Shown in pieces: positions 1 to 64,000 of a stretch of DNA of 64,000 nucleotides. The notes beneath the pieces were generated by a model, which was given only the letters and a program-made list of their open reading frames with translations, did not search any database and had not been told where the DNA came from. The translations under genes and the position numbers were made by a program. The DNA is from an uncultured Spirochaetota bacterium (lineage in GTDB: Bacteria; Spirochaetota; Spirochaetia; SZUA-6; CAVTHK01), in the NCBI GenBank assembly GCA_963734495.1, contig CAVTHK010000011.1:224001-288000 (forward strand), written 5' to 3'. Numbering within the stretch: the first letter of the stretch is position 1; each line of letters opens with the position of its first letter.

Positions 1-1335
<1,335 letters not shown>

Positions 1336-1393
1336 CGGCCGTGACTATATCCGGTGCGCCCGCAGGAGAACAACGGACGCGTGCGCCCCGGCC

Positions 1394-2239
1394 TCAGCCC
1401 TTGACCGCGCCGGCGGTCAGCCCCGACACGTAGTACTTGACGAAGAAGGCGTACAGGAACGCGATGGGAAAGGAGCCCAGGACCGCCGAGGCCATCAGCG
1501 AGCCCCAGAACAGCGTGTCCGCCTTGATCAGGTCGCTGACCGTGCCGACGGGGATGGTCTTCATGCGGCCGGAGGACATGAAGATCAGCGCGTAGAGGAA
1601 CTCGTTCCAGCAGAGGGTAAAACAGAATATCGCAGCGGAAAGCAGCCCGGGGACCGACAGCGGGAGGATAATGCGCAGCAGAGTCACCAGGCGGGGGCAG
1701 CCGTCGGCCATCGCGCTTTCCTCGATCTCCTTGGGGATGGTGCGGAAGTAGCCCATGAGCAGCCACGAGGCAAAGGGGATGAGCTGCGTCGGATAGGTGA
1801 GGATGAGCGCCCAGTAGGTGTTGTTCAGGCCGAGCCGGCCGACGACCTGGGCCAGCGGAAGGAACAGCAGCGTCGGCGGCACCAGGTACGCGAGAAAGAT
1901 CCCGACGCCCAGGAAGTTGCTCCCCGGGAAGCGCAGCCGCGCCAGGGCATAGCCTATAAAGATGCTGCACGTCACCGACAGGATCGTCGACCACGTCGAA
2001 ACGACGATCGTGTTCTTGACCCAGACCGGGAAGTCCGTGTTCTGGAACAGATACAGATAGTTCTCCAGCGTGTAATGGCGGATCCCGAAGGGATTGACCT
2101 TGAGGTCGAACAGGTCGTTCGTCGGCTTGAGCGACACGATCGTCATCCAGTAGAAGGGGAAGAGCAGGAAGATCAGGAAGAGAACGAGGGGAAGGTAAAC
2201 GACCAGGATCCGCCGGCCCGGGGAATCGCTGCCGACCAT
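1394..2239 (-). CDS. Carbohydrate ABC transporter permease (MalG-like)
   Basis: Multi-TM, EAA loop IEESAMADG, C-term GLTAGAVKG. Confidence 0.93.
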   Translation of the reverse strand: MVGSDSPGRRILVVYLPLVLFLIFLLFPFYWMTIVSLKPTNDLFDLKVNPFGIRHYTLENYLYLFQNTDFPVWVKNTIVVSTWSTILSVTCSIFIGYALARLRFPGSNFLGVGIFLAYLVPPTLLFLPLAQVVGRLGLNNTYWALILTYPTQLIPFASWLLMGYFRTIPKEIEESAMADGCPRLVTLLRIILPLSVPGLLSAAIFCFTLCWNEFLYALIFMSSGRMKTIPVGTVSDLIKADTLFWGSLMASAVLGSFPIAFLYAFFVKYYVSGLTAGAVKG

Positions 2240-2243
2240 ACTT

Positions 2244-3173
2244 TCAGTCCCTCTTCCGCAGGTAGACGAGCAGCAGGATCGCGAAGAGCGCCAGGATCGG
2301 GAACATGTACAGGGCGATCGCGGCCCCCATTCCGATCTGCGTGGCGGACAGGCCGATCTGGTACGTGTAGGTGCCGAAGATGTGCGTGGTGTTCGCGGGT
2401 CCCCCCTTTGTGAGGACGTAGATGAGCTGGAAGTCGGCGAAGGTCCAGATCATCGAGAGCAGGGTCGCGATGAGGACCACGCCTTGGATCGCCGGCACCG
2501 TCACGTGGCGGAAGCGATGCCATGCCGCCGCGCCGTCGATGGAGGCCGCCTCGTGCAGCTCCTGCGGGACGGCCTGGAGGCCGGCGAGGATCACGATGCC
2601 GAAGAATGGGGTGCCGCGCCAGATGTTGGCCAGGCAGATCGAGGAGATGGCGAGGATCGGGTCCCCGAGAAAGTTGATGTTCTCCTTGATGAAGCCAAGG
2701 CTCCGCAGCAGCCACGAGATCGGGCTGAAGACGGCGTCGAAGATCATGAACCAGCCGAGGGAGCTCAGCGCGGTCGGCACGATCCACGGCATCATGACCG
2801 CGGCGCGGATGGGATTGCCGAAGCGGAACCGGTTGTTGAGGATCAGCGCGAGGGCGAGCCCCAGGGCGGCTTTGAAAGGGACGGTCACCATCGCGTAGAT
2901 CATCGTGTTCCCCGCGGTCTGCAGGAAGACGCTGTCGGTGAGCAGGTCGGAGAAGTTGCGCAGCCCGATAAAGGAGCCCATGCGCCCGATCGAGCTGTCG
3001 GTGAGCGAGAGCCAGATGCCGAGGAGGAAGGGGTACGCCATAAAGACCATCAGCAGCAGCGCCCCCGGCAGCATCAGGAGGACCCCCAGGCTCGCCTCGC
3101 GCTCGAGCAGGCCATGGATGGAGAATCGCTGCTTGCGCCGCACCGCGGCCGGCCTGGCCAATCGCACCTCCAC
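2244..3173 (-). CDS. Carbohydrate ABC transporter permease (MalF-like)
   Basis: Multi-TM, LAGLQAVPQELHEAASIDGA, TKGGP motif; exact start uncertain. Confidence 0.92.
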   Translation of the reverse strand: MEVRLARPAAVRRKQRFSIHGLLEREASLGVLLMLPGALLLMVFMAYPFLLGIWLSLTDSSIGRMGSFIGLRNFSDLLTDSVFLQTAGNTMIYAMVTVPFKAALGLALALILNNRFRFGNPIRAAVMMPWIVPTALSSLGWFMIFDAVFSPISWLLRSLGFIKENINFLGDPILAISSICLANIWRGTPFFGIVILAGLQAVPQELHEAASIDGAAAWHRFRHVTVPAIQGVVLIATLLSMIWTFADFQLIYVLTKGGPANTTHIFGTYTYQIGLSATQIGMGAAIALYMFPILALFAILLLVYLRKRD

Positions 3174-3174
3174 G

Positions 3175-3204
3175 AAAAGGGGCGGCCGCTCGGACGGCCG
3201 CCCC
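3175..3204 (-). terminator. GC-rich hairpin plus short U tract between binding protein and permease (attenuating/stabilising stem-loop)
   Basis: GGGGCGGCCG-6nt-CGGCCGCCCC 10-bp stem followed by TTTT on the minus strand. Confidence 0.6.
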
Positions 3205-3221
3205 CGCTGTCTCGCGAAGAG

Positions 3222-4598
3222 CTACACCCCGTAGGTGCGCTTGAGCTGATCCGCCCCCCACTCGATCGCGGCCTTGGCGTCGCCGCTCTGGACGGCTTTG
3301 GCAAATGTGTCCACCACGATGAACTTGGACCAGGCGAGCGCCGCTTTCTGGTTCGGCGGGCCCGCGTACCCCTGGTTGAGCCCGTACTTCGGCTGCTCGC
3401 GGAACGGCGACATCTTGGGATCCTTGAGCCACACCGGGTCGTTGTAGTACTTGGTGACGGGCTGCAGCATGTAGCCTTCCTGCAGGCGCCACCAGTCGCC
3501 GAACTGCTTGTCCTGGAACCACCACTTGAGGAAATCCTTGGCACCGGCGATGTTCTTGGAGTTCTTGAGGATCGCGAAGGTCCGCGTCTCGAACCAGTAG
3601 AACCGACCAGCCGGCCCCTTGGGGATCAGCATGTGGTGGGTGTCCGCGGCGATCTCGGGCTTGTCCTTCTTGGCGGCGAAGTAGATGCTGGAGCCGTTGT
3701 AGGTGCTGGAGATCTGCTCGGCGAGATACGCCCTGTTGTTGTTGCTGTCGTCCCACGAGGTCCCGGTCTCGTCGTAGCCGTCCTTCCAGGCCTGGATGAA
3801 CTTCTTCATCCCGTCGACGAACTCCGGCTTGTTGAACAGGATGTTCTTGCCGTCCTTGTCGACCTCCATGGCCCCGTAGGCCCACATGTAGGGGTAGCAG
3901 TAGCCCGGCGGGTCGCCGGTGCTGTGGCCGAGCGCCTGGCCGAAGGGCTTGCCCTTCGCCTTGAGCTTCTTGGCCACGGCGAAGTACTCCTCCCACGTCA
4001 GGTCGACCTTGTTCCCGTCGCTGGCGTTGGGGACTCCGGCCTCGGTGAACCACTTGATGCGGTAGGCCATCGACGCGTTGCTGTGGCCGTGCGGGACGCC
4101 GAGCCAGCGGCCGTTGACCTTGCCGGAGACGAGCACGAACTTCTCGAACCCGCCGTTTCTCTTGCCGAAGTCCTCGGCGATGTCGCCCACCTCCACGAGG
4201 TTGTCTGCGTACAGGTAGTTCCATCCCGGCCATAGCTCGACGATGTCGTAGCCCCCGGCCTGCACGGAGGCGGCGATCTTGGGCTGCAGGTCCGGCCAGT
4301 TCAGGAAGTCGCACGAAACTTCGACCTTGTTGGCCGCGCCCCACTCGGCCGCCTGCTTCTTGTAGAGCTCCTGGCCCGGAGCGATGAAGTAGGTGCCCTG
4401 CAGGATCGAGAGCTTGGTCCCCCTTGTTTGTTCGGAGGCCGGCGCTCCGAACACCCTGCCGGGAAGCGCGGCGGCGGCGGCCACCCCCAGGCCCGTGGCC
4501 CCTGCGGCCTTGATGAACTGGCGGCGGCTCATCCGCGCGTCCATCAGGGAGGAGGCCTTCTTCTGCCCCTTCTTCTTCCGTCCGTTCTGGTCACCCAT
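3222..4598 (-). CDS. Extracellular sugar-binding protein (family 1) with twin-arginine signal
   Basis: MSRRQFIKAAGATGLGVAAAAAL = Tat motif plus h-region; SBP-like body; adjacent permeases. Confidence 0.88.
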   Translation of the reverse strand: MGDQNGRKKKGQKKASSLMDARMSRRQFIKAAGATGLGVAAAAALPGRVFGAPASEQTRGTKLSILQGTYFIAPGQELYKKQAAEWGAANKVEVSCDFLNWPDLQPKIAASVQAGGYDIVELWPGWNYLYADNLVEVGDIAEDFGKRNGGFEKFVLVSGKVNGRWLGVPHGHSNASMAYRIKWFTEAGVPNASDGNKVDLTWEEYFAVAKKLKAKGKPFGQALGHSTGDPPGYCYPYMWAYGAMEVDKDGKNILFNKPEFVDGMKKFIQAWKDGYDETGTSWDDSNNNRAYLAEQISSTYNGSSIYFAAKKDKPEIAADTHHMLIPKGPAGRFYWFETRTFAILKNSKNIAGAKDFLKWWFQDKQFGDWWRLQEGYMLQPVTKYYNDPVWLKDPKMSPFREQPKYGLNQGYAGPPNQKAALAWSKFIVVDTFAKAVQSGDAKAAIEWGADQLKRTYGV

Positions 4599-4772
4599 TC
4601 TGAAACCCCCTGGCTTACATGGTACGTGAGACGATGCAGCGCACAGAGGCAAGTCTAAGGCGGCCCATTGCAGCGGTCAAGCATGAGTTCGCCGCGCCCC
4701 GCGAAGGGGCAGCGGTCCGCCTGGTGCGACGAGCGTGGTCCCCCGGGAGCTGTCGCGGCCGAGAGCGCTTCG

Positions 4773-4949
4773 CTACGCCTTCTTCTTTTCGGCGTCTTCG
4801 TCGTCGTCTTCGGAAGGCTCGCCCTTGAGACCCTTCTCGAACTCCCTCTTGGCTTTCCCCAGGGACCTCGCGAACTTCGGTATGGCCGTGGCCCCGAAGA
4901 GAACGAAGATCACGCCGCCGATGACCAGCCACTCACCCGCTCCAATCAT
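4773..4949 (-). CDS. tatA: Twin-arginine translocase subunit TatA (58 aa, below ORF-track cutoff)
   Basis: Translated by hand: MIGAGEWLVIGGVIFVLFGATAIPKFARSLGKAKREFEKGLKGEPSEDDDEDAEKKKA. TM helix, FG hinge, amphipathic helix. AGGAGG RBS. Confidence 0.9.
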   Translation of the reverse strand: MIGAGEWLVIGGVIFVLFGATAIPKFARSLGKAKREFEKGLKGEPSEDDDEDAEKKKA

Positions 4950-4958
4950 GGATCCCTC

Positions 4959-5246
4959 CTACTCTCTCACCCCGTCCGACGGCTGCCCGCCGTCCCCGTC
5001 GTGCTTCTCGATCCTGTCGGGCTCAGCGCCCGCCTGCGCGGACGCCGCCTCGACCGGCGCGGAAGACTCGCGCTCGACCTCGCGTTCCACCTCGGAGAGC
5101 GATCTCGTGACCTCGTCCCTGAGGCTGCGGAGCTCCGCGAAGAACTTGCCGGCCTTGCGCAGCAGGGCAGGCAGGTCGCTCGGCCTGACAAAGATCAGCG
5201 CCACGATGACGATGACGACGATTTCCCAGGGCCCGACACCGAACAT
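4959..5246 (-). CDS. tatB: Twin-arginine translocase subunit TatB
   Basis: MFGVGPWEIVVIVIVALIFVRPSDLPALLRKAGK, a typical TatB N-terminus; lies between tatC and tatA. Confidence 0.88.
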   Translation of the reverse strand: MFGVGPWEIVVIVIVALIFVRPSDLPALLRKAGKFFAELRSLRDEVTRSLSEVEREVERESSAPVEAASAQAGAEPDRIEKHDGDGGQPSDGVRE

Positions 5247-6034
5247 CAGGGCTCACCGCCGAACCCGAAGATCTTCGCCACCAGGATGGTCAGGAAGTAG
5301 AGGATCATCAGGGGAATGGCAACCGCCAGCTGGGACACGACGTCCGGCGGAGTGATCACGGCGGCCACCACGAATACGGCCACGATGACGAAGCGGGTGG
5401 AGCGCAGGAGCGCCCCGCGCGTGACCACGTGCATGTAGAGCAGGATCTCGAGCACGACCGGGACCTGGAACACGATGAGCGAGGCCAGCATCAGTTGCAG
5501 CGCGAAGAAGATGTTCTTCTCGTAGCCCAGGATGAGCCCCACGTTGGGAGGAATGAACCCGGAGCCCGTCAGGAACCAGGCCGAAATGGGGACGATGCTG
5601 AAATAACTGTAGTACACGCTCGCGACGATGAGAACGAAGCTCGAGAACAGGGCCGCGACGACGACCCTCTTTTCCGCGGTCTTCAGCGCCGGAAACACGA
5701 ACCTGATCGTGTTGTAGAGGTGGACGGGAATCGAGAGGATGATGCCGGCGAGGAGCGAGATCCTGATCTTGGCGACGAATCCCTCGGCGAGGGTGGTCAT
5801 GAAGAGCTTGGGTCCGGCCGGCGCCCCCTGGATGTGCTCGAAGGGCCTGAAAAGGATCGCGACGATCTGGTCATAGAAAATGAATGCAGGGATGGTGCAC
5901 AACGCGATCGCTGCGACCGAGCTGATGATCCGGACCCGCAGCTCGGCGATGTGCTCCAGGAGGGTCATCTCGCGCGCAGGCCCGGCTTCGGCCTTTTCAG
6001 ACCCCCTTTGCGAACCCATGCGCGAGGCCCCCAC
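5246..6034 (-). CDS. tatC: Twin-arginine translocase subunit TatC
   Basis: EMTLLEHIAELRVR, FVFPAL, FQVP, AAVITPPDVVSQ motifs; about six TM segments; start could be 6019. Confidence 0.93.
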   Translation of the reverse strand: MGASRMGSQRGSEKAEAGPAREMTLLEHIAELRVRIISSVAAIALCTIPAFIFYDQIVAILFRPFEHIQGAPAGPKLFMTTLAEGFVAKIRISLLAGIILSIPVHLYNTIRFVFPALKTAEKRVVVAALFSSFVLIVASVYYSYFSIVPISAWFLTGSGFIPPNVGLILGYEKNIFFALQLMLASLIVFQVPVVLEILLYMHVVTRGALLRSTRFVIVAVFVVAAVITPPDVVSQLAVAIPLMILYFLTILVAKIFGFGGEP

Positions 6035-6235
6035 AAACGCCGCGGACGCTTCGACAGCGCACGGTCCGCGGCGAAAGCACGATCATTGTAGGGTACGACA
6101 CCCCCGGGGTCAACTCGCGCGCTTCGCTCTCTTCGCGCGCGTCGCTTCGCGGGGCGCTTGCCGGCGCGGCGGAACCGCGCGCCGCTTGCCCGATCGGCGG
6201 CATCGGGCGCAGTGTAGCGGCGAGGGGGCATGCGC

Positions 6236-7716
6236 GTGAAAGCCATCATGGTGATGTTCGACTCGCTGAACCGCCGGTACCTGCCGCCCTACGGCTGCGA
6301 CTGGATCCAGGCGCCCAACTTCGCGCGCCTGGCCGAGCGCACGGTGACGTTCGACAACGCGTAGGTGGGCAGCATGCCCTGCATGCCGGCGCGGCGGGAC
6401 CTGCACACCGGGCGGCCGAACTTCCTGCACCGCAGCTGGGGGCCGATCGAGCCGTTCGACGACTCGATGCCCGAGATGCTCAAGACAAGCCGGCGTCTAC
6501 ACGCACCTCGTCACCGACCACTACCACTACTTGGAAGAAGGCGGCTGCAACTATCACACCCGCTACACCTCGTGGGAGTGCAGCCGCGGCCAGGAGGGGG
6601 ACCCGTGGAAGGGCGAGGTCAAGGACCCCGTGCTCCCCGCCTTCGCCCCGGGCCTCGACCGGCAGAAGAACCGTCAGAACTGGGTCAACCGCAAGTACAT
6701 GGACACGCCGGAAAAGATGCCGCAGGCGGTGACTTTCGACCAGGGCCTGGAGTTCATCGCGACCAACAAGCGCGAGGACAACTGGTTCCTCCAGATCGAG
6801 ACCTTCGACCCGCACGAGCCCTACTTCACCCCGCGGCAAATACAAGGACCTCTATCCCCACGAGTACTCCGGCGGCCACTACGACTGGCCGCACTACCGC
6901 AAGATCATCGAGGAGGACCGCCGCGCCATCGAGCACGTGCGCTACGAGTACGCCTCGCTGCTGTCGCATGTGCGACGAGCATCTCGGCCGCGTGCTCGCC
7001 GCGATGGACGAGCAGGACCTGTGGAAGGACACGATGCTGATCGTGTGCACGGACCACGGCTTTCTGCTCGGCGAGCACGACTGGTGGGGCAAGAACCGCA
7101 TGCCGCTGTGGAACGAGATCGCGCACATGCCGCTCTTCGTGTGGGACCCGCGCTGCGGGGAAAGCGGGCGAGCGGCGGCGGTCGATCGTGCAGCTCATCG
7201 ACTTCGCGCCGACGCTGCTGCGCTACTTCGGCTGCGAGCCGACCGCCGGACATGACCGGCCGCGACCTCGCGCCGGTGATCGCGCGCGACGAGGGCGGCC
7301 GCGAGCACGCGATCTGGGGCATCTTCGGCGGCCAGGTCAACATCACCGACGGCCGCTGGGTCTACATGCGGGGCCCGGTGCGGCCGGACAACACCCCGCT
7401 GCACGAGCACACGCTCATGCCCACCCACCTGCTGCACACCTTCGACGTCTCCGAGCTGCAGGACATCCGACTGGCCGAGCCCTTCTCCTTCACCAAGGGG
7501 TGCCGCACGATGAAGATCGCGGCGCGCAACGTGCACCGGTCGGTGCAGCACGAGTACGGGACGCTGCTGTACGATCTCGAGAGCGACTACGCGCAGGAGC
7601 ATCCGCTCAAGGACGCGGCGGTCGAGCGCCGCATGGCCGAGGCGCTGGCGCGCGAGATGAAGCTGGCCGACGCGCCGGCGGAGCAGTACGAGCGGCTCGG
7701 GCTCGAACGGCCGTAA
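6236..7716 (+). pseudogene. Sulfatase (S1 family), interrupted by an in-frame TAG and several frameshifts (possibly sequencing error)
   Basis: VKAIMVMFDSLNR...DNA*VGSMPCMPARR (CxPxR formylglycine motif), FDPHEPY, TDHGFLLGEH, LYDLESD. Confidence 0.85.
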
Positions 7717-7727
7717 GGAGTCGGGGC

Positions 7728-8676
7728 ATGAGCGACAGCGGCGCCCTTGAACTTACCGGGACCTTTCTGGACGAGATCTCGCACGACATCCCCCATCAGA
7801 ACTGGGGGCCTGTCGAGTGGGAGCACGACTTCGAGGCCATGCGCGCGATCGGGATCGACACCGTCATCCTCATCCGCTGCGGCCACCGGAAGTGGATGAC
7901 GTTCCCGTCGAAGGTGCTGGCCGACCGGGAGGGATGCTTCATGCCGCCCCTCGACCTGGTCGATCTCTTTCTCGACCTGGCGGCCAGGCACGGCATGGCG
8001 TTCTACTTCGGGACCTACGACTCGGGCCGCTACTGGCGCGACGGCGACTTCGAGCGCGAGGTCGAGCTGAACCTCGCCGTGGTCGACGAGGTGTGGGCGC
8101 GGTACGGGTCGCGGGCCGGCGTTCCGCGGGTGGTACCTCTCGCAGGAGGTCAGCCGCAGGACGCGCGGCATCGTCGACCTCTACGCGCGCATGGGCCGCC
8201 GCTGCAAGGAGATCTCCGGGAACCTGCCCACCCTGATCTCGCCGTACATCGACGGGATCAAGCAGGTCTCCTCTTTCGGGAGCGCCATCACGCGCGCCGA
8301 CGGCATCACGCCCGAGCAGCACGAAAAGGAATGGAATGAGATAATCGAAGGCATCCGCGGCGCGGTCGATATCGTGGCCTTTCAGGACGGCCACGTCGAG
8401 TTTGACCAGCTTGCGGGCTACCTCGAGCTGAACAAGCGGCTCGCCGAGCGGCACGGCCTGCGCTGTTGGACCAACGCCGAGACCTTCGACCGCGACATGC
8501 CGATCAAGTTCCTGCCGATCAAGTGGGAGAAGCTGCTGCTCAAGCTGCAGGCCGCCCGCGAGGCCGGGCTGGAGAAGGCGATCACCTTCGAGTTCTCCCA
8601 TTTCCTCAGCCCCCACTCCGCATACCCGCAGGCGGGGCATCTTTACAACCGGTACAAGGAGCACTTCGGTCTGTGA
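7728..8676 (+). CDS. DUF4434-like putative TIM-barrel glycoside hydrolase, frameshift near 8120
   Basis: GTFLDEISHDIPHQNWG...MRAIGIDTVILIRCG; GWYLSQE; AFQDG; NAETFDRDMPIKFLPI; ITFEFSHFLSP. Confidence 0.75.
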
Positions 8677-9413
8677 GCTCTCGATTCGTGCGCGACCTCC
8701 TGGAGCTGGGCGTGCGGCCGGGAGGGATCCTGCTGGTGCATTCCTCGCTCAAGGCGTTAGGACCGCTCGCGGGCGGGCCTGCGGACGTCATCGCCGCGCT
8801 GCGCGAGGCGCTCGGACCGGGCGGGACGCTGCTCCTGCCCGCACTTTCCTACGCGACAGTCACCCGCGAGAATCCCGTGTTCGACCAGCGGCTGACTCCC
8901 TCGTGCGTGGGGATCATCCCCGAGACGTTCCGCCTGATGCCGGGCGTACGGCGGTCGCTGCACCCGACACATTCGGTCTGCGCGATCGGTCCGCTCGCCG
9001 GCGAGCTGCTCGACGCCCACGCCTCGGACAGCACGCCCTGCGGTCCCGCATCGCCGTTCCGAAGGCTGCCCGAGGCGGACGGCCGGATCCTGATGCTCGG
9101 CTGCGGCCTCAAGCCGAACACGTCCATGCACGCGATCGAAGAGCTCGCCGTGCCGCCTTACCTCTTCGGGGCGCGGATCGAGTACATGCTGGTGCGCGAG
9201 GACGGAGCTCGCGTGGTCAAGCGCTACACGCCGCACGATTTCGCAGGCTGGAGGCAGCGCTACGACCGCGTCGAGGCGCTGCTCGGCCCGGCGGGGCTGC
9301 GCACCGGGCGCGTTCTCGAGGCCGAGGCGCACCTGCTCGACGCCGCCGCGCTGCGGGAGGCGGCGCTCGCCGCCCTGCGCCGCGACCCGCTGGCCTTCGT
9401 CGAGCGCCGATAG
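8673..9413 (+). CDS. AAC(3)/Antibiotic_NAT family N-acetyltransferase
   Basis: LLVHSSLKALG, GTLLLPA, GIIPETFR, RSLHPTHS, ILMLGC..NTSMHAIEE; GTGA overlap with upstream gene. Confidence 0.88.
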   Translation: MSSRFVRDLLELGVRPGGILLVHSSLKALGPLAGGPADVIAALREALGPGGTLLLPALSYATVTRENPVFDQRLTPSCVGIIPETFRLMPGVRRSLHPTHSVCAIGPLAGELLDAHASDSTPCGPASPFRRLPEADGRILMLGCGLKPNTSMHAIEELAVPPYLFGARIEYMLVREDGARVVKRYTPHDFAGWRQRYDRVEALLGPAGLRTGRVLEAEAHLLDAAALREAALAALRRDPLAFVERR

Positions 9414-9520
9414 CGCCTTGGCGCCGGGCTCGTGCAGCCGCGCCCCCGCGGCCATCGCCTGCCACTGCCTCCAGACGCGGCGCAGGGCTTTCGCCGTCGG
9501 GGCCCGCGGGTAGGCGCGGG

Positions 9521-10288
9521 CTATCGCCGCGCGGGCCGATAGCCCAGCTTACGGAACTCCTCGGCGATGGCCGCCTTGCCCTTGTCGCTCGGATGTCGTC
9601 CGTCGTATGCGAGATAGCCCTGTTCAGCCGGATCTTCGTCGCCGGAAGGGCCGTGGAAAGCGCGGAAGACCCGCGCAGTCGGGATCCCGTACCGTCGACC
9701 CGCCTGCACGATGCAGTCATTGAACGCCAGCACGCCTATCTTTGTGGTGCTCCAGATGTCTTTCCGTTTGTGCTCCTGGACCCAGGGATAGTAGAAATCC
9801 ATGAGCCGGATGACCGCCGTGGGCTGCGCCAGCGAGACGACCTCACGCAGGACCGCATCCAGGTTCTTCCGGAACCCCTTTGCTTCCTCCGCCATCCGGC
9901 GGCTGTCGTTCTGTCCGTCGGCGCCATAGATCAAGATCGCGTTGCTCATGTCACTATGCCCGATGCCGATCGTTATCAATTCGGCTCCCTTGATGTCGTT
10001 CCGAAGGCGCTCGATGTCAGTGACATTCCGCAGGAGCCCGACAACCACCTGATTGGCGACGAAGTAGTAGTGGTACGAGATCCTGACTCCCAGATCGGAC
10101 TCCACGAGCTTCCCGTACTCCTCGTGCCACCACGTGCCGATCGAGCTGCCGAGAACGACGTAGTCCCAGGTCTGGCCCGCGACGTTCGGCAGCGCAGCCC
10201 CGTCCGCAGGCTGCGACGTCGCGCATGCTGACAGGAGCAGCGCCCCCGCGATCAGACCCGACACCAGCACCGCGTTCATACCTCTCAT
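9521..10288 (-). CDS. SGNH/GDSL hydrolase-like lipoprotein
   Basis: Lipobox LLLSAC; block I VVLGSSIG; IGIGHSD; DGRHPS catalytic DxxH; AGGAGG RBS. Confidence 0.75.
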   Translation of the reverse strand: MRGMNAVLVSGLIAGALLLSACATSQPADGAALPNVAGQTWDYVVLGSSIGTWWHEEYGKLVESDLGVRISYHYYFVANQVVVGLLRNVTDIERLRNDIKGAELITIGIGHSDMSNAILIYGADGQNDSRRMAEEAKGFRKNLDAVLREVVSLAQPTAVIRLMDFYYPWVQEHKRKDIWSTTKIGVLAFNDCIVQAGRRYGIPTARVFRAFHGPSGDEDPAEQGYLAYDGRHPSDKGKAAIAEEFRKLGYRPARR

Positions 10289-10485
10289 GCCGCACCTCCT
10301 TCGGCCGGACCGCCGGATGAGACAATCGTCGACCCGGCAAGCCTGCCGCGCCATGGCTAGAACTGACTACGTTTGCGCGGCAGCTCCGCGACGCGCATCG
10401 CCGCCCGCGCGGGCCGGCCTCACTCGCTTCTGGAGCAGCGGCCGGGCGGCATCCCTAAAGGGGTAGCAGACCCGGCGGTGCGCGC

Positions 10486-11613
10486 CTACCGCGAGTAGGG
10501 GTCAGCGGCGTCGCGGAGGCCGTCGCCGAGGAAGTTGAAGGCGAGCACGGCGACGATCACGAAGAGGACCGGAAGCAGGAGCCAGGGGTAGAGGGCGACG
10601 GTCCGCACGTTCTGCGCCTCCTGCAGCAGCACTCCCCAGCTGGTGACCGGCGGCCGCAAACCGACGCCCAGGAAGCTGAGCGCCGTTTCGGCGAGGATCA
10701 TCTGCGGAATTGAGAGCGTGATCGACACGATGATGTGGCTCAGGAACGACGGGAGGAGGTGCTTCACGATCACGGTCATCTCGCTCGCGCCCGAGATCAG
10801 GGCCGCCAGCGCGAACTCCTCCTCCCGGAGCGACAGCAGCTTCCCCCGGACCACCCGGGCGAGCCCGGTCCATCCGACGAACGAGAGGATGATCGTGATC
10901 CCGAAGTAGACCTTGAGCGGCGACCAGTGGGGAGGGAGAGCGGCGCTGAGCGCCATCCACAGCGGGATCGACGGGAACGACCTGAGGAGCTCGATGAGCC
11001 GCTGGATCACCACATCGGCGGCGCCGCCGTAGTATCCCGAGACGCCGCCGAGGATCAGCCCCATCAGGAGGCTGAGCAGGACCCCGATCAGGCCTATCGA
11101 CAGGGAGACTCTGGCGCCGTAAAGCACCCGGGAGAGCACATCGCGGCCCATCCGATCCGTTCCGAGCACGAAGAGCGTGCCTTCGCCTTCGACGCCGAAG
11201 AGGTGGACATCCCCTCCCCAGAGTCCCCAGAGCTTGTACTTTTCGCCGCGAGCAAGGAGCCGTACCCGAAACTGCCGGCTCGGGTCCTCGCGGAAGGTCT
11301 TGCGGAGCGTCTCCCTGTCGATCGCGGATTTCATGTCGTACACGAAGGGGCGCAGGTGAAATCCGCGGGAGTCGAAGAAGTGGATCCTCTGCGGAGGCGC
11401 GAACACGTACTTGATGTGCCTCGCCTCGGGATCGTACGGAGACACGAACTCGCAGAACACGCCGAGGAGGTACAGAAGCACGATGAGGAGGCCGCTCGCG
11501 ACGGCCGGCTTGTGCCTCGTGAACTTCCACCACATCAGCCTCCACTGGGAGGCGACGTAGTAGTCCTCATGAGCGTCGGGGCGCTGTTTGGCGGCCGCCG
11601 CGTGCTGCGCCAT
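10486..11613 (-). CDS. Peptide/oligosaccharide ABC permease (OppC/DppC-like)
   Basis: LGTDRMGRDVLSR, ETALSFLGVG, FNFLGDGLRDAADPY. Confidence 0.94.
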   Translation of the reverse strand: MAQHAAAAKQRPDAHEDYYVASQWRLMWWKFTRHKPAVASGLLIVLLYLLGVFCEFVSPYDPEARHIKYVFAPPQRIHFFDSRGFHLRPFVYDMKSAIDRETLRKTFREDPSRQFRVRLLARGEKYKLWGLWGGDVHLFGVEGEGTLFVLGTDRMGRDVLSRVLYGARVSLSIGLIGVLLSLLMGLILGGVSGYYGGAADVVIQRLIELLRSFPSIPLWMALSAALPPHWSPLKVYFGITIILSFVGWTGLARVVRGKLLSLREEEFALAALISGASEMTVIVKHLLPSFLSHIIVSITLSIPQMILAETALSFLGVGLRPPVTSWGVLLQEAQNVRTVALYPWLLLPVLFVIVAVLAFNFLGDGLRDAADPYSR

Positions 11614-11617
11614 CTCT

Positions 11618-12613
11618 TCATGCCCCTCTGCTTCCGAACCTGATCCGCGGGTCGGCCCATGCGAGCAGGATGTCCGACACGAGGGTGCCGAGCACCGTCA
11701 TGGCCGCGAGCATCATCACGAACGTTCCGGCCAGGTACATGTCCTGGCTCATCAGCGCGCGAAGGAGCAGGGGCCCGGTCGTCGGAAGGCTCAGCACCAC
11801 TTCAACGATCGTGGAGCCCGATATGAGCGCCGGCAGCAGCCAGGCGATGCTGCTGATCAGAGGGTTGATCGCGATGCGAACCGGGTACTTGAAGAGGAGC
11901 GTTCGTTCGTCCAGGCCCTTGGCCCTTGCGGTTACCACGTACTGTTTCCGCAGCTCGTCGAGGAGGTTCCCGCGCATGATGCGGATGAGGGACGCGGTCC
12001 CCGATGCGCCGACCACCGCGACGGGGATCCAGAGGTGCTTGAGCAGATCGAATACGCGCGCAAGCGTCCACGGAGCGTCGACGTATTCCGCCGAGAAGAG
12101 CCCGCCGACGCTCACGCCAAACGCGCTGTAGGCGACAAACATCAGGACCAGCGCGAGCAGGAGGCTCGGCGTGGCCAGGCCGATGAAACCGAGCAGCGCA
12201 AGGACATGGTCCGCGAGCGTGTACTGGTGGGTGGCCGAGTAGACGCCGATCGGGATCGAGACGACCCAGGTAAAGAGCAGCGTGAACAGCGAGATCACGA
12301 CAGTCAGCAGCAGCCGCTCGCCGATCAGCTCCGCCACCGGCTTATTCCACTCGAAGGACTGGCCGAAGTCGCCGCGGAAGAATCCCGTGATCCACTTGAA
12401 GTATTGCGTGTACAGCGGCGCTTCGAGCCCGTAGCGCGCCTTGAGGCTGGCGATCTGGTCCTCGCTGACGCTCTCGCCGCTCTGGGAGAGCTGCGCGATG
12501 TACGTGGTGAGATAGTCGCCGGGCGGAAGCTGCATGATGACGAATGACACGACCGAGATGAGAAAGAGCGTCGGAAGCATGAGGACAATCCGTCGAGCCA
12601 CAAACGAGAGCAT
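11618..12613 (-). CDS. Peptide/oligosaccharide ABC permease (OppB/DppB-like)
   Basis: PPGD, GDFGQSF, YVVTARAKGL, ADPRIR. Confidence 0.94.
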   Translation of the reverse strand: MLSFVARRIVLMLPTLFLISVVSFVIMQLPPGDYLTTYIAQLSQSGESVSEDQIASLKARYGLEAPLYTQYFKWITGFFRGDFGQSFEWNKPVAELIGERLLLTVVISLFTLLFTWVVSIPIGVYSATHQYTLADHVLALLGFIGLATPSLLLALVLMFVAYSAFGVSVGGLFSAEYVDAPWTLARVFDLLKHLWIPVAVVGASGTASLIRIMRGNLLDELRKQYVVTARAKGLDERTLLFKYPVRIAINPLISSIAWLLPALISGSTIVEVVLSLPTTGPLLLRALMSQDMYLAGTFVMMLAAMTVLGTLVSDILLAWADPRIRFGSRGA

Positions 12614-12669
12614 GATCCTGCTCCCCGCGCCGAGCGGTCATCGCGGCTAAGCCAACGCGCGACTTCGGA

Positions 12670-12698
12670 ATGTTATGCTGCGCCCTCTCTGCTGTCAA
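12670..12698 (-). promoter_or_regulatory. Putative sigma70 promoter for oppBC-like genes
   Basis: Minus strand TTGACA-17bp-TAACAT. Confidence 0.6.
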
Positions 12699-12807
12699 AC
12701 CGACGGCGATACCTGAGGATTATGATGAGCTTTGCAGGGCCTGTGATGCCGGGCAGGCGCGAGTAGTTCCCGAGCGGGAGACGTGAGGCGCGCCCGGCTG
12801 CGCATCG

Positions 12808-12837
12808 TTGACGGCGCGCTGGAGCGTCCCGTAGAAT
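12808..12837 (+). promoter_or_regulatory. Putative sigma70 promoter for the SBP/QueG-like operon
   Basis: TTGACG-18bp-TAGAAT, about 250 nt upstream of the start codon. Confidence 0.55.
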
Positions 12838-13092
12838 GTGCACGCCGAGACGGGTCCCGCACGGCGGCCGCAACGCGACGGGTTCGTGCATCTTCGTGCG
12901 TCGGTGCACACGCCACGAACACGCGCATTCCGGAAGCCGAAGCGGGTGACTCGCGCAGCTCTTTGGCACCAGGAGTGAGGAGGCGCAGCCGGAATCAACA
13001 TGCCCGTCGGGGGAGGGAGGGGCCGGTTCCGTCATCTGCAACGTGTGGAGCTGGAGAGAAACCTGGCTCTGCAGAACAAGGAGATGGCTCAC

Positions 13093-15042
13093 ATGGCTCA
13101 AAGGACGTGGTTCGTAGCGGTCTTTGTGGTAGCTGTGTCTTGCCTGTGCTTCGCCGGCCCGCAGAAGGAGCAGCCTGCGGCCGGAGCGAAACCTGCCGCA
13201 ACCCCAACGGAAAAGCTCGCCGAATCCCCTGCGCTCGCCGATCTGGTCAAGTCCAAGGCGATCCCCGCCGTCGCGCAGAGGCTCCCCGAGAATCCGCTTG
13301 TGGTCCAGCCGGTCGAAGCGGTCGGGCGCTACGGCGGCAACATGCGCATGGGGCTCCTCGGGCCCGCCGACAGGGCGACGCAGTTCTGGACGTTCCTGTA
13401 CGAGCCGCTCGTGCGCTGGAACCGTGCGGGAGGCGAGGTCGTCGAGAACATCGCGGAGAAATGGACCGTCTCGGATGACGGCCGCAAGTACACCTTCAAC
13501 CTTAGGAAAGGGATCAAGTGGTCGGACGGAGACCCGATGACGTCGGGCGACCTCATGTTCTGGTACCAGAAGATCCTGCTCAACAAGGAACTCACGCCCG
13601 TGGTCCCCGGCTGGCTCGCGAGCGGGAAGGAGCCCGTCAAAGTCACCGCGCCCGACCCGAATACCGTCGTGTTCGAGTTCGCGCAGCCGAACGTGCTGTT
13701 CCTCGAGAACATCGCCTTCAACGGAAGCGCGCCTGGCGCCAACATCGTGCGGCCCGAGCACTACCTCAAACAGTTCCACCCCGACTACGTGCCGCTCGAG
13801 ACCCTCAAGGCCAAGGCGAAGGAGCGCGGGTTCGACCAGTGGTACAAGCTCTTCCTCGACCGCGCCGACTTCCTGCAGAACGGCGACTATCCCGTGCTCA
13901 CGGCCTGGAAGGTCATGGGCCCGCTCACGGAGAACCAGCAGAAGCTCAAGCGCAATGCCTTCTACTGGAAGGTCGATCCGGCGGGCAAGCAGCTTCCCTA
14001 CATCGACGACATCACCGTGCAGGTCGTGGAGAACCCTGAAGTATTGATGATGAAGGTGATCTCCGGCGATCTCGACTTCGACTTCGGGCACCTCACGCTC
14101 CCCAACTACCCGATGCTCAAGGAGAACCAGCAGAAGGGCGGCTACCGCGTGCTCCTCTGGAAGAAGGTGATGGGGACGCAGCTCGAGTTCATGCCGAACC
14201 TCAACCACCAGGATGCGGCCAAGCGCGAGATCTTCAGCAACAAGAAGTTCCGCGAGGCGCTCTCGCTCGCGATCAACAAGGACGAGATCAACGAGCTCTG
14301 CTTCATGGGGCTCGCGGAGACCCGCAACGCGACGGTCGCGAACGCGTGCCCGTACTTCACGCCCGGCATCGACAAGCTCTTCACCGAGTACAACGTCGAC
14401 AAGGCCAACAGGATGCTCGACGAGATCGGGCTCAACAAGCGGGACAGGGACGGCTTCCGACTCCGGCCGGACGGGCAGCCGCTGATGCTCACGATCGAGT
14501 ACCCGCCGCACACCGAGTTCGGCCCGTGGCAGGACATCGTGCACCTCGTGGGCGGCTACTGGAACAAGGTCGGAGTCCGCACGGCGGACAAGTCCATCGA
14601 CCGCTCGCTGTACGAGATCCGCACGCAGACGACGGAGATCGACTTCGTGCTCTGGACCTGGGGCCGCGGCATGCACCCGCTGATCGATCCCGCGTTCGTG
14701 TTCCCGATGAGGGCGGGCCACTTTACCGGCGCGCCCACGTACGCGATGTGGTACTCGACGCGGGGCAAGAGCGGCGAGAAGCCTTCGGGCGACATCCTCA
14801 AGGCGATGGACCTCTACGACAAGTTCACCGTGACGGTGAACCCCCAGGAGAGGCTCGCAGTCGGCAAGGAGATCATCAAGATCGCGGCGGAGAGCTGCTG
14901 GGGCATCCCTACGGTCGGGCTGGCGCCCGCGGTCGAAGTGGTCAAGGAGACCATGGGCAACGTGCCCAAGGAGAGCCTGCACGAGTGGGTTCTCATGCAG
15001 TTCGCTCACGTGAACCCGGAGCAGTTCTACTTCAAGAAATAG
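13093..15042 (+). CDS. ABC substrate-binding protein, family 5 (Opp/Dpp-type, oligosaccharide-binding-like subgroup)
   Basis: Signal peptide; RLPENPLVVQP, GRYGG, YTFNLRKGIKWSDG, RNAFYWKVDPAGKQLPYID, FREALSLAINK, PEQFYFK; AAGGAG RBS. Confidence 0.92.
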   Translation: MAQRTWFVAVFVVAVSCLCFAGPQKEQPAAGAKPAATPTEKLAESPALADLVKSKAIPAVAQRLPENPLVVQPVEAVGRYGGNMRMGLLGPADRATQFWTFLYEPLVRWNRAGGEVVENIAEKWTVSDDGRKYTFNLRKGIKWSDGDPMTSGDLMFWYQKILLNKELTPVVPGWLASGKEPVKVTAPDPNTVVFEFAQPNVLFLENIAFNGSAPGANIVRPEHYLKQFHPDYVPLETLKAKAKERGFDQWYKLFLDRADFLQNGDYPVLTAWKVMGPLTENQQKLKRNAFYWKVDPAGKQLPYIDDITVQVVENPEVLMMKVISGDLDFDFGHLTLPNYPMLKENQQKGGYRVLLWKKVMGTQLEFMPNLNHQDAAKREIFSNKKFREALSLAINKDEINELCFMGLAETRNATVANACPYFTPGIDKLFTEYNVDKANRMLDEIGLNKRDRDGFRLRPDGQPLMLTIEYPPHTEFGPWQDIVHLVGGYWNKVGVRTADKSIDRSLYEIRTQTTEIDFVLWTWGRGMHPLIDPAFVFPMRAGHFTGAPTYAMWYSTRGKSGEKPSGDILKAMDLYDKFTVTVNPQERLAVGKEIIKIAAESCWGIPTVGLAPAVEVVKETMGNVPKESLHEWVLMQFAHVNPEQFYFKK

Positions 15043-15054
15043 GGGATGCGGCAG

Positions 15055-15082
15055 CGAGGGGAGGGATCTGTCCCTCCCCTCG
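15055..15082 (+). other. 12-bp stem-loop without U tract after the SBP gene (likely mRNA stabiliser permitting read-through)
   Basis: CGAGGGGAGGGA-TCTG-TCCCTCCCCTCG. Confidence 0.6.
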
Positions 15083-15121
15083 GCCGCCGCAAGCGCGATC
15101 GCACCGAAAAGGAGGCTGCTG

Positions 15122-15898
15122 ATGACGCGTGCTGCGCTCGAGGGGTTCGTGCACGATCTCGGGCTCGATCTCGTGGGCGTTGCGCCGATCGAGCGCTTTG
15201 CGGGCGTTGCGCCGGAGAGGCATCCCGCAACGATCTTTCCCGAAGCGAAGACCGTCGTTGTGATCGGGCTGGAGATCCCTCGCGGGACCTTCAGAGGAAT
15301 AGAAGAAGGAACCCTCTGGACTCGGGCGCCGCGGCAGCTCCCGCCCAAACAGACCTATCAGGTCGCGCGTTTCCTCGAGCAGGACGGGTGGGAGGCGGTG
15401 CCCGTTTCACCGCTCGCTCCCGAGCGGTGGCCCGACGGCGTCCCGGTGGCGGAGGGCAAGGTTCCGCCTAACGTGTCGCCGTCGCTCGAGAACGCGGCGG
15501 TTTCCGCCGGCCTCGGCGAGATCGGGCTGTGCGGGGTGTTCCTCACGCCGCAATTCGGGCCGCGCCAGTCGCTGGCGATGCTGATCACCGACGCCCCGCT
15601 CGAGCCGGGCCCCGCGCACGCGGGGACCATCTGCGACGGGGCGAGCTGCGCCGCGTGCGCGGCGGCTTGCCCACTCGGGGCCATCGACGTCAAGACTGCG
15701 ACGGTGAGCAGGAGAGCCTGCCGCCTCTGTCCCAACGGCGTGTTCGCCGACGAGACCTCGAAGCAGGCGGTGCCGAACTTCCTCACGGCCGCCTGCGTGC
15801 GCGCGTGCATCGCGCACCTCGAGGAAGCGGGCAAGCTCACCAAGCGCTACAACAGCCCGTTCCGCAAGCGCAAGCCGTGGGCCCAGGGCCTGGTCTAG
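15122..15898 (+). CDS. QueG/reductive dehalogenase-like cobamide Fe-S protein, paralog 1
   Basis: GLDLVGVA..ERF, AGLGEIG...FLTPQFGPRQ...ITDAPLEP; Cys motifs CDGASCAACAAACP, CRLC, CVRAC. Confidence 0.8.
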   Translation: MTRAALEGFVHDLGLDLVGVAPIERFAGVAPERHPATIFPEAKTVVVIGLEIPRGTFRGIEEGTLWTRAPRQLPPKQTYQVARFLEQDGWEAVPVSPLAPERWPDGVPVAEGKVPPNVSPSLENAAVSAGLGEIGLCGVFLTPQFGPRQSLAMLITDAPLEPGPAHAGTICDGASCAACAAACPLGAIDVKTATVSRRACRLCPNGVFADETSKQAVPNFLTAACVRACIAHLEEAGKLTKRYNSPFRKRKPWAQGLV

Positions 15899-15908
15899 AG
15901 GAGGCCGC

Positions 15909-16886
15909 ATGCTCACCAGCAAGATGGTCAAGGAGTTGGCGGTCAAGGCGGGCTTCGACCTGGCAGGCGTTGCGAACATCGAGCGCTTCGACGATGCTCC
16001 CCCGGAGATGCACCCCTGCACGATCTTCCCCGAGACGAAGAGCGTCGTGGTCATGGCCACGCGCATACTTCGCGGCTCCTACCGCGGCGTGGCGGAGGGG
16101 ACGGAGTGGTCCACGTACTGGATCTTCGGCTACGGCGCGGGGATCTACGGCATCCTCAACGAGGCGACGCGCCAGGTGCAGAGCTACATCGAGTCTTTCG
16201 GGTGGGAGGCGGTCCAGGCGCCGGGCAGCGCCACGCTTCCCGAGATGGGCCCGCTGCGGGAGCCCGTCGCTCCCGGTAAGCTCGCGAGCGACGTCACCGT
16301 TTCGTTCCGCCTCGCTGCCGCTGCCGCCGGCCTGGGCGAGCTCGGGCATGCGAAGGTCTTTCTCACGCCGCAGTTCGGCCCGAGGCAGCGGTTCGCCGTG
16401 GTCCTCACCGACGCGAAGCTCGAGCCGGATCCCCTCTTCGAAGGCACGCTGTGCGACGACTGCCGCAAGTGCGTCTCCGCGTGCCCCGGCGGCGCGATCG
16501 GCAAGAGCCGGACGGTTTCGACCGAGATCGACGGCCGCAAGTTCAAGTGGGCGCCTCTCGACTACGGCAAGTGCAAGCTCACCCACTGGGGGTTCAACAA
16601 GGCGGCTTCGCCCTTTGTCGCCAGGGACCTGCCGGGGCTCGTCCTGCCGATCGGCAGCCAGCGCATGAAGTGGAGAGAGGCGTACGATTTCGGGTGGACG
16701 CTCGCGAACCGGGTCGGATACATCCAGGTCGTCTCCAGGGGCATCACGGAGATCGAGCAGCCTGGCCGCCCCGGATCGATCTGCGCGGCCCGAGGCTGCA
16801 TCCAGGCGTGCGACGCCTGCCTCTCGGCTTCGGGCGTCATCCCGGGGAAACGAAGCGCGACGAGGGCATCGAGGAGGGCGAATTAA
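15909..16886 (+). CDS. QueG/reductive dehalogenase-like cobamide Fe-S protein, paralog 2
   Basis: GFDLAGVA..ERF, AGLGELG..KVFLTPQFGPRQRF...TDAKLEPDP; CDDCRKCVSACP, GKC, CAARGCIQAC. Confidence 0.82.
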   Translation: MLTSKMVKELAVKAGFDLAGVANIERFDDAPPEMHPCTIFPETKSVVVMATRILRGSYRGVAEGTEWSTYWIFGYGAGIYGILNEATRQVQSYIESFGWEAVQAPGSATLPEMGPLREPVAPGKLASDVTVSFRLAAAAAGLGELGHAKVFLTPQFGPRQRFAVVLTDAKLEPDPLFEGTLCDDCRKCVSACPGGAIGKSRTVSTEIDGRKFKWAPLDYGKCKLTHWGFNKAASPFVARDLPGLVLPIGSQRMKWREAYDFGWTLANRVGYIQVVSRGITEIEQPGRPGSICAARGCIQACDACLSASGVIPGKRSATRASRRAN

Positions 16887-16887
16887 G

Positions 16888-17778
16888 ATGAAGGGCGGCA
16901 GTCTCGCCGACGACGTCAAGAAGCTGGCCCGCGAGCTGGGCGCGGACCTCGTGGGGGTCGCGTCCGTGGATCGCTTCCAAGGGGCCCCGGACGAATACCA
17001 CCCCGACAGCCTGCTCCCGGGAACCATGAGCGTCATCAGCATTGCGATCCGCATCCTCCGGGGCGTGCAGATCCCGCAGCAGAGCCTGAAGCAGAACTAC
17101 CAGTACCAGATCTTCGGCTACGGGTGGCTGAGCCACATCCGGCTCAACTGGATCGCCTTCGAGGTCGCGCGCTTTCTGGAGGACCAGGGCCACGTGGCCC
17201 TGCCGTTCCCCTCGTTCTGCGACGACCAGTACGGCGACAAACATCCGTCATGGTTCCGGCGCACGAAGCCTTCGATCTCCAATCGGCACGCCGCGGTCGC
17301 CGCGGGTATCGCTCGGCTGGGATGGAGCAATCTCGCGATGACGCGGCAGTTCGGCACGCGGCAGCGGTTCGTGACGATCATGACGACCGCGGAGATCGGC
17401 CCCGATCCGCTCATCGAAGAGGATCTCTGCGACAAGTGCATGATCTGTGTGAAGGCGTGCCCCGGCAAGGCCATCTCGGGTTCCGAGGCGGTCAAGTACA
17501 GCCTGGCGGGCCTCGCGGTCGAGACGGGCGCGCTGAACAGGCCGAAGTGCTCTTGGTTCCACGATGGAATCGCGACGGAGACGTTCGGCACCGTGCCGCT
17601 CGCCCAGCCGCCTGACGTGACGTGGGAGCAGTTCCGGGAGGCGAGGCGGATCGTGGACTACGCGTCGCCGAGCCAGTTCGCGGGCAGAATCACCACGTTC
17701 ACGACCGGCGGCCATTGCGGCTTGTGCATCCTGTCGTGTCCCAAGGGCACGCAGTGGCGGCCGGGGAGGGCCCCATGA
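16888..17778 (+). CDS. QueG/reductive dehalogenase-like cobamide Fe-S protein, paralog 3
   Basis: LGADLVGVASVDRF, RHAAVAAGIARLG..MTRQFGTRQRF; CDKCMICVKACP, PKC, CGLCILSCP. Confidence 0.82.
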   Translation: MKGGSLADDVKKLARELGADLVGVASVDRFQGAPDEYHPDSLLPGTMSVISIAIRILRGVQIPQQSLKQNYQYQIFGYGWLSHIRLNWIAFEVARFLEDQGHVALPFPSFCDDQYGDKHPSWFRRTKPSISNRHAAVAAGIARLGWSNLAMTRQFGTRQRFVTIMTTAEIGPDPLIEEDLCDKCMICVKACPGKAISGSEAVKYSLAGLAVETGALNRPKCSWFHDGIATETFGTVPLAQPPDVTWEQFREARRIVDYASPSQFAGRITTFTTGGHCGLCILSCPKGTQWRPGRAP

Positions 17779-18725
17779 TCAGCTCAAAAGAGCTCAAGGC
17801 TGTCGCGAAAACCCACGGCGCGGACCTCGTCGGCATCGCATCGATGGACAGGTTCGAAGGCGCTCCCGTGCAGATGGACCCGCGACGCATCTTCCCGGAT
17901 GCGAGGGCGCTGATCGTCTGCGCCTGCCGCATCCCGCGTGGCGTGCTCATCGGGATCGAGGAAGGCACGTACTTCAACTCCTACTCGATGATGGGATACG
18001 CGGGCATCAACTTCGTTCGCATGCCGATGGTGCTCTGGAGCGTGACGAACTACCTGGAGGACGACGGGTACGACGCGCTCCCGATGGCGAACCATTTCCC
18101 CTGGTCCGCCATCTCGCTCGACAACGGGCGGATGCGCAAGTGGTGGAGCCGTCCCGTGGCTCCCGACAAGCCCGCGCCCGACGTCAGCGTGCACTTCCGG
18201 ATCGCCGCGTTTGCGGCGGGCCTCGGGGAAATCGGCTATAGCAAGGTTTTTCTCACGCCGCAGTTCGGCCCGCGGCAGCGTTTCGGGCTGATCCTCACGA
18301 ACGCCCCGCTGGAGCCCGACCCGCTGTTCGACGGCCGCATCTGCGACCGCTGCATGCTGTGCGCGCGCAACTGCACCGGCGACGCGATCAGCACGACGGA
18401 GACGGTCAAGGTCGCGGTCGCCGGCAGGCAGCTCGAGTGGGGCAAGCTGGACGAGGCCCGCTGCCGGATGGGGTTCCGCGGCGGCAATCCCGAGGCGAAC
18501 CCTTTCTTCGTGGACCAGCCGGAGCACATCTTCTGGCACGGCGAGGCCATCGAAGGGGCGGCGGGCTGCATCAGGGCCTGCATGCTCCACCTCGAGGAGA
18601 AGGGCGTCGTTGGAAACAAATTCCAGGAGCCGTTCCGGCGCCGCCCGCCGTGGTCGCTTCCGCGGGACTGGAAAAAGGACATCGCGCCCACGGCGCCGCG
18701 GCTGGAGCCACGAGAGGATCGTTGA
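17775..18725 (+). CDS. QueG/reductive dehalogenase-like cobamide Fe-S protein, paralog 4
   Basis: GADLVGIASMDRF, AGLGEIGYSKVFLTPQFGPRQRF..TNAPLEPDP; CDRCMLCARNCT, ARC, GCIRAC; ATGA overlap with paralog 3. Confidence 0.82.
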   Translation: MISSKELKAVAKTHGADLVGIASMDRFEGAPVQMDPRRIFPDARALIVCACRIPRGVLIGIEEGTYFNSYSMMGYAGINFVRMPMVLWSVTNYLEDDGYDALPMANHFPWSAISLDNGRMRKWWSRPVAPDKPAPDVSVHFRIAAFAAGLGEIGYSKVFLTPQFGPRQRFGLILTNAPLEPDPLFDGRICDRCMLCARNCTGDAISTTETVKVAVAGRQLEWGKLDEARCRMGFRGGNPEANPFFVDQPEHIFWHGEAIEGAAGCIRACMLHLEEKGVVGNKFQEPFRRRPPWSLPRDWKKDIAPTAPRLEPREDR

Positions 18726-18729
18726 GCCG

Positions 18730-19764
18730 ATGAGGTTCTCGGTCGGCTACCGCGTGATGCCCGGCGATCCCGACTTCTTTGCGGACATCGTCGAAGACTA
18801 CAGGGAGCGCGTCGACGAGGTGTACTTCGCCTGGCCGGAAGATCCTTCGGGGAGAACGCCCGTGCCGGCCAGCGCGCTCTCGCAGCTTCTCGAGGAGATC
18901 GCGCACATCGCGTCGCTGGGCGTCGGGCTGAACCTGCTCTTCAACGCTTCCTGCTACGGAGACGCGGCCCTTTCCGCGTCGCTGCGTGATCACGTCGTCG
19001 AGCTGGTGTCCCGCCTCTCCGAGGCGGGCCTGACGGCGGTGACAACGATGTCTCCGGTCATCGCCCGGGCGGTCAGGGCCGCGTTCCCGCACCTCGACGT
19101 GAGGGCTTCGGTGAACATGCGCCTGGGCACGGTCAGGGCAATGGAATACGTGTCGGGCCTGTTCGACAGCTACAACGTTCAGCGGGAGTACAACCGCAGA
19201 CCCGACCGCCTTTCGGAGCTCGGCAAGTGGGCGGGAGAAAACGGCAAGAAGCTCCACGTGCTCGTCAACAGCGGATGCCTGAGCTTCTGCTCCTTCCAGA
19301 CCTTTCACGACAACGTCGTGGCGCACGAAGCCGGGGTCAACCGCAACCGCAACGTCGCGGCCGCGCCGACTCTCTGCCGGGAGCTCTACTCCGACCGCGG
19401 GCGGTGGCCCGCCTTTCTGCAGGGATCGTGGATACGGCCGGAGGACATCGCGAAGCACAGGGCCTTCTTCGACGGCGGCTACAAGATCGCCGCCCGGATG
19501 CACGACAATCCGAGGATGGTGATCGACGCCTACGCGAAGGGGAGGTACTACGGGAACCTCCTGGACCTCATGGAGCCGGGCTTCGGGCCGGTCTTCGCTC
19601 CCCACGTGGTGGACAACCGCCGCTTCCCATCGGACTGGTTTTCGTCTACAACAGGATGTTCGTCGGACTGCGCGCGCTGCACCTACTGCGCGGACACGCT
19701 CGAGCGAGTGCTCGTCGACGTGGACACTCTCGCCGGCGCGCGGCGCGAGGAGGCGGTGACGTAG
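18730..19764 (+). CDS. Peptidase U32-family Fe-S protein (putative O2-independent hydroxylase-like)
   Basis: EVYFA, LFNASC, RASVN, QREYNR, LVNSGCLSFC, TLC, WIRPEDI, YKIAAR, GNLLDL; C-terminal CSSDCARCTYC. Confidence 0.7.
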   Translation: MRFSVGYRVMPGDPDFFADIVEDYRERVDEVYFAWPEDPSGRTPVPASALSQLLEEIAHIASLGVGLNLLFNASCYGDAALSASLRDHVVELVSRLSEAGLTAVTTMSPVIARAVRAAFPHLDVRASVNMRLGTVRAMEYVSGLFDSYNVQREYNRRPDRLSELGKWAGENGKKLHVLVNSGCLSFCSFQTFHDNVVAHEAGVNRNRNVAAAPTLCRELYSDRGRWPAFLQGSWIRPEDIAKHRAFFDGGYKIAARMHDNPRMVIDAYAKGRYYGNLLDLMEPGFGPVFAPHVVDNRRFPSDWFSSTTGCSSDCARCTYCADTLERVLVDVDTLAGARREEAVT

Positions 19765-19767
19765 CCT

Positions 19768-20001
19768 ATGCCGATCTACGAGTTCCGCTGCCGGGGATGC
19801 GGAGACGAGTTCGAGCTGCTCCTCAGGCGCGATGAGACAGCGGTCAAGTGCCCCGAGTGCTCGAGCGCGGACGTGGTGCGGAAGTTCAGCGCCTTTGCCG
19901 TCAAGTCCGGCGCTTCCAGGAATGACCTGTCGATGAGCTCGAGCGCGGGCGGCAGCTCCTGCGCCGGCTGCTCAGGCGGCCACTGCTCGACCTGTCACTG
20001 A
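19768..20001 (+). CDS. FmdB-family zinc-ribbon protein with extra C-terminal Cys cluster
   Basis: MPIYEFRCRGCG..FE..CPECSS..VVRKFSAF; C-term CAGCSGGHCSTCH. Confidence 0.88.
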   Translation: MPIYEFRCRGCGDEFELLLRRDETAVKCPECSSADVVRKFSAFAVKSGASRNDLSMSSSAGGSSCAGCSGGHCSTCH

Positions 20002-20028
20002 CCGCGGGCCCGGCAGGTCCGACAACCG

Positions 20029-20361
20029 CTACACTACGTACTCCGGTCTCATGGGCGTGAAGCACTCGATGACCTCGGAGTCTTCGAGGACCTCCGCGCT
20101 GTGGGTCTCCATCGAATCGAAGATGTAGCTGGCGCCCGGCTTCATGACCGCGCTCGAGCCGTCGCCGAACGTGAAGCGCACCCGCCCGCTCATGAGGTAT
20201 CCGACCTGCACCGCGGCGTGATTATGGGGCGGCACTTTGGCGCCCTTCTTCATCTTGAAATGACACAGCATGGTCTCGGCGTTGTAGGACATGGTCTTCC
20301 GGAAGATCCCGGGAAAGACTTCCACCTGCTTCAGCGCCTCGACGTTCGTGCTCCCGCCCAC
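20029..20361 (-). CDS. Cupin domain protein (KdgF-like)
   Basis: VPPHNHAAVQVGYLMSG...THSAEVLEDSEVIECFTPMRPEY; GTG start after GGAGG. Confidence 0.8.
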   Translation of the reverse strand: MGGSTNVEALKQVEVFPGIFRKTMSYNAETMLCHFKMKKGAKVPPHNHAAVQVGYLMSGRVRFTFGDGSSAVMKPGASYIFDSMETHSAEVLEDSEVIECFTPMRPEYVV

Positions 20362-20416
20362 CTCTCGTCCTCCCTTCCGATGCGACCTCGCGGCTTGCAG
20401 GCGCCTGTGCGCCGCC

Positions 20417-21472
20417 TCACGCGATCGCCTTGCCGGTCCTCTGCTGGCGAACCAGGTCCAGGACCTGCGTCCACCCTTTGATGAAGCTGTCGCGGAACTT
20501 GACCACGGGACCGTAGCCCGCGTACTGACTCCTGGCGAGCCCGTCCTCGAGGTAGGCGCAGGCGAAGTCCGGCAGTCGCGCCAGCAGCTCGTCCACGAGC
20601 GCGCGGGGCTCCGGCGCATCGATGCGGCGGACGACGGGGCCGTCCTGCTCGATCAGCTTGTCCGCGGTTCCCTTCCAGTTGATCGTGATGTCGACCTCTC
20701 CCCCGACGAAGTCGGTAAAGTGGGCGAGCCCGCGCGCACCGCCGCCGAGCAGGATCCCCGGATAGCCCCGCTCCTTCATCAGGTGATACTGCTTGCGGGC
20801 GACGACCGCGCCGGCGATCGCGAGCGCGTCCGGCGAGACGGCGATGCGTTTTCGCTCCGCCGTCTCCTTGAGGTATTCGTCGAAGATGCCCGTGATGTGC
20901 GTCACGAAGAACGCGGGGCTGCTGCCGCTTTCGCGCGCGGCCCGCCGGTAGAGCTCGCACGCAGCGACGGCCTGCGCGATCGCCATGATCTCGGTCGCGA
21001 TGACGGGAACGTTCCGCCGCAGCAGCGCGTCCATCGCCGCGAGCCCGGCCTCGGTGGTCGGAATCTTGGCGATGAAGTTGGCGCCCAGCTTCGCGTGGCG
21101 CAGCGCCTCGTTTACGATGCCATCGGCGTCGGTGTCTTTCAGCGGGTTGCCCTGAATCGAGACGAACCCCTCGCGCCGGGGAGCGGCCTCGTGCAGCTCG
21201 AGGAACTCGGCCATGATGCGCCGGGCGAGACGCTGCTGCACCAGGTCGACCGCTTCCTGATCGTCGTCGGCCTCCGAGACCGCCCGGGCGACCGCCCGCG
21301 TCACCTCGGCCCCGTCGGATTCCGCTGTCAGCAGCTTCGAGGCGTACGACGGGTTGGTCGTGCAAGCGATAGCGCCTGCCGCAATCGACTTGCGCGCCTC
21401 TTCCACGGTCGGGTTGTTGATCCACAGCCGCGTCGGCGTCTGTTCCGCTACCCGCTGAAAGTAGCCCTTCAT
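20417..21472 (-). CDS. Transaldolase-family protein (atypical)
   Basis: CTTNPSY, FVSIQ, FIAKIPTTEAG (Schiff-base Lys), LLGGGARG; ATGA overlap with transketolase gene. Confidence 0.8.
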   Translation of the reverse strand: MKGYFQRVAEQTPTRLWINNPTVEEARKSIAAGAIACTTNPSYASKLLTAESDGAEVTRAVARAVSEADDDQEAVDLVQQRLARRIMAEFLELHEAAPRREGFVSIQGNPLKDTDADGIVNEALRHAKLGANFIAKIPTTEAGLAAMDALLRRNVPVIATEIMAIAQAVAACELYRRAARESGSSPAFFVTHITGIFDEYLKETAERKRIAVSPDALAIAGAVVARKQYHLMKERGYPGILLGGGARGLAHFTDFVGGEVDITINWKGTADKLIEQDGPVVRRIDAPEPRALVDELLARLPDFACAYLEDGLARSQYAGYGPVVKFRDSFIKGWTQVLDLVRQQRTGKAIA

Positions 21473-22455
21473 TTTCGCCCCTTCTTGCGGGCATGCGCTT
21501 CGCGCATGGCGGCCACGATGTCGCCGACCCCCATCGCGTACCTGTCGAGCAGTGCCTCGGCTTCGCCGGACTCGGGGAAGGTGTCCTTGAGGCCGACGCG
21601 CGCGAGCGGCGTCGGGCAGAGGTCCGCGGCCGCTTCCGCGATCGCGCTTCCGAGCCCTCCGATGATGTTGTGGTCCTCGACGGTCACGGCGGCGCCGGCG
21701 CGCGCGAGGATGTCCGCCACCCCCGGGGCGTCCAGCGGCTTCAGCGTGTGCACCTCGACCACCGTCGCCTTGAGCTCGTCCTTGATGCTCTCGGCCGCGG
21801 CCAGCGCGCGCTTGAGGATGGGCCCGCACGCGAACACCGCCACATCGCGCCCGTATTCCCGCATCACGCGGATCCTGCCGAATTCGAACGGCACGCCGGC
21901 GTCGAAGATCACGGGTTCCCTTCCGCTTCCGAGCCGGAGGAACCCCGGGCCGGGGCGCCTGGCGAGCGCGAGAGTCGCCTGCCTGGTTTCCGCCGCGTCG
22001 GCGGGCACGATCACGTCGATGCCGGGAATGCTTCGCAGGATCCCGAGGTCTTCGAAGAACTGGTGCGTCACGCCCTCGCGCTCGCCGCCGTAGAGCCCGC
22101 CGTTGAGGCCGACGAACTTGACCCGCAGCCCCGGGTAGGCGACGAACGTCCGCACCTGCTCGCACGCCCTCATCGTGATGAAGCCGGAGTACGTGCCGAC
22201 GAACGGCAGGACCCCGCACGATGCCAGGCCCGCGGCGACGGCCACCGCGCTCTGCTCGGCGATGCCGATCTCGAACAGGCGGGCGGGGTACGCATCGGCG
22301 AACCTGGTCGCGCGCAGCGCCTTGAGCGAGTCCGCGGACACCAGGGCAACCGAGGGGTCGGCGGCGGCCAGCTCCATCAGCGCGTCGACGAACGCTTCGC
22401 GGGTGCTTGCCATCTTCGCGGCGGCGGCGGGTTCCGTGGTCTTTCGCTCAGCCAT
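21469..22455 (-). CDS. Transketolase, C-terminal (pyrimidine-binding) subunit
   Basis: EIGIAEQ, RACEQVR, EGVTHQ, TLKPLD, VEDHNIIGGLG. Confidence 0.92.
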   Translation of the reverse strand: MAERKTTEPAAAAKMASTREAFVDALMELAAADPSVALVSADSLKALRATRFADAYPARLFEIGIAEQSAVAVAAGLASCGVLPFVGTYSGFITMRACEQVRTFVAYPGLRVKFVGLNGGLYGGEREGVTHQFFEDLGILRSIPGIDVIVPADAAETRQATLALARRPGPGFLRLGSGREPVIFDAGVPFEFGRIRVMREYGRDVAVFACGPILKRALAAAESIKDELKATVVEVHTLKPLDAPGVADILARAGAAVTVEDHNIIGGLGSAIAEAAADLCPTPLARVGLKDTFPESGEAEALLDRYAMGVGDIVAAMREAHARKKGRK

Positions 22456-23275
22456 TGGCCGCCTCCAGACACTCGATCGCCCTGGCCAGCTCCTCTTTCG
22501 TCGGCACCCGCTTGTGCCAGCTGTTGTCCCGCTCCATGAACGGCACGCCCTTGCCCTTGATGGTGCGCGCCACGATCACCGACGGCCGCGGGTCCGCGCG
22601 CGCCGCATCGACGGCGTTCAGGATCGCGGCGACGTCGTGTCCGTCGATCTCCTGCGTGTGCCACCCGAACGAGGCGAACTTCGCGGCGATGTCCCGCATG
22701 CCGCTGACCTCTTCGATGAGGCCGCCGCTCTGGTAGCCGTTGTAGTCGACGAACGCGATCAGCCGGCCGAGCTTCTGGTTGGCCGCGGACTGGGCCGCCT
22801 CCCACACGATTCCTTCGTTGAGCTCGCCGTCGCCCGTCACGACGAACACGTGGTAGTCCTGCTTCTGCATCCGGCCTGCCAGCGCCATCCCGGTGCCGAC
22901 CGCGAGCCCGTGCCCCAGCGAGCCGGTCGTCATGTCGATGCCGGGCGTCTTGCCCATGACCGGGTGTCCCTGCAGGATCGACCCCAGGCTGCGCAGCGTC
23001 GGCAGGAGGTCAGGGGAGAAGTAGCCCCTCCGTGCGAGCGCCGCGTACACGACGGGGCAGGAGTGCCCCTTTGACAGGATGAAGCGATCCCGCAGCGGCC
23101 AGCCCGGGTTGGCGGGATCGATCCGCAGCACCTTGAAGTACAGCACCGCCACGATGTCGGCGGCCGACAGAGCCGGTCCCGGATGCCCGTCGCCCGCGAG
23201 GTGCACCATCGTGAGCACGTCCCTGCGCAGCAGGTTGCCCGTTCGGGCAAGCTCCCTGTTGGATATCTGGTTCAT
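22448..23275 (-). CDS. Transketolase, N-terminal (TPP-binding) subunit
   Basis: GHPG, RDRFILSKGH, LQGHP, TGSLGHG, GDGELNEG, TIKGKGV. Confidence 0.94.
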   Translation of the reverse strand: MNQISNRELARTGNLLRRDVLTMVHLAGDGHPGPALSAADIVAVLYFKVLRIDPANPGWPLRDRFILSKGHSCPVVYAALARRGYFSPDLLPTLRSLGSILQGHPVMGKTPGIDMTTGSLGHGLAVGTGMALAGRMQKQDYHVFVVTGDGELNEGIVWEAAQSAANQKLGRLIAFVDYNGYQSGGLIEEVSGMRDIAAKFASFGWHTQEIDGHDVAAILNAVDAARADPRPSVIVARTIKGKGVPFMERDNSWHKRVPTKEELARAIECLEAANG

Positions 23276-23341
23276 TGGCGTCTGCCCGCCTTCTCCTTGG
23301 TCCGAGGCCCGGCGTGATTGTGTCCGGTCAACCTTGTGGAG

Positions 23342-25390
23342 TCAATCCAGCGGCAGCCAGATCGCCATCTCGGTTGACCCGCTGCGGTTGTCCCAGCAGA
23401 AGTACGGGATCATCCTGACTTTGGCCCGCCGCGGCGGCGCGCCGCTCACCTCGCGGTAGAGGTCGGTCCCCCAGTCCCTGTGCTCGTACTTGAGGGCCTC
23501 CCCTTCGAGCGCGATCACAGGCGCTCCCGCGATCGCATGCTTTGCGGGCTGGAGCTCGATGTCCCGCGGAATCGCCAGGTCGAAGATGTCGCCGCCGTCG
23601 GCGCGCATGTCCGCAGACTCGATGCAGTAGACCACGGGGCCGCGGAGCACGGCGACCTGGCCGCGGGTCTCCTCGAGGAGGTGATGGCCTTCGACCAGGC
23701 GCGTCCTCATGGGCAGGGAAAGCTCGACGACGTCTCCTGGCGCCCATTGCCTCCGCAGCTCGAAGAACCGCCCGGCCTCGGGGCCCGCCTTGTGGAGCTG
23801 CTTGCCCGCGCGGGACTTGACGACGAGCGACGCGGCATCGGCCCACTGCGGGATGCGCAGCATGAGCGCGAACTCGGTCGCCTTGGCAACGTTCACGGTG
23901 ATCGCGATTTCGCCGCTCCACGGGTATTCGGTCTTCTGCTCGAGGGTAACCTCGGTGCCGTTCACGAGCGAACCCTTCCAGGTGTTGGCGCCGTACAGGA
24001 CGGCCCAGACCGCGTCGTCCGTCACGCAGTAGGCGTAGCAGTTGGTCTCCGCGATCGTGCGCGCGATGTTGGGGGGGCAGCAGTAGCAGGCGATGTGGCC
24101 CTGCCTCTCTGTCGACCACCGCATCGGGAAAGGCACGCCCTTGGATCTCTTGAGCGCATTCGAGTAGAAGTACCGCGTGCCGTCCAGGCTGATCGTGGAC
24201 AGGATTCCGTTGATCAGAGTGCTCTCCAGCAGGTCCGCGTACTTGGCGTCGCCGGAGATCTGGAGCATCCGCCAGTTCCAAAGAGCGCTTCCGATGGTCG
24301 CGCAGCTTTCGTTGTAACCGGTCAGGTTGGGCAGCTCGTACTCCCTGCCGTACGACTGCTGCACGAAGTGAACGGCGTTGGGTCTCGGGGCCTGTTTGTC
24401 CTCCCTCTCGGGGTGAGGCTGATCGCCCTTGGCCATCAGCTCGTGGTGCAGGAATGTGCCATGAGTGCTGGGCGACGTTCCCGTGTTCAGCGCTCCGGTG
24501 GCGCCCGTCACGTAGAGCTTGTGCGAGACCAGGTCGTCCCAGATCGCGTGCAGCGCCGAGAGCAGGCTCTCGTCCCCGCTCTCCGCGTAGACGTCAGCCG
24601 CGCCCGCGTAGAGGTAGTTCGCCCTGACGCCGTGTCCGACCGCCTTGGTCTGCTGGCGGAACGGCAAGCGTTCCTGGTTCATATCCGTGCCGTTCTCGAC
24701 CAGGTCGCGCATATCGATGAACTTCTTTCCGAGCTCCAGGTAGCGGGAATCGCCCGTCGTTCGGTACATCTCGATGATGCCCATGTAGTGTGAAGGGCAG
24801 ATATCGAAACGCGCCAGGTCCGGCGTCGGTTTGGCGAACGCCTTGCACAGGAAGTCACTCAGCTTGATCGCGATGTCCAGCAATGTCCGCTTTCCGGTGA
24901 TCCTGTAGTGCAGGCAGGCCGCAGTCATCAGATGCCCGCAGTTGTACGTCTCGAACTCGATCGCCCGTTCGAACGGCCTGGCCTCCGCGCGGCCCCGCAC
25001 CTTGTCGAGCGCGAGCCGCGTGTATATGTAGCCGTCCCCCTGCTGGACCTTGCCGATCACCGAGATGACGGTGTCGATCAGTCTTTCGAGCTCCGAATCG
25101 CGGCTGATGTTGTACACTGCAATGGCGGCTTCCAGCCACTTGTAGAGGTCACCATCGGAGAATCCATATCCCTCGTGCTGATGTCCTTCTTTCTCCCCGA
25201 CGGCCCTGAGGAAGTTCCCGTAGTGCGGGTTCTGCATCTCCTGCCAGAGGTGCTTGATGGTGGCACTGGCGCAGGCGTCGAACCGCTCGGCCCACAGCCC
25301 CGACGTCCAGCGGACCGAGTCGACGTCGACGCTCTTGAGCTTCATGTGCGGAGTCTGCAGGTTGTTCGTGATGCCCTTGCCCTTTTTCAC
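23342..25390 (-). CDS. Glycoside hydrolase family 127 (beta-L-arabinofuranosidase/aceric acid hydrolase-like)
   Basis: DGDLYKWLEA, ETYNCGHL, GHGVRANYLY, YNESCA, CYCCPPN, LRIPQWA, RGPVVYC, IPYFCWDNR. Confidence 0.92.
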   Translation of the reverse strand: MKKGKGITNNLQTPHMKLKSVDVDSVRWTSGLWAERFDACASATIKHLWQEMQNPHYGNFLRAVGEKEGHQHEGYGFSDGDLYKWLEAAIAVYNISRDSELERLIDTVISVIGKVQQGDGYIYTRLALDKVRGRAEARPFERAIEFETYNCGHLMTAACLHYRITGKRTLLDIAIKLSDFLCKAFAKPTPDLARFDICPSHYMGIIEMYRTTGDSRYLELGKKFIDMRDLVENGTDMNQERLPFRQQTKAVGHGVRANYLYAGAADVYAESGDESLLSALHAIWDDLVSHKLYVTGATGALNTGTSPSTHGTFLHHELMAKGDQPHPEREDKQAPRPNAVHFVQQSYGREYELPNLTGYNESCATIGSALWNWRMLQISGDAKYADLLESTLINGILSTISLDGTRYFYSNALKRSKGVPFPMRWSTERQGHIACYCCPPNIARTIAETNCYAYCVTDDAVWAVLYGANTWKGSLVNGTEVTLEQKTEYPWSGEIAITVNVAKATEFALMLRIPQWADAASLVVKSRAGKQLHKAGPEAGRFFELRRQWAPGDVVELSLPMRTRLVEGHHLLEETRGQVAVLRGPVVYCIESADMRADGGDIFDLAIPRDIELQPAKHAIAGAPVIALEGEALKYEHRDWGTDLYREVSGAPPRRAKVRMIPYFCWDNRSGSTEMAIWLPLD

Positions 25391-25433
25391 TCTTGATTCC
25401 TCCTCTTTGCAGCGCAGCGCGTGAAAAAGCCTG

Positions 25434-25462
25434 TTGACATCCAGCCTAACATGCTATAGAGT
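25434..25462 (+). promoter_or_regulatory. Sigma70 promoter with embedded candidate operator (copy 1)
   Basis: TTGACA-17bp-TAGAGT; contains CTAACATGCTATAGA, shared with 34316-34330. Confidence 0.7.
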
Positions 25463-25481
25463 GCGCGTCAAGCGAGGCCGG

Positions 25482-26261
25482 ATGTCGCGCGCAATGCGGC
25501 CGCGGCGGCGGCTCCCGGAGGCGGGGGTCGCGCGCCGGGACCCGCCCCTGGATGACTCGAACAAGGAACCCCTCGATCGCTCCCGGTACGGCTCGCAGGC
25601 GAAGCGGGCGTACGAGGAGATCAGGATGGCCATCATCACCCAGGAGGTCCTGCCCGGCACTCCGATCACCGCCGAGCTCTACGCGAACCAGCTGGGCATG
25701 AGCCGCACGCCGGTCCGCGAGGCGATCGTGCGCCTGGCGCACGAGGACCTCGTCACGGTCGTCCCTCGCAAGGGGGCCTTTGTCCGCGTTTTCACCTCCG
25801 AGCAGATCAGGCACAACTACGAGATCGCCGAGGCCCTCGAGGGGATGATCGTCTACCTCGCCACGCCCCGGATCACGCGCGACGCCGTGAATCACCTCGA
25901 AAAGCTGATGACGAACATGGAAAAATCGCTCGAGCGCCGCGACATCGAAACATGGGTGCGGCTCGACGAGGAGTTCCACACCGTCCTGAACTCGTTCTGT
26001 GACAACGGCTACCTGGTCCACAACCGCGCGAGCATCCAGAGCCAGATCCTGAGGTCCAGGCTTCTGCGGGTCCCTTCGTGGGTGGACAAGGTCGAGTCCA
26101 ACCGCGATCACAGGCGCATCTGGGAAGCGGTCAAGCGGCGCGACGCCGGCGGCGCGCGCGACGCCATGCACGCCCACTGGGAGCGGATCAGGGAGGAGTT
26201 CGTCCGCATATCCGCGGACGTAGCCAGCGCCGCGAACGCGGCGGCCCGCAGGGCGAGGTAG
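25482..26261 (+). CDS. GntR family (FCD) transcriptional regulator
   Basis: AYEEIRMAII..LGMSRTPVREAI..L..E.LV...PRKG; FCD domain DEEFH, HRRI; start uncertain. Confidence 0.9.
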   Translation: MSRAMRPRRRLPEAGVARRDPPLDDSNKEPLDRSRYGSQAKRAYEEIRMAIITQEVLPGTPITAELYANQLGMSRTPVREAIVRLAHEDLVTVVPRKGAFVRVFTSEQIRHNYEIAEALEGMIVYLATPRITRDAVNHLEKLMTNMEKSLERRDIETWVRLDEEFHTVLNSFCDNGYLVHNRASIQSQILRSRLLRVPSWVDKVESNRDHRRIWEAVKRRDAGGARDAMHAHWERIREEFVRISADVASAANAAARRAR

Positions 26262-26371
26262 GAGCGCGGCGCAGGAGCGTGGGGCCGGCGCCGCATCGAT
26301 CGATGGAACGCGGAGCCCGCCCGTACGGGTGAGGCAGAAAAGACATGCGCGTGAGTGCAAGGGAGGTGGCA

Positions 26372-27655
26372 ATGAGGAAAGCACTGCTTCTCGCGGTTGC
26401 GCTGCTTGCGGCGCTCGGACCGGCGTTCGGCAGCGGGCAGCCGGCCAAGGAGACGCCCAAGGAGCTCGTGGTCTGGCACCAGGCCGACACGCCGCTGACG
26501 CTCAAGGCCCTGGAGATGGTCATCGCCGAGTTCGAGAAGAAGAACCCCGGCCTCAAGATCAAGTACCAGCTCATGGACATGCAGAACATGAAGCAGAGCA
26601 TGAGCACCGCGGTTCCGAGCGGGCTGGGCCCGGACATCTTCGGCAGCTCGATCGGCGCATACCTGTGGTCCGTGATCGATGCCGGCCTTCTCTATGACAT
26701 GACGGACGCGTATGCGAAGAACAAGTGGGAGCAGCGCGTGGTCCCCTGGTCGAAGCCGTACACCAAGTACAAGGGCCGCTACTGGTCGGTCCCGAACGAG
26801 GCCGAGCTCGTCGACGTCTTCTACTATCACAAGGAAATCTTCCAGCAGAAGGGCTTCGCGGTCCCGACTCAGTGGGAGGACCTGATCGTCCTCGCGGACA
26901 AGCTGAAGAAGGACGGCGCCGCGACAGCGATTGCCGCGCCGGGGGCCTTTACCGTGTTCAACGCGCACTGGGAAGCGATGACGCATGGAGTCGGCGTTTC
27001 GCAGGAGCTCCTGGACCAGACCTGCTTCAACAAGGGCAGCTGGGACAGGCCCGAGTTCGAGCGCGGCTTCGGGCTGCTCAAGGACCTCAACGACCGGCAG
27101 CTCTGGGGCAAGGACTTCAACGCGGTCCAGTACCCCGAGGCGCTCAGCCTCTTCGTCACGAAGAAGTCGCCGATGTACCTCAACGGCACCTGGGTGCTGA
27201 ACACTCTGATCCAGGACAAGACCCTTCAGTTCGACTTCTTCGTCCCGCCCCCTCTCAAGGGCGTCAAGGGAAGGCCGTCGATCAACTGCGGGTCCGGGTG
27301 GCAGATCTCGGCAAAGGCCAAGAACACCGACATGGCGCTCAAGTTCCTCGACCTCGTCATCAGCGAGTGGGGAGAGAAGACCTGGCTCGAGAACACCCAG
27401 TGGGTGCCGCCGACGCGGGTCAACACCAGCACTGTCAAGCTCAGCGAGTACCAGCAAAAGGTCCTCGCGGCTACGACGCTTCCCGCCGTCGCCTACAGCA
27501 TGTTCAACATCATGCCGGAGGATGTGAACAAGGCCACCTGGGCGAAGATGCAGGAGATGTACCTGGGCAAGGCCACTCCGAAGCAGGTGGTCGAGACCAA
27601 GCAGAAGGTGTGGGAGACCGCCATCAAAGAGGGCAGGGTTCCTGACCCGAGGTAG
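26372..27655 (+). CDS. Sugar ABC transporter substrate-binding protein
   Basis: Signal peptide MRKALLLAVALL; FEKKNPG, GPDIF, MYLNGTW; adjacent permeases. Confidence 0.9.
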   Translation: MRKALLLAVALLAALGPAFGSGQPAKETPKELVVWHQADTPLTLKALEMVIAEFEKKNPGLKIKYQLMDMQNMKQSMSTAVPSGLGPDIFGSSIGAYLWSVIDAGLLYDMTDAYAKNKWEQRVVPWSKPYTKYKGRYWSVPNEAELVDVFYYHKEIFQQKGFAVPTQWEDLIVLADKLKKDGAATAIAAPGAFTVFNAHWEAMTHGVGVSQELLDQTCFNKGSWDRPEFERGFGLLKDLNDRQLWGKDFNAVQYPEALSLFVTKKSPMYLNGTWVLNTLIQDKTLQFDFFVPPPLKGVKGRPSINCGSGWQISAKAKNTDMALKFLDLVISEWGEKTWLENTQWVPPTRVNTSTVKLSEYQQKVLAATTLPAVAYSMFNIMPEDVNKATWAKMQEMYLGKATPKQVVETKQKVWETAIKEGRVPDPR

Positions 27656-27731
27656 CTCGACGAAGTCGTCGCGGTGGGTCAGAGGCGCGCAGCCTCTGAC
27701 CCACTCGATCTGGCAGACGAGGTGACCGGTG

Positions 27732-28652
27732 ATGCGCGCGCTACGGACCCGTGGTTTCGTGCGGAGAGTGCTGGCCCCCAGGACCTTCGAGGACAGGCTG
27801 CTGCGGGCCGGCTATGCGTTCGCGCTGCCCGCCCTGATCGTGTACTGCGTGGTCGTCGTGTACCCGACGATCTCCACCACGATCCTCAGCTTCTACAAGT
27901 GGACCGGGTTCACGAAGAGCCGCGAATGGGTCGGGCTCGGCAACTACGTGCGGCTGGCGAACGACGAGCTCGTGCGACAGGCGTTTGTCCACAACCTGGT
28001 CTGGGTCGTGGGGGCCGTGTGCTTTCCGCTGTTCTTCGGGCTCATCGCTTCGGTCCTGATGACAAGCAACATCGCGGGCCGCTACTTCTTCAGGGTCGTG
28101 TTCTACCTTCCGATGATCTTTCCCCCGGTCGTCACGGCCATCGTCTGGCAGTGGATGTTTGCGACGAGCATCGGGCTGGTCAACTCGTTCCTGAGGTTCA
28201 TCGGGCTGGGGTTCCTCGCGCAGCCGTGGCTCGGCCGGCCGGAGACGGCGCTGCTGGCCCTGATAGGCGTCTTTGCCTGGATATTCTTCGGCTTCTGCGT
28301 CGTGATCATACTGGCTGCGCTGCAGACGGTGGACCCCAACCTCAAGGAGGCAGCGCGCATCGACGGGGCTAACGCGCCCCAGATCACGATCTACATCACG
28401 CTTCCCTCGATCAGGCACGAGCTGGAGTTCATGGTCCTCTTCATGGTCATCACGGCGATGAAGGTCTTTAACCTGCCCTACATCATGACCGGCGGTGGCC
28501 CCGGTTACGCGACCGAAGTGGTGGCGACCGTGATGTACCAGAAGGCGTTCGGCGAGAGCCAGATGGGCTACGGGGCCGCGATCGCCACGGCGCTGATGGT
28601 CGTCGTGGTCGCCGCCTACGCGCTCAGCCGCATGCGGCGCAAAGAGGCCTAA
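27732..28652 (+). CDS. Sugar ABC permease (MalF-like)
   Basis: WVGLGNY, LKEAARIDGA, MTGGGP. Confidence 0.93.
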   Translation: MRALRTRGFVRRVLAPRTFEDRLLRAGYAFALPALIVYCVVVVYPTISTTILSFYKWTGFTKSREWVGLGNYVRLANDELVRQAFVHNLVWVVGAVCFPLFFGLIASVLMTSNIAGRYFFRVVFYLPMIFPPVVTAIVWQWMFATSIGLVNSFLRFIGLGFLAQPWLGRPETALLALIGVFAWIFFGFCVVIILAALQTVDPNLKEAARIDGANAPQITIYITLPSIRHELEFMVLFMVITAMKVFNLPYIMTGGGPGYATEVVATVMYQKAFGESQMGYGAAIATALMVVVVAAYALSRMRRKEA

Positions 28653-28655
28653 GCC

Positions 28656-29510
28656 ATGACAGCGCTGTTCATGAGACGCGGGCGCCTGAAGAAGCTGGCG
28701 TCGCTGGGCCTCGTCTACCTCATCCTGATCGGTGTCTCCCTGGCGATCGTGTCGCCCATGCTCTGGATGGGACTCACGTCGTTCAAGGAAAGCATCGAGA
28801 TGTTCAAGGACCCGTTCGGGCTCCCCAAAGAGTGGCACTGGGACAACTTCCCGAAGGCCTGGTTTCAGGGCCGGTTCAACTCCTACTTCCTGAACACCGT
28901 GCTGGTCACCCTTCCCGCGGTGGCCGGCGGGGTGTGCCTTTCGTCCGCATGCGGGTACGCGCTGGGAAAGATGTCCTTTCCGGGAAGATCGGCCATCACC
29001 ACGTTCGTGGTGGCGGGGCTCGCCATCCCCTTGTACTCCATAGTGATCCCCCTGTGGTTCGTGCTCCGGGCGCTCGGGCTCGTCGAAAACCTCCGGGGCG
29101 TCGTCGTCGCCCAGATCGGCACCGGTCTCCCGTTCGGCATCATGCTCATGAGGGCCTTTTTTCTGGGCGTGGACAAGAGTTACGCGGACTCCGCCCGCGT
29201 CGACGGGTGCAACGAGTTCGTGACGTTCTCCCGCGTCGTTCTGCCGCTGGCGAAGCCGGCGGTGCTCGCGCTGATCATCTTCGAGTTCCAGTCGAGCTGG
29301 AACGCGTTCCTGCTTCCACTGCTGATCACGCACGACGAGTCCAAGCGCGTGCTCAACATCGGACTGATGTTCTTCAAGTCGCGTTACGAGACCGATTACT
29401 CCCTGCTGGCTGCGGGGGTGATGATCGCGACGATCCCCATCGTGATCGTCTACCTCGCGTTCAGCCGTTACTTCGTCGAGGGGATATCCGCGGGCGGCCT
29501 CAAGGAATGA
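28656..29510 (+). CDS. Sugar ABC permease (MalG-like)
   Basis: DSARVDG, WNAFLLPL, GISAGGLKE. Confidence 0.93.
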   Translation: MTALFMRRGRLKKLASLGLVYLILIGVSLAIVSPMLWMGLTSFKESIEMFKDPFGLPKEWHWDNFPKAWFQGRFNSYFLNTVLVTLPAVAGGVCLSSACGYALGKMSFPGRSAITTFVVAGLAIPLYSIVIPLWFVLRALGLVENLRGVVVAQIGTGLPFGIMLMRAFFLGVDKSYADSARVDGCNEFVTFSRVVLPLAKPAVLALIIFEFQSSWNAFLLPLLITHDESKRVLNIGLMFFKSRYETDYSLLAAGVMIATIPIVIVYLAFSRYFVEGISAGGLKE

Positions 29511-29573
29511 CCTCGCGGAGGACCTTTCGACCGGGATCCACAGCACAGATCGCGCAACTGAGGTGAGGCGGAA

Positions 29574-31277
29574 ATGATTCCTGACACTCTCAATCTCGAA
29601 CAGCGGGCGGCGCTCGCCGTGGTCAGCATGTGCGGAGTGGCCGACGAGGGCTACGACTACGTCCCCTACATGCACGCGGACCTGACCGCCCGCCCGGCGA
29701 TGCTGCAGCATTCGCCGTGGGACTACGGGCACAGCGTCGGCCGCCTGGTCGACGGGATAGCGCTCGCGCGGCACATGTCGGGGACGACCCATGGAAGCGA
29801 GGTCGAGGAGAAATACCGCGACCTGCTCCTGCGGCTCTTCAAGCCCGACGGGCTGAGCTACCGCCGCGCCTCGGCGGTGAATGACGAGATCGCCAACATG
29901 CACGACCAGACCCACGTGCTGGGGGCGCTCACCGTATGGCACATGCTCACCGGCGAAAGACGCGCCCGGGATGCGGCCGACCGGCTGTGCGAGGCGATGA
30001 AGCGGATCTCGTCAAAGGACCGGGGCTTCTGGTACCTGCCCTCGGTGGAATACACGGAAAAGGGCTGGCCTTCGCGCGACGCGCTTTTCATGCACACTGC
30101 CGCGGACCCGGCGCACACGAACGGCCGGATGATCAATCCCCTCATCAAGTACTACGAGGTGAGCGGGAACCGCGACGCGCTCGAGCTCGCGGAGAACTAC
30201 GCGGCGCAGGTGGTGATGCACTGCGGGGCCTACAACGCGGACGGGAGCTTCAACAGCTCGATGGAGTTCCGCAACGGGCACTTCCACAGCCGCAACGTGA
30301 CTCTCGCCGCGGTCACCAGGTACGCGAAGTACGCGGGCAACGCCTTCTACCTGGACTGGGCCCGGCGGATCTACGACTGGGTGCTCCGCCAGTGTACGCA
30401 GTTCGGCTGGACGCCCGGGGGGCTCAAGCCGAACAAGGCGTACCTGCACGAGACGTGCACCCTGACCGACGTCATCGAGACAGGAATCCTGCTGGCGCAG
30501 TCGGGCTGGCCGGAGTACTGGAACCAGGTCGAGCGCTTCGTCCGCAATCACCTCGTCGAGGCGCAGCTCGTGCGCGTCGACTGGGTCGAAGAGTCGAGCG
30601 ACCGGAGCAAAGACGAGCGCGGCGAGCGCACCTTCTACAAGGTCGGCGAGCGCATGCTGGGCGCGTTCGCGGGATACGGAGCTCCCAACGACTTCGTGTG
30701 CGAGCAGGGCCACCGAGGCGGGTACCGCTGGGACGTCCAGACCTGCTGTCTCGGGAGCGGAACGAGGGGACTGTTTCTCGCCTGGAGCAACGCAGTCACG
30801 GAGCAGGCGGGGCGAGTGAGCGTAAACCTTCTCATAAACCGTTCCACGAAATGGGCGGACGTGCACAGCTATCTGCCCCACGAAGGGAAGGTAGAAGTCG
30901 TGCTCAAGCAGGATCTGCCGGAGCTGCTCGTGCGCGTGCCGGACTGGGCGGGCTACGACCTGGTGGAGACTACGCTTGCCCGGGAGGGAAGCGCGGCCCA
31001 GCCGTGCGCGCACGGCTGGGGCTACAAGGAGGCGCACGTCACGGTCGGGCCCCTCAAGCGGGGTGACACGGTGACCGTGGCATTTCCCGTGCGGAAGCAG
31101 AAGACGCGGGAGAAGGCCGTGGATTTCGTATACGAGACGGAGTGGCGCGGCGACGACGTGGTGGGGATCAGCCCGGGCGGCACCCATTACCCGCTGTACG
31201 CTTCACGGAAGGTGCTGGACAAGGCCCCTATGAAGAAGGACGACCTGCGGAGAAACGAGCGGGAGATCCGCTGGTGA
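29574..31277 (+). CDS. Divergent GH127/GH146-like (alpha/alpha)6-barrel protein, paralog A
   Basis: GHFHS, HETCT, ERFVRNHLVEAQ, QTCCLGSG, VNLLINR..SYLPHEGKV, VRVPDWA; resembles the GH127 E-x-C...CC Zn site and beta-sandwich. Confidence 0.6.
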   Translation: MIPDTLNLEQRAALAVVSMCGVADEGYDYVPYMHADLTARPAMLQHSPWDYGHSVGRLVDGIALARHMSGTTHGSEVEEKYRDLLLRLFKPDGLSYRRASAVNDEIANMHDQTHVLGALTVWHMLTGERRARDAADRLCEAMKRISSKDRGFWYLPSVEYTEKGWPSRDALFMHTAADPAHTNGRMINPLIKYYEVSGNRDALELAENYAAQVVMHCGAYNADGSFNSSMEFRNGHFHSRNVTLAAVTRYAKYAGNAFYLDWARRIYDWVLRQCTQFGWTPGGLKPNKAYLHETCTLTDVIETGILLAQSGWPEYWNQVERFVRNHLVEAQLVRVDWVEESSDRSKDERGERTFYKVGERMLGAFAGYGAPNDFVCEQGHRGGYRWDVQTCCLGSGTRGLFLAWSNAVTEQAGRVSVNLLINRSTKWADVHSYLPHEGKVEVVLKQDLPELLVRVPDWAGYDLVETTLAREGSAAQPCAHGWGYKEAHVTVGPLKRGDTVTVAFPVRKQKTREKAVDFVYETEWRGDDVVGISPGGTHYPLYASRKVLDKAPMKKDDLRRNEREIRW

Positions 31278-33001
31278 GCGCGATCGGATCGGGCGCGAAG
31301 GCGCTCGCGAGGGTCCGCGGCGGCGAAGTGCCGGACACCCTCGTGCTTGAGGACCGAGCGGCGCTGGCCGTCAACGCGCTCGAAGGCTGCGTGGACCAGG
31401 ACCACGGCTCTATCCCGTACATGTTCGTCGACCTTGTTTCGAAGCCGGCGACGATGAGCCACTCCTGCTGGGACTACGGATCGAGCACCGGAAGGCTCGT
31501 GGATTCGCTCGTTCTTGCGAGGGCGATGGTGGGGAACGACGAGCCAAGCGACGTCGAAACGGCGCTCCGCCGCAACCTGCTCGGCTTCCTGCACGAAGAC
31601 GGTCTCAGCTACCGAAGGCGCTCGGCTTTCAGCGAGCCCAACGCCAACATGCACGACCAGCGCGCCACGCTCCTCGGCCTCACGAGCTGGTACTCGGCCG
31701 AAGGCGATGAGACGGCCCGGGCGGCGGCGGACCGGCTCTGCGGGGCCCTCAAGCGGATCTCGCTCAAGGAGAGCGATTTCTGGTACTTCCCGTGCGTCGA
31801 ATACACGGAGCACGGCTGGCCTTCGCCCGACACGCTCTACATGCACACCGCCGTCGACCCCGCTCACACAAACGCGCGGATCATCAACCCGCTGGTGAGG
31901 TTTCACCGCGCGAGCGGCAACAGCGAAGCGCTCGAGCTTGCCGAGAACTACGTCCGGCACACGGTCCACTACAGCGGGGCGTACAACCGCGACGGAAGCT
32001 TCAACGACGGGATGGAATTCCGCAACGGGCACTTCCACAGCAGGATGGTGAGCCTCGCGGGCATCGCGAAGTTCGCCCAGCTCACGGGCGACGCCTTCTA
32101 CTTGAACCGGGTCAAACGCATCTATGACTGGGCTCTGTCGAAGTCCACCGCCTTCGGCTGGACTCCCGGGTCCCTGAGGAAGAACAAGGCGTACCATCAC
32201 GAGACCTGCACGTTGTGCGACATGATCGAGACCGGTATCATCCTCGCATCCGGCGGCTACCCGGAATACTGGCAGTGCGTCGAGCGCTTCGTGCGCAACC
32301 ACCTGGTCGAGGCGCAGCTCGTCGACACGGACTGGGTCGCCGAGTCGGACGGCAAGGCCGCGGATACCCCGGAGCAGACCGTCCGGCGGGTCGCGAGCAG
32401 GTCGCGCGGCGGGTTCGCCGGCTGGGCAGCGCCGAACGACTTTGTCTGCGAAACGGGGCACCGGTTCGACATCATGACCTGCTGCTCCGCCCACGGGACG
32501 AGGGCGCTGTACCTCGCGTGGACCGCCGCAGTCTCTCGGGAAGGCTCGCGGGTGCGCGTCAATCTCCTGCTTAACCGCTCGACCCCCGAGCTGGACGTCT
32601 ACAGCCTTCTCCCGCACGAGGGAGTGGTCGTCGTGCGAGTCAAGAAGCGCATCGGCGATCTGCAGGTCCGCCTGCCGCGCTGGGCGCCGCCGGACGCTGT
32701 CGCGGTCGAGAGGAACGCACGTGCCTCCGCAGACAGCGGGATGCCGGTTCTGGCCGGCCCCTTTCTCAAGGTGGGCGCCTGCGCGGAGGGTGAGGATATC
32801 GTGGTCCGCTTTCCCGTCGTCACGGCTCGAACGACAGATCGGGCATGGGACCAGGACTTCGACACGGAGTGGCGCGGGGACAACGTGGTGTCCATAAAGC
32901 CGGGCGGCAGGCACTGCCCGTTCTATCGCAGGCAAAGCACGGGTCCGGAGTGCCCCTACACGAGGCGCTCGATCCGGGAAGCAGAGAGCGCGGCGCTGTA
33001 G
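31274..33001 (+). CDS. Divergent GH127/GH146-like (alpha/alpha)6-barrel protein, paralog B
   Basis: Clear paralog of the upstream gene (shared DPAHTN, MEFRNGHFHSR, HETCTL, ERFVRNHLVEAQL, TCC, EWRGD); GTGA overlap. Confidence 0.6.
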   Translation: MSAIGSGAKALARVRGGEVPDTLVLEDRAALAVNALEGCVDQDHGSIPYMFVDLVSKPATMSHSCWDYGSSTGRLVDSLVLARAMVGNDEPSDVETALRRNLLGFLHEDGLSYRRRSAFSEPNANMHDQRATLLGLTSWYSAEGDETARAAADRLCGALKRISLKESDFWYFPCVEYTEHGWPSPDTLYMHTAVDPAHTNARIINPLVRFHRASGNSEALELAENYVRHTVHYSGAYNRDGSFNDGMEFRNGHFHSRMVSLAGIAKFAQLTGDAFYLNRVKRIYDWALSKSTAFGWTPGSLRKNKAYHHETCTLCDMIETGIILASGGYPEYWQCVERFVRNHLVEAQLVDTDWVAESDGKAADTPEQTVRRVASRSRGGFAGWAAPNDFVCETGHRFDIMTCCSAHGTRALYLAWTAAVSREGSRVRVNLLLNRSTPELDVYSLLPHEGVVVVRVKKRIGDLQVRLPRWAPPDAVAVERNARASADSGMPVLAGPFLKVGACAEGEDIVVRFPVVTARTTDRAWDQDFDTEWRGDNVVSIKPGGRHCPFYRRQSTGPECPYTRRSIREAESAAL

Positions 33002-33027
33002 GCGGCCGTGGAGAGAAAGGAGCCCAA

Positions 33028-33699
33028 GTGGCAACAGTCGTAGCAGTCTACACCGGTCAGGGTCTGATGGAGAGCGTCCGCGCCCTGTTCGCCAAAGCGC
33101 TTCCGGGCGTCAGGCTGGTCAACATCATAGACGACAGCATCATCGCGGACGTGATCGCGGCGGGCCGGGTGACGACGAACGTCTCGCGACGCCTCATCGG
33201 CTATTTCTACACCGCACGCGACATAGGCGCTGACGTGATCCTGAGCACGTGCTCCTCGGTCGGAGACCTCATCCCGATCGCCCGCAGGCTCATCGACACG
33301 CCGATCGTGCGGATCGACGAGGCGATGGCGAGACAGGCGGTCGAGGCGGGAGGCACCATCGGCGTGCTCGCTACGCTCGCGACGACGCTGGATCCCACGG
33401 TCAGGCTGGTCAAGTCCATAGCGGACGAATCGAAGGGGAAAGTACGTGTTCTCGAGGGGCTCGCGCAAGGCGCGTATCAGGCCCTCGTCGCGGGCAAGCC
33501 CGAAGAGCACGACCGGCTTCTGATGGCCCAGGCAGTCAAGATGGCCTCGGAAGCGGACACGATCGTCCTTGCCCAGGGCTCGATGGCGAGGATGCAGGAG
33601 GCGATCGGGAAGCAGACGGGCCGCCGCGTGCTGGCCAGCCCGCAACTCGGGGTCGCTGCGGTGGCGGAGATACTGGCTGCAACGGCAAGAGCCATCTGA
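33028..33699 (+). CDS. Asp/Glu/hydantoin racemase superfamily protein (single-Cys type)
   Basis: ADVILSTCSSVG, RIDEAMA, IGVLATLATTLDPT, IVLAQGSMA, VLASP. Confidence 0.8.
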   Translation: MATVVAVYTGQGLMESVRALFAKALPGVRLVNIIDDSIIADVIAAGRVTTNVSRRLIGYFYTARDIGADVILSTCSSVGDLIPIARRLIDTPIVRIDEAMARQAVEAGGTIGVLATLATTLDPTVRLVKSIADESKGKVRVLEGLAQGAYQALVAGKPEEHDRLLMAQAVKMASEADTIVLAQGSMARMQEAIGKQTGRRVLASPQLGVAAVAEILAATARAI

Positions 33700-34115
33700 T
33701 TGAACGGACAAAAAGGATCGTCAAGCACAACAGATGCTGCGCCGGGGGCGGCGGCGAAGATGTGAAGCAAGTTGAAGAAGGGCCTGGGTCCTTGAAATAG
33801 AACCGTTTGGTGCCGGACAGATGCGGCAGGCGCTTGAAGAGACTGTTCTCGATTTGCCATCGCAGGTGTGCGGCCTCGCGTAGTTCCTCTATCGACAGCG
33901 AGAGGTCAGTGGTGACGATCCAGCAGGTGATGGTGGGACGGCCGCGGCGTTTGAAGTAGATCTCGGTGAGTTCCACGAACTGGACTGGCACCCGGCGAAC
34001 GAGCCTGGAGTCTGCCGAGCTCGCCAGAGGCAGAGCCTGAGGCTGTCGAAGCCGTGGGCTTCGTTGTCGCCTCCGAAGTGACAGAGGAGGTTGAAGGCGT
34101 CCTTGGTGTCCACAC
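33700..34115 (-). mobile_element. Degraded DDE transposase fragment (IS4-superfamily-like remnant)
   Basis: WIVTTDLSLSIEELREAAHLRWQIENSLFKRL = RWxIE motif; fragmentary and frameshifted. Confidence 0.65.
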
Positions 34116-34303
34116 TGGAATTCCCTCGATTCGGCGGACAGGGTCCTTAAGGTGTTGACGCCTCAGAAGCGGCCTTCTCGGCGGGTCTCGGGACAGGTGG
34201 TATCTACGGACCCCCGAAATGGGCCTCCTCAAATCCCATGCCAACCAGTCTCCCTTTGCCACGCCCTTGCAGACGGCGAACTTCTGCAGCGATAGCGTGA
34301 CAC

Positions 34304-34332
34304 TTGACATGCCGACTAACATGCTATAGAAT
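34304..34332 (+). promoter_or_regulatory. Sigma70 promoter with embedded candidate operator (copy 2)
   Basis: TTGACA-17bp-TAGAAT; 25 of 29 nt identical to 25434-25462. Confidence 0.75.
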
Positions 34333-34377
34333 CCGCTCGATAATGGGGTGCTCTCGATTTCATCAAGGAGGCTTCGT

Positions 34378-35685
34378 ATGGGAAGGATCGCAAGGCTGTG
34401 TGTGATCGTCGCGGCGCTCGCCTTGATAGGGTCCGGCATCTGGGCCGAGGGCAAGGCCGAGCAGAAGGCGAGTGGCAAGGGTGCTCAGGTGCTCGATGTG
34501 CTGTGGCACGTCTGTCCGGCGGGTCGAGAGACGAGCAAGCTGCACGGCGAGTTCGAGAAGCTCTTTCCGGGAGTCCAGGTCAAGTTCAGTGAGATCAGCG
34601 GACCCCTGATCAACCAGAAGATTGCCCTGGAGTGGGCCGCGAAGACCAAGGCGTTTGACGTCGTCAACACGGCGGAGACCGACCGCATGTGGTCGATGAA
34701 AGCCGCGCTGAGCCTCAATCCGATGATCGAAAAGGACGACCCGAAAAGCATCCAGATCGACGACATTCTGGCGCCCACCAAAGTCTCGATGGTCAGGGAC
34801 GGCCAGTGGCTGGGCCTGCCCGTACGGAACGACACCCGCCTGATGTACTACAACACCCGCATGTTCAAGAACGCGGGGCTGGACCCATCGAAGCGTCTCA
34901 AGACCTTCGACGAAACGCTGCAGGCCGCGCTCAAGCTGAACGATCCTGCAAAGGACATCGCCGGCTTTATCGTCGGCTACATGGCGCAGTACTCCTATGT
35001 CTGGGTTGCCCCTTACTACATCGAGAGCTTCGGCGGCCAGATGTTCGACACCAAGTGGCATCCCACGTTCAACTCCCCCGAGGGCGTGCGCGCGATGCAG
35101 TTCTATGTGGACCTGTATCGGAAGCACAAGGTAACGTTGCCGGAGGCTCTGAACGTCGATCACCCGGAGCAGACGACCGCGCTCCTGAACGCCCGCGGTG
35201 CCATGAACATCAACGTCCCTGCGCGGTGGGCGGACCAATTCAAACCAGAGTTCCCAAAGGTCAAAGGCGACCTGACCGCGGCTGCACCTCCCGGCGACAA
35301 GCGCAATCACAACATTACGGCGGCCTGGGGTCTCTTCGTGATGGCAGACAGCGACACGCCGCAGCTTGCCTACGAGTACGTGAAATGGGCGTCCTCGACC
35401 GCGATCCAGAAGCGAATCATCAAGGTGGGTGGCGACTGCAATCCGACCCGTATGTCTGTTATCGCGGATCTGGAGATGCAGAAGGAGTTCCCGGTCTTCA
35501 AGGCGCTCTACGACATCGGGGCCGATGCCTATCCATCGCCCATGTTGCCCGAGAGCGCGCAGGTCGGCGACATCGTCAGCAAGTATCTGAGGCTCGCAGC
35601 CAACGGCGAAATGACCGCCGAGGCCGCCGTGGCGACAGCTTCACAAAAGGTGGACCAGCTCCTGCAGGCGCTCGGTAAGTACTGA
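34378..35685 (+). CDS. Sugar ABC transporter substrate-binding protein
   Basis: Signal peptide; LMYYNTRMF, PTFNSPEG, WGLFV; AAGGAGG RBS. Confidence 0.9.
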   Translation: MGRIARLCVIVAALALIGSGIWAEGKAEQKASGKGAQVLDVLWHVCPAGRETSKLHGEFEKLFPGVQVKFSEISGPLINQKIALEWAAKTKAFDVVNTAETDRMWSMKAALSLNPMIEKDDPKSIQIDDILAPTKVSMVRDGQWLGLPVRNDTRLMYYNTRMFKNAGLDPSKRLKTFDETLQAALKLNDPAKDIAGFIVGYMAQYSYVWVAPYYIESFGGQMFDTKWHPTFNSPEGVRAMQFYVDLYRKHKVTLPEALNVDHPEQTTALLNARGAMNINVPARWADQFKPEFPKVKGDLTAAAPPGDKRNHNITAAWGLFVMADSDTPQLAYEYVKWASSTAIQKRIIKVGGDCNPTRMSVIADLEMQKEFPVFKALYDIGADAYPSPMLPESAQVGDIVSKYLRLAANGEMTAEAAVATASQKVDQLLQALGKY

Positions 35686-35763
35686 CGACGCGATCCCGTG
35701 GTGTGCGGAGAGCCGGTAAGCGATCCGCACACCGGTCCATTTGCGGGTGAATCGAGGCGTGCC

Positions 35764-36998
35764 ATGCTGACGCGCAAACAGAGGCAGTACGTGGGCAAGC
35801 TACCTCATGGTCCTGCCCGCGTTCCTGTTGCTCGTGATGGTGGTTCTCTACCCCTTGGCGAACTCGTTCGTATTGTCAATGAGCCGTTACAGTCTCCAGA
35901 CGCCTCACCTCGGCATGAAGTATGTTGGGCTGAGCAACTTCTCGGCGTTGCTCGCGGATGTCGAGAACTACAGTGCCTTTCTACGAACTTTCGAGTACAC
36001 GCTGTGGGTCGTTGGGATTGGCCAGGTGCTTGCAGGGTTCGTCGCAAGCGCGCTGAACAAGGCCTTTGTGTGGCAGAAGACCGCGCGTGTGCTGATACTC
36101 CTGCCGATGTTTCTCGCGCCGGTCGCCTCCGGCGCAATGTGGCGGCTCATGTACGACTACCAGTACGGAGTCTTCAACTACCTGGTACAGCAATTGGGCA
36201 TGCCGAAGATGATGTGGCTCGGGCAGCCGCAGTTGGCCATGGAAAGCGTTATTGCGGCTGGAGTGTGGGGTAGCATGCCCTTCGCGGTTCTGATGACACT
36301 GGCTGGCCTCCAGTCACTTCCCGTCGATCTCTACGAGGCCGCGAGGATCGACGGAGCGTAAAGTGGCACCTCTTCCGCTACCTGACGGTCCCTCTCATGG
36401 CGCCCATCTTCATGATAGTCATCATGATCAGGACGATGGACTCCATCAGGACGTTCGACATGATATGGGCCCTGACTGCCGGCGGTCCCGGAACGCGGAC
36501 CGAGGTCGTCAGCCTCTACGTGTACAAGAAGTGCTGCTGTTTCCGATGTTCATGCTTCTCAATGCGTATCGCCTCCTGGACACCCGCACGGGGCTTGTTG
36601 TTGTCTACGTGTCCTTTACGCTCCCTTTTGCGGTCTGGGTGATGATCGGGTTCTTCAGGGACCTCCCGCGCGATCTGGAGGACGCAGCGACAATTGACGG
36701 CTGCTCCATGGTGAAGACCTTCTTGTTTATCTTTATTCCGCTTGTTGCGCCGGCGTTTGCGGCGGTGGGCATTCTCAACTGGTCGTACTCGTGGAACGAG
36801 TTCCTGTACTCAACCGTCTTGACGCGGGGAAACGCTCTGACTCTGCCGCCTGCCATGTCCAAGCTGTTCCAGGATCATCGGGTGCATTGGCCGGAGCTAT
36901 GCGCGATGGCCTCAGTCATCATCGTCCCCGTAATCGTCGTGGCTACGCTGATGCAGCGCTTCATCGTGAGGGGACTCACGCAGGGCGCCGTCAAGTGA
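35764..36998 (+). pseudogene. Disrupted permease pair: MalF-like (frameshift/stop) joined directly to the 3' half of a MalG-like gene
   Basis: LYEAARIDGA followed by a stop; TAGGPG..SLYVYKK runs straight into LFPMFMLL..LEDAATIDG..GLTQGAVK with the intervening parts missing. Confidence 0.75.
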
Positions 36999-37084
36999 CG
37001 CGGCAGGGGCAGCGGAAACGACGCGCCGAGAGATCGGCGACAGAATACAATCCATTGCCGAATGACTTGGAGGCGGTGTAAGCG

Positions 37085-38479
37085 ATGGCACAAGAAACAA
37101 GGAGTCGCGTAATTGTTCTGACGGACATGGAGAATGAGCCCGACGATTCGCAGACGATGGTCAAGCTCATGATGTACTCGAACGAAATCGACATCGAGGG
37201 CCTGATCGCAGTCACGTCGCGATGGCTGCAGAACAGGGTGTTCCCGGAGTCGATAGTCGATAGAGTCTTGGCATATGGCGAGGTCAGGTCGAACTTGGCC
37301 AAGCACGCGCAAGGCTGGCCAACAGTGGAATACCTCATGTCGAAGATAGGCTCGGGCGTCGTCTGCTCCTCGGGCTACGGCATGGAGGCGGTCGGCGATG
37401 GAAAGAGCACCGACGGATCCAACTTGATCGTTTCTGCGGTCGATCGGCAGGACTCGCGACCCGTTTATGTATGCATTAATGCCGGAGCCAACACGCTGGC
37501 ACAGGCTCTCTGGGATGTGCGGAAGTCAAGGTCTGCGCGCGAAGTCGAGCAGTTCGTAGCCAGACTGCGAGTCTACGATGACGCAGGACAGGACGACGCA
37601 GGAGCGTGGATGTGCCACGAGTTTCCGGAGATCTTCTACATCCGCAGCCAGACTCAGGTGTTCGGACTGTATGGGGGCGGCGACGGTTTCGCGGGAGGGC
37701 CGCAGGTCTGCCATCCGTCTCAGGAGGCCTGGGCCAACGAGAATATTCGGCGTGGGCACGGGATTCTGGGCGCCATGTATCCTCAGCGCCTCATGAAAGA
37801 CTACAACATGCACGTAAAGTATTTCCCCCTGGACGGAGGGGGCACAACGACCTGGCTGGGGCACGTGAACAAAGGCCTCTATGACCCGACCCAGCCGAGT
37901 TGGGGCGGCTGGGGAGGGCGGTTCACCGCCGTCAAACACGAGAACGTCGCGGCTTCGATCGAAGCGGTGCGACCGATCGAGGCGGCATACAGGCCATACT
38001 GGATGTACAAGCAGGCGGCAGACACCTGGAGCGACGGACAAACGACATGGGAGAACAACGTGTTTGCGCCCCTGTTCCGTTGGCGCCAGGACTACACCAA
38101 CGATTTCCAGGCGCGGATGGACTGGTGTGTCGCTGACCACAGCCAAGCAAACCATCACCCCGTCGCGGTAGTGAACGGCGACAAGACACGAACCGTCTTG
38201 CGGATGCAGGTCGATGTTGGGCAGGAAGTGGTCCTGGATGCTTCCGGTTCGAGCGATCCGGACGGCGATTCACTGACTTATCGCTGGTATCCATATCCTG
38301 AAGCAGGCAGCTACGCCGGCACGATGCCGGTTCAGGATGCGACGAAGGCGCGGGCAAGTTTCCGGGTGCCGAAAGACGCGGCACGCGAGCAGATTCACCT
38401 CGTGCTCGAGGTGGCAGACGCGAATGTCATTGTGAGCCTCAAGTCGTACAGACGGATAGTGCTTGACGTACGGGGTTGA
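37085..38479 (+). CDS. DUF1593 (nucleoside hydrolase-like) protein with C-terminal Ig-like domain, paralog 1
   Basis: VIVLTDMENEPDD, GANTLAQAL, GQDDAGAW, WGGWGGRF, FQARMDW, ANHHP, LDASGSSDPDGD, YRRIV. Confidence 0.85.
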   Translation: MAQETRSRVIVLTDMENEPDDSQTMVKLMMYSNEIDIEGLIAVTSRWLQNRVFPESIVDRVLAYGEVRSNLAKHAQGWPTVEYLMSKIGSGVVCSSGYGMEAVGDGKSTDGSNLIVSAVDRQDSRPVYVCINAGANTLAQALWDVRKSRSAREVEQFVARLRVYDDAGQDDAGAWMCHEFPEIFYIRSQTQVFGLYGGGDGFAGGPQVCHPSQEAWANENIRRGHGILGAMYPQRLMKDYNMHVKYFPLDGGGTTTWLGHVNKGLYDPTQPSWGGWGGRFTAVKHENVAASIEAVRPIEAAYRPYWMYKQAADTWSDGQTTWENNVFAPLFRWRQDYTNDFQARMDWCVADHSQANHHPVAVVNGDKTRTVLRMQVDVGQEVVLDASGSSDPDGDSLTYRWYPYPEAGSYAGTMPVQDATKARASFRVPKDAAREQIHLVLEVADANVIVSLKSYRRIVLDVRG

Positions 38480-38579
38480 CGAGCGCAACGTCCCGGCTCT
38501 GGTGTGGGTCAGCCGGGCCGTCCGCGACCGCATGAAGCAAAGATTCGTCTACGGTTACTCCGGTGGAGGACATCTCAGA

Positions 38580-39200
38580 TGATCAGACGGCAGACCGTGC
38601 TGGATATCGGGGACGGCTCGTTTCAGGTCAACGAAAGACAACCTACGCTCCGGAGGCCGGTCTCCCAGAGGCTTCACCCTGAGTGAAGGGCAAACTCCTG
38701 ATGCCGAAAAGCGCGAACTGGATCTTCGACGATGCGCGCTATCCGGAGTTCGGCAGCGACGACAGCTCGTATTTCGGCAGTGTGTCCTGGGACTACCCGA
38801 ACGGGAAATGGGATCCAGACTGCAACGCGGATGAGTCCATCGCGCAGCTCCCGACCTACTGGAAGCACTGTCTCATGATGGTCAACGTGAACCTGATGGA
38901 TAATCAGCCGGTCGGCAGGGCGGCGTCCCACCGGTGGATCAACTCGGTGTTCACCGCGAAAGGCGATCTGAAGCCGGCATACTAACGCCGTCTCGGGCGA
39001 GTGCTCGAGGCTGTGGACGCCTCCAGTGCCTCGTCGAGTCACGGCACAAGAACATAATGGTTGAGATCGGCAACGAGGGCAATCGTCCCTTGCACAATCA
39101 CTGGATGTTGAGGGGCCAGAGGGTCGTTGAAGCGATCCGGATGGCGAAAGAGGCTTCGCTGAGACAGCGGGCCAGGCGCTCCACACTGAGACGAAGGAGC
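38580..39200 (+). pseudogene. Decayed remnant of a putative TIM-barrel glycoside-hydrolase-like hypothetical gene
   Basis: Fragments WIFDD..WDYPNGKWDPDCN, INSVFTAKGDLKPAY*RRL.RVL, NIMVEIGNE in different frames with internal stops. Confidence 0.45.
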
Positions 39201-39241
39201 GCCACACGTTCTTGAGGCGTTGTCAGGAAAGGGGGTCGTCT

Positions 39242-40699
39242 ATGGAGTTCGCGTCAAAAGGCAAACCGGAAGATCGCCACCGGCTCGTCATTCTCACCGA
39301 CATGGAGAACGAGCCCGACGATTCACAAACGATGGTCAAACTGCTCATCTACTCTAGTGAGATCGACATCGAGGGCCTGATCGCGGTCTCCTCACGCTGG
39401 CTCCCGAATGATTGCTTCCCAGAGTCCATCGTCGACCGGGTCGAGGCCTATGGCCTTGTTCGAGCGCAGCTGGCCCGTCATGCAACGGGGTGGCCGAGCC
39501 GGGAGTACCTGCTTGACCGCACCGCGGGAGGCCAGAAGGGCTTCGGGATGAAGGCCGTCGGGGACTTCAAGAACACCCCCGGGTCCGATCTCATCATCCG
39601 CGCGGTGGACAAGGATGATCCCAGGCCGGTCTGGTTTGCGATCAATGCAGGCGCGAACACTCTCGCGCAGGCACTTTGGGACGTGAGACGCAGCCGAACA
39701 CCAGAAGAAACCGCGAGATTCGTCTCGAAGGTGCGCGTATACGACGACTCGGGACAGGACGATGCAGGCGCCTGGATGTGTCACGCTTTCCCCGATCTGT
39801 TCTACATCAGGAGTCGAACACAGGTATTCGGCCTTTTTGGGCCGACCATGGGAAGCGGCCCGCAGCCTTGGAGTCCACTTGACGAATACGGTTGGGTGGA
39901 GACACATGTCCGTACGAGGCACAGCATCCTCGGCGCGCTCTATCCGCAACGCCTTTTCCTTGTGCCACCGTGGAACACCGGCGAGAGGGGACGGATCCAT
40001 CACGCGTTCATGGACGGCGGCGGAACGACGACCTGGCTCGGGATGGTGAACAAGGGGCTGTTCGTCCCTGATGAGATCTCGTGGGGCGGGTGGGGCGGTC
40101 GGTTCTCTTGGAACAAGGAACAGGTTCTGGCAGGCCAGTACCGCGTGGACGAGCTCGAGGAGCAGCACAAGCCGTTCCTGATGTATCCCCAGGCTCAGGA
40201 CACCTCGTACACCTGCGGAGACTCCGACAAACCTGTATTCGAGTTCTCGGGAGTGAGCGGAAGAACACCCTATTACCCGAAGGACTTTGCCGCCCTTTGG
40301 CGATGGCGGGACGCCTACCTCAGGGATTTCCAGGGGCGCATGGACTGGTGCGTCTGTGACTACGCTCACGCCAACCATCACCCGGTTGCCGTCTTTATGG
40401 GCGACGAGAACCGAACCGTGGTGCGGCTCGTGGCGACGGCCGGCGAAAAGGTCCCGCTGGATGCTTCCGGTTCCTACGATCCGGACCGCAACGGGCTGCG
40501 TTTCTCATGGTGCGTGTACCCCGAGGCAGGAACGTATCCCGGACAGGTTGAGATCGCGGATTCAAGCGCGGCGATCGCCGTCGTGAATGTTCCCAAGGAT
40601 GCAGCGGGCAAGCAGTTCCATGTCATCCTCGAGGTCACGGACGACCACCCAGTAGTGAATCTGACGTCCTATCGTCGCATCGTGGTGGACGTGACGTAA
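39242..40699 (+). CDS. DUF1593 (nucleoside hydrolase-like) protein, paralog 2
   Basis: Same motifs as 37085-38479 (LTDMENEPDDSQTMVKL, DGGGTTTWLG, WGGWGGRF, FQGRMDW). Confidence 0.85.
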   Translation: MEFASKGKPEDRHRLVILTDMENEPDDSQTMVKLLIYSSEIDIEGLIAVSSRWLPNDCFPESIVDRVEAYGLVRAQLARHATGWPSREYLLDRTAGGQKGFGMKAVGDFKNTPGSDLIIRAVDKDDPRPVWFAINAGANTLAQALWDVRRSRTPEETARFVSKVRVYDDSGQDDAGAWMCHAFPDLFYIRSRTQVFGLFGPTMGSGPQPWSPLDEYGWVETHVRTRHSILGALYPQRLFLVPPWNTGERGRIHHAFMDGGGTTTWLGMVNKGLFVPDEISWGGWGGRFSWNKEQVLAGQYRVDELEEQHKPFLMYPQAQDTSYTCGDSDKPVFEFSGVSGRTPYYPKDFAALWRWRDAYLRDFQGRMDWCVCDYAHANHHPVAVFMGDENRTVVRLVATAGEKVPLDASGSYDPDRNGLRFSWCVYPEAGTYPGQVEIADSSAAIAVVNVPKDAAGKQFHVILEVTDDHPVVNLTSYRRIVVDVT

Positions 40700-40736
40700 G
40701 CGCCGCAGCCTGCACAGGCCTCTCAGTCAGTGCGGC

Positions 40737-41742
40737 TCAGAGGCGCCCGATGATTTCCGGTTCCGCGGCCTTGAACTCGCGCGGCGGCAGGCCGTTCAGG
40801 ACGGCCTCGATGTCGTTGACCAGCATCGTCCCCAGCCTGAGGAAGTCTTCGGGGACGTGGCCCGCCCTGTGGGCGCTCAGGATCGTGTTGGCGCTCCTCC
40901 GCGCCGGGTGCTGCGCGGGCAGCGGCTCCGTGGGGTAGACGTCGATCGCCGCCCGGAAACGGCCCTGGTTCGCCATCTCAACGAGCGCGTCGAAGTCCAC
41001 GAGGTGCGCACGGCTCATGAGCAGGAACACGGCGTCCGGCCTGATGAGCTCCAGTTTCTTCCGGTCAATGAGGCCTTTGTTCTCCGGCGTCGACGCGGCA
41101 AGGACGAAGATCAGCCTGCTTTCTTTCATGAGCGTATCCAGGTCCACCGGTTTCACCCCGAAGCGAGCGAGGTAGGACGGCGGAAGCCACGGATCGTAGA
41201 CCACGAACTGGCACCGGAACGGCTCCAGGAGGGGCTTCAACGACTGACCGAGGCCTCCGAACCCGATCATGCCGACCGTCTTCCCGTAGAGCGTGAAGGC
41301 ATCGGCATTGCCCGCCCGGGAGTACTTCTCCTGACCGCCGCGCATCAGCGCCGTCCCCGCTCAGGATCCCGCGAGCCGAGCAGAGCGCCAGGCTGAGCGC
41401 CATCTCGGCCACGGCCGGCCCGAACACCGGCGAGCAGCTCATCACCCGAATTCCTCGCGCGAAGCACGTCCGGTAGTCCAGATCCGTCTTCGGGGGAGGG
41501 GTGCCTCCGACCTCGAAGATCGCCTTGAGGCTGGTAAGCTCCGTGATCGATCCGAAGCGCCACCGGGTCGTCACTACGATAGAGACGTCGGGGGCGATCT
41601 TCCTGAACTCCTCGACGGGGAGAGGCTCGTTCTTCGCCCAGAGGATCTCGGCCATGGATTCCAGCCGCGCATAGTCCTCCTTTGTGAAGATCCACTCGAT
41701 CCTCCGCCCATGCGGGTCAAGGATGATCCTGGGCTTGCTCAT
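40737..41742 (-). CDS. D-isomer specific 2-hydroxyacid dehydrogenase, frameshift near 41350
   Basis: PAVAEMAL; Rossmann GMIGFGGLG; MSRAHLVD; AAIDVYPTEP; SAHRAG. Confidence 0.85.
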
Positions 41743-41849
41743 GATCCCTCCCGTATCGTAAGGTCGAGGCTGGACGGAAACGGCGGCCCGACTATTACCT
41801 CGGCTGGGACTGACAGTCAAGGCCGGTCGATCGACGCACCAGCCTGGAG

Positions 41850-41878
41850 TTGAAGACCGGGACGGTATGAACTAACAT
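41850..41878 (+). promoter_or_regulatory. Putative sigma70 promoter
   Basis: TTGAAG-17bp-TAACAT upstream of GGAGGAGG RBS. Confidence 0.45.
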
Positions 41879-41911
41879 CGAAGCACCAAGACTCGCGGAG
41901 GAGGTGGGCGC

Positions 41912-43204
41912 GTGAGAAGACTGACCTGGGCGGCGGCGATCGTGATGTCGATCGTGCTCGTGTCGATGGCTTTCGCGGAGGGCTCCAAAGAGGGCGCGAG
42001 CACGGGCCCGGTGAACATGCGCTTCATGTGGTGGGGCAGCGACGTCAGGCACAAGGCTACGCTGGCCGCGATCGACCAATTCATGGCCAAGAACCCGAAC
42101 GTCAAGATCGAAGCCGAGTACGGCGGCTTTGACGGGTATCTGCAGAAGCTCACGACGCAGCTTTCCGGCGGAACAGCCCCTGACCTGATCCAGATCGACG
42201 TGCCGTGGCTGTACGCCTTCGCGCAACAGGGCGACCTGTTCGTCGATCTCTACAAGGCCATGGACACCTCGATGTTCGACAAGGGGGCCCTCAAGAAAGG
42301 CGAGGTCCGGGGCAAGCTCTGGGGGGTCCCGACCGGCGTGCTCTGCGAAGAGACCTTCGGCTTCAACGTAGACTTCTTCAAGCGTTTCGGGATCGATCCG
42401 AAGATCCAGTTCGACTGGGACAGCCTGATGAGGATCGGGACGGAGGTCCACAAGACGGACCCCAAGAGCTACCTCATGACCTCTCAGGCCGATTTTCCCG
42501 AGTTCTTCATGGTCTACATGCTGCAGCTCACCGGGAACGCCAACATGGTCAACGAGGACTACACGGTCGCATTTACCGAGGACCAGGCGCGGAACATGTT
42601 CACCTACCTGAAGCAGGGCATGGATGCAGGCGTCTTCATGCCACTGGACCTCGTCGTGCCCAACCAGGCCGTGCAGGAAAGCGCCATGTGGCAGAAGGGC
42701 CTGGTCGGCATGACGATTCTGCCGACGTCCACGATCACCGCCTACGTCAAGGCGTCGCCGTTCGAATTCGGCGGGACGCTGCTTCCGCTGCGGCCGGGAA
42801 CGAAGAACTCCGGGTACGAGATCCGTCCTTCGCAGATTCTCTCGGTGAACGCGCGGTCCAAGGCGATCCCGAAGACGCTCGACTTCATCAAGTTCTTCTT
42901 CACCGACGAGACCGCCGTCCTCACCCTGGCCGACACGCGCGGGGTGCCGGCCTCCGATTTCGGCCGCAATCTGCTGCTCAAGAACAACAAGCTCTCGCCG
43001 GTCATGAGGGAGGTGACGGACAAGGCGACGCGCAACCCCGGCCTCGAGCTCATCCCGCTCCATCACGACGAGGAGCTCGCCAAGATCGTGCAAGACCTCG
43101 TGGAAGGCGTGGGGTACGGCAAGGTCTCCCCCGACCAGGCCGCGGCCAACCTGGTCAAGCAGTACACGGACAAGCTCAAGGAGCTCAAGAGCCGCGCGCG
43201 GTGA
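41912..43204 (+). CDS. Sugar ABC substrate-binding protein (TogB/YesO-like, uronate oligomer binding)
   Basis: RFMWWGSDVRHKATL..KNPNVKIEAEYGGFDGY..KLTTQLSGGTAPDLIQID.PWL. Confidence 0.85.
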   Translation: MRRLTWAAAIVMSIVLVSMAFAEGSKEGASTGPVNMRFMWWGSDVRHKATLAAIDQFMAKNPNVKIEAEYGGFDGYLQKLTTQLSGGTAPDLIQIDVPWLYAFAQQGDLFVDLYKAMDTSMFDKGALKKGEVRGKLWGVPTGVLCEETFGFNVDFFKRFGIDPKIQFDWDSLMRIGTEVHKTDPKSYLMTSQADFPEFFMVYMLQLTGNANMVNEDYTVAFTEDQARNMFTYLKQGMDAGVFMPLDLVVPNQAVQESAMWQKGLVGMTILPTSTITAYVKASPFEFGGTLLPLRPGTKNSGYEIRPSQILSVNARSKAIPKTLDFIKFFFTDETAVLTLADTRGVPASDFGRNLLLKNNKLSPVMREVTDKATRNPGLELIPLHHDEELAKIVQDLVEGVGYGKVSPDQAAANLVKQYTDKLKELKSRAR

Positions 43205-43277
43205 TTCCAGACCGCAGTGGGTGGGGGAGGGGCCGACCCTCCCTCGCCGCGCGCGGCCGGCGGGAACGGGAGACGCC

Positions 43278-44169
43278 ATGGGATCGATCAGAAGGCGGGG
43301 CTACGTCGGCTTCGCGTACATCGCGCCGTGGGTCGTCGGACTCTCGGTGTTTCAGCTCTATCCGTTTGTCGCCTCGCTCGTGTACTCCCTGACCGAGTAC
43401 AGCATCCTCTCGCGGGCCCGGTTTGTCGGGTTCCGCAACTACGTGGACATGTTCACCAAAGACCCGCTGTTCTTCCAGTCGCTCAAGGTGACGTTCATCT
43501 ACGTGGCGCTTGCTGTACCGCTCAAGCTCGTCTTCGCTCTGATGGTGGCGATGCTCCTCAACATGAAGCTCCGCGCCATCAACCTGTACCGAACCCTGCT
43601 CTACCTGCCGAGCATCCTCGGAGGCAGCGTCGCGGTGTCGGTGCTGTGGCGCGCGGCTCTTCATGAACGAGGGGATCGTCAACAGCATCCTCGCCGTCGT
43701 CGGGATCCCCGGCGTGAAGTGGCTCGGCGACCCCAAGGTCGCCATTTTCACGATCAGCCTCCTGCAGGTGTGGCAGTTCGGATCCTCCATGGTCGTGTTC
43801 CTCGCGGGACTCAAGCAGATCCCTCGCGAGCTCTACGAGTCCGCGCGGGTCGACGGAGCCGGGCGGATCGCGGAGTTCCTTCACATCACGATCCCGCTGC
43901 TGACGCCCATGATCTTCTTCAACCTGATCATGCAGACCATCAACGCGTTCCAGCACTTTACCGAAGCCGTGGTGATCACGCGCGGAGGCCCGCTGAACTC
44001 CACCTACGTCTACGCGATGAAGCTCTACCGGGAGGCGTTCGAGTACTTCAAGATGGGTTACGCATCGGGTCTCTCGTGGGTGCTCTTCACCATCATCATG
44101 ACCTTCACCTTCCTGATCTTCAGGACTTCCTCGGCCTGGGTCTACTACGAGGACAGCGGCAAAAGATGA
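43278..44169 (+). CDS. Sugar ABC permease (MalF-like), frameshift near 43655
   Basis: YLPSILGGSVA; FLAGLKQIPRELYESARVDGA; WVYYE. Confidence 0.88.
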
Positions 44170-44993
44170 AGAAGGCTATCGTTGCAAACGGCGCGATCCT
44201 GCTGCTCGTGGCGGTCATGCTCTACCCGCTCGTGTGGCTGGCCTTTGCGTCGCTCAAGCCCTCCGCCGAGATCTTCCACTCGATCCGGATGCTTCCGCGG
44301 AAGGTAACCCTGGAAGGGTACATTCAGGGGTGGCGGGGCTCCGGGCAGTACGGTTTCGGCCTGTTCTTCGCCAACAGCTTCAAGCTGGTGCTGCCGACCG
44401 TCGTCTTCACCATCATCTCCTCGGTTGTCGTGGCCTACGGTTTCGCCCGCTTCGACTTCCCGACGCGGAACTTCCTGTTCATGGTCATGCTCTCCACGCT
44501 CATGCTTCCGGGCGCGGTCCTGATCATCCCTCAGTTCCTGCTCTTCAGGAACCTCGGCTGGCTCAACAGCTACCTGCCGTTCATGATCCCTGCGCTCTTC
44601 GCCTGCCATCCCTTCTTCATCTTCCTCATGGTCCAGTTCCTGCGCGGCATCCCGCGCGAGCTCGATGAATCGGCCGTCATCGACGGCTGCAATTCGTTCC
44701 GCATCCTCACGCGTATCCTGCTGCCGCTGGCAAAGCCGGCCGTGTTCTCCGTCGGGATCTTCCAGTTCGTCTGGACGTGGAACAACTTCTTCACCTCGCT
44801 GATCTACATCAACAGCGTGCGCAAGTTCCCGGTGTCGCTGGGACTGAAGATGTCGCTCGACACGAGCACGGAGGTGCTCTGGAACCAGATCCTTGCCATG
44901 TCGATCGTGGCCATGGCTCCCTGCGTCGTGCTCTTCTTTTTCGCCCAGAAGCATTTTGTCGAAGGGATCGCGACGCAGGGGCTCAAGGGGTAG
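44166..44993 (+). CDS. Sugar ABC permease (MalG-like)
   Basis: AYGFARF, IPRELDESAVIDG, FVEGIATQGLKG; ATGA overlap. Confidence 0.92.
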   Translation: MKKAIVANGAILLLVAVMLYPLVWLAFASLKPSAEIFHSIRMLPRKVTLEGYIQGWRGSGQYGFGLFFANSFKLVLPTVVFTIISSVVVAYGFARFDFPTRNFLFMVMLSTLMLPGAVLIIPQFLLFRNLGWLNSYLPFMIPALFACHPFFIFLMVQFLRGIPRELDESAVIDGCNSFRILTRILLPLAKPAVFSVGIFQFVWTWNNFFTSLIYINSVRKFPVSLGLKMSLDTSTEVLWNQILAMSIVAMAPCVVLFFFAQKHFVEGIATQGLKG

Positions 44994-45000
44994 GGCACCC

Positions 45001-45070
45001 GGCCCCGGCCGGCATCGGCCGGCACCGGCCGCCCGGCGACGCACGGCGACACACGGCGACGCCCGGCGAC
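45001..45070. repeat. Seven tandem degenerate 10-bp units in intergenic region
   Basis: GGCCCCGGCC GGCATCGGCC GGCACCGGCC GCCCGGCGAC GCACGGCGAC ACACGGCGAC GCCCGGCGAC. Confidence 0.7.
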
Positions 45071-45120
45071 ACGCGCGATTTGCCTGCGGGCGCGCGCGCG
45101 CGGCTATGATGCGCGCTGCC

Positions 45121-46250
45121 ATGGCGAGAAACCTCGAAGTCGTGCGGGTCGAAGGCCGCGGAGCCGGCGAGACGGGAGTTCATCGACTTCCCGAAGCGGT
45201 TGTACCGCGGCTGCGCCCAGTGGGTCCCATGGTTCGACCTGGACATGAGGGCGCTGCTGCGGCGGAAGCACCCGTACTTCGGGCAGGCGAGCGGCGACTT
45301 CTTTCTCGTGCGCGAGGGGGGCCGGACCCTCGGCCGCGCGTGCGTGACGAAGAACCCGTCCTACATCGGCCAGCACCAGACGTCATGCGCCCACTTCTAC
45401 TTTTTCGACGTCGAAGATGATGCCGACGCTGCGAAAGCGCTCGTCGAGCGGCTGTGCGCGTGGGCGCGCGAGCAGGGGCTGGCGCTCCTCCGCGGACCCA
45501 TGCTCCTCGGCGGCGCCTCGGGCAGCGGGATCCTGGTGCGGGGGTTCGAGCACCGCGCCGCGATGACCATGATGCCGTACAACTACCCGTACTACGGCGC
45601 GCTGCTCGAGCGGCTCGGGTTCGCGCAAGCACGTGGACCTGTACTCGATGGACCTGCCGCCGGCCTCCTTCCGGCTGCCCGAGCGCATCTCCTCCGTGGC
45701 GGACAAGGTGCTCAAGCGCGGACGCTTCGCCGTGCTGCGCTTCACGACCAAGAGGACCGTTCTGCGGGTCGCGGACAGGATCGCCGCGCTCTACAACGAG
45801 ACGCTCGGCGACCACCTCGAAGACTACCCGCTGAGCGAAGCGGAGCTGGAGCAGGTCAAGAAGGACCTGCTCGTCATCGCGGACCCCCGCTTGATCAAGA
45901 TCCTCACGTACGACGGAGCGGTGGTGGGCTACCTCTTCGCCTTCCGCGACCTCTCGGACGCGCTGCAGAAGAACCGCGGGCGCCTGGGTCCCCTCGAGCT
46001 GCTGCGCCTGCTCGCGGCAATGCGGCGAAGCGACGGGCTCATCGTCAACGGCATGGGCATCCTCTCGCAGTACCAGCGGCTCGGCGGCAACGCGCTGTTG
46101 TACGCCGAGCTCGCGAGGACCGTGGGCGGCGCCTTCGGCCGCGCGGAGCTCGTGCAGGTCTCGGAGCGCACGGAGATGATGCTGCGCGACATCGAGACGC
46201 TCGGCGGCAGCGTGTCCAAGGTGCACCGGATGTACGAGCGGGCGTGCTGA
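45121..46250 (+). CDS. YghO-like tandem GNAT-fold protein, frameshifted
   Basis: EFIDFPKRLY..WVP, HPYF, GILVRGF, MMPYNYPYY, YQRLGG. Confidence 0.65.
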
Positions 46251-46270
46251 TCCGGGCGCCAGGCGCCCGG

Positions 46271-47186
46271 CTACAGCAGCAGCTTGACGACCATCGCGGC
46301 GAGGAGCGCCGCCGGGTACGCGCTGGCGCGGTTGAAGAGGCGGAACACCGCGTCGCGCCGCCGGCATGCGGCGAGGCGCGCGGCCGGCAGCAGGAGCAGG
46401 GCGACGCCCGAGGCCAGCGACACGGCCGCGAACTCCAGCCGATGCGCGCGCGCGAGAAGCGCGACCAGTGCGAGCTGCACGGCGACCGCCGCGGCCAGCG
46501 CGGCGAGCGCCAGCCTCGCGGCGCTCGCTTCGCCGAGCCGCGCCGGAATCGTCGCGGCGCCGAGCCTTCGATCTTCTTCAATATCCGTCCAGTCGGACGG
46601 GATGTTCTGTCCGCCGATCTCCACGAGGAACACCCACAGCCCCAGCAGCGCAAAGGGCAGCAGGCTCGGGCTCGGGTCGACGGCGAGCACGGCCGCGAGC
46701 GGCCCGAGCGTCTTGACCACGCCGCTGAGCAGGCGCCCGCAGCGGCGAGACGCAGCACAGGCGGCAGTACGCGATCTCGGCCAGGAACCCGGCAACGAAT
46801 AGAAGAAGGCAGACAGGGTTCAATGCGAGCGAACCGGCCGCCGCCACCGCGGCCCAGGAGAGCGCCCACGCGAGGGCCTGGCGCGTGGTGAGCAGGCCGC
46901 GCGCGAGAGGGTGGCGCACGAGGACGGCGTCGAGGTAGCCTCCGGCCTCGCGGTAGCCGGCGCGGACTTTCTCCCGGTCGACGTCGCGGTCGACGATGTC
47001 GTTGAGCGCGTAGATCGCGGCGTAGGCAGCGAACACCGTGAGCAGCCCGACCGCGGTCACCGCCGGCGGGTGGAAGCTGTCGGCCCACATCAGGGCCGCG
47101 AGCGCCGGCGCGGCGAGGTCGAGCGCCGCGTGGGGCGCCCGGGAGAGAGCGAGGTAGGTGCCGAGACGTGCTGGCGGGTTTCTCAT
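46271..47186 (-). CDS. UbiA family prenyltransferase, frameshift near 46740
   Basis: NDIVDRDVD Asp-rich motif I, RHPLARG, DWTDIEEDRRLGAATIP motif II, multi-TM. Confidence 0.85.
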
Positions 47187-47219
47187 CGCGCCTTCCGTGC
47201 CCCCCGGCGACGCAAGCGT

Positions 47220-47834
47220 TCAGCCGCGAGCGGCCCCGCGCCCGTCCTTGACCGCGACGGCCACGATCCGGTTCCGCGTCTCGCGGTAGCCGGGAACCAG
47301 CGCCAGGCCCGCCGCCTCGAGCTGGGCGCGGAACTCGGGTCCGGAGAAGCGGTCGTCGCGCGGGTGCAGCAGGAAGTGACGCCAGAAGGCGTTCGCATAC
47401 AGCGCCGGGTAGATCTCCTCGAAGTAGAAGGCGCCGCCCGGCTTGAGCACCCTCGCGATCTCGCGGATGCCCTTCCGCCAGTCCTCGAGATGGTGGATGA
47501 TCCCGAAGTTGAAGACCGCGTCCATGCAGGCATCGTCGTACGGGAGCGCCTGCGCATCCGCAACGCGGAACGCGGCCTCGCGCATCGCTTCGCGCCGCTT
47601 GCGTCGCTCCGCCCGCCTCACCATCGCGGGATCGATGTCGATGGCGTCCACACGCGTCGGCGCGAAGGCGCGCCGGATGAGCTCGACACCGACGCCACGG
47701 CCGCACCCGATCTCCAGCGCGCGGCCCCCCGGCTCCAGGCGTCGCGCGCGGCGGAAGTACGCGATCTCGCGGAGCTGGGTGATCGTGCGCAGCGGGCTGT
47801 TGACCCAGACCGCCTCGACCCAGTTGACCTTCAC
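47220..47834 (-). CDS. Class I SAM-dependent methyltransferase
   Basis: ALEIGCGRG, IDIDP, ADAQALPY, RVLKPGG. Confidence 0.9.
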   Translation of the reverse strand: MKVNWVEAVWVNSPLRTITQLREIAYFRRARRLEPGGRALEIGCGRGVGVELIRRAFAPTRVDAIDIDPAMVRRAERRKRREAMREAAFRVADAQALPYDDACMDAVFNFGIIHHLEDWRKGIREIARVLKPGGAFYFEEIYPALYANAFWRHFLLHPRDDRFSGPEFRAQLEAAGLALVPGYRETRNRIVAVAVKDGRGAARG

Positions 47835-48646
47835 TTTCTATTTCCCGGCTTTCTCGCGCGGTAGATCTTGGCCGTGCCGAAGGTGATGGGGATGACCTCG
47901 GTGTCGCCGAACCCGGCCGCGCGCATCTCCGCCTGAAACGCGTCGTCCGACGGAAACTGGTAGACCGAGTGCATGAGGTAGCTGTACGCGTAGTCGGTGC
48001 GCGAAAGCCAGTTGCCCACGAGCGGCATGACGTGGTCGAAGTACCAGCGGTACACCGCCGCCGACGACGCCCGAGTCCGGTATGGCCATCTCCATGATCT
48101 GGAGGAGCCCTCCGGGCCTGAGGATCCGGCAGCACTCGCGAAGGACCTGAGTGCGCTCGGCGATGTTGCGGATGCCGAACGACATCGTGACCGCGTCCAC
48201 GCACGCGTCCGGGAGCGTCAGCGCGCGCGAGATCGCCGGTGCGCAGCTCGATCCTGTCCTCGAGCCCGAGGCCGCGGATCTTGCGGCGGGCCACGCGCAG
48301 CATCCCTTCGGAAAAGTCGACCCCCACCACGTGGGCGTCCGGGTAGCGCGCGGCAGGTGGCGATCGCGATCTCGCCGGTGCCGACGGCCATGTCGCCGAC
48401 GCGGCTCCCGCGCGGGAGGCGAAGGTGCCGGACGAAGATGCGTCTCCAGTGCCGATCGCGTCCCAGGGACAGCATCCGGTTCTGCACGTCGTAGGTCGAT
48501 GCCGTGGTCTCGAACATGCTTCGGACTTCGCGGTCCGTCATTCTGCCCGAGACCTCGGCCGGTCCGCGTGCATCCGCTCGCCAGGTCGTGATGCGCCCGA
48601 GGGCGCGGGCCGGTCGCCGGCGGTCGCTTGTGAGCGTACGAGCCAC
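47831..48646 (-). CDS. ubiE: UbiE/MenG-type quinone C-methyltransferase, frameshifted (start 48646 or 48541)
   Basis: MFETTASTYDVQNRMLSLGRDRHWRR, DMAVGTG, GVDFSEGML, SFGIRN, RILRPGG, YSYLMHSV.FPS. Confidence 0.8.
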
Positions 48647-48697
48647 GTGGGCACCCCCTTTCCTGAAGCACTGTGAACCAGAATCGCCGGTCGCGCA

Positions 48698-48723
48698 ACA
48701 ACTTTCGACACACAACTTTCGAC
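48698..48723. repeat. 12-bp direct repeat upstream of the ubiE-like operon (candidate regulator site)
   Basis: ACAACTTTCGAC-AC-ACAACTTTCGAC. Confidence 0.6.
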
Positions 48724-48762
48724 GACCCGCCCGACTGGAACCGAGTCGGAGCCCGGTCGGAG

Positions 48763-49566
48763 CTACTTGAGCCCCACCGCCTTGAAGAACGTGTAGGAGA
48801 AGGTCCCGTCGGGCTCCGCAGCGCGGTAGAGGTCGCGAACGCCCCGCTCCCACCCGGCGCGGTCCATCAGGCCCTGCCCGACCGCCTGCGCCCCGACTCC
48901 CTCGACCATCGCGGCGAACGTCCTGCGCGTGAAGCCGTCTGCCATCGCAGGGCGGCTGCCGTCGGCGTAGACGACGCGGGGCGAGACGCGCACGCCGCGA
49001 AACGCGGCGGCCGCGACCAGCGGGTAGAGGCGGCGGCCGATGAGGCTGTCGCCGCCCGCGCGGCGCTGCAGCTCCACGAGGCACTCGATCGCCCGCCGCG
49101 CGGCCGCGCTGTCGGGGTGAAAGTAGGCGGAGCCGTGGTCGCCTTCGATCACGGTGATGGTCCCTCCCGGCTTCAGGACCTCGCGCAGCCGCGCGAGCGC
49201 GCCCGCGGGGTCCTGCAGGTGCTCGAGCACGAAGCAGACGAACACGTGGTCAAAGTGATCCGCGGGGAACGGGAGCGCGAAGATGTCGGCCTGCCGGAAG
49301 TTGACGTTGGCGACGCGCGCCAGCCTCGCGCGCTCCCGCGCCTCGGCCAGCGAGGTCGCCGAAAGGTCCACGGAGACGAAGCTCGCCTCCGGGCTGTTGG
49401 TCGCCAGCGTGACGGTCTGGGCGCCGACACCGCAGCCCGCCTCGAGGACCAGGCTGCCCGCCGGGTACCTGGTGTCCGAGTGCAGCAGGTCGCTCAGAGT
49501 CGCGGCCTGGTCGAGCAGCCGCGTGTTCTCGCGGTCGGAGTAGCCGTGGACGTAGTCGCCGGTCAA
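48763..49566 (-). CDS. Class I SAM-dependent methyltransferase
   Basis: YVHGYSDRENTRLLDQA, VLEAGCGVG, FVLEHL, LKPGG; TTG start after GGAGG. Confidence 0.88.
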   Translation of the reverse strand: MTGDYVHGYSDRENTRLLDQAATLSDLLHSDTRYPAGSLVLEAGCGVGAQTVTLATNSPEASFVSVDLSATSLAEARERARLARVANVNFRQADIFALPFPADHFDHVFVCFVLEHLQDPAGALARLREVLKPGGTITVIEGDHGSAYFHPDSAAARRAIECLVELQRRAGGDSLIGRRLYPLVAAAAFRGVRVSPRVVYADGSRPAMADGFTRRTFAAMVEGVGAQAVGQGLMDRAGWERGVRDLYRAAEPDGTFSYTFFKAVGLK

Positions 49567-49581
49567 CGGATGCCTCCCTCC

Positions 49582-50870
49582 CTATGCCTTGAGCAGCATT
49601 CTCTGCGCTTCGAGCGCCCGATCGAAGCAGAACAGCCGGTGCTCGGCGATCGGGGTCCAGCCCCTGCCGTCGGAGTTCCAGGCGAGGAGAAGCGTCTTGA
49701 GGATCGCGGTGCGGCGTTCGGGGTCGAGCCTGCCTTCCTTTTCCCTGGAACATCTCGCAGGCCCGCGCGCACAGACCGTTGAGCACGGCGTTGTCGGGCT
49801 CGCGCTGCCAGCAGGGCGAAGTCCCGCTGCGAGCTCCAGGAGCCGGACTTTACGTACACGGCCGGCCTGGGCGAGGCCGGCGCGGCCGGCGCCGCCTGCC
49901 GGTCCGCCGCTTCGCGCGCGTACGCACCCGGCAGCACGAGCCCGGTGTCGGGGCTCTCCGCGAGGGCGCGCAGCAGCAGCTCCAGGCGCTCGACGGGTAT
50001 GGGCTCCTTGATCGTGTTGCCGCCGTAACCGAAGAACTCGATGTCGCCAAAGTAGGGAAGAAGAAGCCCGTCGCGCCGGCCGCTCGCGCCGCGCGCGCGA
50101 CCAGCGCGCACGAAGCGGCGCTCAGAAAGCATCGCGACGCGCGAAAGGCAGATCAGCGAGTACGCGAGCCAGGCGGCGTCGCACGGGATCGCGGCGAGCG
50201 TCGCGCCTCCGGTGCCCAGCCAGTCGAACGGCTCCCTGACGGAGTGCGAACGAGGTGGCGCTCCACGCGCAGCAGGTGGCCGAGCTGCGAGAGGGGACCG
50301 CGGTACTTGGCGCGCGCGGTCAGGTGGCCGAGCGACGGCGCCACGCGCTCGAACTCGTTGTAGTCGTTGAGGTCGCCGCGGCGGCTCATCGCGACGAGGT
50401 CCGCGTCGATGAACGAGCAGCGATAGCCGGCGGCAGCCAGCACCCCCGGCAGAAAGGGAGCGGTCGCCATCTCGGGCGGGAAGAACGCGTCGGGCGCGAC
50501 GCCCAGAACGCGGGCCGCGGTCTCGCGAAAGAGGCCGACGTCCTCGGCCGCGAGCTCGGGCGGCAGGATCGGCAGGATCGCGTGGGCCCAGCTCGTGCCC
50601 GTGATCTCGACGCGACCGGCCGCCGACCAGCTCCCGCAGCAGCGCCACGGCCTCGGCGCTGCCCTCGTAGAGCTCGCGGTGCTCGCCGTTGAGCAGCTCG
50701 AGGGTGTAGCCGGAAAAGTTCAGCGCCACGCGGGCGCCGTCGATGCCCCGGATCGTCCGCAGCACGGGAAGGTAGCTCCGCTGCACCAGGATCGGGATCC
50801 GCTCGAGGGGCACCTCTGCGTACAGCAGGTTCCCGTGCAGCAGCATCGCGCAGGATCTTTTCGCGCTCAC
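49582..50870 (-). CDS. GH57 glycoside hydrolase resembling Thermococcales alpha-galactosidase, multiple frameshifts
   Basis: LLHGNLLYAEVP, SGYTLE, WAHAILPIL, FFPPEM (nucleophile region), GDIEFFGY (acid/base region), SGSW, LAWNSDGRGW. Confidence 0.7.
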
Positions 50871-51117
50871 GGCCGACGATTGTACACCCGATCCGGTACC
50901 TGTGGGGCGCGTCCCCGCCGGGGCTCGCACCGTTGCGGGGCGGGGACCAGGCTGCTCCGGGCTCCGGTCCTCGCCCTGTGGGCGCTTCGCCGCGTGCCCC
51001 GGCCCGGCGCACTCGCCGGGCTCGGACCACGCCCGGCCTCGCGGCCGGGCGTGCCCTCCGCATCCTTCGCGCGGGGAGCGCGAGACGGCGCGGCCGTCAC
51101 CTGTGCTCTACGTTAGC

Positions 51118-52450
51118 TCAGCCCTCGCGGCGGGCCGCGGTGCGCGCGATCCGCGGGTCCGACACGCCCCACCGCAGCAGGGCCCAGCCCGCGAGCGCTA
51201 TCGCGAGGGCGACGGCGAACAGCGGCGCGAAGCCGGCCGCGTCGAGCACCCAGCCACCGATCACGGGCGCGAGCAGCGTGGGAAAGGCGAGCAGCGTGCC
51301 CGAGAGGGCCGTGAACGTCGGCAGCTTCTCGATCTTCCCGAACTCCATCGTGATGCAGCTCCGCGAGATCCCCATCCCCGCCACCGAGAGGTTCGCCAGG
51401 ATGAACACGGGGTAGAGCCACGACGGCGCTCGGGATGAACAGCATCAGGACGAGGGCGGCGATGCCGAGCCACGAGCTGAGCTCGGCCGTCCACTTGTGC
51501 CCGAGCCGGTCGGAGAGCCAGCCGAGGACGGGCGTGCCCGCGCTCTGCGTGACGAGCGCGACCATCGTCAGCCCGGCGGCGAACGCGTCGTTCGAGCCGA
51601 AGTGGTAGCGGCCGTAGATGATGTAGAAGCTCGCGGCCATGGTCCCGAGGATAAAGAGCGTCTGGCTCGCGAGGTACATCGAGAAGTTGCGGTCGCGCTT
51701 GAGGATCTCCGGCAGCTCCCTGAGGTACTCGACGAGCGGGGGCACCGCGGCGGCGACCTTCTTCTCAGGTTCCCTGTTCAGGGTGAGAAAGAAAAAGGAC
51801 AGCGCCTGCCCGACGAACGACAGCAGGAAGCACAGGCCGTACGAGACGGGGAAGCTGCGCGTCTCGAGGATCCAGCGGGCGAGCCAGGCGCCGCCCACGC
51901 CGAGAAAGCCGCCGGCGCCGACGCCCAGGCTGAAGAGCAGCCCGCGGCGATCGGGGTGGATCACCTTGCCGAGCATCGCCTTCCACGCGGGGGTGGCGAG
52001 GCCGGCGCACCCCGTCGCGATGCCGATGTTCACCGCGAGCATCGTGTACGCGAACCACGACGGCGCCCTGGGCCACAGAAAGATCGCCAGCGCGATGAAG
52101 AGGTAGGGCATCCTCTCCATGACGCTGATGCGCACGACGTACGGCTTGAAGCGGGAGAGGGTCTCGGATTTCCGCGCAGTGAGCAGCTGCGGCAGCAGGT
52201 AGCCGACCTGCTGGATCGCCGGGATCAGGCCGATCAGGACGGCGGACGAGGTGAGGTAGCTGGCGTAGAGCGTGAGGATGGTGGAGGAAAAGATGAAGCT
52301 CTTCGCCAGGTTGACGGAGATGAGGTCCCCCGCGTTGACGGCGAAGTTCCAGCGCCTGTGCTGCTCGACGAGCTCGTCGCATGTCGCGCCGGCCCCGTCG
52401 CGGGTCGCCTGCATGACCGCTTCGTACGGTGGAGGGGGCAGGTGTGTCAA
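51118..52450 (-). CDS. MFS transporter, frameshift near 51420
   Basis: About 12 hydrophobic segments; GWLSDRLG motif A. Confidence 0.82.
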
Positions 52451-52890
52451 GAAGACGCGAGAAAGCGGTCGAGGCGGTTGGCGAACGCCATGCGATCGCT
52501 GTAGTCAAAGGGCGGCGGGCCCGAGATCACCTCGCCGCTCGCGCGCAGCTCGTCCATGAGGTTGCGGGTGGCGAGGAGCTCGCCGACATTCTCGCTGGTG
52601 TACAGCGTGCCCCGCGGGTCGAGGGCGCAGGCGCCCTTCTTGACGACCGCGGCCGCCAGCGGGATGTCGGCCGTGATCACCAGGTCGCCGGGCCGCACAC
52701 GGGCCGCGATGGTCTCGTCGGCGACGTCGAACCCGCCGGCGACCTGGATGGTGTCGATGTAGCGGGAGCGCGGGACGCGCAGCGGCCTGTTGGCCACCAG
52801 GGTGAGCTGCACGCGCACCCGCTCCGCGGCCCTGTAGAGGATCTCCTTGGCAACGCGCGGGCACGAGTCGGCGTCGACCCAGATCTGCAT
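52447..52890 (-). CDS. YaiI/YqxD family protein (UPF0178)
   Basis: MQIWVDADSCP, LVANR, GFDVAD, DLVITADIPLA, DPRG. Confidence 0.92.
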   Translation of the reverse strand: MQIWVDADSCPRVAKEILYRAAERVRVQLTLVANRPLRVPRSRYIDTIQVAGGFDVADETIAARVRPGDLVITADIPLAAAVVKKGACALDPRGTLYTSENVGELLATRNLMDELRASGEVISGPPPFDYSDRMAFANRLDRFLASS

Positions 52891-52895
52891 GGCCG

Positions 52896-53198
52896 CTACG
52901 GGAAGACTTCCCTGAGACCCTGCGACGCGGTGTAGACGCTTCCTACGCCGCTCAAGTGGAAGGCGACGCGGACCGCTTCGGCGATCTCCTCTTTGGTCGC
53001 CCCTTCCTTGATCGCCGACAGCGCCAGGGCGCGCACGCCGGACGCGGCGCCGTGCGCTGCGTCGAACGCCAGCGCTATCAGCAGCTTGATCCTGCGCGGG
53101 AGCGCTCCGTCGGAGTAGACGACCTCGTCCGTGAGCTTGAGATGAGCCATCAGCGCGGGGTCGATCTTCATGATGGTAGCCAGGGGATGTTCGGCCAT
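52896..53198 (-). CDS. Carboxymuconolactone decarboxylase/AhpD-like protein
   Basis: DGALPRRIKLLIAL..A..GATKEEIAEA; no CxxC. Confidence 0.82.
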   Translation of the reverse strand: MAEHPLATIMKIDPALMAHLKLTDEVVYSDGALPRRIKLLIALAFDAAHGAASGVRALALSAIKEGATKEEIAEAVRVAFHLSGVGSVYTASQGLREVFP

Positions 53199-53288
53199 GG
53201 TTCCCTCCTTTGGGACAGGCTCATCATACGCGGGCCGCCGAGGCAGGCTCAAGGTGCCCGCCGCGCCGCTTTGTGCTAAGGTAGCGCC

Positions 53289-54187
53289 GTGAAGCCGCTG
53301 CCGCGGGAAACGATCGAAGCCGACGGGGTGCTGAAACGCGCCGTCGCCTGGGGCGAGGCGCGGTCCGACGTGCGCGCCATGCTGCTCACCAGCACGCGCA
53401 CGATGCCGGACGCGGCCGTGGACCGGTTCTCGGACTACGACATCGTCCTTGCCGTCATCGACGTCATGCCGTATTTCAGCGATCGCTCCTGGCTCGGGGA
53501 CTTCGGGCGCGGTCCTCGTCGTCTACCGCGACCCCATCCGGCAGCTCCACGGTCTCGACCGGTTCGCGTACATCACGCAGTACGAGGACGGGCTCAAGAT
53601 CGATTTCACGCTGTGGAGCGCGGGCATCCCCGCCCGCATCGCCTCGTCCGGCGTGCTGACCGATGACCTCGACGTGGGGTATGCCGTCCTGCTCGACAAG
53701 GAGGGCCTCACGCGCGGCCTCAAGGAGCCCACGCACCGCGCGCACATCCCGGCCCGCCCGACCGAGGCGCAGTACCTCACCCTGGTCGAGGAGCTCTTTC
53801 ACGAGGCGACCTACGTGGCCAAGAACCTCTGGCGCGACGAGCTGCTCCCCGCCAAGTACAGCCTGGACCACGTGATCAAGCAGGTCGACCTCCGGAAGCT
53901 GCTGGAGTGGCGCATCGAGACCGAGCACGGCTGGGCGCTCAAGCCCGGCGCCTACGGCAAGGGGCTCAAGAAGTACCTGGACCCCGCGACATGGGCGGAG
54001 CTCGAGCGCACATACGCGGGAGCTTCGGTCGCGGAGAACTGGGAAGCCGCTGTTCCGCACGATCGACCTCTTCCGCAGGATCGCCGTCGAGGTCGGCGGG
54101 CGGCTCGGCTACGCCTACCCGCTCGACCTCGACCGCCGCGCCGTCGCGTACCTGCGGCGCGTGCAGTCCCTGCCTATCGGTTCTTGA
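53289..54187 (+). CDS. Aminoglycoside 6-adenylyltransferase (AadK/ANT(6))-like protein, frameshifted
   Basis: TSTR..DRFSDYDI, YEDGLKIDFT, VLLDKEG, ATYVAKNLWRDEL, LEWRI, GKGLKKYL, GYAYP. Confidence 0.8.
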
Positions 54188-55079
54188 GGAACGTTCCGGC
54201 CTGCAGCTCGGCAAACGCCTGGCGCAGCTCCTCCTGGGTGTTCATCACGATCGGGCCGTACCACGCGACGGGCTCCACGAGAGGCTTGCCAGAGACGAGG
54301 AGAAAACGGATGCCGTCGTCGCCCGCCTGCACCGTGACCTCGTCGCCCGAGTCGAAGAGCACGAGCGAGCGGTTGTCGGCCACCTCCGAGGGCGTCGTGT
54401 CGGCCCACCCCGCGGGCTCGGTCGGGACGGCGAGCGGGCCGGAGGCGTTGCAGAATCTCCCCGAGCCCGCGAACACGTAAGCAAAGGCGTGGCGCGAGGT
54501 CTCCACCGGGAGCGTCTTGCGCTTACCGGCCGGGATCGACACGTCGAAGTAGCTCGGTTCCGCCGCAATCCCGTGGACCGGTCCGGTCTTGCCCCAGAGG
54601 CTGCCGCAGACGACCTTCACTTTTGTCCCATCATCGTCGATGGCCTCAGGGACGTCCGCCGCATGGACGTCCTGGTAGCCGGGCGCGGTCATCTTGAGCG
54701 ACGACGGGAGGTTCGCCCAGAGCTGAAAGCCGTGCATCCGGCCCCGGGCATCGCCGTGGGGCATCTCCTGGTGGATGATGCCGCTGCCCGCTGTCATCCA
54801 CTGCACGTCCCCGGACCCGATCGAGCCGCTGTTGCCGAGGCTGTCGCCGTGGTCGACGGTGCCCGCCAGCACGTAGGTGATCGTCTCGATGCCGCGGTGC
54901 GGGTGCCACGGGAAACCGGCGATGTAGTCATCAGGGCGGTCGCCGCGGAAGTCGTCGAGGAGAAGGAAGGGGTCGAACTCCTCGGTAGCGCCAAAGCCGA
55001 AGGCGCGACGCAGCCGCACACCTGCGCCTTCGATGGTCGGTTTGGCCTTGACGAGCCGCCTGATCGGTCGGATCGACAT
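54174..55079 (-). CDS. Pirin family protein
   Basis: EGAGV, DPFLLLD, HPHRGIETITY, QWMTAGSGIIHQE, QLWANLP, YGPIVMN. Confidence 0.94.
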   Translation of the reverse strand: MSIRPIRRLVKAKPTIEGAGVRLRRAFGFGATEEFDPFLLLDDFRGDRPDDYIAGFPWHPHRGIETITYVLAGTVDHGDSLGNSGSIGSGDVQWMTAGSGIIHQEMPHGDARGRMHGFQLWANLPSSLKMTAPGYQDVHAADVPEAIDDDGTKVKVVCGSLWGKTGPVHGIAAEPSYFDVSIPAGKRKTLPVETSRHAFAYVFAGSGRFCNASGPLAVPTEPAGWADTTPSEVADNRSLVLFDSGDEVTVQAGDDGIRFLLVSGKPLVEPVAWYGPIVMNTQEELRQAFAELQAGTFLKNR

Positions 55080-55188
55080 GGTGCCTCCTGGTTTGTGAGA
55101 TCCCACAATGTACGAAATTCGCGGCGGAGCCGGCGTGCGTCTGGACTGGCCGGACAGGGGAGGATATCGTGGGCCCCGAGGAGGCTCC

Positions 55189-55977
55189 GTGCGCATCGGG
55201 TGCATCGCCGCTTTCGAGAATGCCGCGGCCGCCGCCGCGGCCGGCTTTGAATACATCGAGTGTCCGATCGGCTCGCTCAAGCCCGACCAGCCGGATTCCG
55301 CGTTCGCGCCGATCCGCGAGGCTTTCCGCGCGAGCCCTCTGCCGACGCCGGCCTTTAACCTCTTCATCCCCGCCGAGCTCAAGATCGTCGGGCCGGCGGT
55401 GGACGAGGAGCGGCTGCGCCGCTATGCGGCGACCGCGATCGAGCGCGTGGCCGCCGTGAGCGGCCGGGTCATCGTGTTCGGCAGCGGGCCGGCCCGCACG
55501 ATTCCTCCCGGCTTCCCGCGCGAGCGCGCCGAGGAGCAGTTCATCGAGTTCTCGCGGTTCTGCGGCGAGGCCGCGCAGCGGGCGGGCGTAACCATCGGCT
55601 TCGAGTCGATCGCGAGGGGCGGGACGGTCAACTTGATCCATACGTTCGAGGAGGCGGTGATGATCGCCCGGCGCGTGGGCCATCCCGCGGTCAAGGCGAT
55701 GGCCGACCTCGGGCAGATGGCGCCGGAGAAAGAGCCGTGGCGGCACCTGAGCGAGCTGGGCGCCGGGATCCCTCACGTGCACATCGCGGACACGGACAAG
55801 AAGGTGCCGGGGCTCGGCAGCCTCGCCTGGAGCGAGGCCTTTGCCGAGCTTCGCCGGGCGGGCTACGATGGGCTCATGTCCATCGAATGCCGCTGGACGG
55901 ACCTGGCGCCCGTGGCCGCGCAGGCGATCCGCTTCGTGCGCGACGCGTGGGAAGCGGCAGAGGAGGCGAGCCGATGA
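55189..55977 (+). CDS. Sugar phosphate isomerase/epimerase (xylose isomerase-like TIM barrel)
   Basis: AGFEYIE, VFGSG, IGFES, ADLGQM, HVHIAD, GYDGLMSIE. Confidence 0.85.
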   Translation: MRIGCIAAFENAAAAAAAGFEYIECPIGSLKPDQPDSAFAPIREAFRASPLPTPAFNLFIPAELKIVGPAVDEERLRRYAATAIERVAAVSGRVIVFGSGPARTIPPGFPRERAEEQFIEFSRFCGEAAQRAGVTIGFESIARGGTVNLIHTFEEAVMIARRVGHPAVKAMADLGQMAPEKEPWRHLSELGAGIPHVHIADTDKKVPGLGSLAWSEAFAELRRAGYDGLMSIECRWTDLAPVAAQAIRFVRDAWEAAEEASR

Positions 55978-56747
55978 TCCGCACCAACCCCATCAAGGCG
56001 GGGCTGAGGCAAGGCCGCAAGTACGTCGGGACGTTCGCCAAGATGCACGATCCGTGCGTCGTGGAGCTGCTCGCGCTCGGAGGCTTCGACTTCTTTATCG
56101 TGGACAACGAGCACAGCCAGATGAGCAAGGAGAGCATGCTCGCGCTCGTGAGGACCGCGGACATCTCGGGCATCGTCCCGATCGTGCGGGTGCGGGAGAA
56201 CAGCCGCGCGCAGATCCTGCAGGCGCTCGACGCCGGGGCGCTCGGCGTGATGGTGCCCGAGACCAGCACGGCGGCCGAGGTCAGGCACGTGGTCGAGAGC
56301 GCCTACTACGCGCCGCTCGGGCACCGCGGCTACACGGCCTCCAGCCGCGCCGCGGGCTACGGCACGATGGACCCGGCGGAGTACGCCGTGGCCGCGAACG
56401 CCAACATCATCTCGCTCGTCTACTGCGAGACGCAGGCCGCCCTCGACAACCTCGACGAGATGCTGGCCGTGCCCGGCCTGGACGTCATGTGGATCGGACC
56501 GATGGACCTCACGCAGGCGCTCGGCGTGATCGGCAAGCCGACGCACCCCAAGGTGACTCAGGCGGTCGAGACGGTCGTGCGCAAGTGCCTCGCCGCCCAC
56601 GTCGCGGTCGGTACGATCGCGTCCGACGCCGCTGCCGCGGCGCGGCTCTTCGACATGGGCGTGCAGTTCATCAGCGTCGCCTCCGACCAGGCCATGCTGA
56701 TCTCGACCGGCCGGCGCCTGACCGCGGACCTCGCGAAGCACCGGTGA
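55974..56747 (+). CDS. HpcH/HpaI class II pyruvate aldolase
   Basis: GFDFFIVDNEH, LDAGALGVMVP, PLGHRG, CET, WIGPMDL; ATGA overlap. Confidence 0.9.
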   Translation: MIRTNPIKAGLRQGRKYVGTFAKMHDPCVVELLALGGFDFFIVDNEHSQMSKESMLALVRTADISGIVPIVRVRENSRAQILQALDAGALGVMVPETSTAAEVRHVVESAYYAPLGHRGYTASSRAAGYGTMDPAEYAVAANANIISLVYCETQAALDNLDEMLAVPGLDVMWIGPMDLTQALGVIGKPTHPKVTQAVETVVRKCLAAHVAVGTIASDAAAAARLFDMGVQFISVASDQAMLISTGRRLTADLAKHR

Positions 56748-56753
56748 CGCGGC

Positions 56754-57889
56754 ATGCTGCCTGACGGCAGGGCCGAAGACCTCGGCATGGACGCGGGCGC
56801 GCTCGAGCGCGCCTTCGGGCTGCTCGAGGCGTGGGTCGACGACGGCACGCTGCCGGCGGCCGCGGCACTGGTCGCGCGCCGCGGCGCGGTCGTCGCCCGC
56901 CGCTGGTTCGGACGCGCCGCGCGCGCGCCCGGGAGCCGGCCCGTCGGGCCGGAAACGATCTTTGCCGTGGCGTCCGTGACGAAGCCCTTTACGGCGACCG
57001 CCGTCATGCAGCTCGTCGAGCGGGGGGTGCTGTCGATCGACCAGCCCGTCATCGACCTGCTGCCCGAGTTCGCGGGCCCCGGCAAAGAGGACATCACCCT
57101 CCGCCACTTTCTCACCCACACCTCCGGGCTTCCGGAGTACGCCGACGATAACGAAGAGATCCGCAGCCGCCACCTCGGCCTCGACGCGTTCGTCCGGTCG
57201 TACTGCCGCGGCCGGCCGCTCTTCCCGCAGGGGCCGGGGTCGCGCTGGTCCTACAGCAACTTCGGCTTCGGGCTCGCGGGCGAGATCGTCGCGCGCCGCG
57301 GCGGCCGCGGCTACCACGAGCTCGTCGCCGAGCGGATCCTCGCGCCGCTCGCGATGCGCGACAGCAGCCTGCTGCCGCCCGAGTCGGTCTGGGACCGCAT
57401 CGCCGAGGTGTGGCTGCCGACGGAGCCGCACACGGACCACGAGCGGTACAACTCGCCCTACTTCCGCAAGCTCGGCATCCCGTGGGGCGGGCTCTACACG
57501 ACGCCCGACGACCTCGCGGTCTTTGCACAGGCGTTCTGCGCGCGGCTGGCGCGGACCGAGGATCGTGAGCCCGGCCACGGCCGCTGAGATGACGCGCAAT
57601 CAGCTCGAGCGCCGTGGCCGGCGATGGGGTCGTGCGCTGGCGCTCGGCGAGCTGGGGCCTGGGCTGGGACGTCAAGGGAGCCAAGGCGCCCCACAGCAGC
57701 GGCGCGCTGACGTCGCCCGCAACCTTCGGCCACACCGGATCGTCGGGCTCCATGCTGTGGGTCGACCCCGCCCTGGAGCTCACCTGCGTGATGATCGGCA
57801 CGCGCTCGGCCGAGAGCGGCTGGGCCGACGGGCCCGTCCCGCGCCGCGCCCTTTTCTCCAACGCGGTCGTCGCTGCCGTGCGGAACTGA
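56754..57889 (+). CDS. Serine hydrolase (beta-lactamase/AmpC fold), frameshifted near 57540-57615
   Basis: FAVASVTK (SxxK), LTHTSGL, YSN, GGLYTT, FGHTG. Confidence 0.85.
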
Positions 57890-57930
57890 ACGCAGACACG
57901 CGGTCGGCCGCCCTTCACCTGACATATCTG

Positions 57931-57958
57931 TTGACTTACAACCCCAAGGTGCTATGAT
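57931..57958 (+). promoter_or_regulatory. Putative sigma70 promoter with extended -10
   Basis: TTGACT-16bp-TATGAT, preceded by TGc. Confidence 0.55.
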
Positions 57959-58007
57959 GGGTCGACCCCGACAAGCGGGCACTCCTCACCAGAAAGGACT
58001 TTCAACT

Positions 58008-59177
58008 GTGAAGATCAAACGAGTCGAAACAGCCTATGTCATGATGAAGTGCGACATCCCGCAGGGTCTTTCAGGCGGCCCGATGACCCACAGCACGGAC
58101 GGTCTCTGCCGCATCACCACCAGCGACGGCATCCACGGGATCGGGCTCGGCCGCGGAGCGCCCCTCGACCAGATCTGCAAGCTCATCAAGGAGGTGTTCG
58201 CGCCCCTGCTGCTCGGGGAGAACGCGCTGCACACGCAGTACCTCTGGGACAAGCTCTACAACGCGACCGTGGACGCTAACGGAAAGGCCAGGACTTCGTT
58301 CGAGGTGAACGTCGTGCGCTGCGCCCTCTGCGCGGTCGACGGGGCCCTCTGGGACATCAAGGGCAAGGCCGCGAACCTGTCGATCTGCGAGCTCCTCGGC
58401 GGCAAGCCGCAGCCCGTCCTCGGCTACATCCAGAAGGGCTTCTACGTCGACGGCCAGAGCCTGGAGGAGATGGCTCAAGAGGGGCTCGCCGTGTTCCAGG
58501 AGGGCGGCTTCGAGTACATGAAGATGCGCGTCGGCCGCAACGGGATCAAGGAGGCGGTCCAGCGCGTCGAGATCATGCGCAAGACCCTCGGCGACAGGGC
58601 GAAGCTCATGGTCGACGTGAACCAGGCGTGGACTCTTGACGAGGCGCTCGAAGGCGCGAAGGCTCTTGCGCCCTACAACCTGACGTGGATGGAGGAGCCG
58701 ATCTCGCGCAAGAAGGGCGCCGGCGCCGTCGACATCAACGCCGAGATGGGGAAGTTCCAGGCGAAGTCTCCGATCCCGCTGGCCGCGGGCGAGAACCACA
58801 AGGGCCTCCTGGACTCGAACGAGCTCGTCACCAAGGCGAAGCCGAAGTACATGCAGCTCGACATCTGCAAGCAGAGCGGCGGCCTGAGCGAGTGGGTCAA
58901 GGTGCAGGCGCTCTGCCTCGCCAACGGGATCCTCATGGCGCCGCACGTGGCGCCGCAGTTCCACGTGCAGCTCGTCCCCGCCGTTTCCAACGGCTTCATC
59001 ATCGAGATCTGCGACAACCCGAAGCAGCACCCGGCGTGGCCCGACCTGTACATCGGCTTCCCCAAGGTCAAGAAGGGGCACATGGAGATCCCGAAGGGTC
59101 CGGGCTGGGGCCTCGAGATCAATGACGATATGGTGAAGAAGGTCGGCACGCCGGTCGACTGGGACTTCAAGAAATAG
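58008..59177 (+). CDS. Mandelate racemase/muconate lactonizing enzyme family (probable acid-sugar dehydratase)
   Basis: DGALWDIKGK, KMRVG, MVDVNQ, WMEEP, AGEN, QLD, APH, PGWG. Confidence 0.9.
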   Translation: MKIKRVETAYVMMKCDIPQGLSGGPMTHSTDGLCRITTSDGIHGIGLGRGAPLDQICKLIKEVFAPLLLGENALHTQYLWDKLYNATVDANGKARTSFEVNVVRCALCAVDGALWDIKGKAANLSICELLGGKPQPVLGYIQKGFYVDGQSLEEMAQEGLAVFQEGGFEYMKMRVGRNGIKEAVQRVEIMRKTLGDRAKLMVDVNQAWTLDEALEGAKALAPYNLTWMEEPISRKKGAGAVDINAEMGKFQAKSPIPLAAGENHKGLLDSNELVTKAKPKYMQLDICKQSGGLSEWVKVQALCLANGILMAPHVAPQFHVQLVPAVSNGFIIEICDNPKQHPAWPDLYIGFPKVKKGHMEIPKGPGWGLEINDDMVKKVGTPVDWDFKK

Positions 59178-59188
59178 CGGGGCGACGC

Positions 59189-60070
59189 GTGCGGCTGCGA
59201 GCCAAGAACTACCTGTGGGGCCTGCTGTTCATGACGCCCTGGGTCGTGGGCCTTCTCATGTTCCAGCTCGGCCCCCTGGTGGCTTCCTTCATCCTGAGCT
59301 TTACGCGCTACGACATCATCACGCCGGTCAAATGGACCGGCTTCGCCAACTACGCCGAGATGTTCCGCGACCAGCTCTTCGTCAAGTCGCTGGTGAACAC
59401 GGTCTACTACGTGGGCGTCTCCACGCCGATCCGCATCGTGCTCGCGATCGCGATGGCGCTGCTGTTGAACCAGGGGCTCTTCGCCACCGGTGTCTTCCGG
59501 ACGATCTATTACCTGCCATCGGTGACCGCGGGCGTGGCGATCTCGATCCTCTGGCGGTGGATCTACCACCCCAAGTACGGCGCGCTCAACGACGTGCTGT
59601 CCTGGGTGGGCATCAAGGGGCCGCAGTGGCTCGCTGATCCCGCGTGGGCCATGCCCGCGATCATCATCATGGGGACGTGGCTCGTGGCGGGACGGTACAT
59701 GGTGATCTTTCTCGCCGGACTGCAGGCGGTCCCCGACCAGCTCTACGAGGCGGCCCGGATCGACGGTGCCGGCCGGGTGCACCAGTTCCGGTACATCACC
59801 ATTCCCCTGCTGAGCCCGACGATCTACCTGGTCGCGGTGCTCGCGGTCATCCAGTCCTTCCAGGTGTTCACCCACGCCTACATCCTCACCGGCGGCGGAC
59901 CCGCGGACGCGACCCTGGTGTACATCCTCTACCTCTACCGAAAGGGGTTCCAGTACTTCCAGATGGGCTACTCGTGCGCCCTCGCGTGGGTCCTGTTCCT
60001 GATCATCATGACGGTCACGCTCGTGCAGAAGTGGCTGTCGTCCTGGGTCTACTACGAGGCGGGAGACTGA
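59189..60070 (+). CDS. Sugar ABC permease (MalF-like)
   Basis: FRTIYYLPS, LYEAARIDGA, GGGP, WVYYE. Confidence 0.93.
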   Translation: MRLRAKNYLWGLLFMTPWVVGLLMFQLGPLVASFILSFTRYDIITPVKWTGFANYAEMFRDQLFVKSLVNTVYYVGVSTPIRIVLAIAMALLLNQGLFATGVFRTIYYLPSVTAGVAISILWRWIYHPKYGALNDVLSWVGIKGPQWLADPAWAMPAIIIMGTWLVAGRYMVIFLAGLQAVPDQLYEAARIDGAGRVHQFRYITIPLLSPTIYLVAVLAVIQSFQVFTHAYILTGGGPADATLVYILYLYRKGFQYFQMGYSCALAWVLFLIIMTVTLVQKWLSSWVYYEAGD

Positions 60071-60074
60071 AGCG

Positions 60075-60986
60075 GTGAGCAGCCTGTCGTCCGCAAGACC
60101 CGAAGAGACCGTCGGCCCCGTTCGCGCCCCGCGGCCCGAGCGGCTGGCGAGCAAGAGCCGCAACGAGGCGATCGTCGCGGCCTTCTCCTACGTGGCCATC
60201 CTGCTGCTCGCCTTCGCCTTCGTGCTTCCGTTCGCCTGGCAGGTCAGCAGCGCGCTCAAGGCCCCCGAGGAGATCTTTGCGCTCCCGATCCAGTGGATAC
60301 CCAGGCACCCGGGTCTGCAGAACTTCTCGGAGGCCTGGAAGGCCAACCCTCTCGGCCGCTACACGATCAACACCGCTCGCCTGACGCTCCTGTCCCTGGT
60401 GGGTCACATCCTCGTGAGCTCGTTCATCGGGTACGGGTTCGCCAAGCGCCGCTTCCCGGGCCGCGAGGTGCTGTTCATGATCCTGCTCGCGACGATGATG
60501 GTGCCGTTCCACGTCAAGGCGGTGCCTCTGTACATCATCTTCAAGAAGCTGGGCTGGATCGATTCGCTCAAGCCCCTCGTGATCCCGGCCTACTTCGGCG
60601 GCGACGCCGTGTTCATCTTTCTGTTCCGCCAGTTCTTCCGCAGCATCCCCAACGACCTGGACGAAGCCGCCGAGATCGACGGCTGCAATCCGATCTACAT
60701 CTACTGGCGGATCATCTTCCCGCTGTCGAAACCCGTCATCGCGACCGTCGCCATCTTCTCTTTCATGGGCTCCTGGAACGAGCTGTGGGGCCCGCTGATC
60801 TACCTGAACACGCGGGAAAAATACACGCTCTCGATCGGCCTGCGGTATTTCCTCGGCGAATACACCATCGAGTATCACCTCTTCATGGCCGCGTCGCTCA
60901 TCGCCGTGATCCCCTGCGTGGCGATCTTCTTCGTGTTTCAGCGCTACTTCGTGAAAGGAGTCGTCCTGTCCGGCCTCAAAGGATGA
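60075..60986 (+). CDS. Sugar ABC permease (MalG-like)
   Basis: FRQFFRSIPNDLDEAAEIDG, FQRYFVKGVVLSGLKG. Confidence 0.93.
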   Translation: MSSLSSARPEETVGPVRAPRPERLASKSRNEAIVAAFSYVAILLLAFAFVLPFAWQVSSALKAPEEIFALPIQWIPRHPGLQNFSEAWKANPLGRYTINTARLTLLSLVGHILVSSFIGYGFAKRRFPGREVLFMILLATMMVPFHVKAVPLYIIFKKLGWIDSLKPLVIPAYFGGDAVFIFLFRQFFRSIPNDLDEAAEIDGCNPIYIYWRIIFPLSKPVIATVAIFSFMGSWNELWGPLIYLNTREKYTLSIGLRYFLGEYTIEYHLFMAASLIAVIPCVAIFFVFQRYFVKGVVLSGLKG

Positions 60987-61102
60987 TAGCCGGGTGCGAG
61001 CGACGGAGAGGAGGGACCGTCGAGAGGGGAAAAAAGGACCGTGATCGTCAACGCCGGCTCGCCGGCGAGACTCGAAAGAGGATCGTTCAAGGAGGTAGGA
61101 AC

Positions 61103-62362
61103 ATGAAGAAAGGCCTTTTGTTGCTGGCACTCGCGCTGTGCGTGCTGTGGGCCGCGCCGCTGTTCGCCAGCCCGCAGTCCGAGCCCGCGACGGGCTCCAA
61201 GGTGGTCGCGCCCGCGAAGATCCAGCTCTGGTGGTTCGGCGGCGCTGTCCGCGAGCCGACCATGAAGAAGATCGTCGACAAGTTCAAGGAAAAGAACCCC
61301 AAGATCGACGTCACCATGCAGATGTTCACCGGATGGGACGACCTGCATCAGAAGAGCCTGCTCGCGATCGCGGGCGGAGACCCGCCCGACATCACGCTCG
61401 TCAAGCCGATCAACCTCGGCGACCTCGCGGATCGCGGGAGCCTCCTCGCGCTGGACCCCTACATCCAGAGGGACAAGATCGACACCAAGCGGTGGTTCGA
61501 CGTGGTCGCCACCTACGACTCGATGTGGAACAAGAAGTACTACGCGCTGCCGTGGAACATGGCGGCCTACGTGCTTCTGTACAACAGGGACCGGTTCACC
61601 GAGGCGGGGCTCGCCCCGGACAACCCGCCGAAGACGTGGAACGAGCTGCTCGAGTACGCGAGGAAGATGACGAACAAGGACAAGTGGGGACTGCTCGCGC
61701 CCTCCGGCGTCAACGGGTTCCTGATGTTCCTCAAGCAGAACGGCGGCGAGTACATGAGCGAGGACTTGACCAGGTCCTACATCACCGAGAAGCCGGGCCA
61801 GGAGGCGCTGCAGTTCCTCGTGGATCTCGTGCACAAGCACAAGGTGTCCCCCGTTCCCGGAACGACCGACACCGTCGATCTCTACAACGGGAAGATCGCG
61901 ATGTGGTACGACCACAACGGATCGCTGCCGAACTTCGCGAAGTTCGCGCCCAAGCTCAACCTCGCGTCGGCCATGAACCCCAAGAAGCTCAACGGGGTCA
62001 CCATCGAGATGTCGACCGTCATGAGCATCTTCAAGGAGAGCCGCTACCCGGACCAGTCGTGGGAGCTGCTCAAGTGGATGTGCTACGACGACGACATGCA
62101 GATGCTGTGGGCGGTGGAGATCGGACACCTGCCCGCGGTCAAGGCGCTGGTCGATCGACCGCCGTTCACGACGGAGCCCAAGTGGCTCGGCTTCCAGCAG
62201 CAGGTCAAGAGCGAGATGTGGGCGAGGCCCGTGTCGCTGCGGCAGCTCGAGATGTACAACACCCTGGACTCGGAGACCCAGGCCGCGATGCTCGGCAAGA
62301 AGACCGTCGAAAAGGCGCTCGCCGACGCGCAGGCGAGGATCCTGGAGTTCATGAAGAAGTAG
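61103..62362 (+). CDS. Sugar ABC substrate-binding protein
   Basis: MKKGLLLLAL signal; FKEKNPKI, GGDPPDI, YALPW, LYNRDRF, PPKTWNEL; AAGGAGG RBS. Confidence 0.92.
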   Translation: MKKGLLLLALALCVLWAAPLFASPQSEPATGSKVVAPAKIQLWWFGGAVREPTMKKIVDKFKEKNPKIDVTMQMFTGWDDLHQKSLLAIAGGDPPDITLVKPINLGDLADRGSLLALDPYIQRDKIDTKRWFDVVATYDSMWNKKYYALPWNMAAYVLLYNRDRFTEAGLAPDNPPKTWNELLEYARKMTNKDKWGLLAPSGVNGFLMFLKQNGGEYMSEDLTRSYITEKPGQEALQFLVDLVHKHKVSPVPGTTDTVDLYNGKIAMWYDHNGSLPNFAKFAPKLNLASAMNPKKLNGVTIEMSTVMSIFKESRYPDQSWELLKWMCYDDDMQMLWAVEIGHLPAVKALVDRPPFTTEPKWLGFQQQVKSEMWARPVSLRQLEMYNTLDSETQAAMLGKKTVEKALADAQARILEFMKK

Positions 62363-63668
62363 GGCGCCCCGAGCGCGGCGCAGCACGACGAGGGGACGGG
62401 CAGCCGTCCCCTCTTTTTGTCACCGCGCGCGGCGGCCGGGCGGCGATCTCGTCGAAGAACCGGATGCAGGCGAGCAGCGCGCGGGGGACGTGGAAGCAGC
62501 CCTTCCACTTCCCGCCCTTCTGCGTCGTCGACGCGTCTCCCGCCCGGTGGAGGTACCCGAACCACTCGCCGTACCCGGGGTCGTCGAAACGGGCCCAGAC
62601 GTAGTCGTCCACGCGCCGGAACCAGTCCCAGAAGACGGCGCGGCCGGTCACCTTGTACGCGAGCAGGAACGCGCAGAGCGCCTCGGCGTGCACCCACCAG
62701 AGCTTCATGTCCCACTCGAGCTTTTCGGGAGGCAGCCCTTCAGAGTCCATATAGTAGTAGAACCCGCCGAACGTCCGGTCCCAGCCGCGCTCCGCGGTCC
62801 AGAGCATCGCCTCGGTCGCGAGGTCGATGAGCTGCTGCCGGTCGCTCCGCCCCGCGTCGCCCTCGACGGCCCTCAGGATGAACCACAGCACCTCGAGCGC
62901 GTGGCCGGGGGTGAGCAGGCGCCCTTCCATGCAATCGGGGTGCGATCCGTCGGCGAACACGCGCTCGAACACCGCCTTCCGCTCGCGGTCGATGTGCAGC
63001 CTGGTCACCTGGGAGATGGCGTCGTCGAGAAACCGCCTCTTGAGCGCCGGCTCGACGAGGTCGCCCATCTCCTCGGCGAGCCACACCTGGATCATCGGGA
63101 AGGCCATGGCCTTGATCGGCCGGTTCGCGCCGATCTGCTTGGTGTAGCGGCCCTTGGGGTTGTCCCTGCGCTCCTGGATCCTGCGGTAGGTGGCGACCGC
63201 GATCTCGCTGGCCTCCCCGTCCCCGGTGGCGCGGGCGTACTCCGCGAAGCCCGCGGCCGCGAAGCAGTCGGCAAAGATGTTGTACGCCTGCACGAGAGGC
63301 TTGCCGGCCCGATCGAGGGCGAAATACCAGTCGCCCGCCCCGTCGCGGCCGTGGCGCTTCATGAAATCGACGCCCGAGCGGGCGTACTCGAGCCAGGTCG
63401 GGTCCTGCTTCCACGTGTTGTAGAGCTCCGAGAGCATCCAGACGCCGCGGCCCTGCATCCACACGAACTTGTCGGCGTCGAACACCCGGCCGTCGCGCTC
63501 GAGGCAGGTCCAGTATCCGCCGTGCTCGCGGTCGAGCGAATGGGCGAGCCAGAAAGGGATCACGCTTTCCTCGAGATTGCGCCTGTATTTCTCGCGGAGC
63601 CTGGCGATGTCGGCGGGGGACGGCGGAGAAGCGGGAGCCGGCGGGCCGGCCGCGGGGACCTGGTTCAT
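62349..63668 (-). CDS. AGE family N-acylglucosamine 2-epimerase
   Basis: IPFW..HSLDREHGGY, KFVWMQGR, PGHALE, KLWWVHAE, GEWFGYL, KGGKWKGCFHVPR. Confidence 0.9.
   Translation of the reverse strand: MNQVPAAGPPAPASPPSPADIARLREKYRRNLEESVIPFWLAHSLDREHGGYWTCLERDGRVFDADKFVWMQGRGVWMLSELYNTWKQDPTWLEYARSGVDFMKRHGRDGAGDWYFALDRAGKPLVQAYNIFADCFAAAGFAEYARATGDGEASEIAVATYRRIQERRDNPKGRYTKQIGANRPIKAMAFPMIQVWLAEEMGDLVEPALKRRFLDDAISQVTRLHIDRERKAVFERVFADGSHPDCMEGRLLTPGHALEVLWFILRAVEGDAGRSDRQQLIDLATEAMLWTAERGWDRTFGGFYYYMDSEGLPPEKLEWDMKLWWVHAEALCAFLLAYKVTGRAVFWDWFRRVDDYVWARFDDPGYGEWFGYLHRAGDASTTQKGGKWKGCFHVPRALLACIRFFDEIAARPPRAVTKRGDGCPSPRRAAPRSGRPTSS
62390..62418 (+). terminator. Rho-independent terminator
   Basis: GAGGGGACGG-GCAG-CCGTCCCCTC-TTTTT. 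Confidence 0.8.
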
Positions 63669-63718
63669 TCTAGTTCTCCTTGACTCGACCTTGAGGGACG
63701 CGACTCACTGTCGGGCGC

Positions 63719-64000
63719 CTACTTGATGGCGCCCGCGGTCATCCCGCGGATGAAGTAGCGGGACATGAACAGGTAGAGCGCGAGCATCGGGAGGATCGCG
63801 ATCGAGAGGCCCGTGAAGAGCAGGCTCCAGTTGGTGCTGTACTGCCCGAAGAACGTGGTCAGCCCCACCGGGAGCGTCTTGAGGCGATCGCTCTGCAGGA
63901 ACACGAGGGGGAAGAAGAAGTCGTTCCACAGGGGGACGGCGTTGTAGATCGTCACCAGCGCGATCGCGGGTGCGGCCACGGGCATGATGATGCGCCGGTA
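63719..64000 (-). CDS. Sugar ABC permease (MalG-like), partial at window edge
   Basis: WNDFFFPL, TLPVGL, GMTAGAIK. Confidence 0.88.
   Translation of the reverse strand, partial: YRRIIMPVAAPAIALVTIYNAVPLWNDFFFPLVFLQSDRLKTLPVGLTTFFGQYSTNWSLLFTGLSIAILPMLALYLFMSRYFIRGMTAGAIK

Follow-up and report, generated by a model that had tools for sequence, protein, structure and literature searches.

Which enzyme system is encoded by the six tightly packed + strand genes (R1–R4, U32L and FmdB) downstream of the SBP5 gene in this 64,000-nt stretch of Spirochaetota DNA, hereafter the window? The sequence-only reading took R1–R4 for QueG/RdhA-like paralogs that form, with a U32-family protein and a zinc ribbon, a cytoplasmic cobamide redox system fed by a family-5 ABC importer. 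As a whole, its observations are confirmed, with corrections to the basis of the U32 call and to the completeness of the importer, and its interpretation is partly supported.

Table 1. Features of the R1–R4 locus and its flanks
Feature	Position	Strand	Basis
OppC-type ABC permease, divergent from SBP5 gene	10486..11613	-	Pfam BPD_transp_1 3.2e-27, OppC_N 8e-14
OppB-type ABC permease	11618..12613	-	Pfam BPD_transp_1 4.1e-25, BPD_transp_1_N 3.4e-11
Promoter-like site TTGACG-18-TAGAAT, 5′ of SBP5 gene	12808..12837	+	consensus match only
SBP5, family-5 solute-binding protein, long oligosaccharide-binding type	13093..15042	+	Pfam SBP_bac_5 3e-60
Perfect GC-rich hairpin past SBP5 stop codon	15055..15082	+	sequence; fold
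R1, R1-type RdhA/QueG-like Fe-S protein, 258 aa	15122..15898	+	TIGR02486 5.5e-11, 42.9 bits; alignment; tree
R2, R2-type paralog, 325 aa	15909..16886	+	TIGR02486 3.4e-13; tree; gene order
R3, divergent paralog, 296 aa	16888..17778	+	profile scores; alignment; tree
R4, R4-type paralog, 316 aa	17775..18725	+	profile scores; alignment; structure model
U32L, distant U32-superfamily TIM barrel, 344 aa	18730..19764	+	structure match; Cys pattern
FmdB-family zinc ribbon, 77 aa, Cys-rich tail	19768..20001	+	Zn_ribbon_8 3e-14; TIGR02605 3.5e-16

All of the ORFs are intact (GC3, 0.86–0.91), and homologues of R4 and U32L support the start codons of both genes through their lengths and N-termini. The gaps from R1 through FmdB are 10, 1, -4, 4 and 3 nt, as previously read, and a strong AAGGAGG lies 6 nt 5′ of the R1 start. 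The 79-nt spacer between SBP5 and R1 folds at -45 kcal/mol (z -3.56). The hairpin past the SBP5 stop codon has a stem of 11–12 bp and a TCTG loop, and the T run is absent downstream, as had been noted. It is not an intrinsic terminator, and is probably an mRNA stabilizer or a read-through attenuator; no terminator-like sites were found on the + strand within 12500–20700. Promoter-like sites numbered three, against 0.6 expected in shuffles.

The R1–R4 proteins, which share 28–43% pairwise identity, are members of the RdhA/QueG (class-III cobalamin) superfamily that fall outside both of its named families. RDH is the best-scoring named family among the NCBIfam models (39–52 bits versus a cut-off of 160.35; the TIGR02486 scores are at most a third of this cut-off), while QueG (TIGR00276) reaches 24–39 bits versus 200, and the Pfam dehalogenase domain gave no match in R1–R4 at E ≤ 0.1. 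A profile of 55 family members matched PceA (8q4h, 2.5e-18; 4uqu, 4.6e-14), NpRdhA (2e-11) and QueG (5d08, 1.3e-9) in the PDB. The R4 structure model (pLDDT 90), compared by VIA-align, superposes on PceA with Z 17.4 (rmsd 2.8, 214 aligned), on QueG 5d6s with Z 17.1 and on NpRdhA with Z 16.5. The B12 chaperones MMACHC (9.8) and CblD (7.7) also align, and the FMN nitroreductases reach at most 5.5; all structural relatives above Z 7 are therefore cobalamin binders. By homology, R1–R4 are predicted to bind a cobamide.

With PceA of Sulfurospirillum and Desulfitobacterium (4uqu, 8q4h) and NpRdhA (4ras, 6zy0), R4 shares the corrinoid-core and two-[4Fe-4S] fold (Z 16.3–17.4), and the family shares the N-terminal motif GADLVG and the core AGLGE.G...TPEFGP..R of RdhA. 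However, the R proteins are only ~300 aa long, as compared to 450–700 aa, and lack the Tat signal, RdhB and the reductase domain: all four N-termini lead directly into the conserved domain, and the locus has no room for an RdhB-like gene. They resemble QueG (5d6s, 5d08) in being small and cytoplasmic with the same core and ferredoxin module (Z 16.2–17.1), but lack its C-terminal tRNA-binding repeat domain and its D-Y-H motif (the string DYH occurs in none of the four), and are multi-copy, regulated and patchily distributed. Where PceA has Arg305, they also have an Arg, a residue absent from QueG at this column according to the available passages of PMC4646009. The substrate of QueG is a sugar-like epoxy-cyclopentanediol, and the fold is thus capable of C–O bond reduction. 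The earlier view that the paralogs are neither respiratory RdhA nor QueG, and that no pathway of this composition had been described, agrees with these data and with our literature searches, which found no paper describing an R1–R4/U32L system. The R1–R4 family is widespread and uncharacterized.

The motifs reported earlier are invariant in the four-way alignment of R1–R4, both in the N-terminal region (G14, D16, L17, G19, A21, R25 and F26) and in the core (A129, G130, G135, T142, Q144, F145, G146, R148 and Q149), as is the CxxCxxCxxxC block. Conservation across the family peaks in the RdhA core motif, AGLGEIG...TPxFGPRQR, which includes the PceA Arg305 column. In the profile alignment, R4 Arg169 aligns with PceA Arg305 and NpRdhA Lys488, and R4 Asn106 with PceA Asn272. 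Arg169 is retained by 47 of 48 R4-type, 6 of 7 R1-type and 9 of 9 R2-type rows. A family-specific signature, RxxRG...EEGT...Y...Y, is invariant in all 48 R4-type rows.

On the other hand, several features count against a corrinoid-dependent reductase. R4, the best conserved paralog, carries the seven Cys residues that are invariant in 66 of 66 family rows, and the R4-type proteins have seven, not the eight of RdhA. The equivalent of PceA Tyr246, the catalytic Tyr of RdhA and QueG (this name, in the available sections of PMC4646009 and PMC5500849, agrees with our residue count), cannot be placed because the alignment is of low confidence there, and the two conserved Tyr residues of the R family, Tyr70 and Tyr75, are 5–10 residues away. 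R1 lacks eight residues including both of these Tyr residues, whereas R3 has lost G60, E62, E63, G64 and T65 of the signature, as well as D136, G151 and P166, and retains eight Fe-S Cys residues. The end branches of the window R1, R2 and R3 in the tree are 1.21, 1.25 and 1.86 long, versus a median of 0.12. Given these long branches, the missing Tyr stretch of R1 and the missing EEGT signature of R3, some of the copies may be non-catalytic or decaying.

The same losses, together with the unalignable catalytic Tyr, would suit proteins that have lost the corrinoid and keep the RdhA-like core as a mere scaffold. Such Fe-S electron carriers or redox partners would use their [4Fe-4S] pairs to serve U32L, as an O2-independent hydroxylase-type protein, and the neighbouring FAD and Gfo/Idh/MocA oxidoreductases. 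R genes do adjoin PF12831 FAD oxidoreductases, Gfo/Idh/MocA enzymes and an OFOR, and the available part of PMC6747719 proposes an electron-transfer role for the Fe-S clusters of U32 hydroxylases. Nevertheless, we consider this unlikely: the most conserved block is the RdhA core with its Arg305 column and not the ferredoxin part alone, the invariant R4-type signature suggests an active site, the close structural relatives of R4 are all B12-binding, and plain ferredoxins would suffice for electron transfer.

The assignment of U32L to the U32 family holds by structure but not by sequence. PF01136 falls below its cut-off (E 0.036, 13.8 bits versus 22.4), and the U32L family profile found no match among PDB sequences, while the model aligns with the U32 structure 5d88 (Mk0906) at Z 19.5 over 224 of 247 residues (next chain, 12.8). 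U32L is a probable Fe-S TIM barrel, sharing with UbiU/UbiV, TrhP, RlhA and Mk0906 the fold, four invariant barrel-region Cys residues (C75, C183, C187 and C216) and occurrence in anaerobes. However, its spacing, C-x107-C-x3-C-x28-C, differs from the CX6CX15CX3/4C given in the available text of PMC6747719, and it bears an additional C-terminal motif, C310-x3-C-x2-C-x2-C320. Its partners are RdhA-like proteins in sugar operons, instead of UbiT or RNA substrates.

The six-gene composition is not a conserved unit. Among 47 related loci, none has FmdB beside the module, none was found with SBP5, and U32L follows an R4-type gene in 18; FmdB and SBP5 are local additions outside the conserved module. 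Two sub-modules recur across phyla, R4-type then U32L and R1-type then R2-type, and paralog arrays with a U32-like gene are also found in other phyla, in support of the earlier interpretation. In eight loci, which come from several phyla, only -24 to +3 nt separate the R4-type gene from U32L, all seven R1-type rows are directly trailed by an R2-type gene (tree and gene order), and two-module fusion proteins occur in 5 of the 47 loci; long relatives (n = 65) are mostly 740–830 aa. Against a joint system, U32L is missing next to the R4-type gene in 22 of the 37 loci with at least 1300 nt downstream, and was not found anywhere in two of five searched genomes whose R4-type locus lacks an adjacent U32L. 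Of six U32L-seeded loci, three, among them the window itself, have an R gene next to U32L or within the same gene string, and the other three have none nearby. In addition, the genome holds at least three more R-like genes elsewhere, two of them directly 3′ of sugar ABC transporter genes. The paralogs and U32L, each of which is found alone, might then be independent enzymes gathered in glycan islands, with adjacency reflecting operon packing. This appears quite unlikely in view of the constant R1-type/R2-type order, the tight R4-type/U32L spacing, the fusions and the minimal gaps in the window.

The host of the module is an anaerobic bacterium, and the surrounding genes form an island for plant-glycan uptake. 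The window also encodes GH127, DUF4434, a GDSL esterase, a cupin, transaldolase and a split transketolase. SBP5 resembles a pectin-binding protein in sequence: its nearest solved chains, 5ipw (4.8e-129) and the pectin-binding SPH1118 (7ver, 8.8e-85), align over their full length. The proposed family-5 importer is present as SBP5 and two divergent permeases (10486–12613, - strand), but is locally incomplete, since SBP5 has no adjoining OppD/F ATPase genes; a Walker-A plus signature scan matched only ~400–1230 on the - strand. Neighbours at related loci include IclR, AraC and LacI regulators, SSF and ABC sugar transporters, GH28, GH141-like, Gfo/Idh/MocA and PF12831 FAD oxidoreductase enzymes, HpcH aldolase and 2-hydroxyacid dehydrogenase, and a 2-oxoacid:ferredoxin oxidoreductase lies immediately upstream at two loci (L034 and L037). 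This context points to plant-glycan or uronate-type sugars over the halogenated, epoxide or nucleoside substrates considered earlier. As for the cofactor, the genome contains one cobalamin riboswitch, in favour of corrinoid use, whereas the window has no Rfam family, cobalamin riboswitch included. Neither cobS nor cobQ was found in the 83%-complete genome, and therefore any cobamide must be imported.

The R proteins are very unlikely to be true cytoplasmic (catabolic-type) reductive dehalogenases acting on natural organohalogens, even though RDH tops the named families, PceA is the top PDB match in sequence and fold, the Asn272 and Arg305 columns are occupied as in PceA, and a cold-seep metagenome survey, in its available text (PMC12219181), takes cytosolic RdhA-like proteins of 300–1000 aa as candidates. 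Besides the low scores and the missing Pfam match, no NAD(P)H reductase is fused or adjacent, unlike NpRdhA, one operon holds four to six paralogs and a U32 barrel, and the annotated loci feature sugar uptake and glycoside hydrolases, with no dehalogenation or aromatic-degradation gene seen there. An RNA-modification set, with QueG-like reductases and U32L acting on tRNA or rRNA nucleosides, would fit the RNA-modifying relatives in both families (QueG; RlhA and TrhP, in the available text of PMC6747719) and the lack of a canonical QueG over the cut-off in the 83%-complete genome, but is extremely improbable given the absent DYH, the low QueG scores, the operons shared with transporters and IclR, AraC or LacI regulators, two further QueG-like ORFs elsewhere in the genome (68–70 bits), and a patchy spread (of 301 genomes sampled across the phylum, only 3 have a strong U32L match) unlike that of a housekeeping function.

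The explanation that we prefer, with about an even chance of being correct, is that R1–R4 represent a cytoplasmic, uncharacterized third branch of the class-III cobalamin/[4Fe-4S] reductases, probably corrinoid-dependent and acting on a glycan-derived metabolite. Each R protein would combine a nitroreductase-like corrinoid core with a two-cluster ferredoxin module. Low-potential electrons from a putative donor would pass through the clusters to Co, and Co(I) would drive reductive cleavage of a C–O or C–X bond in a small molecule that imported plant-glycan (pectin-type) oligosaccharides release in the cytoplasm. The R proteins probably work in pairs, by analogy with PceA, which is a dimer, and NpRdhA, a pseudo-dimer, a logic that the gene pairs and two-module fusions echo: R1 would pair with R2, as suggested by their constant gene order and the fusions, and R4 would pair either with a second R4 or with the degenerate R3. 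Meanwhile, U32L would be a frequent but optional partner of the R4-type proteins, and may act on the same substrate in a second step that needs no O2.

SBP5, a family-5 solute-binding protein gene, opens a run of seven open reading frames, all intact and with a GC3 of 0.86–0.91, which continues through four tandem Fe-S paralogs resembling RdhA and QueG (R1–R4) and a U32-like TIM-barrel protein (U32L) to the zinc-ribbon gene FmdB. The gaps from R1 through FmdB are 10, 1, −4, 4 and 3 nt, in agreement with the sequence-only reading, which had also rightly described the hairpin after SBP5 as devoid of a U tract. The spacer 3′ of SBP5 folds at −45 kcal/mol (z −3.56), and AAGGAGG is located 6 nt upstream of the R1 start. 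No terminator-like site was found on the + strand between 12500 and 20700, and an Rfam scan of the window gave 0 matches. The public sequencing runs listed for the genome comprise eight DNA runs (shares of at most 0.22) and 0 RNA runs.

Features of the gene cluster and its surroundings, in window coordinates
Feature	Position	Strand	Product	Remark
Two Opp-type permeases	10486-12613	-		upstream of SBP5
GDSL esterase		-		upstream of SBP5, near the Opp-type permeases
Promoter-like site	12808-12837			ahead of SBP5
SBP5	13093-15042	+	649 aa	
GC-rich hairpin	15055-15082			perfect, 11-12 bp, in the 79-nt SBP5-R1 spacer; no T run
R1	15122-15898	+	258 aa	
R2	15909-16886	+	325 aa	
R3	16888-17778	+	296 aa	
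R4	17775-18725	+	316 aa	
U32L	18730-19764	+	344 aa	
FmdB	19768-20001	+	77 aa	
Full GH127 gene	23342-25390	-		

In a four-way alignment, the paralogs are 28–43% identical to R1, and the motifs originally quoted for them are invariant. Pfam finds only Fer4-type fragments in R1–R4, with no match to its dehalogenase domain at E ≤0.1. When a profile built from 55 family members was searched against the PDB, it matched PceA (8q4h, 2.5e-18; 4uqu, 4.6e-14), NpRdhA (2e-11) and QueG (1.3e-9). The AlphaFold model of R4 (pLDDT 90, pTM 0.90) superposes on PceA 4ur3 with a Z of 17.4 and an rmsd of 2.8 over 214 aligned residues (Foldseek 7.6e-11), and gives Z values of 17.1 with QueG and 16.5 with NpRdhA. 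The B12 chaperones MMACHC and CblD reach 9.8 and 7.7, and FMN nitroreductases at most 5.5. Given these scores, the fold is the class-III cobalamin fold, with RdhA and QueG about equally far away.

In its working, the module most resembles catabolic RdhA or QueG, yet it falls outside both families, as had been proposed. A respiratory Rdh identity was rejected, since TIGR02486 (RDH) scores R1, R2, R3 and R4 at only 42.9, 50.1, 39.3 and 52.1 bits against a cut-off of 160.35, all four N-termini lack a Tat signal, and the gaps between the genes leave no room for an RdhB-like gene. Nor is there a fused reductase domain of the catabolic Rdh type, the proteins being only 258–325 aa long. A housekeeping QueG identity was likewise rejected, with TIGR00276 (QueG) scores of 23.8, 32.2, 38.6 and 24.4 bits against a cut-off of 200, and with the string DYH absent from all four proteins. 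The same short chains end before the C-terminal helical-repeat, tRNA-binding domain of QueG (as defined in the consulted part of PMC4646009), and the R4 model aligns with QueG residues 1–251 only. S. thermophilus QueG bears D100-Y101-H102 and a catalytic Asp, D130; at the latter position, R4 has Asn and R1–R3 have Pro, Gly or Ser.

The active-site columns were located by counting residues along the printed profile–PDB alignments. By this count, position 246 of PceA is Tyr, in agreement with the consulted sections of PMC4646009 and PMC5500849, where Tyr246 and Arg305 are named as catalytic residues of PceA; the NpRdhA residues are Tyr426 and Lys488. Arg169 of R4 aligns with PceA Arg305 and NpRdhA Lys488, and Asn106 of R4 aligns with PceA Asn272. 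QueG lacks a counterpart to Arg305, and its Asp130 aligns with PceA Asn272 (PMC4646009, same sections). In this respect, the aligned sequences of the R family look RdhA-like. The column of the catalytic Tyr (PceA Tyr246) lies in a low-confidence stretch of the alignment that has an indel, and could not be placed in the R family.

A family alignment of 66 rows was assembled from the window and 47 related loci, and its tree groups were named after the window copies. With few or no exceptions, the R4-, R1- and R2-types share seven Cys, R52-x2-R55-G56...G60-x-E62-E63-G64-T65, Tyr70, Tyr75, E95-D96-x-G98 and F164-G-P-R-Q-R169. Measured against the eight Cys of two [4Fe-4S] motifs, R1, R2 and R3 each have at least eight in the ferredoxin module, and R4 and all R4-type rows have seven that are invariant. 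R3 of the window has lost G60, E62, E63, G64, T65, D136, G151 and P166, and R1 is missing the eight-residue stretch that bears both conserved Tyr. The end branches of R1, R2 and R3 are long (1.21, 1.25 and 1.86), as compared to 0.17 for R4 and a median of 0.12. Given these branch lengths and the residues lost from R1 and R3, R4 is the well-kept copy. R1, R2 and R3 are fast-evolving yet intact, and retain their Fe-S Cys.

The assignment of the downstream gene to the U32 family was borne out by fold, but not by sequence profile. U32L scores 13.8 bits (E 0.036) against PF01136, below the gathering cut-off of 22.4, has no NCBIfam match, and its family profile finds nothing significant among PDB sequences (best E 0.27). 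Its model (pLDDT 93), on the other hand, superposes on Mk0906 (5d88) with a VIA-align Z of 19.5 and an rmsd of 3.0 over 224 aligned residues, the next chain reaching 12.8, and Foldseek gives 8.6e-9 for 5d88 and 8.5e-6 for the next chain. U32L is thus, by its predicted structure, related to U32 by fold only. In a 42-row alignment, C75, C183, C187 and C216 are invariant, and C310, C314, C317 and C320 are nearly so. This spacing is unlike the CX6CX15CX3/4C four-Cys motif, which binds [4Fe-4S] in most U32 families, and unlike the motifs of UbiU/UbiV, as these are presented in the consulted part of PMC6747719. A complex prediction for R4 and U32L, with a separate alignment per chain, gave a score of 0.00 against a mark of 0.32, a result that says nothing either way.

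The R family recurs well beyond this genome. With one genome per species, the scan that yielded the 47 related loci drew them from Verrucomicrobiota (including Kiritimatiellia, Lentisphaeria and Victivallales), Armatimonadota, Omnitrophota, Planctomycetota, Bacteroidota (Prolixibacteraceae) and Bacillota; Clostridia are among the groups represented. At E ≤0.001, relatives of R4 made up 2697 of 4207 scored candidates, and those of U32L 2492 of 8000. Judged from such sequence matches, the R/U32L branch has thousands of members, and its hosts are glycan-degrading anaerobes that belong to at least five named phyla. Neither Pfam nor NCBIfam has a model dedicated to the R branch.

In 18 of the 47 loci (15/37 among those with at least 1300 nt downstream), the gene right after the best R4-type match is U32L, with a spacing of −24 to +3 nt in eight of them, and at least two R-family matches occur in 15/47. 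The family tree divides into an R4-type clade of 48 rows and an 18-row clade of R1-type, R2-type and R3, and each of the seven R1-type rows has an R2-type gene as its immediate downstream neighbour. These counts identify an R1-type/R2-type pair and an R4-type/U32L pair as the recurrent units. The six-gene set as such is not conserved: it is one local assembly of the two pairs, and both FmdB and SBP5 have no counterpart at any of the 47 loci, related permeases being seen only in L011. The FmdB zinc ribbon had been correctly identified and is a clear member of TIGR02605 (59 bits, cut-off 31.3; PF09723, 53.2 against 34.4). As a component of the module it was dropped, since no relative adjoins U32L (best tblastn E 0.12). 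Strong U32L matches occurred in 3/301 sampled genomes of the phylum. Among six loci seeded with U32L, an R gene is adjacent in two, one of which is the window, and belongs to the same gene string as U32L in one; in three of the six, no R gene was seen within the 13–19 kb around U32L. Five genomes whose R4-type gene has no U32L beside it were searched, and two of them lack U32L entirely.

Two-module R fusions of ~740–810 aa, with a more divergent second module, occur in five loci (L003, L006, L022, L026 and L047), and form the majority of 65 long relatives. A QueG_DUF1730 Pfam match was found in L022, the only fusion locus scanned, and in 12 long relatives; the single-module proteins have none. 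One of the 65, the 687-aa metagenomic protein P0252, carries, fused to its R4-type module (55% identical), a tandem RidA-like domain, which scores 48.5 bits with PF01042 and 21.1 with the FkbO/Hyg5-like_N chorismatase model (cut-off 27). No relative of this domain was found in the window or the related loci examined. We regard P0252 as a pointer to chorismate- or prephenate-type chemistry, not as evidence for it.

The window is a glycan-use island. Besides the cluster, three more sugar SBPs are encoded there together with permeases, as are GH127 genes, DUF4434, a cupin, a transaldolase, a split transketolase and a GntR regulator. SBP5 scores 204.7 bits with PF00496 (cut-off 32.4), and its nearest solved chains are 5ipw (4.8e-129) and SPH1118 (8.8e-85), the latter binding pectin according to the consulted part of PMC9314435. 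A role in a peptide or nickel importer was considered for SBP5 and rejected. The family-5 ABC importer of the sequence-only reading is present in its binding protein and permeases, but it is locally incomplete, because a Walker-A plus signature scan for ABC ATPases matched only at ~400–1230 on the − strand.

Several neighbouring genes are of separate interest. A cupin, a transaldolase-like gene and the split transketolase, whose N-terminal half and pyrimidine/C-terminal half are encoded separately, converge on the cluster end from the − strand (20029–23275); split transketolases occur in branched or rare sugar routes. DUF4434 (7188–8676, +) appears to be divided over two frames, ORF 7188–8339 covering profile positions 1–121 and 8191–8676 positions 155–283, and this frameshift is either real or an assembly error. 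The overlapping ORFs 29574–31277 and 31142–33001 (+) weakly and partially match the GH127 catalytic domain (profile 55–230 and 182–333), and may be the pieces of a single gene with a frameshift or a pair of divergent GH127-like genes. Two sugar-transport operons flank TatA/B and TatC genes (4959–6034, −).

In the annotated loci elsewhere, the R branch sits in sugar-utilisation operons, and not in dehalogenation or RNA-modification contexts. IclR regulators lie near R genes in nine loci, and AraC and LacI regulators, SSF symporters and sugar or Opp-type ABC systems also recur. The recurring enzymes are PF12831 FAD oxidoreductases, Gfo/Idh/MocA proteins, HpcH aldolase, 2-hydroxyacid dehydrogenase and a PLP enzyme, and the glycan proteins are GH28, GH141-like and CBM9-like. 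In two Armatimonadota loci that lack U32L (L034, 3625–10984; L037, 3598–10984), a three-gene 2-oxoacid:ferredoxin oxidoreductase, a candidate electron donor, stands directly upstream of R1-type, R2-type and R4-type genes, and a tandem universal-stress protein is also encoded upstream.

The source genome (5.38 Mb, 83% complete) contains nine matches to the R family profile, one U32L and one cobalamin riboswitch. Two R-like genes of ~320–330 aa directly follow sugar ABC transporter genes (C9:326158–326859, L058; C2:49365–50051, L059), one of them being followed by an ORF that reads as ADP-ribosylglycohydrolase-like from its sequence alone, and a third encodes 255 aa (C11:674176–674943, L060). 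Within this 83%-complete assembly, no protein exceeds the QueG cut-off of 200 bits, the two best matches scoring 70.3 (C11:413065–413526, L061) and 68.5 (C1:206089–206499, L062); its QueG is either divergent or missing from the assembly. Neither cobS nor cobQ was found in it, and the organism probably imports cobamides.

From the observed superfamily, fold, motifs, gene order, recurrence and context of R1–R4 and U32L, a mechanism can be proposed. Each catalytic R protein would bind a base-off corrinoid and two clusters, and would be fed by reduced ferredoxin, generated for instance when pyruvate or 2-oxoacids are oxidised. An acidic plant oligosaccharide would be imported, and Co(I) would then cleave a C–O or C–X bond in one of its cytoplasmic products. 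The R proteins may work in hetero-pairs, with R3 and other degenerate copies as the counterpart of the vestigial core of NpRdhA, and U32L would contribute a step independent of O2. The U32 enzymes that have been characterised are Fe-S hydroxylases (PMC6747719, in part), and prephenate is their oxygen donor in ubiquinone synthesis (PMC10990095, in part). We consider corrinoid binding by the R proteins, predicted from these analyses, fairly probable, and the chances of the whole scheme, with corrinoid Fe-S R pairs and U32L acting on a glycan product, evenly balanced. A more specific version is improbable in our estimation: a new O2-independent route for a pectin/rhamnogalacturonan-type sugar derivative of plant cell walls. 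In it, the R proteins, as a third functional class of class-III B12 enzymes, would use Co(I) for the reductive cleavage of a C–O bond, with ethers, esters, epoxides and activated hydroxyls of sugars or sugar acids as candidates, and an oxygen function would be introduced or relocated by the U32-type Fe-S barrel, again without O2. If true, this route would be the first role in carbohydrate catabolism for either class-III B12 or U32 enzymes, and a ferredoxin-fed electron sink of fermenting glycan degraders.

Literature searches returned no description of the R/U32L module, and term look-ups in the main texts of a Kiritimatiellia synteny preprint and a cold-seep RdhA survey (PMC12219181) did not find it described. 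The pathway of the sequence-only reading is plausible in outline but over-specified. The module itself is real and intact, and represents a widespread, unstudied variant within a known enzyme class.

To our knowledge, class-III cobalamin enzymes carry out two reactions only, dehalogenation and epoxyqueuosine reduction. If the R branch binds corrinoid, it would add a third reaction type, reveal an unrecognised cobamide demand in glycan degraders of wetland, sediment and gut, and counsel caution against equating every metagenomic RdhA-like gene with dehalogenation potential. The recurrent R4-type/U32L pairing is, in turn, a new setting for U32 chemistry.
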